Below, in pieces: positions 1-64,000 of a stretch of 64,000 bases of DNA. The notes under the pieces are model-generated. The model was not told the origin of the DNA. It did no database searches and worked only from the letters and a program-made list of their open reading frames with translations. Positions within the stretch are counted from its first letter, which is position 1, and each line of letters begins with the position of its first letter. A program made the position numbers and the translations under genes. This DNA is from Orbicella franksi (Eukaryota), in NCBI GenBank assembly GCA_964199315.1, contig OZ116712.1:20646001-20710000 (forward strand), given 5' to 3'.

Positions 1-1202
1 CATTTAAATGGCTTTTCATCTGAATGAGAACTTTCATGCCTCTTCAAACTGGACAACCGGGAAAACACTTTTTTGCATTGAACACACTCAAAAGGTTTCT
101 CGTTGCTGTGGGTTTTAATATGCCGACTAAGACTTGATGGCCCTGAAAAGGATTTGTTGCACTGAAGACATTTAAACTGCTTGTCACCTGTGGAGTCTTT
201 CTTGGATGAACTGTTGTCATGAACAGTCTTCAACAAGGATGTGCTATCACCTGGAACAAGTATGCCCGCATCTTCAGCCATCATCACGGTCTCAACTTCA
301 ATTGCTGACACATTTTCAGATTCACAGGGTGTCCTTTCAATGCTAATGTCAGGACTAGCTGACAAAATCAACAGCTGCAGCTGGTCAGGATTGACCGTAT
401 CCATGGGCTGAATTTGAAACTTCTGTAGATCTAAGATTACTTCATTCCTAAAGGACAAACAAATTAAAGACACAAAACAAAACAGTGAATAAAAGAGATG
501 TTTTTGCACCCTACTGCCTGAAATAACAAGCATGTACAGCTGAAGAATGAAGCAGTTACATGTACTAACAGCAGTGTTCCTGTACTGCTGTGCACTGCCA
601 TGATCACAAAACGTTTCTTGCAATTACATGTACAGGGTGTGTGCTACAAAATACATCGTTTTGAGAGCTTTGTCGAAATCCAATTAAATCGCCTAAGCAA
701 ATTCAACCTCTCTATAGTCAGCCTTGCAGTCTACAGGATACTAAAGGGCTATAAATTTAATTCTCCTAAGACTGTTAACCGCTATGTAAACCACAATTTT
801 ATTTTTCAGAACTATAAGAAATGCACATAGATCGGTGAAGGAAGAAAAAACGAACAAACCAAATAACATTAAAACCGATCTTACTGCTGATGATCTGGAC
901 TACATGAAACCAGTTGGTTCTAACATACTGCGAACTAAAAGACAGCATTAGGAGGCTGAAGCGAGTAAGCTTAGTTTTACAAATTACATGTATCGCTTGA
1001 ACTGATCAAGTTGAATTTAATCTCACTCGTACAACGAATGGTCTTTCCTTTCTCTCCCGTTTCTCTAATAGCGACCAGTTTCGCATGAAGTGAAAACCGA
1101 AGCGCTTCAGCTTACCTGCAGATAATAGAAACAAGAGATTCACAGTCTAAATAAAGCAACTTACCCTCTTTGGGCTAAAACGCCCGGATCACTGGCCGCC
1201 AT
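1..1202 (-). CDS. C2H2 zinc-finger protein, 3'-partial (runs off the window start). Exon 1 = 1165-1202, exon 2 = 1-447.
   Basis: ATG at 1202 gives MAASDPGVLAQR-G with a phase-2 GTAAG donor. The TTTAG acceptor at 447 continues in frame to ...FKCLQCNKSFSGPSSLSRHIKTHSNEKPFECVQCKKVFSRLSSLKRHESSHSDEKPFKC, i.e. tandem C2H2 fingers with S-x-EKPF linkers. Not in the supplied ORF track. Confidence 0.9.
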
Positions 1203-1437
1203 TTTCCTGTCAGACAATTTCTGTCCCAGAGTTCTTTTCAGCCTAGTACACGTAAACCGCGCGCGTCGCGTCAAAGCGCGCGTTTGGAGACACGCACGTG
1301 CCCACGATGAAATTACAAGTTTTTTGTCGGGTAGGGAGGGAAGTTTTTAACCAAACGAGCCCACCATCATACCTATCAGCGGATAAACTAGGACCCTCCA
1401 TTTTCATTTCGCTTTCATTATTTGCGTGAGAGCGATC
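1203..1437. promoter_or_regulatory. Putative bidirectional promoter between the divergent ZNF and Sel1/MYND genes
   Basis: Only ~235 bp separate the two head-to-head ATGs. The segment is locally CpG/GC-rich (GCGCGTCGCGTCAAAGCGCGCG, CACGCACGTG) and is conserved in the duplicate at ~31108-31276 plus 32421-32501. Confidence 0.6.
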
Positions 1438-4400
1438 ATGACTTTTTACCCTAAAGCTGGCGTTAATGTGGAAAAATATTACAAAGATTCGTATGGCTCA
1501 ATCGAAAATTTGATCTCTTTGGCCAAGAATGGTGATATCACTGCCCAAGCAGACCTTGGCTCAGCTTACTCTGAAGGAGTTGAGAATTTTGTGGAGAAGG
1601 ACGTGGAGAAGGCAATCGGATGGTTAAATTCCGCTGTAGATAATGGTTATGTTCTTCCTTTTATCCTCACAAGACTTGGTGCATTGCTGGATGGGAAAGG
1701 AACGCCACATTACCAGCGAAAGGCGTACGAGATGTATCACAGGGCAGCAAAGTTTGGATGCGCCCAATCACAGTTCAATTTAGCAGAAATGTATCGTTGT
1801 GGGGTTGAGGGAGTTGTAAACAAAGACATCAAAGAAGCATTTGAATGGTACAAAAGAGCCGTTAATGAGAGTGAATCTGAGGCATCTACAGATCTGGGGG
1901 GAGTTGGTCGACTTGTTGCTGGAGCAATGAAAACAACGGAGAATGCGCTTGGTGGTGGAACAAGAAAAAAGGTTTTGACACTTTTGCACAAGTATTACCT
2001 TGATGGAGATTGCCCAGAGGGCCGACCACAACCTACCAAAGCTGTTCACTATTTGACCAGAGCAGCTGAGCTGGGCGATACTGAGGCACAATTGAAGCTA
2101 GGAGAAATATATTTGAACGGAAGTTGTGAGCAAATCAAAGATGTTAAAAAGGCAAAGAGATGGCTTGGAAAAGCTGCTGCTAGTGGTGATGTCATGGCGA
2201 GTCAGGTAAGTAGCTATTACTAGGAGCTATTGTAGCTTATAGCGGTTGTTTTAGTGCTACTGTAGGCTTATTTCCAGTTAGCAATGGTTTAATTGTGAAA
2301 CCAAAGCCAAAATTATTCAGGGCTACAGCAGCTTGGTCATTGTTAACTGAACAATGTGACTGAAAGTTGCTCTCTGCCTCGTTCACCCTGGAAGTAAAAT
2401 ACCATGATTACAAGGAGGTTCAACAAACTTTGAAAAAGCAAACATCAGTCTTTTCTCCATGAATGTTGCCGCACGTTGCTTGATCAGTGTTGTCAAGTCC
2501 TAGGGTTGATTTCTTTCAGTAAACTAGATGCTCTTGTGCTTGGTTAGCAAAACACATTGCCTTGCTACTTAAAAAAAGTGTGTTAATGCTAACCGGTGGC
2601 TCTCTTTCACTTGAACTTATCCATTCCACCCAATCATTGCAATTAGTTTTCATTCCATTTGGTAGCTATTGAGTTTCATTAATCAACAATCAAATCAACT
2701 GTGTGCATAATGTCATGACATATTCCATATACATGTCCCACGTACACATATTTAACAGGGCTAACCAAATAGTAGCCTGCGTAGCAAGCGTTTCCGTGGG
2801 GTTCGGAAGCAAAGAAAGACCGAGGAATGGGATTTTCGTTGTTTTGCCTATGCCTAAAATGGGGCGAAAGCCAAAAAAAAAAGTAAGAGGGGGTGGGGGA
2901 GGGGAAGGAAGGAAACGCTTGTGGACAAACCCCTGGATTTTGAAAATCCCTATTCATCAGCGAACGGGGTTCGTGATTGGCTGAGCTAGTCCAATATTAT
3001 TGACATGTGTCGATCAAAGGTATTAACCTTCTGAGTACCAGAAAAAAGGGGAAGACGCGCTCGAAGCTTGTTTACAAAACGCTTTAACTTTTCTCGCCGA
3101 ATGAGGATTTAGTCGTGAGCTTTGACAGTACGGTAGAAAAGAAATCCTTTAGTACAATGCTGACGCTTTGGTTTTTCGAGGCCTGCACATTATTGCAGAA
3201 GCAAGTGCGACAGAAATATTTGCAGCTGTACCTTTAATTTTAACATCACTTTCTTGAATGCCACATGCGCCAAGGACAAGATAATAAACCACGGGCGGGG
3301 ACAGAAAATTCACACTACTACGTGGGAAAACCTAGTGATTTCATCTGGCTTGTTACATAGCAACATGTTTTCGTAAGTACTCTGACATTTCATTAGAAGC
3401 ATTTTTGTTGACAGCATTTAGAACCTCTGGGTACAATTCTGAATGATTTGTTTTAGGTTTAGCTGCTGCATGCCAGTTTTTGTCACACATTTGCCTTACC
3501 TCGTTGTGGGGAATTCTTACGAGGACATTTCCGGAGTTGGTTTATAAACAACTTTGACTCAGAGGCCACCTAGGGCAAGATTATCTTTATTCAGATACTG
3601 GTCAAGACTATCGTTATTTTCCCTCTCAGATGTTTGAAGCCTCTCTTGCCCAAATTCCAAAGTTTTCCGAGAAGACTTTCCGTTGTTTGTTTTGTTACAG
3701 GCGATAACACTCGAACCGATTTGCGGATCTGGCATTTCCAGCAAACGCTTCCTTACTGGAGTTGCCTTTGCAGGAGTTGACTTGCTAATTTTACCTTGTA
3801 TCGATTCCTGGAGGAATGAATACAATGATCCAAGATTTCGAATCTTGCGTGCACAAGGATTACAAACGCAACTTGAATACTTCTCATATTTTAACTTTCT
3901 GGCAGATTTGTGCTAAAACTTCACCCTTGCAGTCCTTCCTTTTTAATTTAGACGGATTAAGTAGAAATATACCGTAGGTTATAGTTTGTTTTGGTTCAAA
4001 GTTCACTTCTGCAACGGAAGGCCGATGTTTTTATTGGTTAATTTATGACAGCCGATGACAGCACGAAATCTCAGTGTGCGCACTCAGGCATGAAAGGCCA
4101 AGTGGGCGGTTTTCAAAATCCAGGGATTTCTCTGCAAGCGTTTCCTTCCTTCCTTCCCCTCCCCCTCACCCCTCTTTTACCCTCTCCATTTTTCACACTG
4201 TATTTCTTTGCTCTCGAACCCCACAGAAACGCTTGCCACACAGGCTAACCAAATAGTACATTATACAAAGCATAATACATGTATATACATTTGGCCAAGC
4301 GTTAAAAGCGGAGCTCCTGGGCCAGGTTGTTAAAGGCCCGATTATTTTGTTTTTGTAACTCTGCATCGCGGTTTTCTGTTTATATTGTTTGGCCTTGTGT

Positions 4401-6768
4401 TTTGAGTTTAAATAATCTCAAACTACACACAACATAAGCTGTGAAAAACATTTTTATACAAAAAAAATTATAATTAGGTTAAGGCTTAATCCTGGGTTAG
4501 CGTTAACCGGCTTCTGAACATCCTGGCCGTGATTATAGCAAGTTAACCTGACATGAGCCAGTGATCCAATCGAAAACCCTGCTCTTGGTCAGCTGTCAAC
4601 TTAATAAACCGTGATCTTGATGAGCTTTTAACTTGGGCCTGCGATATGGTCACATGATACTGGTCAGTGGATACCTTGATTTGACAGCTGTTAATTGATC
4701 ATAACATGGATCTCTAAACAAAAATCTAAGATGTATACAATAAACCAAGGCTGTAGAATATGTATCTTCTTGTATATTTCCTTGTGACGAATTGAATAAA
4801 TAAATTAAAATTAAAAATGTTGTGCAACATCGTCGTTTTTTGTGGGGTGCTTGTGCTGGGGCTCTATGCTGCTAGCCATGTTGACCATGTAAAAAGAGCT
4901 GCATGGTTTTTTATTTCTATGCATGTGTGTGGTTCTCTTCCTATAGTTAGGGTGTTCAGTTCTGCTTGGCGGCCCGAGCTTTACTATAAATTAACAGTAC
5001 TGCATTTTTGTTTCATGTAGCTTCTTCAGGAGTGCGGACCTGGTGATGACACAAAACACAATGCTTCAGAAGTCAGTAAGGAGGTTTTCATTCAGTCATT
5101 TAGTATCATGGGTGAGAAACTGAGGCAGAGAGCTGAAGCCAATAAACACCCATTTGCGGTTACTCAACCTGTGCCTTTTTCAGAAGAAATGTTAAGACAG
5201 TTTGATTCCTTTCCAACAGCCAGAATTTACCTTCAAGCTTACAAACTGGTGAAGGAAGGCCTTGAAGTTCTTCGTAAAAGTAACTTTACTGATGCAAGAG
5301 GAATTTCTCTTATAGCTCATGGATACTTAACTGAGAATTCTATACTACAAGCATTTCCTTTACGACAAAATGAACTGTTACCCAACATTCTCCAGCTTTG
5401 TGAGGAAAACTTGTACAAAAATCCTTGTTTTTTTGAAGGGCTTCTTTTGTCTATTGCTTTCCGTGGTTATGCATTAGCAGGCAAAGTTTCTTTGGAAAGT
5501 ATGAAAGGTGACAGCAAAACGCTTATGTGCTTTGACAACTTAATTCACTTTATTCAAAAGGCTGAACCTAACAGCCCTCCTTCAGTTGATCCCTTTGAGT
5601 TTGATAAGAATTACAGCAGCTGGCTTCATGTTTTGTATCACCACATGGCAGCAATTTACACCATTGCAGAAGCTGCCGAAAAAGCTGCTGAAGCTTTTGA
5701 AAGTTCCCTTAAGTGCTGCCCATCTTATTACGATGCTAAAAGGGGGCTTGGGTATAACTTAATGACTCTTTACAGCTCTAAAACTGTGGAATGCAATCAA
5801 GATATACCTGAAGAATTGCCATCTAATAAATCAAGACCATGGGACAGAGAAATGTCAAAATATGCTTCTTGGACCACAGAAGAATTGAGAGACACTGCGG
5901 TGAAAGTGTTGCAGGAGTACCTGGTGGAGGCACCACAGTGTGCTAAACACTACCCAAATGCTTGTTATTATCTTGCAAGGGGTGCGTTTCTTAACACAAA
6001 CATGAGTGAATTCAGAAAGTATTTTGAACTGGGCCAAGATGCAGAAGAAAAGAGACTTCCTTTCTTTCGTCCTGTTGATCTGCCTATAAAAGATATGTTG
6101 TCCCCAAGGTACCAACTGTTTGCTAATGTTAAGAAACCTGTTAGTTGTGGCAACAAGTCTTGCACCAAGAAAGTTAAGGAGAGTGACTTGAAATCCTGTG
6201 GCCGCTGTGGGAAGCAAAAATACTGCAGCAAGTAAGTAACGTTTTTTATTTTAAATTATTTCCTGTTGTACTAAGTGTAGTCTGCAGTAAAGGAATTTTT
6301 GTTGGGCGATTTTCATCGCATATCTGCCACCATCAAGGAGTTGCAAAACATGGAGGGTTGAGTATCAGAGAATGAGGGTTGGGAGGAGAAAGAATCTCTC
6401 CCTCTCCCTCCCCGACCTTGTTCCTACTCCCGAGGCCACTTTTTTCCACTCCCCGAACCTAAGATGGTGCTAGCTCGCCCACCCAAAATGTGCCTGAAGT
6501 GCATTGAAGGCTATTTAGCAAGCAAATAATAAATTGTAAGAAAGATTAAAAGTATTTCAAACGACTTTTCGATGGATCAAGCCTCATTCTCAAGACTGAT
6601 GTCGTTAATGTTAACGTTAAAGTTATTTTGCAAGTTGAGTTTGAAATGGGTTGCCTCTCTGATGATTAATAATGGTAATAGGACTGAGTGGAGTCCAATT
6701 CGGTCTGTAATCATACGAGTGATTAACAAAATCGGACGACCGCGAAGCGGGAGTCCGATTTGTTAATC

Positions 6769-6799
<31 letters not shown>

Positions 6800-8436
6800 G
6801 CGAAGCCCTGTTACCAATTAATCAAAACTATGACAAAATTCGAGAAACGAACAAACCATCGATTGAGCGCTGAACGATTTAACGTCGTTATGAATGCTGA
6901 AAAACACAGCAGTTTACACAACAACTGTCCAGTTACAAGCATGACGCGTACACTGTCCAATTAATGCTCAAATCGGGCTGCTGATAGCCAATCACTTTCG
7001 AGAATTTTGTTATAGTTTTGATTAGTACATTTAAATAATCCACGCATACGTGTACTGGAATGCAATCCATTTCAAACTCAACTCGTAAGTATCAACTCTG
7101 ACAACTAACATTAACGACCTCAGTCTTGAGAATGATACTTGATGCATCAAAATCTGGATTAACAATACTTGAATTAATCTTTGTTGTCAAATGCTTTAAC
7201 AAGCAACCCATTATTTGATCAAATAATTATACCAAATTAAGAAGCTATGCGTAAAATTAAGGAACATCAGACTGAAATGAACAAATTAAAAAATATCTTT
7301 ATTCTCAAGAGTTATCAAGCTCCAATCTGTTCATCCCAAGAATAAAGACCATTAATTATGGTTCTTAAGTATAGCTGAACTCTCTCGATGAAGAAATCGG
7401 AACTGCATCAACTTTAACAGTGCGACTACTCAAACCAGGCCACCTAGAAGAAAACCAACCAATCAAAACGTAAACCTAGAACCATGGACTGGCAGCTTCT
7501 CGTGATGGCAAGCAATAAAATTTCTTAACTCTAAGAGATTCAGTCCTTGATGGCAAATTATCATACTTATAAATTTGGCTTGAAAAATGTTGTCTGAAAA
7601 CTCATTATGGGACAAGTAAACTGAAACCGTCGAAAAGGCTACAAAATTTAGGATCGAATCTTACCAATCAACAAATGGCAAAGTTTCCTGAGACGTTTGC
7701 AACACCTTGAACTTATATTCTTAACTGCTGGGTTGGGTTTTGTCCAATTTTACAGAACAGAGTAGAGTTCCACTTTCGATCTCAGGTCCTCTTAAGAAAA
7801 AAATGCTTGAAACTGCCCATTGCAAATTACTCAATTTACTAGAAGTCTCAAAGAAAACTAATTTTTGGGTTGAGATAGCGAGATGTTTGCGATAAGAGAG
7901 TTCGAGATTAACAGTGCCACTTTTAGTCTCTTACGCTACCAATATCTGGGTCTTCAGGCAACATTTCTTCCCAAATAACAACTAGGAGACTGCAGCTTTG
8001 AAATGATTACAAAAATAATTTTAAAAAAACAGTAATACTGTTGTGTTTAAAATAGGCAAGTGTGACTATTGGCTAGTAGCAGGTACTTGAGTAATAATAG
8101 GGCGTGAGTTGGAACAGTGTGCAAGAGCGAGAAAGCACTTGCAGGTGTAGATGTGACTTTACCGTATGTTTCGCACCACTTCAAATATTCGTGCCCTACA
8201 TTATTATTCAAGTACCTGCTACACAGGCTTTTCTCACTGGTCATGTACTCCACTAGTTAAAGATGGTAGATTCCTATTGAAACTGCTTCTGTGCAAAGGG
8301 TTTAAACCATTGGCTTCTTGTATGCTTGTGTTGATCTCACTGTTTCTACAGGGGCTGTCAGACAGCAGATTGGAAAAATCACAAAGTCAGTTGCACTGCT
8401 TCAAGAGTACCAAAGGCAAAGAATGCTTGCCTATAA
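1438..8436 (+). CDS. Sel1-repeat / TPR-like / MYND zinc-finger protein, ~688 aa. Exons 1438-2205, 5021-6231, 8352-8436.
   Basis: Exon 1 has Sel1 repeats (AQSQFNLAEMYRCGVEGVVNKDIKEAFEWYKRA; AQLKLGEIYLNG...DVKKAKRWLGKAA) and ends CAG|GTAAG in phase 0. Exon 2 has TPR-like helices and the first half of a MYND finger (CGNKSC...CGRCGKQKYCS) and ends AA|GTAAGT. Exon 3, after CTACAG, completes the finger (KGCQTADWKNHKVSC...CL*). All phases match. Confidence 0.88.
2773..4247. mobile_element. Non-autonomous TIR DNA transposon with a 9-bp TSD (AcademH-like termini), in intron 1 of the Sel1/MYND gene
   Basis: Termini TAGCCTGCGTAGCAAGCGTTTCCGTGGGGTTCG ... CGAACCCCACAGAAACGCTTGCCACACAGGCTA. Direct repeat ACCAAATAG flanks it at 2764-2772 and 4248-4256. 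The superfamily call is inferred from the TAG..CTA ends plus the 9-bp TSD. Confidence 0.75.
4320..4528. mobile_element. MITE-like element
   Basis: Imperfect terminal inverted repeats GGCCAGGTTGTTAAA ... CTGAACATCCTGGCC, no coding capacity. Confidence 0.5.
6666..7026. repeat. Dispersed repeat with a long hairpin (6694-6795)
   Basis: TCCAATTCGGTCTGTAATCATACGAGTGATTAACAAAATCGGAC ... GTCCGATTTGTTAATCACGAGTATGATTACAGACCGAATTGGA forms a near-perfect foldback. Confidence 0.7.
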
Positions 8437-8900
8437 TGTTACACCGTGGTGCAGCAAGTGATCGTAAAATACAGACTTCTGCTTGCCCTGTTTCCTCTTT
8501 TATCACAAAGCCATTAATCTGGCTCACCCTGGAGGGTGTTTTTTTAATTTATTTTAAATCTCTGATTTTGAGTAGCCAAAAATAGGCTAGTATCTCTAAG
8601 AAAATTGAAATCAAAATTTTTGCAATATTGCATATTACAAAAAAGGTATCAACATGTGGCACAATTATTGCTTACAAAAATTATACTATTTGAAATAAAA
8701 CTAATATTCACTGTTTTCATACAGTTTTGTCTGTGGAAACTATTCTCCACACACCTTTCAATGGTCTACACCATTTTATGATAGTGAAACCACTCGCCTG
8801 CAGTACGTGCCTTCACTTGAAGTTTGAACATTTTATGTCTATTAAAGTGTACAGACCATGAAAAAAATGCCAATTTGTTAAACGTTATACTCAGAAGCTA

Positions 8901-10099
8901 TTACCACTCCTGATAAGGAGCCAAATAATCAAGGAAAACTGTGAGCTTCTCTCCTTGCTCAGCAAACATGGCCCAGAAAAAGGCTTTCTTGTAAATTTGT
9001 GAAGTGCTCCAAGGACGCCACATTTCATTATCACGTTGAAGATTTCTGGACTGTAGATATCTATGGTGAGGCTTTTATCATAAGCAGTTGGCAACTGCAG
9101 TGGGTGGCTATCTAGACGTTGAGTTTGAACTTTTATGATGAATTTCTGACGAGAGTTGCGTTTGAGTTTAGGTCCCTCTCCAATACCTTTTAAATGAGTG
9201 CCGAACGTTCGCATTGAGACTGTTCGTCCATCTGATTTGAAATAAGGAATAGTGTCGACTGTTACAGAATAGCGACCTTTGAGGGCAAAACATAATGTCT
9301 GATATGTGGGTCTGTGTTTACTTTGACATTCCTTACTGTAGTTAGATGCAATGTGACAATTGGAGCACATCATGAGGCGTTCTACGTCATTTCTTGAACG
9401 AGTGCAATACGTGCAGCCGCTGTAAAGTCGTGCACAAACTTCTATGGAATGATACTTGCCTTCTTCATTGTTAAATTCTTTGTTTCCATTGAGAATCGGA
9501 GGATTTGAATACAACTCGTTCTTTTCCCCTGGTGGAAGATAAAATTCAGACCGAGAATCGTACTCTCCAAACAATTGGCTATCAGTAAGAAAGATATCTT
9601 TGTTCCTTTGATATTCGAGCCAAGGGTCACTATGATCTCCAACAATGTTAGATTCCAGATAAACTCGTCCGGAAAAATTGACACTAATGAAAATGCCACT
9701 ACCTTTGTTGCCGGAAAGGACATTTCTTGCTATGTTAGCTGACGCTCGCGTTTTGGCGGGGAACCCCCAGAATCCATTCTCAAATATTTTGTTGTCGCTG
9801 ATCATGACTTGAGAATTAAAATCCAGAGAAAGACCAAAGGGTCTGCTGTGATGAATATGGTTGTTTCGTGTGAAATCGTGGTCTTGTTTTGGACAGCAAG
9901 AATACCTCTCTTGCATTTTCGAAAATCTCATTTCCATCAATACCACATTCTCCTGCATCTGGACCAATCAAGATGCCGTGAACACCACCGTCAAATATCC
10001 TGTTTTCAGACGCAGTAAATTCCTCACCATTTCTTGCTTCCAAACCACCCTGGTGGTTTCGGTACACTTCACATTTCCTCACTGATAATCGAGAGCCTT
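8901..10099 (-). pseudogene. Frameshifted 3' fragment (beta-helix, MYND, C-terminal domain) of the STAND gene family
   Basis: ORFs 9816-10082 and 8891-9967 align with the C-terminal ~400 aa of the two intact copies (CEVYRNHQGGLEAR, RPFGLSL, CTYCTR...CSNCHIAS, KFIIKVQTQ). There are several frameshifts, and the homologous GAGTGGTAA stop is at 8901-8903. Confidence 0.9.
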
Positions 10100-10368
10100 G
10101 ACGTGCATAGCAGTTACAAGTAGAGTGTTAAAAACGTACAACGCCATAAAGATTCCATCTCCAGGGATAATTTTCACCCCGTCGGTTTGTACTGCATGTG
10201 TAATGATCGAGGGGATGGACTGAGAACGTAAAATTTGAGACACTTGGTGTCTGGTATGCACCTATAAGTGTTCTTTTAGCGTAGTGTTTACGCGTACTTC
10301 TATCCTGGCGAATGCGTATTAAGAAAACCTGTATGTTGTACAACCTTATATGTCCTACATGGCAACCT

Positions 10369-13300
10369 TTACCACTCTTGATAAGGAGCCAAGCGATCAA
10401 GGAAAACTGTCAGCTTCTCTCCTCTCTTAGCAAACATGGCCCAGAAGAAAACTTTTTTGCTTGTGAATTTGTGCAAAGCTCCAAGAACACCACATTCCAT
10501 TATCACGTTGAAAATTTCCGGACTTTGGATGTTGCAATCTATAGTGAGGCTTTTGTCGTAAACGGTCAGCAATTGCAATGGGTGGCTATTTAAAGTTTGC
10601 GTTTGAATCTTAACGATTAACTTCTTACTACTGTTACGCTTGGGTTTAGGACCCTCTCCAATACCTTTTAAATGAGTACCAAATGTTCGATGCGATACAT
10701 TTCCTGGCTCGACGCTAGGGATCATCTCCACTGTTACAGAAAAGCGACTTCTGAGGGCGGCACATAAAGTCTTATGTTTTGGTCTGTGTTTACGTCGACA
10801 TTCTTTGCAGCAGTAAGATGCAATGTGGCAATTCGGGCACTTAATAACGCGTTCTACTTCATCTCTTGAGCGGCGGCAATACGTGCATCCACTGTAACGT
10901 TGTTCAACAACCTCCCTGGGATGGTGCATGCCTTCTTCGTTATTAACTTCCTCGTTTCCGCTAAGAAATGGAGGAATGGAGTAACAGTCGTTCTCTCCCG
11001 ATGGAAAACCTAGAAGAGCAGCAACTTTGCTATCTATTGAGCTGCGATGAATGCGGAGATTATTGGCTTTGTCTTGATACTCAAGCCAAGGACCACAATG
11101 GTCTCGAACGATGTTTGATTCCAGATGAACTCTTCCAGAGTAATTGATACCAATGAAGATGCCACCACATTTGTTGCCAGTGATGACGTTTCCTACTACG
11201 TGTGCCGATGTTCGTGACTTAGCAAGTATCCCCCAGAATCCATTCTCGAATATCCTGTTATTACGAATCGTCATTTGAGAATTGTCATCCAGAGAAAGCC
11301 CGAAAGGTCTATTATGGTGAATATCGTTGTTGCATATCTCTATTTCGTTCGTAGTATGGAGGGCAAGAATGCCTTCTCTTTCATTTTCGAAGATCTTGTT
11401 ACCATCGATGTCACATTCCCCTGCATCTGGGCCAATCAAGATGCCGTGATAACCGTTGTCAAAGATCCTGTTTTCGGACGCAACAAGTTTCCCGCCTTCT
11501 CTTGCTTCTAAACCAGCCTGATGGTTCCTGTACACTTCACATTTTCTGATCAATAATCTAGCACCTTCGCCAGCAACTAGAGCGCCTCCACCCCCACAGT
11601 CACAAATGACACAGTTTTCAATCAGTGCAGAGCTCCCACATAACACCTGGACTCCAGGATAACCACCAATGCCAGACTTTGATTCTGAATCTCCGAACTT
11701 TCCTGTCCGATTACAAACAGGCTTCCCTAGAGAGGCTGCTATACATCCTGATCCTCCATTGCATTCTGGATAGTCGTCACAGCTTGTCTCTCCTCCTGAA
11801 ATGCTACAGTGGTTCATGTGAATAGATCCTTTGTCTCGACAGACCAACGGAACATTACCTTTGGGAAATGTGATATTTTCAAAATAACAACTTGCAAGGG
11901 TAACTGCGCAGCCTTTTGTACAATTCAAAACGGTCCTGGGCCCTAGACCTACAATCTGTACATCCGTAAAAATACCAAAAAGAGTTAAATTATACGCTCC
12001 CTCATGCAGTAGCATGGTCTCGTTTTCTTGCGTGGTCATCAAAGCAAATGCAAGTTGTGTTTCATTGCTTATCTCTCTGCAGCGAACTTCTGAAAGTTCT
12101 GGAAACCTCTTGCAAAATGTTTTGTCCAGACGGAGATTGTTATCAAAATGAACGGCCACTGCTAATGCTGCTCGTGCCTGCCCCGTGAGCTGAGTAGATC
12201 CACGTTTAACTAGTTCTTGGAGAGCCCAAGCCTTGCGTAGCAGCGCCTTGTCGTAGCATGGCGTCAAAGAAAGACACTGTTGACAGTCATCAAGAGCATT
12301 CTGTGGCTGGCCAAGCTTCAAATAGCAAAGAGCCCTGTTAGAGAACAGTCGATAGTCGCCTGACGATAAAGCAATGGCGCTGGAGTATAGATCTAATGCC
12401 TCTTCAAACTTCTTACTTTTTACTGCAAGGTTTCCCTTTTCTCTTAGCTGGTTGGCTTCCTCTTCCTTCTTATTTTGAGAGATGTCTACTTCAGCCATGT
12501 CGTGGTGTTTAGGAAGAGGCTGTCTCATACAACAAGATATCAGCTTGTAGTCCCTGTCTTTGAGTGGCATATCGATGAAATAAGGTGGCAAATTAGGATC
12601 TTCCTCTGAGGATGACCTTTCGAGGTTGACCAGGAACTCTAGTTTCATTTCTTGTATTGCTTGAGCCTTGACTTTCTCTTGAGAGACACTGAAAAATATC
12701 GCTGCCTCATTGAAGATGCGCACGGTTTCTTCTGTGTATAGCAAGGTGGGGACCGATTCCTGATGTTTGGTTGAGAAGGTGAGCAAATGCTCCTGCAAAT
12801 AAGTGGCATGCGAAGCCAACTTTCCCCACAGCTGTAACGAAGGAGGATTCTCTACACTAAAAACAGCGTCCTCAACAAAACGTTCGCACACTTCTGTAGG
12901 TGAACGTGTGTTGGCTAATGCGTAGTGAAGGACACGTACTGCACAAGTTAGAACGCCTAACTCAGTTTGTTCTTTCTTCATGTCACTTCGGATTACTTCT
13001 TGCACCAGACGATGTACACTAAAGGAATGTGTCCCATATCTTTGGAAAAGGGAGAACTTAGTAAGAAGAGACACTATCTCGGCCTGGTCACACAAATCGC
13101 CAATGGCTTCAGCATCATCTACTTTGTTGAGGCCTTCATTGATCACTTCATAAGGAATATCGTCGGGACCAAGAAAGGCGGACACTTTCATCACAAGAAT
13201 CGGAATTTCTCCAAGTTCCTTCTCTTTTGAGATTTGACTGATGTGGTCAAAATTCAGCAACCATGTAGTGTGGATAGCCAGGCGTTCACGTGAAGTGTTT

Positions 13301-16300
13301 TCTACCAGATTCCGGGCGTTACTCTTTTTCAAGAGAAGTAGCTTCTGCTCCCTATATTTCTTCATGTACTCTTTTATGGGTTGACGAAGACATCTTATAT
13401 AAGCTGCAGCTTGATCAAGAGCTAAAGGAAGCCCACCAAGCTCTCGTACCAGCTCACAAATCTCACTGTCGTTCTCTCCAGCTATTCCCGTTCGCATTCG
13501 CAGAAACTGAATCCCTTCTTCATCTGTCAAGCATTTTAACTCGATGCAAACGTTTTCTTCGATACCCGTTTCTTCTCCAATTTCCGTTGCTTCTCTCCTT
13601 GTGGTTATGATAATATGGCCATGCGCCGTTTGTTTCCAGTGGCCAGTGAGCAACTTTCGCATGTTCGCAGACATTTTAAGCTCGTCAAGATTGTCAACAA
13701 CCAAACACCACAACTTTTCGCGCCTTCTCAGCCAATCAAGAGTTCTTGACAAGGAATTAGAAAACTCTTTTTCAAGAGTTCCAATTTGGCGCGCCATCTC
13801 GCTGAGGGATATTTGAAAAAGATCGTTGTTCTCGCCTGAGATCCAAAAAATACCGCCTGGATATTCCTCCTTCTCTTTTTGACGCCAGAGCAACTCGACA
13901 GCAAGAGATGTTTTTCCTACACCTCCGAGACCGCAAATCGCTACTTCAGCACAACCCCTCTTGATGTTTTTCAGCTGCTCTGCTATTGCCTCTAGCTCGG
14001 TTTCGCGACCACAAAAGCAAGGATTGCGACTGGCTACTTGAAAAAATTCAACGTCGGCTGTTGCATTTATATTACTCTCTTCTAGAGCTTTAAGCCGAGA
14101 TTCTAACTGACTCTGCCCGATTTCTAGGTCCTCAACCTTCGAGGTTAGATTATCTTGTCCCTCTTTCAAAGACGTGACATCTGTCTCCAGGTCGCTCTGC
14201 CTTTCGTCTAACCGGGCAATGTTCCCTTCATTTGTATCTTGGCGTTTTTCAATGTTTGTTAAGCTGTTAGAAATATCTCCAATTGTACTTGACAAGACTT
14301 CGTTTTTTTCCAATTGCTCCTTTCGCTCTGCCTCCATTCGGCTTTCAATGTCGGTTATACGCTTATCAAATTTACTTATTTCATCTCCGACATCCTGAAA
14401 TGCTGTACTTATCTTCTTGGCTTCATCAGCACTTGATTTTTTGATGGCTTCGAGGTCCTGGTTTAGGGTAGTAACCTCGGCACTTACGAGGTTCATTAAA
14501 TCCTTATCCACTGGACATCCCATGCACAATATCATGCCTACCACGGAAATAAATAAATATGTCAGATACACGTACCATTTACTGTTGACAAGCAAAAAAT
14601 GACCGACTATTTAGCACGCCACAGGCTCGGATATGGAGGGTAACCTCATTCCACGTTTTGACACAAACAAACTGATTGACTGAATTGATTGAACACAAGT
14701 TTGTTCCATAAATCTAGTAGACGTACCAGTGTTGTAAGTAGTGTGAATCACAAAGTAAAAATTAAATCAATAAATCAATAAAACACTAGTTGAAATCAGT
14801 ATGCAGGTTGCCTTCAGGATAGGTTATTCCCAATAAAGAACAACGAAAGGGGCAGTGAGATGTTCTCAGGATCACTAGAAGATGGGCAAAACTCATTCAA
14901 ATTACTAACCCTTTGTTTCCCAGTCATGGAGATCATCAAGTTCTTTATCTTCATCAGCTTTTGGAAGCCCCAGTGAGCGAATCAGTGTTTCCATGAGCTG
15001 AAAACACTTTTGGAATTCTGACTCGGTCCAGTGGTCAAAGTTGCAATGGCCCCACTCATTTCTCACTTTGGCGCGTACATCCTTTGCATTGGTTTGAATG
15101 CGAGCATGAAAAACAGATGCATTCGACAGAATCCCTAGCACCGCTGACAGGTCGCACGTGTTATCAAACCCTGTAAAGAGACACTAAAATTAGTATTGCA
15201 TGGGTAAGCACTTCGCAGAAGAGTGTAACCCATACACAGTGGGGCATCCATTCTAAAGGGGTTGGTATGGAACAGAATTTGGGCGTATTTAAAAACGAAA
15301 TGGCAAAATGATGAAATGGCACCGCGGTTAGCCGAAACAGCACTCAGGTTAGCCTAAATATTGATCACTAACACGAACGAACATAGCCCTCATCCAAAAA
15401 TAGCCATAAAATTTCAGACTTCTTAGCGAATCCTGAAACTAACTAACTCGCCTGTATAAGTGTAACTGTCGCACCCAGCGTAGCAACTCAAACGCCACTT
15501 GATCCCCTTCACTCAGAAACAATCATTATGGCAACATCAGGCATTGCTAAATCCGAAAAGAACATGAACTGGTGTTGTATGAAATAATTATATAAGTCCA
15601 TGCAGTAAGCAAAACTGCACGTTTGCATCTGAGGACCAACGATTTCCGGATCTGGAGGACGTGGACTTCTTCTGGTTCAATGTGAGGAGCTCCTTATTGA
15701 TCGATTTCAGGGGAACAAGAATTACTTTCAAATAATTCTTCTCTAGAAGAGACACAATTGGCCATGGGCAGAAAATATCAGTTAGTTGGTTGGTAGTGAA
15801 AATCAAAAATTTTGCCAGCAACACAGTTGTTTAGAAGGAACAAGAATCACCAGTCAGCGCTCGATTCCACCAGTCTGTGATTATCCACAAGATAGCAGCA
15901 TGCCTGGTGGTGGGGGACTCCCATACAAAGAGGACGGGGTGCATGCTTGTCGTACCTTTTAGAGTTCAAAAAAGTGGTTTTGATATCTCTTAGGGTGGTC
16001 AGCCTCAAAAGGTCCACCGCGGGGACCCCCGCAGGTGCTTTTGCGGTATGTTTTCAAATTGATAGAGATTTAAGACAATGCTTTCACAAACTTTACGAGA
16101 AGGTATTCAAAGCAATTGTTTTTATTGCAACAATTTCTGAAAATTATGAAAGTGTGAGTTAATGTGTTGTTTTAGAATTAGTACCTCTCAGGGGTGAAAA
16201 AATTTCAGGCTATGCCCACAAAACAGGTGCGTGGTACCTTGGTAACAAAATTTTGGACAAGCAGCCCTGTTCTTTCTATATGGGAGATTCCCCCAGGCAG

Positions 16301-17319
16301 CATATTGTCTCACCTGTGAACTTAGCCATATGTGGTTCAAGGTACAGTTTAGCCAGATCTACATCTGTGGTAACTTTATAATCATACAAATGTTCCTTTT
16401 TCTTGAACCTTCCCCAGTTGTTGTTGATGCTACTGTAATTCAACTTAAATGATCCATCGTGAGTTAACTGGGAACCAAAGACTTGAGTGTCAATTTTATT
16501 AGAGCCCTTTAGTGATGTATAGTGTTTGGAAATTTCTTGACCAGTAAAATCGCGGAGAACTGGTAGAAGAAGCCTGTTCAGGCAAATGCCGATCACAACC
16601 CATCTCTTCTGCTTGTCTCCAAGGTCAAAGCTGCTGACTGCAAAAATTAAATTTAAAAAAACAAACAAAAAGATTAGACATACAAGGGTGGAATCATCAG
16701 GGAATTGAAGTCTTATCAATCAGTCAATCCTAGCAGTGGCTGTTGATTCACCAATGTATTCAAGTGTCAATCATGTCGTAAAATCTCTTTTGCAAAAGAC
16801 TCCTAAAAAAGCTCCCAAACTGTAAACTTCCCAAGCCATAAAAATGTATCAGTAAGTTTATATTATTAAAGCTACTTGTTAAGTTCTCCCCATTCAATAT
16901 CACCCTTTGGATCAAGATGGCTTGTTGCAAAAATCATGTTCAACCACAATACAATAGGCCATTTCCATATAATTTCTCAATATTGGACCGGAACTAGCTT
17001 GCAAATGAAGCTAATGTGGGGGCTCTTTTGAAATGTAAATTACATTTAATCTCTTTTTAATGATTTATTCCCCTACATGAGCCTCCAACGCAAGCTAGTT
17101 CCAGTCGAATACCAAGAATACAAATATGGCCTATTCTGAGACCCCGTCAGTGTGTATTGTACATACATGTGAGCCTCAAATGCTACTTCAATCTAGTCAT
17201 TAGTGCTTACCTGGTCCGGCTGCAGCTGATGGTGCAGATAGAATTATGGGGGCTGCAGAAGGCCCTGGAAGTGTTGTTGGCATAAATGAGATTATTCTGT
17301 GGCCCCCACCTGTTGCCAT
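10369..17319 (-). CDS. NLR-like STAND NTPase copy 1, 1620 aa: HEPN-like, coiled coil, NB-ARC, TPR, parallel beta-helix, MYND, C-terminal domain. Coding exons 17211-17319, 16314-16637, 14910-15170, 10369-14537.
   Basis: Start is MATGGGH. Three phase-1 GT-AG introns join the exons to 4863 nt with no stop. Motifs: RNEWGH (15046-15063); FFQVASRNPCFCGRETEL; Walker A GLGGVGKT; Walker B WCLVVDNLDE; GHIIITTR; GGLPLAL; VHRLVQ; TPR (EKGNLAV...FSNRALCYLKLG); repeated I..N.I..N...G beta-helix units; MYND (CTYC...CPNC...YCCKEC...H...C). Confidence 0.92.
15903..16296. mobile_element. MITE-like element in intron 2 of STAND copy 1
   Basis: Imperfect TIRs CCTGGTGGTGGGGGACTCCCATACAAAG...GGGTGC and GCCCTGTTCTTTCTATATGGGAGATTCCCCCAGG. 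A related remnant lies at ~47345-47706. Confidence 0.55.
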
Positions 17320-18049
17320 GCCAGCCTAAAATTAAATGTGCATCTGTCTTCAGTATAAAGTCTGGAAACCCCTATCTAGCTGCAGCTAGCATAGCACACT
17401 GTGTATTGCTAATGTGAATAGAGCTAAATTTATGCCTGTAATCAATGACTTCAGGTGCTCTTTCATCTTACATTGAATTATCAGCTAACCAGAGCACATG
17501 AAAAAAGATTAAAAAGGCTGGTTAAATATGCATTTTTACATAACTGCAGAAATTCTTGCCTGCTCATTGGCTAATTTTCATTTACAGACACAAGAATTTA
17601 TAAGTTTGGTGATAATTGATTGACATCAGTTTTTCAAACCTCTGTCCTGTTATTGACAAGGAATTTTGTCATAACATTGTCAACACAGTCTGTGGATCCA
17701 CTTGCCTGTCACCTCATGGATCCACAACTACTTTGACAATGTTATGATGAAAATATAAATGATTAATAACAGGACAGACACATGAAAAACTGACATCAAT
17801 TTTTTTAAAATTACCACATATCCTTGGTTATCAATTCCCCCTTCTTATTTGCCCATCTGTTTTAGGCTATGTGATCTAGATCTGTCCTTTCAACATACAA
17901 CAATGATGTGTATGTTTATTTCCGGTTTTAAGCCTCGCCCACAAGGGATATATGTCCTCCCCACATCTACCTTTAAAGGGCTTTTTGTGATACTCATCTC
18001 CTTGTGTGGTTAGAAGAGCAGTCATTTCCACAGCTTATATGTATTATTA

Positions 18050-18456
18050 TACATTGAACTCACTATCTCTTTTCTGATTGGCTGAAAGCGTACCGTGAAT
18101 TTTCGAAATCTGTGCCCGTGATGTCATAACTGCAGATTATACAATAATCATATCAAGGACACTCAAGGTCACGGGTAATCATGTCATGTATGACCGCAGT
18201 GCATGACTGTCTAAGGGTAGTCATGTCAAGTTCATGTACTTTGTGCTGCCTGCCATTAGTGAAGAAGCAAAAACATGACTTTCATTTTTTTTTCTGTTCA
18301 GTGTATAATAAAACAATTATCAGATTCCGTTTTTGTGATATCCAGAATAATCGAGGTCTCGGTAAGGGTTATCAACCTCAGCCTTCGGCTTTGGCTGATA
18401 AACCCTACCTCAACCTTGATTATTCTGGATATCACAAAAACCTCATCCAATAATTG
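18050..18456. mobile_element. ~400-bp hairpin-bearing insertion specific to unit 1
   Basis: Absent at the paralogous site near 49465 (CACAGCTTAGATGTAAATATTACAG). It contains a hairpin at 18331-18439 and no obvious TSD. Confidence 0.7.
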
Positions 18457-20637
18457 TCTAATATTACAGTTTTCCTGTCATTTATTCATGTTCAGAAAAA
18501 GTAAGAAAATAAATGTAGTGTTCATACAATGTTTGGTTGGTTTGCATTAGGCAGGGGTTGGATATTCAAAATAATAATGTAAATTAAAATTTAAAGCTGT
18601 CAACATCCTCATGTTCCCACAGAGTGCTTAAAATTGAGAAATAAATTCAATGCATGCTTTAAATTCTGAGCCAAACTGTTTTCAGAGATCAAAATTCCGA
18701 ACTATGATCTCCACCCTACATTTTTCTCATGTGGACCCAGATGAAAAATTATGTTGATTCTTGCTCTTATTTGGAACCCCAAAAGCTTTAGAAGTGAAAA
18801 TTTTTCAATCATGTTAATCAATCACTAGCACAATTCAGTTATTGTTCACATCTGTTTATATAAAGATCTATTTCTGCCTTTTTGACAACAGAATATCAGC
18901 CTAATCATTGAACAACTGGGAATAGATAAATCATAATCTGGTGGATAAGAGTTGACAGAAGACACTATGTTACCTAGTGGATAGTGATTTGTCATTCCTC
19001 CTTTGAACAAGCATTAATTGGCCAGTAGTTTGGATTTCAGAATTTTGCTGACGTCACATGAAATTCGTTCGAACAATCAAACTGAATCAAATGCTTCATA
19101 AAGGTTCTAATGGCTAGAATATTGCCACAATTGTAACGATGAAAAGCAAGATTCTGGCTTTTACTTTTCTTTCACTGATTTTCTATTTTTTCCACTTCAG
19201 CTTTTGTAGATTGATTGTGCTCTAGTGTTGGTTTCTTGCGGATTCCGCCATTTTGACTGCTTCCGGGATTCATGTTTTGTTAAATTTATATAACCCGAAA
19301 TTGAAAACGTCCACTTAACTGTACTTGAGATAAAAGCAGTCGAACAGAATCTAACGACACGAAGTGCACTATTATTTTACCGAAAAATCGTGCATTTCAC
19401 TATCTTTTGCTCCAATAATTTAGCTTATGAATTAATTGATGTAAGCTTACTTTTCCTGTTACGTTGCTGCAAATATCATCTCTAAGCTTACCTCTCGTTT
19501 AAAATGTTACGCTTAACAGTAAAGAATGACTCGATTAGTTGTTAATTCCGTTTTCCACCTGCAATTCGCCAAGAAAACAGTTTTCAAAAGCAACATAAAA
19601 TGAGAGACGAATCTCGACTTAGCTGATTCGAAGAACTCGACAAATGTTGATTCCCGGAAAAAATAGAATTCCCGGAAAAATATAAATCGATGAACTGGCA
19701 TGGAGTGACGGGTGAATTGAACGGAGGAATATAGCTACGGAAGCGAAAAATTTGTATTTCTTTGACAACTTTCACAATTAATGGTTCATGAAAGGGCTGA
19801 AAAAATATTGAAGTAAAATCTGGAAAAGGTAAAGCCGTGCCGACATTTCACACAGATTCTGCGCGAACCTGAGGAGTCCTCCATTAGCTAGTACATTTCT
19901 ATTTCCTGTTGTCTTCAAATCCACATGACCAGCACAAAATCGGAATAGAGATTATTTCTGCTTAATTGTTTGTAATTACTAACTGTAACTGGTCTTTTCT
20001 TAATTTTTTTTGACGTGAAAAAATCTTATTTTGTGATATCTGTGCAGACGCTTTGGCCACGCAAGACACTTGACATTCCACCGTTCAACGTTCCTCGTCA
20101 ACCTGGCCCAGCTTCCAAAATTTCTTGTTTCTCTGACGAACCCTTCCTCTCTTTCCAGGAAAAGGGAATTACCACCTAGCACATTTTTGAGTTTTTATCG
20201 TTCGTTACAAACATCTAAAAAGTGATAATAGATTCAATCTTCATGACGCGTTGATTCTCTGAGAGATTTTTTATGAACATTACATGGATGTTGCCTAGTT
20301 CATAGACCTCTATATTTCGCCGCGATCAATCGTTTCGGATCACGTGATCCGGGACAAAACATGTGAAGGCTTGGAAGAAAGCCGCACAGGAACTAGGTAA
20401 ACATGCGGAGTGTACGTACTATTTGGCTGACATAGGATGAGTAGTTTGTCATTTAATATTTCAGTCAAGTCTCTGAAACAGAATATTCCTCTTTTCACGG
20501 AACAGACTTATCTTCAGGAAAAAACTGTTAAATACTGAGAGGCTTATGTTGCTTTAAAAACACCTGCGTTAACCTAAATTAAAAGTTTATTTTCGACAGC
20601 TGTATTTTGTCTGTATTTTTATAATGCTATTTTTTAG

Positions 20638-20701
20638 GAGTTTCTGTCACGCTAAGTTTAAGAGTTTCTGTCACGCTAAGTTTAGGAGTTTCTGTCACGC
20701 A
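20638..20701. repeat. 23-bp minisatellite (GAGTTTCTGTCACGCTAAGTTTA)
   Basis: About 3 copies here and about 4 copies at the paralogous site ~51615-51705. Confidence 0.85.
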
Positions 20702-21789
20702 AGGTTTCAATTTATGCTTTTTCATTTGAATACTTCACTGGTGGTATTAGGCCTCTAAATATTGGGTTAAAACGACAAGAAAAAGAGAAAGGAGCACTAC
20801 GAAGCCAGATTGAACTCAGATTATGTTTTCCCTGAGCTAAGGGAAACCAGCCTCCAAACGTTTCAGAGCATGCGGGGACAACCCCAATGTCATAGCTTCC
20901 ATTGGAATTAAAGGTGAATTAAAAATGTTGAAGAATGAAGGGAATTAAACAGTCGTTGAATACAGTCGAAAGATGATAAGCTGTGTTAAGCGGCCTCTAA
21001 TGACGGTTACAATAAAAACCCTGAAGCCTTTTTTTTGAAATAATTACGACTCGTTTTTAATAAAACCACAACTACATTGAAGACAATAATTATTGAGCTC
21101 GAACTTCGTGCTCAGTGTGATTTAAATATCGTGGGATATTGGGCTCTTTATACAGAATCTCAATCAGACTCATTTTCTAAGTTAGTGTTGGATTCCTTCT
21201 CGTATTTCGCGCGTTCGTTCGCCATTGCCAGTTGTCTCATGTTCAACAGACACCCTGCGGCAGCCTCTTGTAAGCCAGCATCTTCTGAGCCAACCATCTC
21301 CAGCAACAGCTGAAAAGGTAAAATAGATAAGGGGCTGATAAACTGATCATCAGTCGATTGACTGCGTGGTTGATTATCGATTGATTGATTGATTTGTTTA
21401 TTGGTTGATTGTTGAATCAGTCCACTATAATATCAGTATACACGATATAACAACAAATTCTCACAACTACATTAAAAGATACGTATGGCGATTGGTAAGG
21501 AGAGTTGATATCTCGAGCTTGGAAGCATTACCTTGACAACTCCGCTGCGGTGCATTGTGATACAACTGTCAGGGTTTTTCCCAAGCTGCTCAAGAGCCCG
21601 CATTGCAGACCGCTGTACTATAATGTCATGTGACGCCAGGTACTCTACCATGGGCTTCACTGCGCCTTCCTCAGAGAATCTTTTGGCGTTGTTGCCCCAT
21701 TTACTGCACATGGCGATGGCTTCAGCAAGATGACGCCTTAGAACTATATCAGTCTGAACATGGAAATAGAAAGCTGTTAATTCCTGAAA

Positions 21790-22500
21790 AAAATACTGAC
21801 TGCATCGGCGGGAAAGTGGAACACTTCGCCATTTATCAACTTGAAGTTGATACAAAATTTTAAATCGTATCGTGTTCACAAATGAAAAATTATATCGTCT
21901 TGGTAGAGTTGATTCATCAAACTTCGCTTTCTGTCATGATGAAGATGAGTCCATCGGGCATTTACTTTTCTTCTGCACGAGATCTGCCGAGGTTTGGAAA
22001 CACGTCTTGTCCTGGGTACGAGACAAGAATATCTATGTTGGAACTTTGACCGAAACAGATCTGATTTTTGGAAAATTTGACGAGAATTATATCTTGATCA
22101 ATCACATCTTGTTTCTAGGCAAATATTATAATTCTTCTAGGAAGTGTATGAGTTGATTGCCTTCTTTTCGTGGTTTTATTGCCACAGCAGGACGCATATA
22201 TATATATATTTAAGCTCCACTGACATCGCTAGGAAAAGAGACAAGATACTTCCCAACTTAAAGCTTATTCATGCTTTTTTAATGGTTTTTTTCTAATTAG
22301 TCATACCGTAACTTTATTATTTTGTCTTCGGTAATCGTAACCCCTTAATATTGTATTATTCTGCTGTAGTCGCGCCTTGAATTGTGTGTGTGTTTGAGAG
22401 TGATAGTGAATTATCATTTGCTCGATTATGTTATGTATTTGCTTTCTTTTGCTTCTTATTAAGAAGTTTGTAAGAATTTTTAATGCTGCTGTTTTTCTTC
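21790..22500 (+). mobile_element. 3' fragment of an L1/Tx1-type LINE (zf-RVT region), intronic
   Basis: Translates to [24 protein letters not shown](F/C)[17 protein letters not shown]...W...[12 protein letters not shown], the zinc-binding region downstream of the RT in non-LTR elements. Paralog at ~52810-53560. Confidence 0.7.
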
Positions 22501-23321
22501 TCTTTTTTCCCTAAAAACTACTAAAAGACAAAACAAAACTTGAAGTTAATAGAAGTAGATTTACCAGCCGCAGTATAACGGGTCTGTGAAGCTGTAAAGC
22601 TAATGAGAGCTCGGCTATAAGATAAAATTTCAGCCCATTTCTGATCTATAATTCCTGTTATTGTCACCAGTAGGCCTGATTGACAAGCGCCTCGCCAACG
22701 TACTGTTGCTGCGATGCAATGTAACTGACGCAGCTGATGTTCTTACCTTATGTGTGAGGTGCGCCAAGTGACGAACAACCTCGTAATCTGTGATCACTCC
22801 TAAATTCTCTGGATCACACGCCACTATTGATATCACTGCGCAAGCGCTGGTCAGGACCTGAAATATTTGTAAACGTGTGTTAGTGAAGAGGGCGTTAGGT
22901 TAGCTTTTTTGTTTGTGTGTGTAAATAATAATAAATAAACAAATAATGAAAGTATTTCATTTTAGGAATAAGGACAGTCAGGATGGTCAATAAAACTCTT
23001 GCCTTAATGTTCCTGGTGTGATTTCATCCTGGAATTAAATATGCGTATTGATGTTTTGATATCAACAATAATGTATAAAATATCAAGCGGCATACAAGTG
23101 TACTTACTTCCAAATCATCAGATTTGAGCAAGCGAACAGTCAGATCCAGGCCCCCTACAAAGGATCGGGCGGTTTCCCAGGCTTCCTACAAGCAAAACCT
23201 CTTGTAAGGTAAATTAATAGCATTGTGTGACAAAAAAGTGTTAATGTATGTTTTTCGAGATCTTGATGATATCATACTGCGCATTCAACTCGAACAGCAA
23301 TCTTTTGTAGTAAAGTAATTG

Positions 23322-23502
23322 TAGGACTACGAGTAGTTCTTTTTTCGCTTGGTCCGTCGAGCGAGACCGTAAATAAACCGCGAGGAAAAAATGGCCTCTC
23401 GCACGCTTCTCGCTCTCAGGATCTCCCGCGGCCATTTTTTTTCTTGCGGGAAGTCGCGTTACGCGCGACGGACTAGGCGAAAGGGGGACTACTCGTAGTC
23501 TA
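23322..23502. mobile_element. MITE with TAG...CTA termini
   Basis: TAGGACTACGAGTAGT ... ACTACTCGTAGTCTA inverted ends. Paralog at ~54312-54492, and a related element at ~31745-31893. Confidence 0.65.
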
Positions 23503-23542
23503 AGTGACTGTAAGCCACGGCCGCTCTTCTACACGTCCTTAA

Positions 23543-23989
23543 GGTCATTCCCCAGTATTGCATTGCGCATCCCTACTGTGCATAATTTCACGCGTGATTA
23601 GCGCGCGCGCATTAAAAAATGGCGCATTTTTCTTTACGGCTGGACCTAGCCATAGAGGTAAATCGTCATTTTCTCCCAAACGAGTATGGTGACCTATAAT
23701 TTTTTTCTGGTTTTTTTTTTTTTTAACTGAGTAATAAATTTCTCTGTGTAAAATAAATGTGGACCAATTCTCAGTGTAGAGCAAAAAACAATCGTCGGAA
23801 ACGTGAATTTAACAAGCAATCGTGCTATTATAAGGATTTATTGGGTATAAAAAAGGTGCTGTTGCTCCTAAACGAACATGGGGACCCCTCATTTTTATCT
23901 CAAAATTTAAGTTCCTACAATATAAACAATCAATAGGCAAAGTTATACAAAAATCTCTGTGCAAGTTCAATAATTTCAGTGGAATGACC
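23543..23989. mobile_element. Non-autonomous TTAA-specific TIR element (Kolobok-like)
   Basis: TTAA|GGTCATTCC ... GGAATGACC|TTAA. Paralog at 54534-55015. GG termini with a TTAA TSD fit Kolobok better than piggyBac (CC termini). Confidence 0.75.
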
Positions 23990-26289
23990 TTAAGTAAAGG
24001 TCATCTACAACAAAGTAGTTAAATTTATGTCCACCTCAGAAATTATAATTAAATTATTCACCTAGAGTACCCAAAGAACACAACAGTTAGGTAACATAGA
24101 AGTTATTTCATACCGGTGTGTCTTGCATTAGTCTGTAAACGGCCCAGGTTGCCCCAGCAACTACCTGTAAATTAGAAAAATACGTCGTGTTATTCACATC
24201 AGTTGTACACTCAGCCTTGACTGTAAATTGCACATTTTGTTTTGACTGACAGGCTGAACTATTAGCAAAACTTCGACTTGCCCTGTTGTTTCTTGACTTC
24301 ATAAGCGACCATAGTAGTCTTAGTCCTTCAAGCCTGTTGAAAACTCTGGAAACCATAAATAAAGCAATAACTGCAATTGTAAGGCGTCAGTCCAGGGCTT
24401 GGATTAAAACAGTGACTTTGCCATGCGCCAGGAGTACCCTAGACAGTTAAAATGCTCCTCACACACGATAACTGTTTGCATAAACCCATTCCTCTCCCCT
24501 ATTTTATTATAAAACGTTCCATCAACTTTCCAACTACTTACAACTTTCCATCAACTTTTCAACTACTTACGCACGACAGTTACTATTCACAGCGCATGCT
24601 GCAATGGCTCTTGCCGCTGTTCCAGTGAGCTCTTCATTTGGAATGTTTAAGATGTCCACAAGTGTCTTACAGCCTTTGCACCGTAATACTTCCAATGGAA
24701 CTTTAGGATCTTTGGCAATTTCTTCAATGGCTCCAACAACATGGAGTTGAACCTTGGTTGAACATCAAAATCAGAGAATTAAAATCAGGGATCGTTTAGT
24801 TTCCTTCCATGGTCACATCCAAGTCTGTTTTTGGGTACCCAACAGTGTTGGCAAAATAAATTAATGCATCAAGGAAAGTTCAACCACGTTTTATAACGGA
24901 TAAAGTTGTGTGAACAACAGCAGCCATTTCCATATACACTGACTGCACGCATCCAATTCAACTGAATACTTCGCGCGAATGAATCCGCGAAACGTTTTAC
25001 ATTTATTTCTTTATGTCACCTTTGCTAATTATTTATTTACTCACATCGTAATTTCTATAAATATGCCTTGAGTTATTTTTGATTTATTCATTTGACAATG
25101 ATGACACGAAGTCGTTGCTTTGCGTTCGCTAATTTTACTTAAATTTTTTTCGAAATCGCTTTTTGTTATAACAAACAAATCAAATATAACGGGTCCAAAT
25201 CGCATTCATCCGGAAGTCCTTTCAATACTAACTTGCTCAGGAAGTTCGTCTCCGCCCTCGTCTCCCTGGAGAAGCCAGATAAGGGTCTCCAAAGCCTTGA
25301 CCTCCATTAGTCTGGCAAAAAAAATCAACAAAAAGCAAATAACAATTAAAAGAAAAATAAACAAATGCTTTACACATAGGTACTGGAGATGGCTGTGAGT
25401 CCGATACAACACGTACGTGCTATCTGGTTTCTGTTTCTTTCATTACTTAAAATATACTTTCTTGACGTGAGCCTTCAATAACTTCCTTCGACCATGTTTA
25501 TCACAGTCTAAACCACTGAAGTGCATGCACACTCGCCTTCTAACATTGTATTCGCTGATTGCACATTTCCACATAGCACCGGTCACAGCCGCCAACAGCT
25601 TCTTGTTATCTTGGCGGGAAAGAAGTGAGACGAGTGTGCCTAGGGCCCCGAAGTCATATACAGCCTTTCTTGTCTGTTCGTTCACGGCACACTGCCAAGT
25701 AATTGGTAAAAAGCACTCAGAGGTCTTTAAGCGACGGTACGGTTCGTATTAAAGTCGTACCTCCGTTAACGGAGATACTATAAACAAGCACTGCACTTGG
25801 TAGCCTCTAATAAGCAGATATTTCTGCTAATTTGCTCTTTTTTCGGGCCCCAATCGTTTCTGACAGCACGCACGACTGTTCGTTTTTTTGTTTCGTGTTG
25901 CGTTTAAATTTTAGTTCCCACTCAACCACATGTTGTAAACAGTTGTATCCATAGACAAGTGACGCTTACTTTTAAATCCAAATGGCATATTCGAGCTTTC
26001 CCCGCTTTTGGCGAATTAAGTGTTTTCCCGCACTTGGCTCGGGATGCGGATTACACGCTTTTTTATGGGACTTTTGATTGGTCCGTTGTCTTAATCCTTG
26101 TGTATGCTAGGAGTGATTTTAATTTAACGAGAGCCAATTAAAAAATAAACTTACCAATTAAACCAATCAACTAGTTTAAAAACGTTATTTTACCTTGAAT
26201 ATCGCATTGGCACAGTAACCCTGAAGCTCCTCATTGTCTGTTACCAAGCGCTGCACTATTGCCGTTATCATACTTTCCTTCAAACCCTC

Positions 26290-26405
26290 GGCGCAAGGAC
26301 GAAACCAATCGCAATCTCAACATACTTGTAATGTTAGGTCCGGGATTCAGCCCAGACCACATTGATGGAAGGCGAGCGCTCTCACCTTCGCACCATCCCT
26401 ACCTT
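26290..26405 (-). mobile_element. tRNA-derived SINE head, truncated by the deletion
   Basis: Minus strand AGGGATGGTGCGAAGGTGAGAGCGCTCGCCTTCCATCAATGTGGTCTGGGCTGAATCCCGG shows degenerate A/B-box-like features. A longer copy lies at ~57400-57630. Confidence 0.55.
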
Positions 26406-26667
26406 CAAAAATACTCTATCATATAAAACCTGCTTCGCTTTACGACTGCTTCTTTCTAAAGAACTGCAGATTCGCAATCCTTAAATAACTTGCGTGGCCA
26501 GGCTCAGACTTATTCTTGGGCAAACAACACAAAGAAGTGGGGTTGAGACTCAAGAAGAGAATTTTGTGTTTAAAAATGGAAAAAGTGTAGTCAGGAGATG
26601 TCATAAGGTCTATGGAAAAAGGTTTGCCACTGACTTATGTTGGTATGAAATAACTTCTACTGCTTAA

Positions 26668-27460
26668 GGTGGCCGAACACAGTTTTCAAGTACCTATGCC
26701 TAATTCACCATTACTTTTAAACTATTTCTGCTTTGGCGCCCGTTTTTGCAAGAGTCAAGATTAACCACAGAAGGGTTTATTCTCGCATTTTGGCTAAGGT
26801 GTGTGCTGTTGCTATGGCAACGGGGCTGGTTAAAAACAAGGCTTAAAAAATGGTTTTTGTTTATTTAAAAAAAATCCAGTCGTTAGATTTTTTTCATCAT
26901 TTGCCCACCACGAATTGACATTAAATCCCTTCTGTCAACACTGTTCTAATAAAATTTTGACATAGACGATTTTCGTAATTCCCCGTAAATCGTTTTCACT
27001 GCCTGTTCTGTATTATTAAAAATTCCCTATGTCAAAATTTAGATTTTTTGTGATACATCATTCACGTAGTTTCTGAACTATTTTTCTGCTAAATTTCTTG
27101 AAATTCTAACCACTGGATCGTTAGAAATCGGCAAGTTTCTGCAAAAGCAATCGGTCTCAATTTTTGGAGCAACTGCGCATGCGCTGCATTCAACTGGGTT
27201 CTTTCGGTAACAAAGAAAAAGTTGAGAATTGCGGAGTTCCGTGCATCGTTACCTTTTTTAATACATCTTTGTAATAAAAGACTAAAGCCATCAATACACT
27301 GCGTTCAAATATAGAGAAAAATAGCACAGATAGTGCGGGTGTTGAGTAAATAAAATGAACGCTGGATCGCTCTATTAACGGCATATTTGTTTTTTCCAAT
27401 CCTTGTGCCCGCGCTGAATTACATCAGCAAAAGAGCGCGCGAAAACTGTGTTTGGCCACC
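26668..27460. mobile_element. Non-autonomous TTAA-specific TIR element (Kolobok-like), 793 bp
   Basis: TTAA|GGTGGCCGAACACAGTTTTC ... GAAAACTGTGTTTGGCCACC|TTAA. Confidence 0.85.
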
Positions 27461-27469
27461 TTAAGCCTT

Positions 27470-27730
27470 CATCAATGATATGAAAACGAAATTCGTTATC
27501 ATGCGCTATTTAAAGTAACGTGACGCGAAGCTTGCGCGCGATACCTTTTAAGCTTCTGGAAGTACGATATGATCGCTTCCAGCGTTCTGGTCCAAAGTAG
27601 AGTACCAGGCTTCGAGGAAAAGTCGCTCGTGGTAATTAGCTTCGGAACCAATTCAACGACCTTGACGTTTTCAAAGTTCATGTTGTGGTTAAAATGGTGG
27701 ACATGGCTTGCAACTTTGGAGTTTGCAATA
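27470..27730 (-). mobile_element. Penelope-like element 3' remnant (GIY-YIG C-terminus), second family
   Basis: Across a frameshift it reads SKVASHVHHFNHNMNFENVKVV / NYHERLFLEAWYSTLDQNAGSDHIVLPEA, the typical C-terminal part of a PLE GIY-YIG domain. Confidence 0.6.
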
Positions 27731-27735
27731 TGGCG

Positions 27736-28023
27736 GACGAAGGAAGGCTTATTATATGGTCTTATATGAAGAGGTAGAACAAAGACCAAAGACCCCAAAC
27801 GCAAATGCTGCATAGGCAGGAACTTTCGATCTCCTACAAGAATACCCGAACAAAGTCCGATGATCACTCATAAAACGTTGTACGAGATTATCTACTTGCT
27901 CATCCGAAATCATCGAGCAGTCTGTTATCTCCTCTAGCCCATGTAACGTTTATGTTCAGTTGTGTATGTTTGGGGTCTTTGTTCTACCCCTTCTCCCCTT
28001 CAAAAAATAGGCCTTCCTTCGTT
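27736..28023. mobile_element. Nested MITE-like inverted repeats
   Basis: Outer ACGAAGGAAGGCTTATT ... AATAGGCCTTCCTTCGT; inner GGTAGAACAAAGACC..CCCCAAAC ... GTTTGGGGTCTTTGTTCTACC. Confidence 0.55.
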
Positions 28024-28379
28024 CAGAAATTATAGAGCAGGAGCTGGGACCTAATGATGCGTGAAGGCGGTGCGCAGAAAATGTTGAATGAATATTGCAC
28101 CGTGTTGAACCAATATTTCGATCGTGAATGTGAATGAATATAAACCGTTGAATGTGAATGAATACATCCCGTAAATGTGAGTAAAGATATTCGTAAATAC
28201 GAAATACGTCGTTAAATGTGAATTAATATATTTCTTGAATATAAATTTAGTTGTTGAATGTGAATAAATATATTCGTGAATAATAATAACAACATTAAAT
28301 GTGAATGAATATAAACTTTGTGAATTTTGCACCATTTCGCCAACCATATCAAAGGCCACGGGATAACATGTATTGCGTG

Positions 28380-28781
28380 ATTACCAGAAGAAAACAGTGT
28401 AAGCATGTCTGTCTGGAAGAGATAGATGTGTTTGTTCCTGCGCCAAGCGGAGCTGGGAAAAAGTTTGACTTTATAGCTCCATATTCGTTTGATTGTTTGA
28501 ATGGAGATCAAGCGAATAGCAACTCCATCGTCCTGGTGGTGGTTCCGCTAATTTCCCTGATGAAAGATCAGGTCTCTAACCTAAATTTCCGTGGAATTCC
28601 AGCTTCCTATGTAGGAGACGATTGTTCTGAACAACAGATACAGGATATTTTAGATCTTAAAGTTAAACTGGTATTTGGAAGTCCGGAGGCGATTCTAAAC
28701 AACTATCGCCACATTTTTCGTCGATTGAAAAGCAATTTAAAATGCGTCTTCGTCGACGAAAGTCATTGTATAGCTAAATAG
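28380..28781 (+). pseudogene. RecQ-like superfamily 2 helicase fragment, probably transposon-borne
   Basis: DVFVPAPSGAGKK (degenerate motif I), IVLVVVPLISLMKDQV (motif Ia), VKLVFGSPE, CVFVDESHCIAK (motif II), followed by a GTGAGT donor. No flanking exons were found, and it is embedded in repeats. Confidence 0.75.
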
Positions 28782-29348
28782 TGAGTGCTGTTTTATTTCA
28801 TTTATCTCTAATTTTAAACTAGGTCGAGTTTATTTAACTTTAACTGCAGTAATGGAATTCAGTAGTGGTTTGCGGCTTCGTTTTTGTCTGCGCAATTTCG
28901 GCACAAAATGTTTGTCAGAAGTGAACCTTCGCCACTCGATATCTCCTGTCCGGCGATCAATTCGAGACTCAAACAAGCTTTGGTCTTTTTTGGTGACCCG
29001 ATATCGTCAATTTTCGTTTAAAATCTTTGTTCGTAATCACTTTAGTACAGAGTAAACAAATTTGCTCTTTCGACGCCTGAGGCACACACGTTCGATTGTT
29101 TTGGTCGGAGTGCAACCGATACTTCCCGCCATTCAATTCAACGATTTCCAAAATAACCCATGTTAGTATATTCTCAGCTCCGACTATTGCATTTCTAGCT
29201 CTCTGATTGGCTCAAAAACTCCGACTATGAGCCATTAGTCGGAGTTTTACCTTATATGGAAAACAGTGCGCCAAGTTTAAAAATTTTCCGCTCTGTAAAA
29301 TTGTTGAAATAAAAATCGGCGGCAAAAACCCGATTAAGAATATACTAA

Positions 29349-29462
29349 AACAATTATTCCATTCGACCTTGTTGGATATGAAGTGATCATAACCAACTCG
29401 CGCTACGCGCTCGTTGGTTATTTATCACTTCATATCCAACGCGGTTTCATGGAATAATTGTT
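29349..29462. repeat. Long hairpin repeat
   Basis: AACAATTATTCCAT..TTGGATATGAAGTGAT.ATAACCAAC ... GTTGGTTAT.TATCACTTCATATCCAA..ATGGAATAATTGTT. Confidence 0.75.
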
Positions 29463-30554
29463 AATTATTCTCGCATTTTGATTAGTTCTCGCCTATGATC
29501 TATTAGAGGACAGACCCACGATTGACGTCATCATTTCAAAGTTTTTCCCTCTGTGTTTAAAATGGCGGAAAGTTTTGAGAATTTAGATAGTATTTTACAT
29601 GACTGGGGAATGATAAGGTACAAAAAGCCTCGTCGATCGCGAGGCATTGAACAGGCATGAGAGTCTGGAAGAAGAAAGAAGCCGTTTCTTTTCTAGAAAA
29701 TGACTCAGAAAAAATACTCGAGCAGTCTCAGTCGGCAGTCGAGCGAGACTGAGCCAAACACAAATTGATCTTGAAATTACTTTAAGGTAAGAAACTATTG
29801 CTTTGTCCCGAATTCAACAAAACCAATGAGCAAAATGTTTATGAGATTAATTTATTTAAAAGTTCAACTTTTCTTAGTCTCAAAATGATTGTTGACACAG
29901 TTGAAATAAACGCCTAAGCTTAAGTTTAACCTTGTTTTCCGACGCGAATGTTCCAGTCCGTTTCAGGGCAGAGTAGCGAGAAAAGCAGAGCTCACTACAG
30001 CTCACGGCCAACTGTATTCCAGCTATAAGGTGTCTCCGACACTATATCAAACTGATTTGAGAATCACCAACCACAGAAGACACAAATTTCCACCGTCACT
30101 AACGCTCCTTTCATCCAAAACTCGAATCGAATGGCCTCCAGTGTTGACCGCAGCTGCAAGTTTTCCTAGCGTATTTTTTCAACTCCTGTAATATTCAAGA
30201 CAACATCCAAGCTTTTCGGCTAACACTGCCCCTCTGATGATAAAAACGAACTTGACTTTACAGCATTTTCTTAACGATTTGTAGATTTCGCAGTTCAATT
30301 CTGCTTGCGCTGTAAGTTTTCAATTCACGAGAAGCGATTTTCGACTAAAGTTTGACAGTGGCGTGATTTTTCTGGACCAATCACAATTCTTTGCTACACA
30401 TAACAATCAATGAGATTACTTCATTTTGTATAGACAATAGATTACGTCATCAAATGCCTTTTTTTCGTTTTCGCCAAAGTGGGTAAAGGCCGGCTTTCGA
30501 GTTATGTAAGATTTTAAAATAAAGAAGTTTTTCTGTTGTTTCTTTATTATATAA

Positions 30555-30742
30555 AACAAATAGATTCCATGTTGCCGTGCGTCTGTTCAGTAATAGATCA
30601 CAGAAGACGTCAAAATGTGGTAAGAACATCAGTGACACACTCGGCTATTGCCTCGTGTGCCACTTTGTTGTTCTTACCACATTTTGACGTCATCTGTGAT
30701 CTATCACAGAACAGACGCACTGCAACATGGAATCTATTTGTT
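30555..30742. repeat. Long hairpin repeat (~190 bp)
   Basis: AACAAATAGATTCCATGTTGC.GTGCGTCTGTTC...AGATCACAGA.GACGTCAAAATGTGGTAAGAAC and its reverse complement, separated by a short GC-rich loop. Confidence 0.8.
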
Positions 30743-31069
30743 AAATGTAATCTGAGGCACCAGTTGCGAGTCACGCCACTCCTGATTTTTGGCGCGAAAC
30801 GCAAATGAAAACCCTTCAAGCGAGATAGGTAGACCTCTCGCGACTTCGCCGCTCGCTCGGCCGCTTTGCGACCTTAAAAACGGCCGCTTCACGGCCTAAC
30901 ATATTCTACCCTGAAATTCACGAGGTCGACTTGTGGTAGGTCTACGTTTTTCCTTTCTTTCCCGTTTCTCTAATAGCGGCCAGTTTCGGATAGTGTGAAA
31001 ACTGAAGCGCTTCAGCTTTGCTGCAGGTGATAGAAACAAGAGATTCACGGTCTAAATGAAGCAACTTAC

Positions 31070-31107
31070 CCTCTTTGGGATAAAACGCCCGGATCAATGA
31101 CTGCCAT
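31070..31107 (-). pseudogene. Orphan duplicate of ZNF exon 1
   Basis: Encodes MAVIDPGVLSQR-G with an intact phase-2 GTAAG donor. Homology with the ZNF intron stops at ~30950, and no exon 2 follows. Confidence 0.8.
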
Positions 31108-31276
31108 TTTCCTTTCAGACAATTCCTGTCCCAGAGTTCTTTTTAGCTTAGTACACGTAAACCGCGCGCGTCGCGTCCAAGCGCACGTTTCGAGGCACGC
31201 ACGTGCCCACGATGAAACTGCGAATTTTTTGTCGGGTAGGAAGGGGAGTTTTAACCATACGAACCCACCATCATAC

Positions 31277-32420
31277 CGGTCACCCCAAAACGTAGACCAT
31301 GCATACTGCAGACTGCAGACCGTGCAGACTGAGTACTCTTTTTCTACCATTTGACTCCCTTTTTTCGCTTCTAGTGACAAAATAGTGTTCAATATGTCGT
31401 AATGTTTGTTATTTATCCACAGGCGGCACAAACTCAACGTCTGACTGTTGATTCACGCGTTTAATAGACTTTCTATGGGAAATTCATTTTACTGGTCCTA
31501 AATATACTAAAATCAAGCATAAAAATAAACTTCCATACATTCTGGGCGCAAATTGCGTCAATTTTCGACGAGTTTGTGGTTTTATTTATTTTGTCCAATT
31601 TGTTGTTGTGTGTGTTTTTTTTTTTTTTGATTTTCTTAGTCTTCGTTCTCCTCTTAACTGGTTCATAAAACAAAGCAAGGACGGTGACTCTAAGCGACCT
31701 CGTCCCACAAATCGCTCTTGCTTCACAAGGCACAGAATCGCCATTAGACTAGGAGTATTTGGTTTCCTCTTTCGCTTAGTTGAACATGACTGTAAGTAAA
31801 CCTCGAGGAAAAAAATGCTCGCATGAAATTTTTTCCTTGAGGTGATGCGTCACGCACGATGGACTAAGCGAAAGAGGGACCACTCATAGTCTAAATCGCC
31901 ATAAAATCAGAACTGCCCTAAGGACAGATAAATTAACCATCGCATCAACTCATCACGGCAACCGTACTGCGCTGAGAATTTCAAATGTTATTCGGTTTTC
32001 TGTGATCGATCTTTCCATGCGCTAGGCTTTTTTGGCGTGATCGCAGTCACACTCCAACAGCCATTTGGAATTACACTTTGTACACCAAGAGTAGAAAATG
32101 CACATGTTACGTGTGACATTACATTACAAGTGAAGTTTATTTCTACATTTTAAAATAGCTTTACTTAAGCATATTTAGGACTAAAGGGAGTTTCCCTTGC
32201 AAAGTCTATAACACATCAACAGACACATACCACCGAGTCTGCACGGCCTGTGGATAACAAACACTCCAACATATGATTGAACAGAACCAAAAAATATTCG
32301 AGTCAAAAGTAAATGCAAAAACAAGAATAAGAAGAACAAAGTACTCAGTCTGCACAATCTGCTTGCACGGTCTGCGGTCTGCAGTCTGCAGTCTGCATAG
32401 TCTGCGTTTTGGGGTGACCG
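31277..32420. mobile_element. 1144-bp non-autonomous TIR element with a 9-bp TSD, inserted in the duplicated bidirectional promoter
   Basis: CGGTCACCCCAAAACG(T)AGAC ... GTCTGCGTTTTGGGGTGACCG with TSD CCATCATAC at 31268-31276 and 32421-32429. The empty paralogous site is at ~1364-1372. Confidence 0.9.
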
Positions 32421-32645
32421 CCATCATACCTACCAGCGGATAAACGAGGACCCTCCATTTTCATTTCCCTTTCAGTTTTATATATTTCCGTGAGAACGAT
32501 CATGAATTTTTACCCTAAAGCTGAGGTTAATATGGAAAAACATTACAAATATTCGTATGGCTCAATCGAAAATTTGATCTCTTTGGCCAAGAATGGCAAT
32601 GTCACTGCCCAAAGCGGCGTCGAGAAAACTTGGATCGGACAGGAC

Positions 32646-32738
32646 CGGATCACGGATCGGATCACGGACCGGATCACGGACCGGATCACGGACGGGATCA
32701 CGGACCGGATCACGGATCGGATCACGGATTGGATCACA
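32646..32738. repeat. 12-bp tandem repeat (CGGATCACGGAY)n at the start of a ~1-kb element replacing the Sel1 exon
   Basis: About 8 units read directly. It produces the spurious low-complexity ORFs (ITDR)n and (PDHG)n. Confidence 0.9.
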
Positions 32739-35459
32739 GAAAAAAAAAAAAAAAACAAAGTTTTAAAGAAAAAAATCCCCCAAAAAATCAAATCGTTTAT
32801 AAGATAATAATAAATAAAAGATAAAAGTGGAAGACTAAAATATGTTAAATAAAAATAAGAATCCTGAATTTGACGCAATGACATGTTAATTACAGAGAAT
32901 GACAAGAGGTCTTTTAAAAAGCCACATAACCGCTTAATTTACGACGAAATTAAATTGTAATGAATAGGCATATGTAGTTATATTTGAACGTTAGTTGGCT
33001 CGAAGCTTGCGTGAACCTCCCATTCTCGTTTTTAAAATTGTTGTTCGTATCAGTAGCTAATTCTCGGCTACATTTTCGTGTCAGATGTGAGCGTTACAGT
33101 TAGCGTTACAGTTAATGAGAAAGCTTATGTACGAAAACTTACGGACATGGCTTGCTTTAAAGGAGCTACGTCACGATTTGCGCGCCTTGAAAAAACTAGC
33201 CTAGTTTTTCAAGTTCGTCATTTGCAGTCCTCGTTAATCTTTGCCATCCTTAACGATCCTCATTTCGTTTTGATTTGTTCTTGCCTCTTAAGTGTTTTTT
33301 ATCCTAGAACACGATCATTTTAAGGTTTTATTCGATTTAAAGGCAACTCTTTACGACCCTAAAAATGACTCTAAAAATCTTGACGTAACTCCTAAAATGT
33401 TGTTTTTTCTCGGGTTGCGTTATCGTTCACACTATCGATGTTGTTCCTATAAACAGCTATATTTCCTTGAAATACAAATGGTTTGTTTCGTTTTATTCCA
33501 GTGCGAGATATCGTATTCCAAACTCTCATCTTGCAAAAGTATAGACTTGTCTCAAAAACGGAAATAGTTTGAAATCATCAGGTGTTTAATTTTTTTAGTG
33601 TTTTTAGTTTTTGTTTCGATTCATACGTTCGTCCTATTATCACCATGCTGATTCGTTTTATGACAGTTTACCATTGATGCAAGTGAATATATGAAATATC
33701 AACAGTAGTGTATCTTTGTTTCATGTAGCTCCTTCAGCAGTGCAGACCAGGTGATGACACAAAACATGATGCTTCAGAAGTCAGTGAGGAGGTTTTCACT
33801 CAGTCAATTAGTATCATGGGTGAGAAAGTGAGGCAGAGAGCTGAAGCCAGTAAACACCCATTTGCGATTACTCAACCTGTGACTTTTTCAGAAGAAATGT
33901 TAAGACAGTTTGATTCCTTTCCAATGCCAGAGGAATTTCTCTCATAGCTCATGGATACTTACCTGAGAATTCTATACTACAAGCATTTCCTGAAATACAA
34001 AATTTATTGTTATCTGACATTCTTTGGCTTTGTGAGGAAAATTTACTCAAAAATCCTTGTTTTTTGAAGGAGTACTTCTCCTGTCTGTGGCTTTGTGTGG
34101 TTATGAATCAGGGGGAAAAGTTTCTGAGGAAAGTTTCAAAGTTCAAAAGACTCATGGGCATCACAAACTTAATTCACTATATTGGAAAGGCTGAACCTCA
34201 TAGCCTTCCGTCTGAAACACCCATTGAGTTTGATAAGAATTACAGCAGCTGGCTTCATCTTTTGTATTACTACAAGGCGGCAATTTACACTATTGCTGAA
34301 GCTGCTGGAAAAGTGGCTGAAGCTTTTGAGAATTCCCTTAAATGCTGCCCATCTTATTGTGACTCCAAAAGGGGACTTGGGTATAACTTAATGAGGCTTT
34401 GCACTACAACTTTGAAATGCGATCAAGATGAACCTGTACAGTTGCCACCTAAATTTTATGAACAAAAAAACTTTTGACAGAAAAATGTCAAAATATGATT
34501 CTTGGACTACAAAAAAATTGAGAGACACTACAGTAAAAGTGTTGCAAGAGTACCTGGTGGAGGCACCACAGTGTGTTAAAAACTACCCAAATGCTTGTTA
34601 TAATCTTGCATACTGTGCTGTAGTAGACAAAAACATGAGTGAATTAAGTATTATGAACTTGGCCAAGATGCAGAAGAACAGAGACTTTCTTTCTTTGGTC
34701 CTGTTGATCTGCCTATGAAAGTTATGTTGTCTCCATTCTACCAACTTTTTGCTAATGTAAAGCAACGTGTTAGTTGTGGCAACAAGGCTTGCACCAAGAA
34801 AGTTAAGGAGAGTGACTTAAAATCCTGCTCCCACTGTGGGAAACAAAAATAATGCAGCAAGTGAGTAGAGAGCTTGAAATTAAGAGCAGAAAATATCCAT
34901 GGCTGCTTTAATTTATTATATTTCATTTTCTACTGTATTCCTAACAATTTCCATGATATGATACCAGAATTTCATTCAGTATAGAACATACCCTCTGTGA
35001 TTAGATTAAGAGCTAGTTAGCTGTGTTAGTTTCTGACAAATCAACTGCCTGGTCAGTTTCTAATTTCCCCTTGGTGACTGAGGTGTGCCACTCAGAAGCC
35101 CCTCAACAAATATGTTACCTCCTGGCTGTGACATAGAAATGTTACTTATTAACAAGTGTTACTCTGAGTTCTTCCTGGTCCACTTTTTTTTGTTTTGTGG
35201 GTGGGAAGGGGCGAGGTGGACGTTTTTTGTTGGTTTAAGTTAATCAATGTTGCTTTCTTTGGCCTTCAACTTTTCATGTTGCAGAGACACTCCACTGACT
35301 TTCTGCCTCCTCTGGTGGGGTTTGTCGAACTCTTGGGGAACATTTTAAAGGTTTCACCAGATCTGTTACAAGGATGTATCATAAACTAAAGAAAGGAGAA
35401 CTTATTTAATAATAAAGTGTATTATCGTTTGTCTCACGATGTAGTCACTTGAGATGTAG

Positions 35460-35503
35460 ATCGCGACGTTTCGACTGCTTACTGCTAGTCTTCTTCAGGC
35501 GAT
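35460..35503 (-). ncRNA. Minimal type I hammerhead ribozyme (PLE-associated)
   Basis: Reverse complement of the motif at 36615-36658. Confidence 0.8.
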
Positions 35504-36614
35504 AAGGTCGACTGATTGCACGGTATCATTTATATCACAAAGGTCGGCTGTGATTGGTGCATTTCGATCCTCCTATTGTTCCATTGTTCCGGCGAGTAGC
35601 TGTTCCGTCAGTGGTCCGCTGTTGTACCGTTCTCCTGCTGTTGTGTTTCTTGATCGTGGGTATCCATGCTTCAGGAATTTCAATTCCACTGTCCCTGTTG
35701 ATGTTGTTAGGGTGAAGTCTTATGTGAATAGCTTCCTTGACCCTACGTGTGTACCAGTGAGGATCTCGATCAATAAACTTGACCTCATTCCAGATAGGAT
35801 AGTGGCCGGTCTCGTGGGTATGTTCAGAAACGGCGGAGGTCTGGGTACGGGCGAGTCGTATATCCCTGTCGTGTTCTTTGATCCTCTCCTGCATAGATCT
35901 CCCTGTTTCCCCGATGTAGACTTTGCCGCACTCACAGGGAATCCTGTAGACAACACCATCTTGTTTAGCCGGGTTGACGGGTGTCCTTTGGTCGCACTAA
36001 GTGTGACCGAAGTGTCGTGTCGGACTTAAAGACGGTGCGAATGCCTTGTTGTTCTAGGCAGCGGCGGAGAGACTCCGAAGCTCCTTGGACATAAGGTAAA
36101 ACGACGGTGGATTTAAATTCCGCGACAGGCTCTCTTCTTGGGGTTGTTCGTGCCTTTGTGATCTTCTGTACAAAAGAGGAGGGATATCCGTTAGAAACAA
36201 GTACAAATGACAGATGTTTTTTCTCTCCAGCGATTACTGATGGTTTGGTGACGAGACGTTTAGCCCGGTCGTACAGAGAGAAGAAACATCTGTCATTTGT
36301 ATTTGTACTTGTCCACTATCCTATCTGGAATGAGGTCAAGTTTATTGATCGAGATCCTCACTGGTACACACGTAGGGTCAAGGAAGCTATTCACATAAGA
36401 CTTCACCCTAACAACATCAACAGGGACAGTGGAATTGAAATTCCTGAAGCATGGATACCCACGATCAAGAAACACAACAACAGGAGAACGGTACAACAGC
36501 GGACCACTGACGGAACAGCTACTCGCCGGAACAATGGAACAATAGGAGGATCGAAATGCACCAATCACAGCCGACCTTTGTGATATAAATGATACCGTGC
36601 AATCAGTCGACCTT

Positions 36615-36658
36615 ATCGCCTGAAGAAGACTAGCAGTAAGCAGTCGAAACGTCGCGAT
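36615..36658 (+). ncRNA. Minimal type I hammerhead ribozyme (PLE-associated)
   Basis: ATCGC (stem I), CTGAAGA core, A, GACT..AGTC (stem II), GAA, palindromic ACGT (stem III), C17 (GTC cleavage triplet), GCGAT (stem I'). Confidence 0.8.
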
Positions 36659-39600
36659 CTACATCTCAAGTGACTACATCGTGAGACAAATGATAATACA
36701 CTTTATTATTGCATCTACCACGATGAATAACAACAACCTTTTCCTCGAGAACTTTTTTATACACAATAACAAAAGAAGCCATCCATAAAAAGGAACATTA
36801 CTGACTCAAACATACAAATCAAATTATGTAACCCAGAGGTTTTCACAGGCGGGGAAAACTATTTGAATTGAACTTGTTTTGTGAGAGAAACTTTCCACTA
36901 GATGGTCAAACCAGACGGGCAAAATCATCCTCACAGCTGGCCAATTTACACAGTGCCTGCCTGATGTAACCATATTTGTATCAGTGAGAGATCTTTTTGT
37001 GACACAATTTTTTTGCTTTTGTCTTGTATTGTGACAAGAATTACATAAATGAACATGTTTTTGGGTTAGAAGGGGAAGGAACCCAGAAGTGAATGGGGAA
37101 GGAACTCTATACTATGGAAGTTAGGAGAGAGGGTAGGAAGTGAGATTCCCAAGGTGACAGGAACCATAATAGAAAAGGAAAGCTTTTGCAATAATGTTAT
37201 GCAACTATGAAGAAACCACAAAGAAATTCGAACCATAAAAAAGTGGCCTGTGTGCAGGCTCTTATGTGCTGCAGCGCAACCAAAGGCGAAGTCACAACAG
37301 ACGAGCATGCACGCTAAGAGTGCCAGTGAGAGGCCTGACTTGTTCTGCAGCGCATGAGAGCTTGCTTGCAGGTACGTAGGAAGGGGTGCGATCTGGGAGT
37401 AAAAGCCATATGGGATGTGGAAGTTCAGCACCTTCTGTCCCTTTCCTCCTTTGTGGGTGAAACGTGTTCCTTAAGGGGGAATTGTGCCACCTATTTATGT
37501 GACGTCTTGAGATGTAGAAGGCTTGTTGATTCATTAAAATCCCATATTGTTATTTGGAGTGATTTTCCCATTTTAGCTGATACGAAAATACTCTATGATG
37601 GTTAAAGAAAGCTTGAACTCTGTACATTATACTGCCATGAAACACTCCGAGCATTTGAGAACACTCGAGAAGTGCAGAAAGATTCGCCTGCCATATGTTT
37701 TTTTCTAATTTTTTTGTGTTTTAATTTCAAATCCCTGCCGTGTTTTATGGCCATATAATACATGATTTAGATTTCTTCCTCTTCACGGGGGAGGGAGGAA
37801 GGCTTTTTGTATCTCAGATATGGGGGGCTTATTTTCGGGGGGGGGGGGTTATTGAATTTTACAGGAGATGAAGGCACACTTACAAATTTTCTTTTTCTAC
37901 AGAGACTGTCAAGTGGCAGACTGGAAAAATCACAAAGTTACTTGCACTACTTCCAAAGAACCCAAGGCAAAGGGCAGACGTGTCTGGAGTTTGTTTGGGT
38001 TCGACGAAATAGGATTGTAAGCAGATTTTTGTCTGTGCAAGAGGGGTGACTTGCCCACTGTGTACATGCTTTTAAAGATGATTTCCAGTCCGTACTGCGC
38101 ACTCTCTCCAATTTTTTTTTTTTTGTTTTTTTTTTGCGTTTTTGTTTTGCGTCATGTAAGACATCACAAAATGTAAACATTTCGCAACCAAAGTAAATTC
38201 AAAGTTTCAAAACAACCGCCATCATGGGTGCAAAGCGCGCGGTTGAAGTTTTATGCCTCGTTCTTTTTCATATCACTTGATGAAACAACTTCGCAGCTGT
38301 AAAAATCAATGAAGCTTTTGGAAAAAGAATTTGAAAGGCCTCAAAGATAAGATATGTGGTTCGTAACGAATAACATCGATTCACATTCCATCGAGCGAGA
38401 TTTACAATGTTTATAAACATTAGGATGCTGAGATTGTGCGGTACGTCAAAGATAACAAAAATGTTTGTTACAGCTGTACAGCTGTTTTCTATCGCGGTCA
38501 AAAATATTTTAACTCTCTTCCCCTTGAGATCACTGGCTCTTCATCTCTTGTATCCTTCAGGAAAAAAACATAAAACATCTATCATAAGCAATTACTAATT
38601 CTTTTAAGCGTACAAATATGGCTTGCCAATACGTCATTCACTATAATGTATAGTTTTAGTCATGTATTTTTAGGGAGGAAACCTAAGTTTACATGCCCTG
38701 TGGTTTTTATTTGGTTCCCTCGCCATTTTTTTTCTGTATTTGTTTTGCATACTTATAATTGTAATATCTTTGTATCTTTTTTTTTGATGCCAGATGAAAT
38801 AAATAAAGTCGAGTTTTTTAGTACTCTGTATCATCCTGAAGACGCGTTTGAATGAAGCTTGGTCGAACGCCTCGCATTTTTTTAGGTGCGATTTCAAAAT
38901 GGCATATTGCGAGTATTCCATGAGTATTTATTCCCTCTTGCTTTCGAAATATTAGTTTTTGGAGTTTGAAATGGAAAGAAAGAATGCCATAGAATACTAA
39001 ACCGGCAAAGAAGTGCACATCAAGGTCTTAAAAGTTATAAAGTGATACTAAATAAAGTTTTGTATGATTGACTGACTAACTGAAATTAAAACACTGTGTC
39101 CAGTTTGAAATGTTACATAGTACAATTGTCCATTGTCGGCTATTACCCAACATTTTCGCCTGATCATCCATTTATTAAGCGATGACGTCATCGTCATCGG
39201 TTCTAGCTGGCGAGCAGCATTTTTTTGGATTAGTGACTTCGCACTTTTTTCGGGCTCCGCTTATGTCACGCATGATTTACCCCCTTGTGGAAGCGAAATG
39301 CACTCTGGGAGCATAATAAACACCAAAAATTCGTCATCTTTGGTTTTTGCGGCCGACCTTTGGAGCTTGTAGGATCCGCGGAGTGCCTTTTTTTTCAGCT
39401 TTTAAACGAGGATTTTGAGTGTGGATCGTGCTTTATCGAGTATCGGATAAATTTGGGCTCACGGACAAACTCATAATAAGAACATATCGTCCATTTATTA
39501 CAACTTTAGATCGACAAGCAAGTCGCACACTTGCTAGGTCAAGGGTCCACATTAAATTTACGTATTGGTGAGCGTTGTTTAGGCCGGATCTTTGCATGTC

Positions 39601-40017
39601 TTGAATTGAATTGAATGAACACCGTCAGAGCACTGTATGAGCATTGTATGAGCACTGAAATATCTGAACTAAACTTATCTGTGGACTGAAATATTGGTGA
39701 AATTGGACTTGAATTGAAGAAGAGCATTGAAACCAGTTGGCTGTGAAACCAGTTGAGATAGCAGAAAGCAACGGAGAACAGTGTAACGAAAAGGTGAGCT
39801 ATCTGCAGGTTTTGTCTTGATCAGAATTGGTTTACGTTGCTTAGATCATGGTTTCTTTAAAGCAATACAGAGCGGCGGTAGGGTTACACAACATTCATTT
39901 GAAAGCCAAAGAATACTTAAGTTGTGTAAGAGGAAAGTTCTCGTCTATGCTATTGTTTAAGTTTTACCTGGAGGCGATATATCTTCCAACTTTGAAAAAG
40001 TAATCCGCTCGTGGCAA

Positions 40018-40227
40018 ATGAGTTACTATGCAAGGTTTTGTTTCACTCAAATGCCTGTGTATCGTTTTTACATTCCTTTGTTGATTCGACTAGCTAATGA
40101 TGTGGAAATGAATCCTGAGCGTTGTTACCGTGTGGATTGTTCTAAAACTGTCACGGCTGACTATCATCAAGGTGACGTTTCACTGTTTGGAATGAGTGCC
40201 AGTCAACAAAGTGTAGCTGGAGACTGA
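40018..40227 (+). pseudogene. Mobile-element ORF N-terminal remnant with a degenerate 2A-like motif and a herpes-tegument-deubiquitinase-like motif
   Basis: LLIRLANDVEMNPER resembles DxExNPGP. TADYHQGDVSLFGMSASQQSVA resembles the HQ..xxFG.xAG.QCV motif of peptidase C76, with the Cys lost. It is truncated by a stop. Confidence 0.45.
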
Positions 40228-41578
40228 CCGGAGTTTTTTTCAATGATTGTTGTATTGCATCTTGGTGTAGAGAAAAGCTAAATGAAATATTGATACAAGG
40301 CAATGTTATGTATTCTCACATTAGTAATTTAGCAGGAGAGGACTTTTTGTTATTTTAAACTGATAAGATGCTCGCGACATGTGCGACCCTGATGTCGCAT
40401 AACTATGTCGGCGACATTTTAAGATCAAAGAACCCTATAATCAAAGCAGGTCAGTATCCTGCCTAATGGCCTTGAAAGAACATTTTTTCTTTTTCTTTTG
40501 TTGCAATGTCAATCCAATTAGATTTCAAAACACAAGCACGCCTTGTGCACAGAACTCTTGCTTCAACATTTTCTCAATTGTCACAAAACGTTAACAGTTG
40601 TAATTCTTCTGTACGGGCGCAGTAAAACGACGAACACTCGCAGAATTCGACATAGCAATTTAATCCGGTAGTATTACATCGAGACTTGTAATCCGACTCT
40701 TCAAGCAACAGAAAAACACACACGCAACAAGCACTCACACCCACACCCACTCGCATATAATTGAAATGTTCTACAGTCCCTTGGGACGTCTGATTGCACG
40801 CCCATAACGTTTCCTGTATTTGACATCTTTGTGGGCTTCTACATTTTCAGTATGGCGAACCACTTTAATCCGCGCGAATTTCAACGCTTTCAGTTTTCAT
40901 AGCACAGTGGAAATGACTCGCAGCCGATTTGCTTTCAACAGCAAAACGCACAGCTACAAGCAGCTTCGTCGTTACCTCCGAGTCCAGAGCAGCCTTCTGT
41001 TTCACAACAGAAACATTCTCGGGAGAGAAAACGTCTAAAAAGAAAAAGTCAAGCCACAGGGAGCAATGATGCTGTAACGATGAGAAAGTGCTTTTCAGCT
41101 TTGGGCCGATGATATAATAGTTATTATCAGAATGGTATCGTATATCTTTTATGTCGCAAACGTGCGTCCCCAGTAACCCTCTGGGGGTAAATGCTCCGAC
41201 AAACTTGTGTAACAAAAACAAAACAAGTCCGCAGCGCGACACATGCCTTACGTTTGAGCATCCGTTTGTTTGTTTCTTTTCCAATTTTCTAGACAGAATT
41301 TTAGAAATGGCAGTTGAATGTCATCGCTTCTGCATGCATTGCGTGCCGTTTATAGTCCTTGTTGGAGACTAAAAAACACAACCCAGTGAGTCTGGCCATG
41401 GATTGAACTGGGCCATTCAGGACGGAAAGGGCACCAACGATTATTCCCTGGCAAACGTCAGTATTCGGAAGTCTTCAGTGATAAATTGGCACACACTCGG
41501 CCAGTCAGCATGCAGACACTTGTTGTGTTGATTACACTTTGAAAGCTGATTACTCTTTGAATTTCCTAAGTAGGGGCT

Positions 41579-44500
41579 CTACCACTCTTGATAAGGAGCT
41601 AAGTGGTCAAGGAAAACTGTCAGCTTCTCTTGCTCAGCAAACATGGCCCAGAAAAAGGCTTTCTTACTTGTGAATTTGTTTAAAGCTCCAAGGACACCAC
41701 ATTCCATTATTACGTTGAAGATTTCTGGACTTTTAATGTCACAATCTATGGTGAGGCTTTTGTCATAAGCAATCATCGACTGCAGTGGATGGCTATTCAG
41801 AGATTGTGTTTGAACCTTTATGATGAATTTCTGACGAGTGTTGCGTTTGAGTTTGGGCCCCTCTCCAATACCTTTTAAATGAGTGCCAAATATTCGCATT
41901 GCGCATTGTTGCCCGTTTGGTTTCAAATGAGGAATAGTGTCGACTGTTACAGAATAGCGACCCTTGAGGGCAAAACATAATGTCTTGTGTGTGGGTCTGT
42001 GTCTACTTCGACATTCCTTGCTGCAGTAAGATGCAATGTGACAATTGGAGCACATCATGAGGGGTTCTACGTCATTTCTTGACCGACGGCAATACGTGCA
42101 GCCGCTGTAAGGTCGTGCACAAACTTCTCTGGGATGATACATGCCTTCGCTGTTATTAAACTCCTTGTTTGCGTGCAGAAAGGGAGGATTTGAATAAAAC
42201 TTCTTTTCTCCAGGTACAAGACGTAGTGCAGCATTGACTTCCTTTATTTTACTGCAATCTATTTCAAGGGAACCATTCTGGTTTTCATACTCGAGCCATG
42301 GGCCACTATGATCTCGAACAATGTTTGATTCCAGATAAACTCGTCCGGAAAAATTGACACCAATGAAAATGCCACCACATTTGTTGCCGGAAAGAACATT
42401 TCTTGCTATGTGAGCTGACGTTCGCGATTTGGCGAGGATCCCCCAGAATCCATTCTCAAATATCTTGTTGTCGCTGATCACGAGTTGAGAATTATTATCT
42501 AGAGAAAGACCAAAGGGTCTGTTGTGATGAATATCATTTTTTCGTATGACAATCTTGGTCTTGTTTTGGAGGGCAAAAATCCCTTCTCCTGCATTTTCGA
42601 AGATCTTATTACCATCGATGTCACATTCGCCTGCATCTGGGCCAATCACGATGCCGTGAAAACCACTGTCAAATAACCTGTTTTCGGACGCTATGAGTTC
42701 CCCACCTTCTCTTGCTTCTAAACCAGCCTGGTGGTTTCGGTACACTTCACATTTTTTGACCAATAATCGAGAACCTTTGCCAACAACTAGCGCGCCTCCA
42801 CCTCCACAGTCACAAATGACGCAGTTTTCTATCAGTGCAGAGCTCCCACATAATACCTGGATTCCAGGAGAACCACCAATGCCAGACTTTGATTTTGCAT
42901 CTCCAAACTTCCCAGTCCGATCACAAACAGGCTTACCTAAAGAGGCTGCTATACATCCTGATCCTCCGTTGCATTCCGGATAGTCGTCACAGCTTGTCTC
43001 TCCTCCTGAAATCCTACAGTGGTTCATGTGAATAGATCCTTTGCCTTGACAGACCAAAGGAACATTCCCTTTGGGAAATGTGATATTCTCAAAATAACAT
43101 CTGGCGTTGGCAACTACGCAGCCTCTTGTGCAATTCAAAACGGTCCTTGGGCCTAGACCTACAATCTGCTGATCTGTGAAAGTAACAAACATAGTAAAGT
43201 TATACGCTCCTTCATGCAGCAGCGTGGTCTCGTTTTCTTGCGTGGTCAAAGGAAATGCCAGTTGTGTTTCATTGCTTATCTCTCTGATGCGTACTTCTGA
43301 AAGCTCTGGAAACTTTTCCCAAAACGTTTTTTCACGACGAAGATTGGAATCGAAATAAACGGCGACTGCTAATGCTGCTCGCGCTTGCCCTTTCAGTTGA
43401 GTAGATCCACTTTTAACTAGTTCTTGAAGAGCCCAAGCCTTTCGCTGCAGCGCCTTGCTGTAGTTGGGCTTCAAAGACAGACACTGTTGACAGTCATCTA
43501 GAGCATTATGTGGCTCGCCAAGCTTCAATTGGCAAAGAGCCCTATTGCTGAATAGTCGATAGTCGCCTGACGACAAAGCAATCGCGCTGGAATAAAGATC
43601 TAATGCCTCTTTAAACCTGTTCCTTTCTACTGCAAGATTTCCTTTTTCTCTGAGCTTGTCGGCTTCCTTTTCCTTGTTATTTCGAGAGGCATCTGCTTCA
43701 GCCATGTCGTCGTGTCTAGGAAGAGGCTGTCTCATACAACAAGATATCAGCTTGTAGTCCCTGTCTTTGAGGGGTACGTCGATGAAATAAGGTGGCAAAT
43801 TAGGATCTTCCCCTGAGGATGACCTCTCGACGTTGACTAGGAACTGCAGTTTCATTTCTTGCATTGCCTGAGCCTTGACTTTCTCTTGAGAGACACTGAA
43901 AAATATCGCTGCCTCATTGAAGATGCGCACGGTTTCTTCTGTGTATAGCAAGGTGGGGACCGATTCTTGATGTTTGGTTGAGAAGGTACGCAAATGCTCC
44001 TGCAAATAAGTGGCATGCGAAGCCAACTTTCCCCACAGCTGTAACGAAGGAGGATTCTCCACACTAAAAACAGCATCTTCAACAAAACTTTCGCACACTT
44101 CTGACGGCGAACGTGTGTTGGACAATGCATGGTGAAGGACACGAACTGCAATAGTTAGAACGCCTAACTCAGTTTGTTCTTTCTTCATGTCACTTCGGAT
44201 TACTTCTTGCACCAGACGATGTACACTAAAGGAATGTGTCCCATATCTTTGGAAAAGGGAGAACTTGGTAAGAAGAGACACTATCTCGGCTTGGTCACGC
44301 ATATCGCTAACGGCTTCAGTATCGTCCACTTTGTTGAGGCCTTTATTGATCACTTCATAAGGAATATCGTCGGGGCCAAGAAAGGCAGACACTTTCATCA
44401 CAAGAGTCGGGATTTCTCCAAGTTCCATCTCCTTTGAGATTTGACTGATGTGGTCAAAATTCAGCAACCATGTAGTGTGGATAGCCAGGCGTTCACGTGA

Positions 44501-47500
44501 GGTGTTTTCCACCAGATTCCGGGCCTTCTGCTTTTTCAGGAGAAGTAGCTTCTGCTTCCTATATTGCTTAACGTACTCTTTTATGGGCTGATGAAGACAT
44601 CGTATGTAAGCTGCAGCTTGATCAAGTGCTAAAGGAAGCCCACCAAGCTCTCGCACCAGCTCACGAATCTCACTGTCATTCTCTCCAGCTGTTCCCGTTC
44701 GCATTCGCAGAAACTGAATCCCTTCTTCATCTGCCAAGCATTTTAACTCAACGCAAAAGTTTTCTTCGATACCCGTTTCTTCTCCAATTTCCACTGCTTC
44801 TCTCCTTGTGGTTATGATAATATGGCCATGCGCCGCTTGTTTCCAGTGGCCAGTGAGCAGCTTTCGCATGTCTGCAGATATTTCACGCTCGTCAAGATTG
44901 TCAACGACTAAACACCACAATTTTTCTCGCCTTCTCAGCCAATCAAGTGTTCCTAACAAGGAATTACCAAACTCTTCTTCCAGAGTTCCAATTTGGCGCG
45001 CCATCTCGCTAAGGGATATTTGAAAAAGATTGTTGTTTTCGCCTGAAATCCAAAAAATTCCGCCTGGAAATTCCTCACTCTCTTTTTGCCGCCAAAGGAA
45101 CTCAACAGCAAGAGATGTTTTTCCCACACCACCGAGACCGCAAATCGCTGTCTCAACACAACCATTCTTGATACTTTTCAGCTGCTTTGCAATTGCCTCT
45201 AGCTCGGTTTCGCGACCACAGAAACACTGATTGCGATTGGGTACTTGAAAAATGTCAACATCAGCTGTTGCATTTATATTACTCTCTTCTAGAGCTTTAA
45301 GCCGAGATTCTAACTGACTCTGCCCGATTTCTAGGCTCACAACCTTCGAAGTTAGACTATCCTGTTCCTCTTTCAAAGACGTGACGGTTGTTTCCAGGTC
45401 GCTTTGCCTTTCGTCTAACCAGGCAATGTTCCCTTTATTCGTATCTTGGCGTTTTTCAATGTTTGTTAAGCTGTTCGAAATATCTCCAATTGCACTTGAC
45501 AAGGCTTCGTTTTTTTCCACTTGTTCCTTTCGCTCTGCCTCCATTCGGCTTTCAATGTCGGCTATACGCTTATCAAATTTATTCATTTCATCTGTGACAT
45601 CCTGAAGTGCTGCACTTATCTTCTTAGCTTCATCAGCACTTGATTTCTTGATGGCTTCGAGGTCCTGGGCCAGGTTAGTAACCTCGGCACTTACGAGGTT
45701 CATTAACTCCTTATCCACTGGGCATCCCATGCACAATGTCAAGCCTACCACGGAAATAAATAAATATGTCAGATACCCGTAACAATAACTGGAGACAAGC
45801 CAAAAATGACCTGCCTTAATTTAGCACGTCACAAGCTCGGATATGGAGGCTCGGATATGGAGGGTAACCTCATTCCACACAAACAAACAAATTTATAAAC
45901 TGAATAGATTGAACACGAGTTTGTTCCATAAATGTAGAGTGAAGAACAATTTAAACACTGCTGTGCAGGTTGCCTTCAGGACAGGTTATTCCCAATAATG
46001 AAAAACAGAAAAGGCAGCGAGGCCGAACAGCGGATGCTCTCAGGATCACTATATGTGCAAAATAAACATTCAAGTTACTAACCCTTTTTTTCCCAGTCCT
46101 GGAGGTCATCAAGGTCTTTATCTTCATCTGCTTTAAGAAGCCCCAGTGAACGAATCAATGTTTCCATGAGCTGAAAACAGTTCTGGTATTCTGGCTCGGT
46201 CCAGTGGTCAAAGTTGCAATGGCCCCACTCATTTCGCACTTTGGCGCGTACATCCTTGGCATTGGTTTTAATGCGAGCATGAAAAACAGATGCATTGGAC
46301 AGAATCCCTAGCACTGCTGATAGGTCGCACGTGATATCAAACCCTGCAAAGAGACAATAAATTTAGTATTTTACGGGTTATCACGTCGCAGAAGAGGGTT
46401 AACCCACATATAGTGGGACTTCCATTAAAAAGGGGCGGGTGTATGCAACTGAATTCCTAGCCTACATGCAGTTCACACCAGGTATGTGCTACTGTGGGAA
46501 ACGCTAGCCTCCAAGAATAACGATTCCCCACGAATCTAACAAAGAGAAAAAGAAATCAGGACAAATTATACTCACAAGTCCACGGGCAGGTTTATTGGCT
46601 CAGAGGCTCCTTGCTCAACTGGTTAAAACTCAACTGGTTTGGTACATCTCTCGACTGGTTTACAAGGTCAACTGAACTCAAATCACAAAACGCTTATCTT
46701 TTATACTCTTTACTGCATGCAATGTTGCATGCAAGCGAACTAAAGGTTAATTTCTGGTCCTTGACACATGTCTTTCTCGGCTATTTGACAAAATTACTTA
46801 TTTGAATGAAATTGATATACCACGTGGGTCTGCTATCATCGACTCAAGTCTGCTCAAATCACGCTATCCATAATACTAGCTCCAGTCTCCGACACTACTG
46901 ATAGCCATAAAGTTTGAAACGTAATGCCCCTTTCCCTGTCGAAACTAGCCCTCATCCAACACTAGCCTTAAATTTCAAAATTGTTAGCGAATCCTGAAAC
47001 TAACTAACTTGCCCGGGAAAGTAACGTCGTTCCGAAAGTAGAGACTCAAACGTCACTTCATAAGTTATTGTTCGTAGAGACAATGGAAATATCAGGCACA
47101 AGAAGCTATATCGAACTGAACTGATGTTTGTATCAATTAGATGGCCAACACGCGGTCAAAAAATACGTTTTAGCTACCCGGAAAGTTGCGACCCTTAGAA
47201 AGTAACGATAAGTAGACATTTGAGAACCAACGATTTCTGGATCTGGAGGACTTTGACTTCTTGTGGTTCAATTTGGGGAGCTTGAGTCTTAATGCATACC
47301 ATTTCTCTAGTGAACAAGAACTACTTTTAAGTAATTCTTCTCCATAATGGGTTTTGTCAGGTAGAAAACTCTACATTTAAGTAGCTGGGAATATTTTTTC
47401 TTGAGCAACCAAACCTAGATATAGGGCAGTTCAGCTGGCTGGTAGTGAAAGTCAAACATTTTGCCAACAACTTGGTTGTTTTCAAGGAAACAGAATTACC

Positions 47501-48713
47501 AGTCACAGCAAGATGGTATTCGAAGAAATTGTCTTTATCACTATTCAAAACATTGTGAAAGTGTGAGTTAATGTGTTGTTTTATAATTGGTACCTCAAAG
47601 GGTGAAAAAAAATTAAGCCACACCCACAAAACAAGCTCTTGGTACCTTGGTAACAGAATTTCCAATGAGCACTCCTGTCCTTTTATAAACGAGTCCCACC
47701 CCCCAGGCAACATATTGTCTCACCTGTAAACTTAGCCATGTGTGGTTCAAGGTACAGTTTAGCCAGATCTACATCTGTGGTAACTTTGTAATCATATGAA
47801 CTTTCCTTTCTCTTGAACTTCCTCAAGTTGTTGTTGATGCTACTGTAATTCAACTTAAAAGATCCATCATGAGTTAACTGGGAACCAAAGACTTGAGTGT
47901 CAATTCTATTTAAGCTCTTTAGCGATGCATAGTGTTTGGAAATTTCTTGACTGGTAAAATCGCGAAGAACTGGTAGAAGAAGCCTGTTCAGGCAAATACC
48001 GATCACAACCCATCTCTTCTGCTTGTCTCCAAGATAAAAGCTGCTGACTACGAATATAAAGTAAGAAAAAACACAAACCAAAAGATTAGACATGCAAGAC
48101 ACATACATAATACCAATCAGTCAATTCTAGCAGTGGCCGACTGGATTCACCAAGTATTCAAGTAAAAATCATGACTTTGTGGTAGGATATATGTTTCCCT
48201 TGAAAAAGCACCCAAATTGTAAACATCCCAAGTCATAAAAATGCATCAGTACAAGTTTATTACAGTCACTAATGCCCAGTTCTTCTCATTAGATATTGCC
48301 CTTTGGATCATGATAGTTTGTTACAAAAATCATGTTGAAACAGAAGACAATAGACCATTTTCATGTTCTCGGTATTGCTCTGGAACTAGCTTGTAATGTA
48401 ATTGAGGGTAATGGAGGGAGTCTTTTTGAATGCAAATGACATTAATCTCTTTTTCATGATATTCCCCTGCACAGGCCTCCATTGTGAGCTAGTTCCAGTC
48501 CAATACTGAGAATACAAATATGGCCTATTCTGAGACCCTGTCAGTGTATATTGCACATACATGTGAGCCTTAAATGTCACTTCAATCTAGTCATTAGTGC
48601 TTACCTGGCCCGGCTGCAGCTGATGGTGCAGATAGAATTATGGGGGCTGCAGAAGGCCCTGGAGGTGTTGTTGGCACACATGAGATTATGCTGTGGCCCC
48701 CACCTGTTGCCAT
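41579..48713 (-). CDS. NLR-like STAND NTPase copy 2, 1619 aa, same architecture as copy 1. Coding exons 48605-48713, 47724-48047, 46083-46343, 41579-45744.
   Basis: Exon sizes 109/324/261/4166 nt, all introns phase 1, frame open throughout. RNEWGH at 46219-46236; GLGGVGKT, LVVDNLDE, GLPLAL, VHRLVQ, TPR, beta-helix and MYND (CTYC...CSNC...YCSKEC...H...C) are all retained. Confidence 0.92.
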
Positions 48714-51700
48714 GCCACCCTAAAATTAAACGAGCATCTGTCTTCAGTATAAAGTCACTCACTCGACAAAAAACTAACAGTGGAAACTCCCTATCTAGCT
48801 ACAGCTAGCATAACACACTGTGCATAAATACTAATGTGAACGGAGTTAAATTTATGCCTGTAATCAATGAGGGTGGTTTTTAATCTAACATGTACATTGA
48901 ATTATCAGCTTACCAGAGCACATGAAAAAAGATTAAAATTAGGCTGGTTGAATACGCATTTTTATATAACTGCAGAAATTTTTGTATGCTCATTGGTTCA
49001 TTTTCATTTACAGACACATGAATTTATAAGTTTACTAATAATTTATTGACATCAGTGTTTCAAACCTCTGTCCTGTTATTGACAAGGAATTTTGTCATTA
49101 CATTGTCAAACAGTGCGTGGATCCACTTGCCTGTCACCTTGTGGATCCACAACTACTTTGGTAATGTTATGATGAAATAAATGATTAATAACAGGACAGA
49201 CACATGAAAAACGAACATCAATTTTTTAAAAATTACCATTCATCCTTGGTTATCAATTCCCCCTCCTTATTTGTCCATCAGTTTTAGGCTATGTGATCTA
49301 GATCTGTCCTCTCAACATACAACAATGATGTGTAAGCTTATTTCCAGTTTTAAGCCTTCCCCCAAAAGGGATATATGCCCTCCCCACATCTACCATATTT
49401 AAAGGGCTTTTTGTGACATTCATCTCCTTGTATGGTTAGAAGAGCAGTCATTTCCACAGCTTAGATGTAAATATTACAGTTTTCCTGTCACTTATTCATG
49501 TCCAGAAACAGTAAGAAAATAAATACAATGTTAATACGATGTTTGGTTGGTTTGCATTATGGCAGGGGTTGGATATTTAACATAATAACGTAAATTAAAA
49601 TTTAAAGCTGTCAACATCCTCATGTTCCCACGGAGCACTTAAAATTGAGAAATGAATTTATTGCTTTGAATTGTGAGCCTAAAACTGTTTTCAAAAATCA
49701 AAATTCAGAACTTCGATCTCCACCCCACATTTTTCTTATGTGGACCCAGATGAAAAATGATGTTGATTCTTGCTCTTATTTGGAACCCCCAACGCTTTAG
49801 AAGTAAAGATTTTTCAATCATGTCAATCGATCACTAGCACAATTTATCAATGTTCACATCTGTTTATATAAAGATCTATTTCTGCATATTTGACAACAGA
49901 ATATCAGCCTAATCATTGAACAACTGGGAATAGATAAATCATTATCTGATGGATAAGAGTGGACAGAGGATACTATGCTACCTAGTGGATAGTGATTTGT
50001 TGAAATTCCTCCTTTGAACAAGCATTAACTGGCCAGTAGTTTGGATTTCAGAATTTCGGTGACGTCACATGAAATTCGTTTGAACAATCAAACTGAGTCA
50101 AATGCTTCATAAAGTTTCTAATGGCTTGAATATTGTCACAATTAAAACGATGAAGAGCAAAATTCTGGCTTTTGCTTTTCTTTCACAGATTTTCCATTTT
50201 GTCCACTTCAGCTTTTGTAGATTGATTGTTCTCTATGTGTTGGTTTCTTGCGGATTCCGCCATTTTGACTGCTTCCGGGATTCATGTTTTGTTAAATTTA
50301 TATAACCCGAAATTGAAAACGTTCACTTAACTGTACTTGAGATAAAAGCAGTCGAACGGAATCTAACGACACGAAGTACACTATTATTTTACCGAAAAAT
50401 CGTCCATTTGACTATCTTTTGCTACAATAATTTAGCTTATAAATTAATTGATGTAAGCTTACTTTTCCTGTTACGTTGCTGCAAATATCATCTCTAAGCT
50501 TACCTCTCGTTTAAAATGTTACGCTTAACAGTAAAGAATGACTCGATTAGTTGTTAATTCCGTTTTCCACCAGCAATTCGCCAAGAAAACAGTTTTCAAA
50601 GGCAACATAGAATGAGAGACGAATCTCGACTTAGCTGATTCGAAGAACTTGACAAATGTTGATTCCCAGAAAATTTAGAATTCCCGGAAATATGGAAATG
50701 AAAGAACTGGTATGGAGTGACGGGTGAATTGAACGGAGGAATATGGCTACGGAAGCGAAAAAATTGTATTGCTTTGACAAGTTTCACAATTAATGATTTA
50801 TGAAAGGGCTGAAAAAAAATTGAAGTAAAATCTGAAAAAGGTAAAGCCGTGCCGATATTTCACACAGATTCTGCACAAACTTGAGGAGTCCTCCATTAGC
50901 TGGTCCACATGACCGGCACAAAATCGGAATAGAGATTATTTCTGCTTCATCGCATGTAATTACTAACCGTAACTGTTTTTTCTTAATTTTTTGATGTGAA
51001 AAAATCTTATTTTGTGATATCTGTGCAGACGCTTTGGCCACACACGACACTTGACATTCCGCCGTTCAACGTTCCTCGTCAACCATGCCCAGCTTCCAAA
51101 AATTCTTCTTTTTCTGACGAACCGTTCCTCTCTTTCCAGGAAAACGGGGTTACCACCTAGCACATTTTTGAGCCTTTATCTTTCGTTGCAAACATCTAAA
51201 AAGTGATAATAGATTCAATTTTCATGACGCGGTGATTCTCTAAAAGATTATGAACATTACATGTATGTTGCCTAGTTCCTAGGCCTCAATATTTCGCCGC
51301 GGTCAATCGCACTGGGTCACGTGATCCGGGGCAAAAAGTGTGAAGACCTGGGAGAAAGCCGCACAGGAACTAGGCAAACATGTGGAGTGTACGTACTATT
51401 TGGCTGACAAAGGTGGAGTAGTTTGTCATTAAATATTTCATTGAAGTCTGTTTGAAACAGAATATTTCTCTTTTCACGGAACAGACATATCTTCAGGAGA
51501 AAATTGTTAAATACTGAGAGGCTTATGTTGCTTTAAAAAGACCCACGTTAACCTAAATTAAAAGTTTATTTTCGAGCGCTGTATTTTGTCCGTATTTTTA
51601 TAATGCTATTTTTAGGAGTTTCTGTCACGCTAAGTTTAAGAGTTTCTGTCACGCTAAGTTTAGGAATTTCTGTCACGCGCAGTTTGTGAGTTTCTGCCAC

Positions 51701-52170
51701 GCTACGTTTCAATTTATGCTTTTTCATTTGAGTACTTCACTGGTGGAATTAGGCCTCTAAATATTGGGTTAAAGCGACAAAAAAAGAGAAAGAAACATTA
51801 CGAAGCCAGATTGAACTCAGATTATGTTTTCCGTAAGCTAAGGGAAACCAGCCTCCAAACGTTTCAGAGTATGCAGGGACAACCCCATTGTGATAGCTTC
51901 CATTGGAAATAAAGGTGAATTAAAAATGTTGAAGAATGAAGGGAATTAAACAGTCGTTGAATACAGTCGAAAGATGACAAGCTAAATTACAATGTAAGCG
52001 GCCTCTAATGACAGTTACAAAATAAAACCCTGAAGCCTTTTTGTTTTCAAATAATTACGACTCGTTTTTAATAAAACCACAACTACATTGAAGACAATAA
52101 TTATTGAGCTCGAACTTCGTGCTCAGTGTGACTTAAATATCGTGGGATATTAGGCTCCTTATGCAGAATC

Positions 52171-55100
52171 TCAATCAGACTCATTTTCTAAGTTAGTGTA
52201 GGATTCCTTTTCGTGTTTCGCGCGTTCGTTCGCCATTGCCAGTTGTCTCATGTTCAACAGACACCCAGCGGCAGCCTCTTGTAAGCCAGCATCTTCTGAG
52301 CCAACCATCTCCAGCAACAGCTGAAAACGTAAAATAGAGAGGGGACTGATTAACTGATTATCAGTCGATTGACTGCGTGGTTGATTATCGATTGATTGAT
52401 TGATTTGTTTATTGGTTAATTGTTGAATCAGTCCAATATGATATCAGTATACACGATATAACAACAAATTCTCACAACTATATTAAAAGATACGTGAGGC
52501 GATTGGTAAGGAGAGTTAAGATCTCGAGCTTAGAAGCGTTACCTTGACAACTCCACTGCGGTGCATTGTGATACAACTGTCAGGGTTTTTCCCAAGCTGC
52601 TCAAGAGCCCGCATTGCAGACCGCTGTACTATAATGTCATGTGACGCCAGGTACTCTACCATGGGCTTCACTGCGCCTTCCTCAGAGAACCTTTTAGCGT
52701 TGTTGCCCCATTTACTGCACATGGCGATGGCTTCAGCAAGATGACGCCTTAGAACTATATCAGTCTGAACATGGAAATACAAAGTTGTTAATTCCTGAAA
52801 AAAATACTGGCTGCATCGGTGGGAAAGTGGAACACTTCGCTACTTATCAACTTAAAGTTGATACAAAATTTTAAATCGTATCGTATTCATAAATGAAAAA
52901 TTATATCGTCTTGGTAGAGTTGATTCATCAAACTGCGCTTTCTGTCATGATGAAGATGAATCCATCGGGCATTTACTTTTCTTCTGCACGAGATCTGCCG
53001 AGTTTTGGAAACACGTCCTGTCCTGGGTACGAGACAAGAATATCTATGTTGGAACTTTGACCGAAACAGATCTGATTTTTGGAAAATTTGACGTTAACCG
53101 ACGAGAATTATATCTTGATCAATCACATCTTGTTTCTACGCAAATATTATTTTTCTTCTAGGAATTGTATGAATTGATTGCCTTCTTTTCGTGGTTTTAT
53201 TGCCACAGCAGGACGCATATATATATAAAATTGAGCTCCACTGACATCGCTAGGAAAAGAGACAAGATACTTCCCAACTTAAAGCTTATTCATGCTTTTT
53301 TAATGCTTTTTTTCTAATTAGTCATACCGTAACTTTATTATTCTGTCTTCGGTAATCGTAACCCCTTAATATTGTATTATTCTGTTGCAGTCGCGCCTTG
53401 AATTGTGTGTGTGTTTGAGAGTGATAGTGAATTATCATTTGCTCGATTATGTTATATATTTGCTTTCTTTTGCTTCTTTGTAAGAAGTTTGTAAGAATTT
53501 TTAATGCTGCTGTTTTTCTTCTCTTTTTTCCCTAAAAACTACTAAAAGACAAAATAAAACTTGAAGTTAATAGAAGTAGATTTAACAGCCGCAGTATAAC
53601 GGGTCTGTGAAGCTGTAAAGCTAATGAGAGCTCGGCTATAAGATAAAATTTCAGCCCATTTCTGATCTATAATTCCTGTTATTGTCACCAGTAGGTCTGA
53701 TTGACAAGCGCCTCGCCAACGTACTGTTGCTGCGATGCAATGTAACTGACGCAGCTGATGTTCTTACCTTATGTGTGAGGTGCGCCAAGTGACGAACAAC
53801 CTCGTAATCTGTGATCACTCCTAAATTCTCTGGATCACACGCCACTATTGATATCACTGCACAAGCGCTGGTCAGAACCTGAAATATTTGTGAATGTGTG
53901 TTAGTGAAGAGGGCGTTAGGTTAGCTTTTTTGTTTGTGTGTGTAAATAATAATAAATAAACAAATAATGAAAGTATTTCATTTTAGGAATAAGGACAGTC
54001 AGGATGGTCAATAAAACTCTTGCCTTAATGTTCCTGGTGTGATTTCATCCTGGAATTAAATATGCTTATTGATGTTTTGATATCAACAATAATGTATAAA
54101 ATATCACGCGGCATACAAGTGTACTTACTTCCAAATCATCAGATTTGAGCAAGCGAACAGTCAGATCCAGGCCCCCTACAAAGGATCGGGCGGTTTCCCA
54201 GGCTTCCTACAAGCAAAACCTCTTGTAAGGTAAATTAATAGCATTGTGACAAAAAAGTGTTAATGTACTGCGCATTCAACTCGAACAGCAATCTTTTGTA
54301 GAAAAGTAATTGTAGGACTACGAGTAGTCCCTTTTTCGCTTAGTCCGTCGAGCGAGACCGTAAATAAACCGCGAGGAAAAAATGGCCTCACGCACACTTC
54401 TCGCTCTCAGGATCTCCCGCGGCCATTTTTTTTCTTGCGGGAAGTCGCGTTACGCGCGACGGACTAGGCGAAAGGGGGACTACTCGTAGTCTAAGTGATC
54501 GTAAGCCACGGCCGCTCTTCTACACGTCCTTAAGGTCATTCCTAAGTATTGCATTGCGCATCCCTACTACGCATAATTTCACGCGTAATTAGCGCGCGCG
54601 CATTAAAAAATGGCGCATTTTTCTTTACGGCTGGACCTCGCCATAGAGGCAAATCGTCATTTTCTCGCAAACGAGTATGGTGACCTATCATTTTTTTCTG
54701 TTTTTTTTTTTAAACTGAGTAATAAATTTCTCTGTGTAAAATAAATGTGGACCAATTCTCAGTGTAGAGCAAGAAAAGCTGTATATGACTGTATATGACG
54801 TTTCGTCGGAAACGTGAATTTAACAAGCAATCGTGACTACGAACATGGTGCTATTATAAGGATTTATTGGGTATAAAAAAGGTGCTGTTGAACCTAAACG
54901 AACATGGGGACCCGTCATTTTTATCTCAAAATTTAAGTTCCTACAATATAAACAATCAATAGGCAAAGTTATACAAAAATCTCAGTGCAAGTTCAATAAT
55001 TTCAGTGGAATGACCTTAAGTAAAGGTCATCTACAACAAAGTAGTTAAATTCATGTCCACCTCAGAAATTATAATTAAATTATTCACCTAGAGTACCCAA

Positions 55101-58100
55101 AGAACATAACAGTTAGGTAACATAGAAGTTATTTCATACCGGTGTGTCTTGCATTAGTCTGTAAACGGCCCAGGCTGCCCCAGCAACTACCTGTAAATTA
55201 GAAAAATACGTCGTGTTATTCACATCAGTTGTACACTCAGCCTTGACTGCAAATCGCACATCTTGTTTTGACTGACAGGCTAAACTGTTAGCAAAACTTC
55301 GACTTGCCTTGTTGTTTCTTGACTTCATAAGCGACCATAGTAGTCTTAGTCCTTCAAGCCTGTTGAAAACTCTGGAAACCATAAATAAAGCAATAACTGC
55401 AAATGTAAGGCGTTAGTCCAGGGCTTGGATTAAAACAGTGACTTTGCCATGAGCCAGGAGTACCCTAGACAGTTAAAATGCTCCTCACACACGATAACTG
55501 TTTGCATAAACCCATTCCTCTCCCCCATTTTATTATACAACGTTCCGTCAACTTTCCAACAACTTACAACTTTCCATCAACTTTCCAACTACTTACGCTC
55601 GACAGCTACTATTCACAGCGCATGCTGCAATGGCTCTTGCCGCTGTTCCAGTGAGCTCTTCATTTGGAATGTTTAAGATGTCCACAAGTGTCTTACAGCC
55701 TTTGCACCGTAATACTTCCAATGGACCTTTAGGATCTTTGGCAATTTCTCCAATGGCTCCAACAATATGGAGTTGAACCTTGGTTGAACATCAAAATCAG
55801 AGAATTAAAATCAAAGATCATTTAGTTTCCTTCCATGATCACATCTCAGTCTATTTTTGGGTACTCAACAGTGTTGAATGAATCGTTTTACATTTATTCC
55901 TTTATGTCACCTCTGCTAATTATTTATTTCCTCACATCGTAATTTCTATAAATATGCCTTGAGTTATTTTGATTTATTCATTTGACAATGATGACACGAA
56001 GTCGTTGCTTTACTTTCGCTAATTTTATTGCTTACATTTTTTTTCGAAATCGCTTTTTGTTATAACAAACAAATCAAATATAGTGGGTCCAAATCGCATT
56101 CATCCGGAAGTCCTTTCAATACTAACTTGCTCAGGAAGTTCGTCTCCGCCCTCGTCTCCCTGGAGAAGCCAGATAAGGGTCTCCAAAGCCTTGACTTCCA
56201 TTAGTCTGGTAAAATATCAACAAAAAACAAAAACAACAATTAAAGTAAAAATAAACAAATGCTTTACACATAGGTACTGGAGATGGCTGTGAGTCCGATT
56301 CAACACGTACGTGCTATCTGGTTTCTGTTACTTTCATTACTTAAAAAATACCCTCTTGACGTGGGCCTTCAATAACTTTCTTCGACCGTGCTTATCACAG
56401 TCTAAACCACTGAAGTGCATGCACACTCGCCTTCTAACATTGTATTCGCTGATTGCACATTTCCATATAGCACCGGTCACAGCCGCCAACAGCTTCTTGT
56501 TATCTTGGCGGGAAAGAAGTGAGACGAGTGTGTCCAGGCCACCGCAGTCATATACAGCTTTTCTTGTCTGTTCGTCCACGGCACACTGCCAAGTAATTGG
56601 TAAGAAAAAAAATCAGAGGCCTGTAAACGAAGGTGCGGTTCGCATTAAAATCGCACCTCCGTTAACGGAGATACCACAAACAAGCACTGCACTTGTGGCC
56701 TCTAATTAGCGGATATTTCTGCTAATTTGCTCTGTTTTCTGGTCCTAGTCGTTTCTGACAGCAGGCACGACTGTTCGTGTTTTTGTTTCTTGTTGCGTTT
56801 TTAATTCTAGTTCCCACTCAACCACATGTTGTAGGCATCTGTATCCATAAATAAGCTACGCTTACTTTCAAACCCCAAATGGCTTATTCGAGCTTTCCCG
56901 CGCTTTTCGCGAATTACATGTTATCCTGCGCTTGGCTCGGGGTACTGGTTACACTCTTTTTTATGGGACTTTTGATTGGTCCATTGTCTTAATGCTTGTG
57001 TATGCTAGGAGTGATTTTAATTTAACGAAATCCAATTAGAAAATAAACTTACCAATTAAACCAATCAACTGGTTTAAAAAGGTTATTTTACCTTGAATAT
57101 GGCGTTGGCACAGTAACCCTGAAGCTCCTCATTGTCTGTTACCAAGCGCTGCACTATTGCCGCTATCATACTTTCCTTATAGAAAGCTTCTCTAAAACGA
57201 CTCTGAAACACAAAGTGAAAATATTTGTCGCAAAAAACAACTTAAAATCATGATAAGGTTGCTAGAACTCCTAAGTTTAGTACTAGAAAAGGTCTTAATA
57301 TCGCCTAAATTAACTGCATGCGAATAACTGTTTAAGTCGAGGGCTGCAAGGCGTAACGGTCTTTTCTCGTGATCTGCTTGCAAAAACATGTACTCTTGTT
57401 TGGAAAGAGCTCTGTGGCCGTCTTGAAGGCTTTGTCAAGAGCGAATTGGAATAAAGAATTGTTCGTTTTTGTATGAGGAGGAAAACCGGAGAATTTTGAA
57501 GAAGAACGCTCGACGCAAGGACGAAACCAATCACAATCTCAACATACTTGTGATGCTGGGTCCTGGATTCAGTCCCGGCCACACTGATTGAAGGCGAGCG
57601 CTCTCACCTTCATTCTGCGTCACCTCTGCCTTCAAAACTACTCTATAATGTAAAACCTACTTTACTTTACTGCTGCTTCGATCCAAGAAACTGTAGATTC
57701 TAAATCCTTAAATAACTTACGTGGCCAGGCTTAGACTTATTCTTGGGACAAAAAAAAAACACGAGGAAGTGGGGTTGAGACTAAAGTCAACAAAAGAATT
57801 TTGTGTCCTTCATATTCTTCTCGTGGCTTGATTACGTCAAAATAAATCTGGCAACGCAGTCTGATACTGCTATATAAGTGCATTTACTTATTACCTCCAC
57901 TGCACACTCTTGAGCAAGTCCTACAATAGGGACGAGGAACTCCTCTTTGTCCAGCCGGATGAGTTTGGCAAGTAACGGGACACTACCAGCCTTGAAGATT
58001 GCTGACCTACAAGTACAGATGTAGGTCAAACAATCTGAAGTGTTAATTAAAATTCAAAACATTTTCATTTGAAGAGATTTTGTCAAGTGCAAGCCTTCTG

Positions 58101-61100
58101 CAAGAATCACAGGCTCGGTCTGCTTACAAGCGAGAGTTCGACCTAAAGAGGTGCCATTGCATGCCTCCCCTGTATGCTGTTCATATGCATCTTTGTTAGT
58201 TGGCTACTACGTGAAAATCGCGTGACAGAACAAACCTACTGCGCGTGCTCTTGCTGCAACTCCACAGCGCAAGCGCTGCATTTCGTGCAACTTCCAGATC
58301 TGATCCGTGGTGGCCTGGGGATTGGTTATCAGAGCTCCTTCTTCCAGTACTTCGCGTTCGTCCGTCTTCATAGTCTAGAAGACCAACCTAACAAAGGAGA
58401 AAAAATTCTTAGAATTCATTAAGTGCATAAGAGCCGCCACGAACAAAGCTCTTCTTGGAAAAGTAAAGGTGTGGTGCTCAAATTGTGCTTGAATAAAATT
58501 CTGAAGAAATTATAATTATATGTTTCCCTGGGTAGGAGTTTAGTCAATCGCTCGTTATTGCGAAGAACGTTGTTGGGGTTTGGCAAACGTTTGGCGATAC
58601 CCATTTGTACACCTTGGTGGCAAAAGGCACTGTGAGAAACCTCTCTTGCATGCCCAAAAGCATAACACGAAACATATCAATGGAAAGGCACGAGTCAGGG
58701 AAGAACGAGTCGGATGTCAAACCCTCTCCTCCTTCAGCAACCTTGAACTTTATATGGAGTCTCACCAGTTTTTGTAGCCCTCCATGTCTTTTCAGAATAT
58801 TTCTCCCTAGACTGGATTTCGCCATGTTTGCCAGGTTAGCTGCTGCTAAGCTTTGTACTTCCTGTGGACAATCGGTGATGAGGTTCACAAGGATCTGAAC
58901 CCCTAAGGAGCATAAAATGAACACCTAAATTCTCCTTTTGATCTCCATGTATTATCATAGTAATAGTTAGAAGAATTGATCTAAGTATCAAGACAACTCC
59001 CCAAGATCAATAACACTTAGCCCTCTGTACGCATTGCGAACCTATTTTTCTTGATAGCGTTCCTAAATTCTTCTGGTCTGTTTGATTGATCATGTGTTTT
59101 GTAAGGAGATGTTGTATGTACATCACTAACCTCCCATGTTGATAACTGCTCGCCTGTTGTATTTACTATTTAATGTCAACTGTTGAAGAACCTTTAAGGC
59201 ACCAACCTAAAAAGTGGATAAATTAAATCTGTATTTAGCAAAAGCAATAAATAACAAATAACTAATGATTGAAAATCAAGGCACGATTTCGTCCAGGAGG
59301 CAAAGACGCCTTTCTTTCTTGTTTAATTGGTTGAGAACTTTAGGACCCCAACAAAAATGCGCATAATGGTGCATGAGCAGTTGCTTGCTATTTGATTGGC
59401 TGAGAAATTAGGGAAAACGGCATTAAGATGTCAAAACGTTGCACGTGCAGTTGCTTGCTCTTTCATTGGCTGAAAAGTTGGGGAAACCGATGTAAAGACG
59501 TCGAGAAGTTGTTCGAGTTGTAACTTGCTCTTTGAGAATGTGAGAATGTTGTGAGCACGACCCAAAACTTTATTCTGACTACACTAACGCGAAACATTAA
59601 GTGCAAATAGTTCATTGAGGATGCGTCAGTCAGTCTTCTGATGCAGATGTATTCGGTCTTATGAGATAAACTTTACCCTTGCAAATTTCAACTATTGGTT
59701 CTAACAATTAGAACCTGTGCTACGCCAGACTCGATACACCACTAATAAGATGTGCCAAAAAATATGCGGAAAGGTTTCCTCAGCTAATGTAGCAGCACAA
59801 GACCCCGAAGAAAGGGTACAAAATCAATCAGCTAGAACACTTTCAATTATACATACAAACTGTTATAGCAAAAGTTTTATAAACAAGTGAATCACGAAAA
59901 CTGACAAACCTAGAATGACCTAAATCTCCCGCCAAATGCCTAATAGTCCCTTAACGTCCCATGACACTCCGCGAGCCTATCCATCGTGACGGCAGGATAA
60001 TAATTTCTGACTAATTTGTCCCTCAATCTTCAGAAATTACATCTGTTTATACCTGACAGGTCACGTGGTCGGTTCTGAGAATATTGACAAGGATTGTTAA
60101 TCCATTGACATCTCTGATGGCCATCTGAGTCATCTCCTGTGTTAAGTTGAAGTCCGTCAGGCCGCACAGCGTGATAACCGTGGCGACCTGGTTGCCAATC
60201 TGAAAACAGGAATTTCAAGTCAAGCTGGATTTAGAGGAACCGTTCAGAGACGTCAATACAGGACCGATTAGTGAAAAGTACCTGTTCTTACCTTTAAAAA
60301 CTTGACAAGCCTTTGTATTTGCCAATACTCGGAGGGAAGATCAGCCACGCTCTGTAAGATAAAGACAGTTGATAGAAGAGAATGGTTATTAAAACCCTAC
60401 AAAGTTCTTTGTTGTGTGTTTTTGTGTTCGTTTTTGGCCTCGACCGTGTCCTAAACACAACAGTTGTTTACTTCTGACTTTAGGAACTAATCAATAGAAA
60501 TGTTTCGGTTAAGTGATTCATGCCTAGTGTATGAGCGTAAAAATTAAGATTGTGCACAGTCGTGGACCTTTCGACATAACCCTTGCCATCTTTCTTTGCT
60601 CCTTTGATGTTTTCCGGGCTTCATAACCTTTCCCCTCTATTAACTATGATAAACATGACAACAAAGATGTAGACAGGGAAGATGGGTAGAAAAATGAAGC
60701 TTTTTTTCTCTCATCGATGGATCGCAAGCGACCCTTTACTATTTTTTAATTTTGTCCACAACTGGTTGTCTAGTTATATGATCAGCCCTTTTCGGCAAAG
60801 AAAACTCCTACTTGGCCAAGGCTTGCGTGGCATGCGTTGCGCCCTCTGGCTTTATCGCGTCTGTCAATTCTTCATTTTTTTAAATTTGCTTTTTCCATTG
60901 ATGCGTTATTTCAGAAAATTTAAACAGAATCAGTGGACTTTAGCCGATATCTATGCAAAGTGATGATTAATTCATCTATCATTTGTTGTTATTAGTTGTT
61001 TTTATTTACGTGTATTTATTATCACAACACAGCAGTTATTTCAGCTACCACTGCCGGCCGTATAGCGGGCTCACCACTTTGCCGTCCAACACTCTGTCAT

Positions 61101-64000
61101 CTTCCTCTTCGCTCTCTGTTGAACTCTCCGCCTGCTCTGTTGGAATTCTGGGAACCGTTGACCGCCTGTGGACGTTTTGCTTGTTGTTTCGGCTTGTTAC
61201 ATAGAATGATAAAAATTAAGACGGAATCCACCAGAAGTTCGAGTAACAATTAAGTGGACAAAAACCTAGTACTAAGATTATTTACATCGCATTGCAAACT
61301 TCTGTACGACTGTTATAAATATCTTCTCAAAAAATCATTTCTAGCAACACCGAATGTCGAAAACAAATGTTGAACTTTGTACGAAATACTTGAAAGTACA
61401 GGTGTAATGAAACGGAGGATGAGATTTTACCTGCGTTTGCACAATTTCTCTGATTTTTGAAATTTATTTTCTCTCGTTCCCATGGGAAATTATTTTCGGT
61501 GTTATTTCCGGCAACTATTTATATCTTTAGCTTTGAGAAAATGTATAAAGGACTGTAAAATACTTAAAATTATTCTGGTACCAGATTTTTGTCCACTAAA
61601 AACTGAAATTACTCGATTTCCTATCGGTTTTCGTCTTAATTGTGATAAAATACCAGAGCAAAAGTACCGCAAATACTGTAAGGCACATTCTGATTCTGGA
61701 TCAACTTGATCAACATTTGTATTTCAGAGAGAGATGCACGGTAGAGCACGTTTTGCCAGTTTTAACAGATACCAGTTGCATGGTGGCAATTGGCTAACTG
61801 TGTTATCTGCATTTATACAGCTATCGTTGCTGTGTGCCTGTGAAACATAGTAATTGGTGAAATTGGTGGTCAAATTTCTGGGTGGCAAAGGCACTAATGA
61901 GCTCATACATTCTATGTAAAATCTTGAGTTTTTAAACCCGCGTCGCAAAAAAGTTTTATTATACCCCTTCAACATTAAGAGTTGATATTTCTGTAGCTTG
62001 ATCACTGAGAAACTGAATCGATTATGCTGATGAGACAAATATTACAAAATACAAAAAGTAGTCACAACAAACTATAGCTCAGCTTACGGTTACAAGCACA
62101 TAGTTATATTTAGAGTTAGTACAAATCCCAAGACTTTCTTTAAGGAAAGAAAATAAAAAACGACAGACATTGCATTCATTTTCGGTGGAGAAGTTTCGTT
62201 AACTAATTGGAGGAGCAATTTATTGGGATTGAGAAGGTTAATTAGTTTACTTCATGTGTACCTTTCTTTGCGAGTTTGTTTCACTTTGGGTTGTGGCGGC
62301 TTTATAACTTCCTTCGCTTCTTCATCACTGTGACAATGGATAAAAAAATACATAAACTAGCGATAAATTGCAAATACAGATGCTTGACATCAAGGTATAG
62401 CTTGTTTTTATCCTCATTGACGAAATACTGTTATTGCTCGATTTCCATTTTTGATAAGTTTATGGACCGGGCTGTTACGAAGTTGTTATTTAATGGCCCG
62501 TTTACAACTAAGATCAAGATTCATTTTTAATTAAAATTACACGTAACAATGTTGAGCGGTCCTGTACATTATTGAGCAACTTTTCTAGAAGTCGGAGTTA
62601 ACTGTAAAACAAGAAAAGGAAACTGTATTTGTAGTACTTTTCCCAACAGACAATCCAAACACGGTGCGAGACGGCATCAATGGGAAACTAGCACTAGCAC
62701 GCCTTGCGTGCCTACCTTTCCTACAGTTATCTGCTAGCTTGAAGCGACTAACAGTCCCTTTTTACCTGTCATCTCCAGCAACAAGTCTTATGTCTTTCCA
62801 TCTCATGGAGCGCTGTCGATGATAAAGGTTTTTTTCGTTGCTAGTTTTGTTTGTTTTCTTTTGAACTTTCTTTTTGACCGGCTTTCTGTAGAGATAGGAA
62901 TCAAATGAATTAAGGATGACGTAACGATTTTTCATGTGAAATACAGATTCAATTCTTTAGGAGTCTGCTACTTATAATTGCCTGCTTGCATAATGTGTGT
63001 CTTATATTCTTGGAAAAAGGAGTGAAGCAACTTCATTAATTTACGGTAGCAAGAAGCTTGTTGGCAAAAAAACTGAAGACAACACACGAAATTATAGATT
63101 TTATACAAGTTAGACAATTAAATTTCACATATACCAAACATTTAAAGCTGAATACGTGACACTTTCTGATAGGTAACATGAAAGGGAATCCCAGTGTTGG
63201 TAAGAAAACAGATTGTTGTTTTCAAGTTAATATCTTTATTTAGGGTTTCACACCTTTCAACTTGCTTTTCTTTTTGCTTTTCATCTTCTGACTTCCCATC
63301 CTCTGGCTCGCTCTCACTCAAATATTTATCCAGGAAGGAGTTCTACGAGGAAAATACCATAGAAATCTCAGTCAAAAAGATGTGTTAATTTTTGAAGGGA
63401 GTTCCCTTCCCCGTGCTGGCAATAACAAATTGCCAGCTTGATTTGACTCATCGTTGAAGTACAATTTGCATTGACTTGTCTATTTTATAGCTTTGATTTG
63501 CCGTGTTTGAAACGACATTGAGCCTGAGGGAAACCCATACATTATGACCATTATGGCCGAGGAGCTAATTTGTTACCAAACCGTTGTGTGTATAAGCTCG
63601 TATATATATTGCAATTGTGGTTCCCTTTTCAGTGCAAAGTTTACTAGAAATTTTACATATATGTCATGACAAGTCGTTTTTTTTTTCTACTTACTTTCCT
63701 TTCCAACTTGTCCTCCTGTTGACTTGGAGTTTCTTCAATCGACTTGTCCACTCGTGCCTGTAAAATAAATATGTCTATTATCAGTATGTGCCGCGTAGGC
63801 CCTTCACGATCAAGGCATGCTCTACACGCAGTTATATTTATCATATGCATTAAAAAGTAACCATGACCATGGCAATGTACAAAAGAAACGCGAAAGCACA
63901 CTCTTTTCCATGCTGATCAAAACTGTTATTACATTGCACTTACCTCATCTTTGATGTTGCTTGATTCGTTCGGAGCATGGCTGTCATTCGTATCGCGACT
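52171..64000 (-). CDS. ODAD2: ARMC4/ODAD2-like armadillo-repeat protein (outer dynein arm docking family), 5'-partial. Exons 63944-64000+, 63695-63757, 63254-63342, 63045-63072, 62766-62812, 61075-61165, 60292-60351, 60053-60199, 59131-59206, 58766-58902, 58236-58387, 57895-58006, 57092-57202, 56431-56585, 56127-56205, 55597-55778, 55308-55371, 55140-55190, 54129-54206, 53768-53878, 52543-52764, 52171-52320.
   Basis: Family hallmark peptides recognised from memory of ARMC4: [105 protein letters not shown]....LQEAAAGC. Phases are consistent across all exons. The five 5'-most small exons are less certain, and orthology versus paralogy is unresolved. Confidence 0.82.
54534..55015. mobile_element. 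Kolobok-like TTAA element, paralog of 23543-23989
   Basis: TTAA|GGTCATTCC ... GGAATGACC|TTAA at the same intronic position, so it predates the duplication. Confidence 0.75.
57400..57630 (-). mobile_element. tRNA-derived SINE
   Basis: tRNA-like head GGTGAGAGCGCTCGCCTTCAATCAGTGTGGCCGGGACTGAATCCAGG, then a body ...TTCTCCGGTTTTCCTCCTC... Confidence 0.6.

Follow-up and report, generated by a model that had tools for sequence, protein, structure and literature searches.

Transcribed tandem genes in the Orbicella franksi window

We identified two intact genes for a large, multidomain NB-ARC protein (copies A and B) and a degenerate fragment of a third in the analysed window of 64,000 nucleotides; all features described here lie on the reverse strand. 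Copy A is a transcribed gene with a tandem twin. It comprises five exons, four of which are coding: exon 1 (17211–17319, 109 nt, with the ATG at 17319), placed by an RNA joint and by alignment to other corals; exon 2 (16314–16637, 324 nt); exon 3 (14910–15170, 261 nt); and exon 4 (10369–14537), which contributes 1388 residues (14537–10372) and the stop codon. The last exon corresponds to an open reading frame of 1408 codons (10369–14595), and the preliminary description had correctly recognized it as only the final part of a gene with three small exons upstream. All introns between coding exons are of the GT-AG type and in phase 1, and the modelled spliced product has 1620 amino acids and no internal stop. 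Exon 1 accounts for 36 residues of the N-terminal tail, which is rich in Pro and Ala, exon 2 encodes the first half of a predicted HEPN domain (long first helix and insert), and exon 3 the second half, with domain limits taken from alignment A3 and the AlphaFold2 (AF2) model. Exon 3 has 21 matches in the genome.

RNA contigs drawn from two metatranscriptome runs and two polyA RNA-seq runs contained the joints 14536/7–14909/10 (three runs), 15169/70–16313/4 (four runs), and 16637–17211 (three runs), each identical to the predicted intron; the proposed RNA check across the three junctions was thus answered by three or four of the four runs in every case. Junction residues are identical in the NCBI gene models of Oculina, Stylophora, and Desmophyllum. 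RNA contigs of X1 and X2 extend past 17327, and the extension matches 19494–19520 exactly, which defines a 5' intron (19491–17326) with donor AG/GTAAGC after 19492 and acceptor ttttag/GCTGG. The gene therefore reaches beyond 17319: its transcript includes a further, non-coding 5' exon, the 3' end of which (19492–19520) is covered by RNA contigs. The span of 10369–17319 given previously holds for the coding part, but not for the 5' limit, as the non-coding exon ends at 19492.

Copy B (41579–48713) has the same four-exon coding structure (48713–48605, 48047–47724, 46343–46083, and 45744–41582) and encodes 1619 amino acids, in agreement with the earlier proposal of an intact second copy. The 5' exon sequence of copy A recurs near copy B at 50506–50532, and the duplicated unit is approximately 31.2 kb long. 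The third-copy fragment (8894–9967) covers the beta-helix end, the MYND finger, and the C-terminal domain (Pfam Beta_helix, E = 5.4e-12); two of its MYND cysteines are substituted. It shares 63% identity with copy A over 299 amino acids, and at the DNA level it resembles copy B (83.8%) more than copy A (74.3%). Tandem duplication together with a decayed third copy points to birth-and-death evolution. A distant pair on another contig completes the genomic inventory. As judged by dN/dS between copies A and B (0.28 overall, 0.23 for HEPN), both copies are under purifying selection. Constraint is strongest on the beta-helix (0.18), and a patch between beta-helix and MYND retains only 47% identity between the paralogs.

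That the upstream exons are foreign to the large reading frame, or that the gene is a pseudogene, has negligible probability. The sole point in its favour is that the small exons, taken singly, give no Pfam match. RNA contigs from several runs cross all three junctions and thereby already refute it; the junction residues shared with three other corals, the open frames of 1620 (A) and 1619 (B) codons, and the dN/dS of 0.28 all speak against it as well.

An N-terminal HEPN domain of CXorf38/Swt1 affinity

Exon 3 of copy A encodes R-N-E-W-G-H (15046–15063; residues R181 to H186), an Rx4H motif with a polar residue after the arginine, as found by sequence match. The motif is encoded again in copy B (46219–46236), with 0 matches expected by chance, so that the motif reported earlier from the upstream exons exists in both copies. 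In each of them the polar asparagine directly follows the arginine, in keeping with the Rx4-6H signature of the HEPN superfamily. R, N, W, and H are each conserved in at least 90% of the 87 family members of alignment A3, which derive from cnidarians, molluscs, and amphioxus.

Pfam returned no HEPN match for the small exons singly or for the first 240–260 residues of five full-length coral homologues, and the link to HEPN families became visible only when all 87 family members were scanned. PF18731 (HEPN_Swt1) was then matched by 46 members (best E = 6.6e-6) and PF15112 (DUF4559) by 37 (best E = 1.6e-7; Desmophyllum homologue, E = 0.01). The AF2 model of the domain (pLDDT 95.6) has an insert at 51–118 and a helix at 134–152 that carries R148 close to its end; the loop after it begins with H153, and the next helix spans 161–177 (model numbering). 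HEPN domains have the arginine at a helix end and the histidine at the start of the next loop (PMC3710099), and in the model the coral motif is in this very position. The suggested HEPN fold of the N-terminal domain is thus upheld by prediction. A homodimer prediction, made without controls, scored 0.01, which speaks neither for nor against pairing.

The top Foldseek matches of the model were human and mouse CXorf38 (probability 1.0). No significant match was obtained by Foldseek against the PDB, and profile-based sequence searches of the PDB with this domain gave nothing usable. Human CXorf38 (Q8TB03) is the best structural match, with a TM score of 0.65 over residues 14–197 and RNxxxH retained, at 16% identity to the coral domain. 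The CXorf38 family belongs to the Swt1-like HEPN clade of Anantharaman et al. 2013 (PMC3710099), where it is listed as 'Active' with a predicted RNase role in defence, and where fusions to NACHT and DEATH domains are recorded from cnidarians and cephalochordates. Unlike CXorf38, the coral protein has no dsRBD, and its HEPN domain is joined to NB-ARC rather than NACHT. CXorf38 also has a zinc ribbon in the HEPN insert (PMC3710099), whereas the coral insert has no Cys/His cluster; the four cysteines within residues 37–232 are scattered (55, 150, 187, and 200). A DZIP3-type HEPN was rejected, as PF18738 was matched by one of the 87 members (E = 0.014). Some Atlas clusters bear a DZIP3-like HEPN label in a minority of their members. 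Based on the family-wide Pfam matches, the near-invariant RNxWxH, and the model best matching CXorf38, the upstream exons do encode a HEPN domain as previously assigned, and it is one of the CXorf38/Swt1 clade, not of the DZIP3 clade.

The same domain also forms the N-terminus of NACHT-LRR, nSTAND3-ankyrin, NACHT-beta-helix-MYND, and further NB-ARC-TPR proteins; in Roc-COR proteins it is C-terminal. Effector domains are typically placed like this, at one end of a switch protein.

NB-ARC core and coiled coil

The HEPN domain is followed by a predicted coiled coil of about 158 residues (14026–14499), suggested by composition and by weak Pfam matches to HMMR_N, LIP-1, and TACC_C. The adjoining NB-ARC NTPase domain (13348–14007; Pfam E = 4.7e-11) carries the Walker A motif GLGGVGKT (13909–13932, K440), and LVVDNLDE, IIITTRR, GGLPLAL, and SVHRLVQ are intact in both copies. 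A DUF7779 domain (12967–13191; Pfam E = 4.3e-8) ends in the MHD-like S-V-H-R (H740). With Walker A, Walker B, TTR/sensor, GLPL, and MHD-like motifs as well as DUF7779, the core is that of an NB-ARC-type STAND protein, as originally proposed. In the Pfam analysis of exon 4, NACHT was weak and below the cut-off (E = 0.0018) and no LRRs were detected; the protein is therefore 'NLR-like' only.

A composite C-terminal tail

The tail begins with a three-repeat TPR (12241–12471; Pfam TPR_1, E = 8.2e-11). Its best PDB sequence matches are SPAG1 (E = 1.6e-33) and STIP1 (E = 1.5e-30), followed by RPAP3, SGTA, and CHIP, with E values against the Hop/STIP1, SPAG1, RPAP3, SGTA, and CHIP modules spanning 1e-33 to 1e-9; all point to the Hsp70/Hsp90 C-tail ('carboxylate clamp') type. 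The putative clamp positions are R930, N934, N965, K995, and R999, four of which are invariant in the family, and we take them to align with K8, N12, N43, K73, and R77 of Hop TPR1; the Hop numbers are reportedly those of Scheufler et al. 2000. In comparison to the Hop/STIP1-type clamp, the first lysine is an arginine here, and the last arginine is a tryptophan in mollusc members. Judged by these matches, the TPR is a single 'EEVD clamp' module that most likely docks the tail of Hsp70 or Hsp90 and does not sense a ligand. A long TPR sensor array was rejected in view of the PDB matches to a single three-repeat clamp-type module, and the sensor role given to the TPR in the preliminary description is abandoned.

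A right-handed parallel beta-helix of FBXO11/CASH-like type follows (11077–12021; Pfam Beta_helix, E = 4e-27, and NosD, E = 2.4e-13, in exon 4). The AF2 model has about 12 coils and matches AlgE4 (E = 2.5e-7) and AlgG by Foldseek, which agrees with the fold suggested before; in the ESM Atlas, F-box only protein 11 (FBXO11) ranks first. Among animal beta-helices, that of FBXO11 comes closest in shape (TM 0.52, 360 residues aligned), but the coral protein has neither an F-box nor a UBR finger and does not belong to a ubiquitin ligase. An amphioxus relative is automatically annotated as 'FBXO11'. With a dN/dS of 0.18 the beta-helix is unlike a fast-evolving recognition surface. The MYND zinc finger (10762–10887) is matched by PF01753 (E = 1.4e-6 for the reading frame, 2.3e-8 for the excised piece), and its ligand columns, numbered in alignment A4 as C437, C440, C453, C456, C462, C466, H470, H474, and C478, show no variation across 22 sequences. 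The 'further domain' noted earlier at the C-terminus (10372–10746, about 125 residues, ending in ...LAPYQEW) is likewise genuine by alignment, its conservation extending from corals to Mya, amphioxus, and Nematostella. The model, of moderate confidence here, shows a small alpha/beta unit. Neither Pfam nor the Atlas yielded a match to the C-terminal 129 residues.

Phyletic range and related systems

Besides the second locus of the same genome, the full architecture is present in Nematostella (XP_048576061), Mya arenaria (XP_052810411), and other corals; the amphioxus counterpart carries NACHT. By these named matches of protein searches, which define the phyletic range, the architecture is conserved from cnidarians to a bivalve. 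HEPN-STAND NTPase fusions in cnidarians were described in 2013 (PMC3710099) and in later accounts (PMC8260672, PMC8662601, PMC10236652). Our literature search, with subscription journals outside its scope, found no report of NB-ARC, MYND, and beta-helix together, and the full architecture appears to be undescribed in the literature. The novelty claimed earlier thus extends to the complete domain set, which is in no searchable paper, but not to HEPN-STAND fusions as such, and database entries with the exact architecture exist, all filed as uncharacterised in RefSeq and UniProt.

Close counterparts in the same animals are the anthozoan DZIP3-like-HEPN NLRs (PMC8260672, PMC10236652), which are expanded and also have a HEPN head on a STAND NTPase, so that the idea of an RNase-armed receptor applies to both. 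They differ in HEPN clade and combine it with NACHT and LRR or WD40, in contrast to the NB-ARC, clamp TPR, beta-helix, and MYND found here. RNase L, with a KEN-type HEPN (PMC3710099), provides a working analogy, in which a repeat-domain sensor leads to HEPN pairing and RNA cutting, but it has ankyrin repeats and a pseudokinase, is activated by 2-5A, lacks a STAND NTPase, and has a circularly permuted HEPN. Bacterial HEPN-STAND-TPR proteins (for example Npun_F6454; Table 1 in PMC3710099) and Avs-type STAND defence proteins share the order of nuclease, STAND NTPase, and C-terminal repeats. This likeness is one of domain order; in these prokaryotic proteins a ligand on the sensor induces oligomerisation, and they have long TPR sensor arrays and no beta-helix, MYND, or EEVD-clamp module.

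Putative mode of action

HEPN catalysis, oligomerisation-driven activation, chaperone docking, and an immune role are inferred here. We consider it somewhat probable that in this NB-ARC STAND protein with a HEPN head, signal-driven oligomerisation leads to RNA cleavage by paired HEPN domains. The protein is a cytosolic NB-ARC-type STAND NTPase with an intact R-N-x-W-x-H site in its HEPN head, and its NB-ARC module would be kept off at rest. A signal reaching the end of the tail (the FBXO11-like beta-helix with the MYND finger and the conserved last domain) would permit nucleotide-dependent oligomerisation, the HEPN heads would be joined via the coiled-coil neck, and the paired sites would cleave RNA in the manner of RNase L, Cas13, and Csm6. 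The C-terminal tail of Hsp70 or Hsp90 would most likely be docked on the TPR. In the literature cited here, no tested RNase activity is reported for HEPN-tipped STAND proteins or human CXorf38.

The HEPN domain might instead be an RNA or nucleotide binder or a pairing/adaptor module, not a nuclease, which would make the protein a scaffold or RNA sensor with its output delivered by partners via MYND, TPR, or coiled coil. The HEPN domain of yeast Swt1, the nearest relative with a solved structure, is regarded as an inactive RNA sensor (PMC3710099), HEPN-NLRs were suggested as possible RNA sensors (PMC8662601), and several protein-protein interaction modules (TPR, MYND) are at hand. We nevertheless regard this as unlikely, given that R, the polar N, and H are near-invariant in 87 members from cnidarians, molluscs, and amphioxus, that inactive HEPN lineages typically lose the motif (PMC3710099), and that the CXorf38 family is among those listed as 'Active' (PMC3710099).

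Rather improbable, too, is a role outside immunity, as a conserved factor for housekeeping or stress that would connect chaperones with the quality control of RNA or protein, with the TPR clamped on Hsp70/Hsp90 and an endogenous client bound via the FBXO11-like beta-helix and MYND. The co-chaperone type of the TPR would suit such a factor, as would the resemblance of the beta-helix to that of FBXO11, a substrate receptor, the small gene number (two intact genes and one fragment here, a distant pair elsewhere), a single architecture kept from cnidarians to a bivalve, and purifying selection on the whole protein that is strongest on the beta-helix. It fits less well with an N-terminal domain whose other carriers are NACHT-LRR, ankyrin-STAND, and Roc-COR proteins from invertebrate families that have expanded, with birth-and-death evolution as seen in the tandem duplication and decayed third copy, or with the intervening patch at 47% paralog identity.

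Very unlikely, in our estimate, is a more specific version of the HEPN RNase switch: a chaperone-gated one, older than the cnidarian/bilaterian split, that is kept off by docked Hsp70/Hsp90. Its trigger would be either the loss of the chaperone, during infection or under proteotoxic stress, or the binding of a conserved ligand to the FBXO11-like beta-helix together with the MYND finger and the terminal module; release would then permit oligomerisation and RNA cleavage. If true, the protein would be a single-chain animal counterpart of the HSP90-SGT1 control of plant NLRs.

Implications for HEPN-tipped STAND proteins

Among the predicted immune-type proteins of corals, anemones, molluscs, and amphioxus, HEPN-tipped STAND proteins are some of the most frequent. 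The copy A/B gene is a clean candidate for testing their RNase activity because its exons are RNA-confirmed, its copies are intact and constrained, its motif is conserved, and it has a Nematostella orthologue. Its tail combines a predicted chaperone-docking TPR with an FBXO11-like beta-helix and MYND in place of a generic repeat sensor, and these modules have been kept together in more than one phylum, which suggests a specific conserved partner as opposed to shifting pathogen ligands. If the HEPN head is indeed an RNase, nucleotide-switched RNA destruction, as in bacteria and RNase L, would also be an output of animal STAND proteins.

Gene structure and transcription

In copy A, the 1408-codon ORF read on the minus strand at 10369–14595 is joined by minus-strand reading upstream of it, giving exons 1 to 4 at 17319–17211, 16637–16314, 15170–14910, and 14537–10372. 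All introns are GT-AG and phase 1, and the spliced product comprises 1620 residues without a stop, which reproduces the four-coding-exon model of the preliminary description. The tandem paralog copy B (minus strand; 48713–48605, 48047–47724, 46343–46083, and 45744–41582) likewise encodes the intact protein claimed for it, with 1619 residues. A motif search placed RNEWGH at 15046–15063 and 46219–46236, where chance predicts no occurrence. The window belongs to a stony coral, and its closest named protein counterparts occur in Oculina patagonica (79% identity), Desmophyllum pertusum, and Stylophora pistillata; the junction residues at all three joints are identical in the NCBI models of three other corals.

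Fourteen RNA runs contain 26–43% of the words of 14300–17400, approximately the exon share. Contigs of two metatranscriptome and two polyA RNA-seq runs, aligned on 14300–17500, cross the three junctions as had been proposed as a check, with joints equal to the predicted introns: 14536/7 to 14909/10 (three runs), 15169/70 to 16313/4 (four runs), and 16637 to 17211 (three runs), all with CT..AC ends on the plus strand, i.e., GT..AG on the gene's strand. Splicing of copy A is hence an observation in RNA, beyond prediction. The contigs are 95–99% identical to the window and therefore stem from other individuals or alleles. Contigs of two runs pass 17327, and their onward letters match 19494–19520 exactly, adjoining a donor (AG|GTAAGC); copy A thus includes an additional non-coding exon at its 5' end. 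The earlier observation is confirmed in full and extended by one exon, while its end coordinate of 17319 gives way to a gene reaching farther upstream.

An extra joint in polyA run X13 skips 281 bases within intron 2 (15176–15458, minus strand), lacks GT-AG ends, and could reflect either an alternative form or an artefact in the contig. The intron stretches 15905–16225 and 17082–17188 reach a very high summed depth in each of the four RNA runs, with many contigs continuing into unlike sequence, and are probably dispersed repeats transcribed elsewhere.

N-terminal HEPN domain

Pfam recognized no HEPN domain in the exons of copy A or at the N-terminus of five full-length homologues, and on the latter the sole trace was a weak DUF4559 match (E 0.01, Desmophyllum). 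A profile of six coral N-termini retrieved 496 cluster representatives (E ≤ 0.001), and in an alignment of 87 of these the motif residues R, N, W, and H are each conserved in at least 90%. Scanned one by one with Pfam, 46 of the 87 members matched PF18731 HEPN_Swt1 (best E 6.6e-6), 37 matched PF15112 DUF4559, the CXorf38 family (best E 1.6e-7), and one matched PF18738 HEPN_DZIP3. An AlphaFold2 model built from the same alignment (pLDDT 95.6) had human and mouse CXorf38 as best Swiss-Prot models (TM 0.65, probability 1.0), with Csm6 and SWT1 next as weak matches. In this model helix 134–152 has R148 close to its end and H153 opens the loop toward helix 161–177 (R181 and H186 of copy A), so both motif residues are predicted to be placed as in HEPN domains. 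Family matches, the conserved RNxWxH, and the model's proximity to CXorf38 uphold the proposed HEPN assignment and place the N-terminal domain in the CXorf38/Swt1 clade. CXorf38 has been assigned to the Swt1-like HEPN clade, listed as active, and cnidarians and cephalochordates carry fusions of its family to NACHT and DEATH domains (Anantharaman et al. 2013, PMC3710099). Unlike CXorf38 proper, copy A has no inserted zinc ribbon. RNA would be cleaved by the copy A HEPN; our literature search found no demonstrated activity for CXorf38 itself.

In a survey of partners (Pfam on long matches, names from source records), the same HEPN domain stands in front of NACHT-LRR in amphioxus, nSTAND3-ankyrin in Mytilus, and NB-ARC-TPR; in Actinia and Exaiptasia, both anemones, it follows Roc-COR. 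Exon 3 has at least 21 matches in this genome. Within invertebrate STAND families the domain behaves as an effector module, a role of HEPN reported in the literature (PMC8260672, PMC8662601, PMC10236652, PMC8195603), where we found no reported functional test of HEPN-STAND proteins.

NTPase core, TPR, and C-terminal modules

A stretch of ~158 residues before the NB-ARC looks like a coiled coil, with weak Pfam coiled-coil matches only. The NB-ARC (Pfam E 4.7e-11) contains GLGGVGKT, LVVDNLDE, IIITTRR, and GGLPLAL in both copies and is followed by DUF7779, which ends in S-V-H-R-L-V-Q in both. The reading as an NB-ARC switch headed by a HEPN domain stands on firm ground. The TPR is present as described, but as a single three-repeat unit whose closest solved relatives bind Hsp70/Hsp90 tails (SPAG1, 1.6e-33; STIP1/Hop, 1.5e-30; further RPAP3, SGTA, CHIP, PP5, Tom70, and SGT1); it is not a sensor array. 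R930, N934, N965, K995, and R999 correspond in the alignment to the carboxylate-clamp residues of Hop TPR1, numbered reportedly as in Scheufler et al. 2000. Across the range from corals to molluscs, four of the five are invariant. Docking of a chaperone would be the most economical reading of this TPR.

The beta-helix (Pfam 4e-27, confidently modelled) is similar to PDB alginate epimerases and lyases and, among animal proteins, to FBXO11, and the MYND finger has its full set of zinc ligands; both modules are as first claimed. The last 125 residues match no family yet are conserved to Nematostella, with 48% over the whole tail, to amphioxus, with 34%, and to Mya, a bivalve, with 31%. Contigs C1–C13 of this genome also carry at least ~20 ORFs of exactly 1582 aa, each with a MYND-like stretch 34% identical to the copy A MYND; four lie ~60 kb apart on C7 (example span C7:5921418–6102535), and the ORFs look like a high-copy element or tandem array.

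Tandem duplication and paralog divergence

Copies A and B lie within a tandem duplication of ~31.2 kb and share 84% protein identity, falling to 47% in the beta-helix-MYND linker. Their dN/dS is 0.28 overall, 0.23 in the HEPN, and 0.18 in the beta-helix. Between 10372–17319 and 41582–48713, dS is 0.15–0.23 from the HEPN to the helical region and 0.36–1.05 from the TPR to the C-terminus, a rise that points to a mosaic origin or to gene conversion in the 5' half. The upstream regions 18460–26569 and 49470–57806, which contain the 5' non-coding exon, are more alike (~92–93% over 7.7 kb) than the coding exons (~85%). Directly downstream of copy A, a decayed third-copy fragment (8894–9967, minus strand) retains the C-terminal domain, the beta-helix end, and a MYND in which two cysteines are replaced; its DNA is 83.8% identical to copy B versus 74.3% to copy A. 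Features of the window without link to these genes are an ORF with four Sel1 repeats (1426–2223, plus strand, E 6e-34), another covering the beginning of a DEAD/DEAH helicase domain (28305–28781, plus strand, E 2e-12), and a 398-bp inverted repeat (35408–35805 with 36313–36710, 99.5% identity).

Distribution and significance

The complete architecture recurs in Nematostella (XP_048576061, 1582 aa), in Mya arenaria (XP_052810411, 1649 aa, whose Pfam matches at E 1e-4 do not include the NB-ARC model), and at a second locus on another contig of this genome, with the HEPN within one exon. Amphioxus has HEPN-NACHT-beta-helix-MYND, auto-named 'FBXO11', and further relatives bear the automatic names 'STI1-like', 'SGTA', or 'MYND-type domain-containing'; because relatives sit under such names, the architecture is catalogued but mislabelled and uncharacterised. 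No paper combining NB-ARC, MYND, and beta-helix was found in the searchable literature. The novelty first claimed must be narrowed to the C-terminal combination, the HEPN-STAND idea as a whole being known. An RNase output and an immune role are reasonable proposals, and the original interpretation is partly supported. Copies A and B are well suited as a starting point for experiments on HEPN-STAND proteins, and the locus brings a testable idea of chaperone gating.
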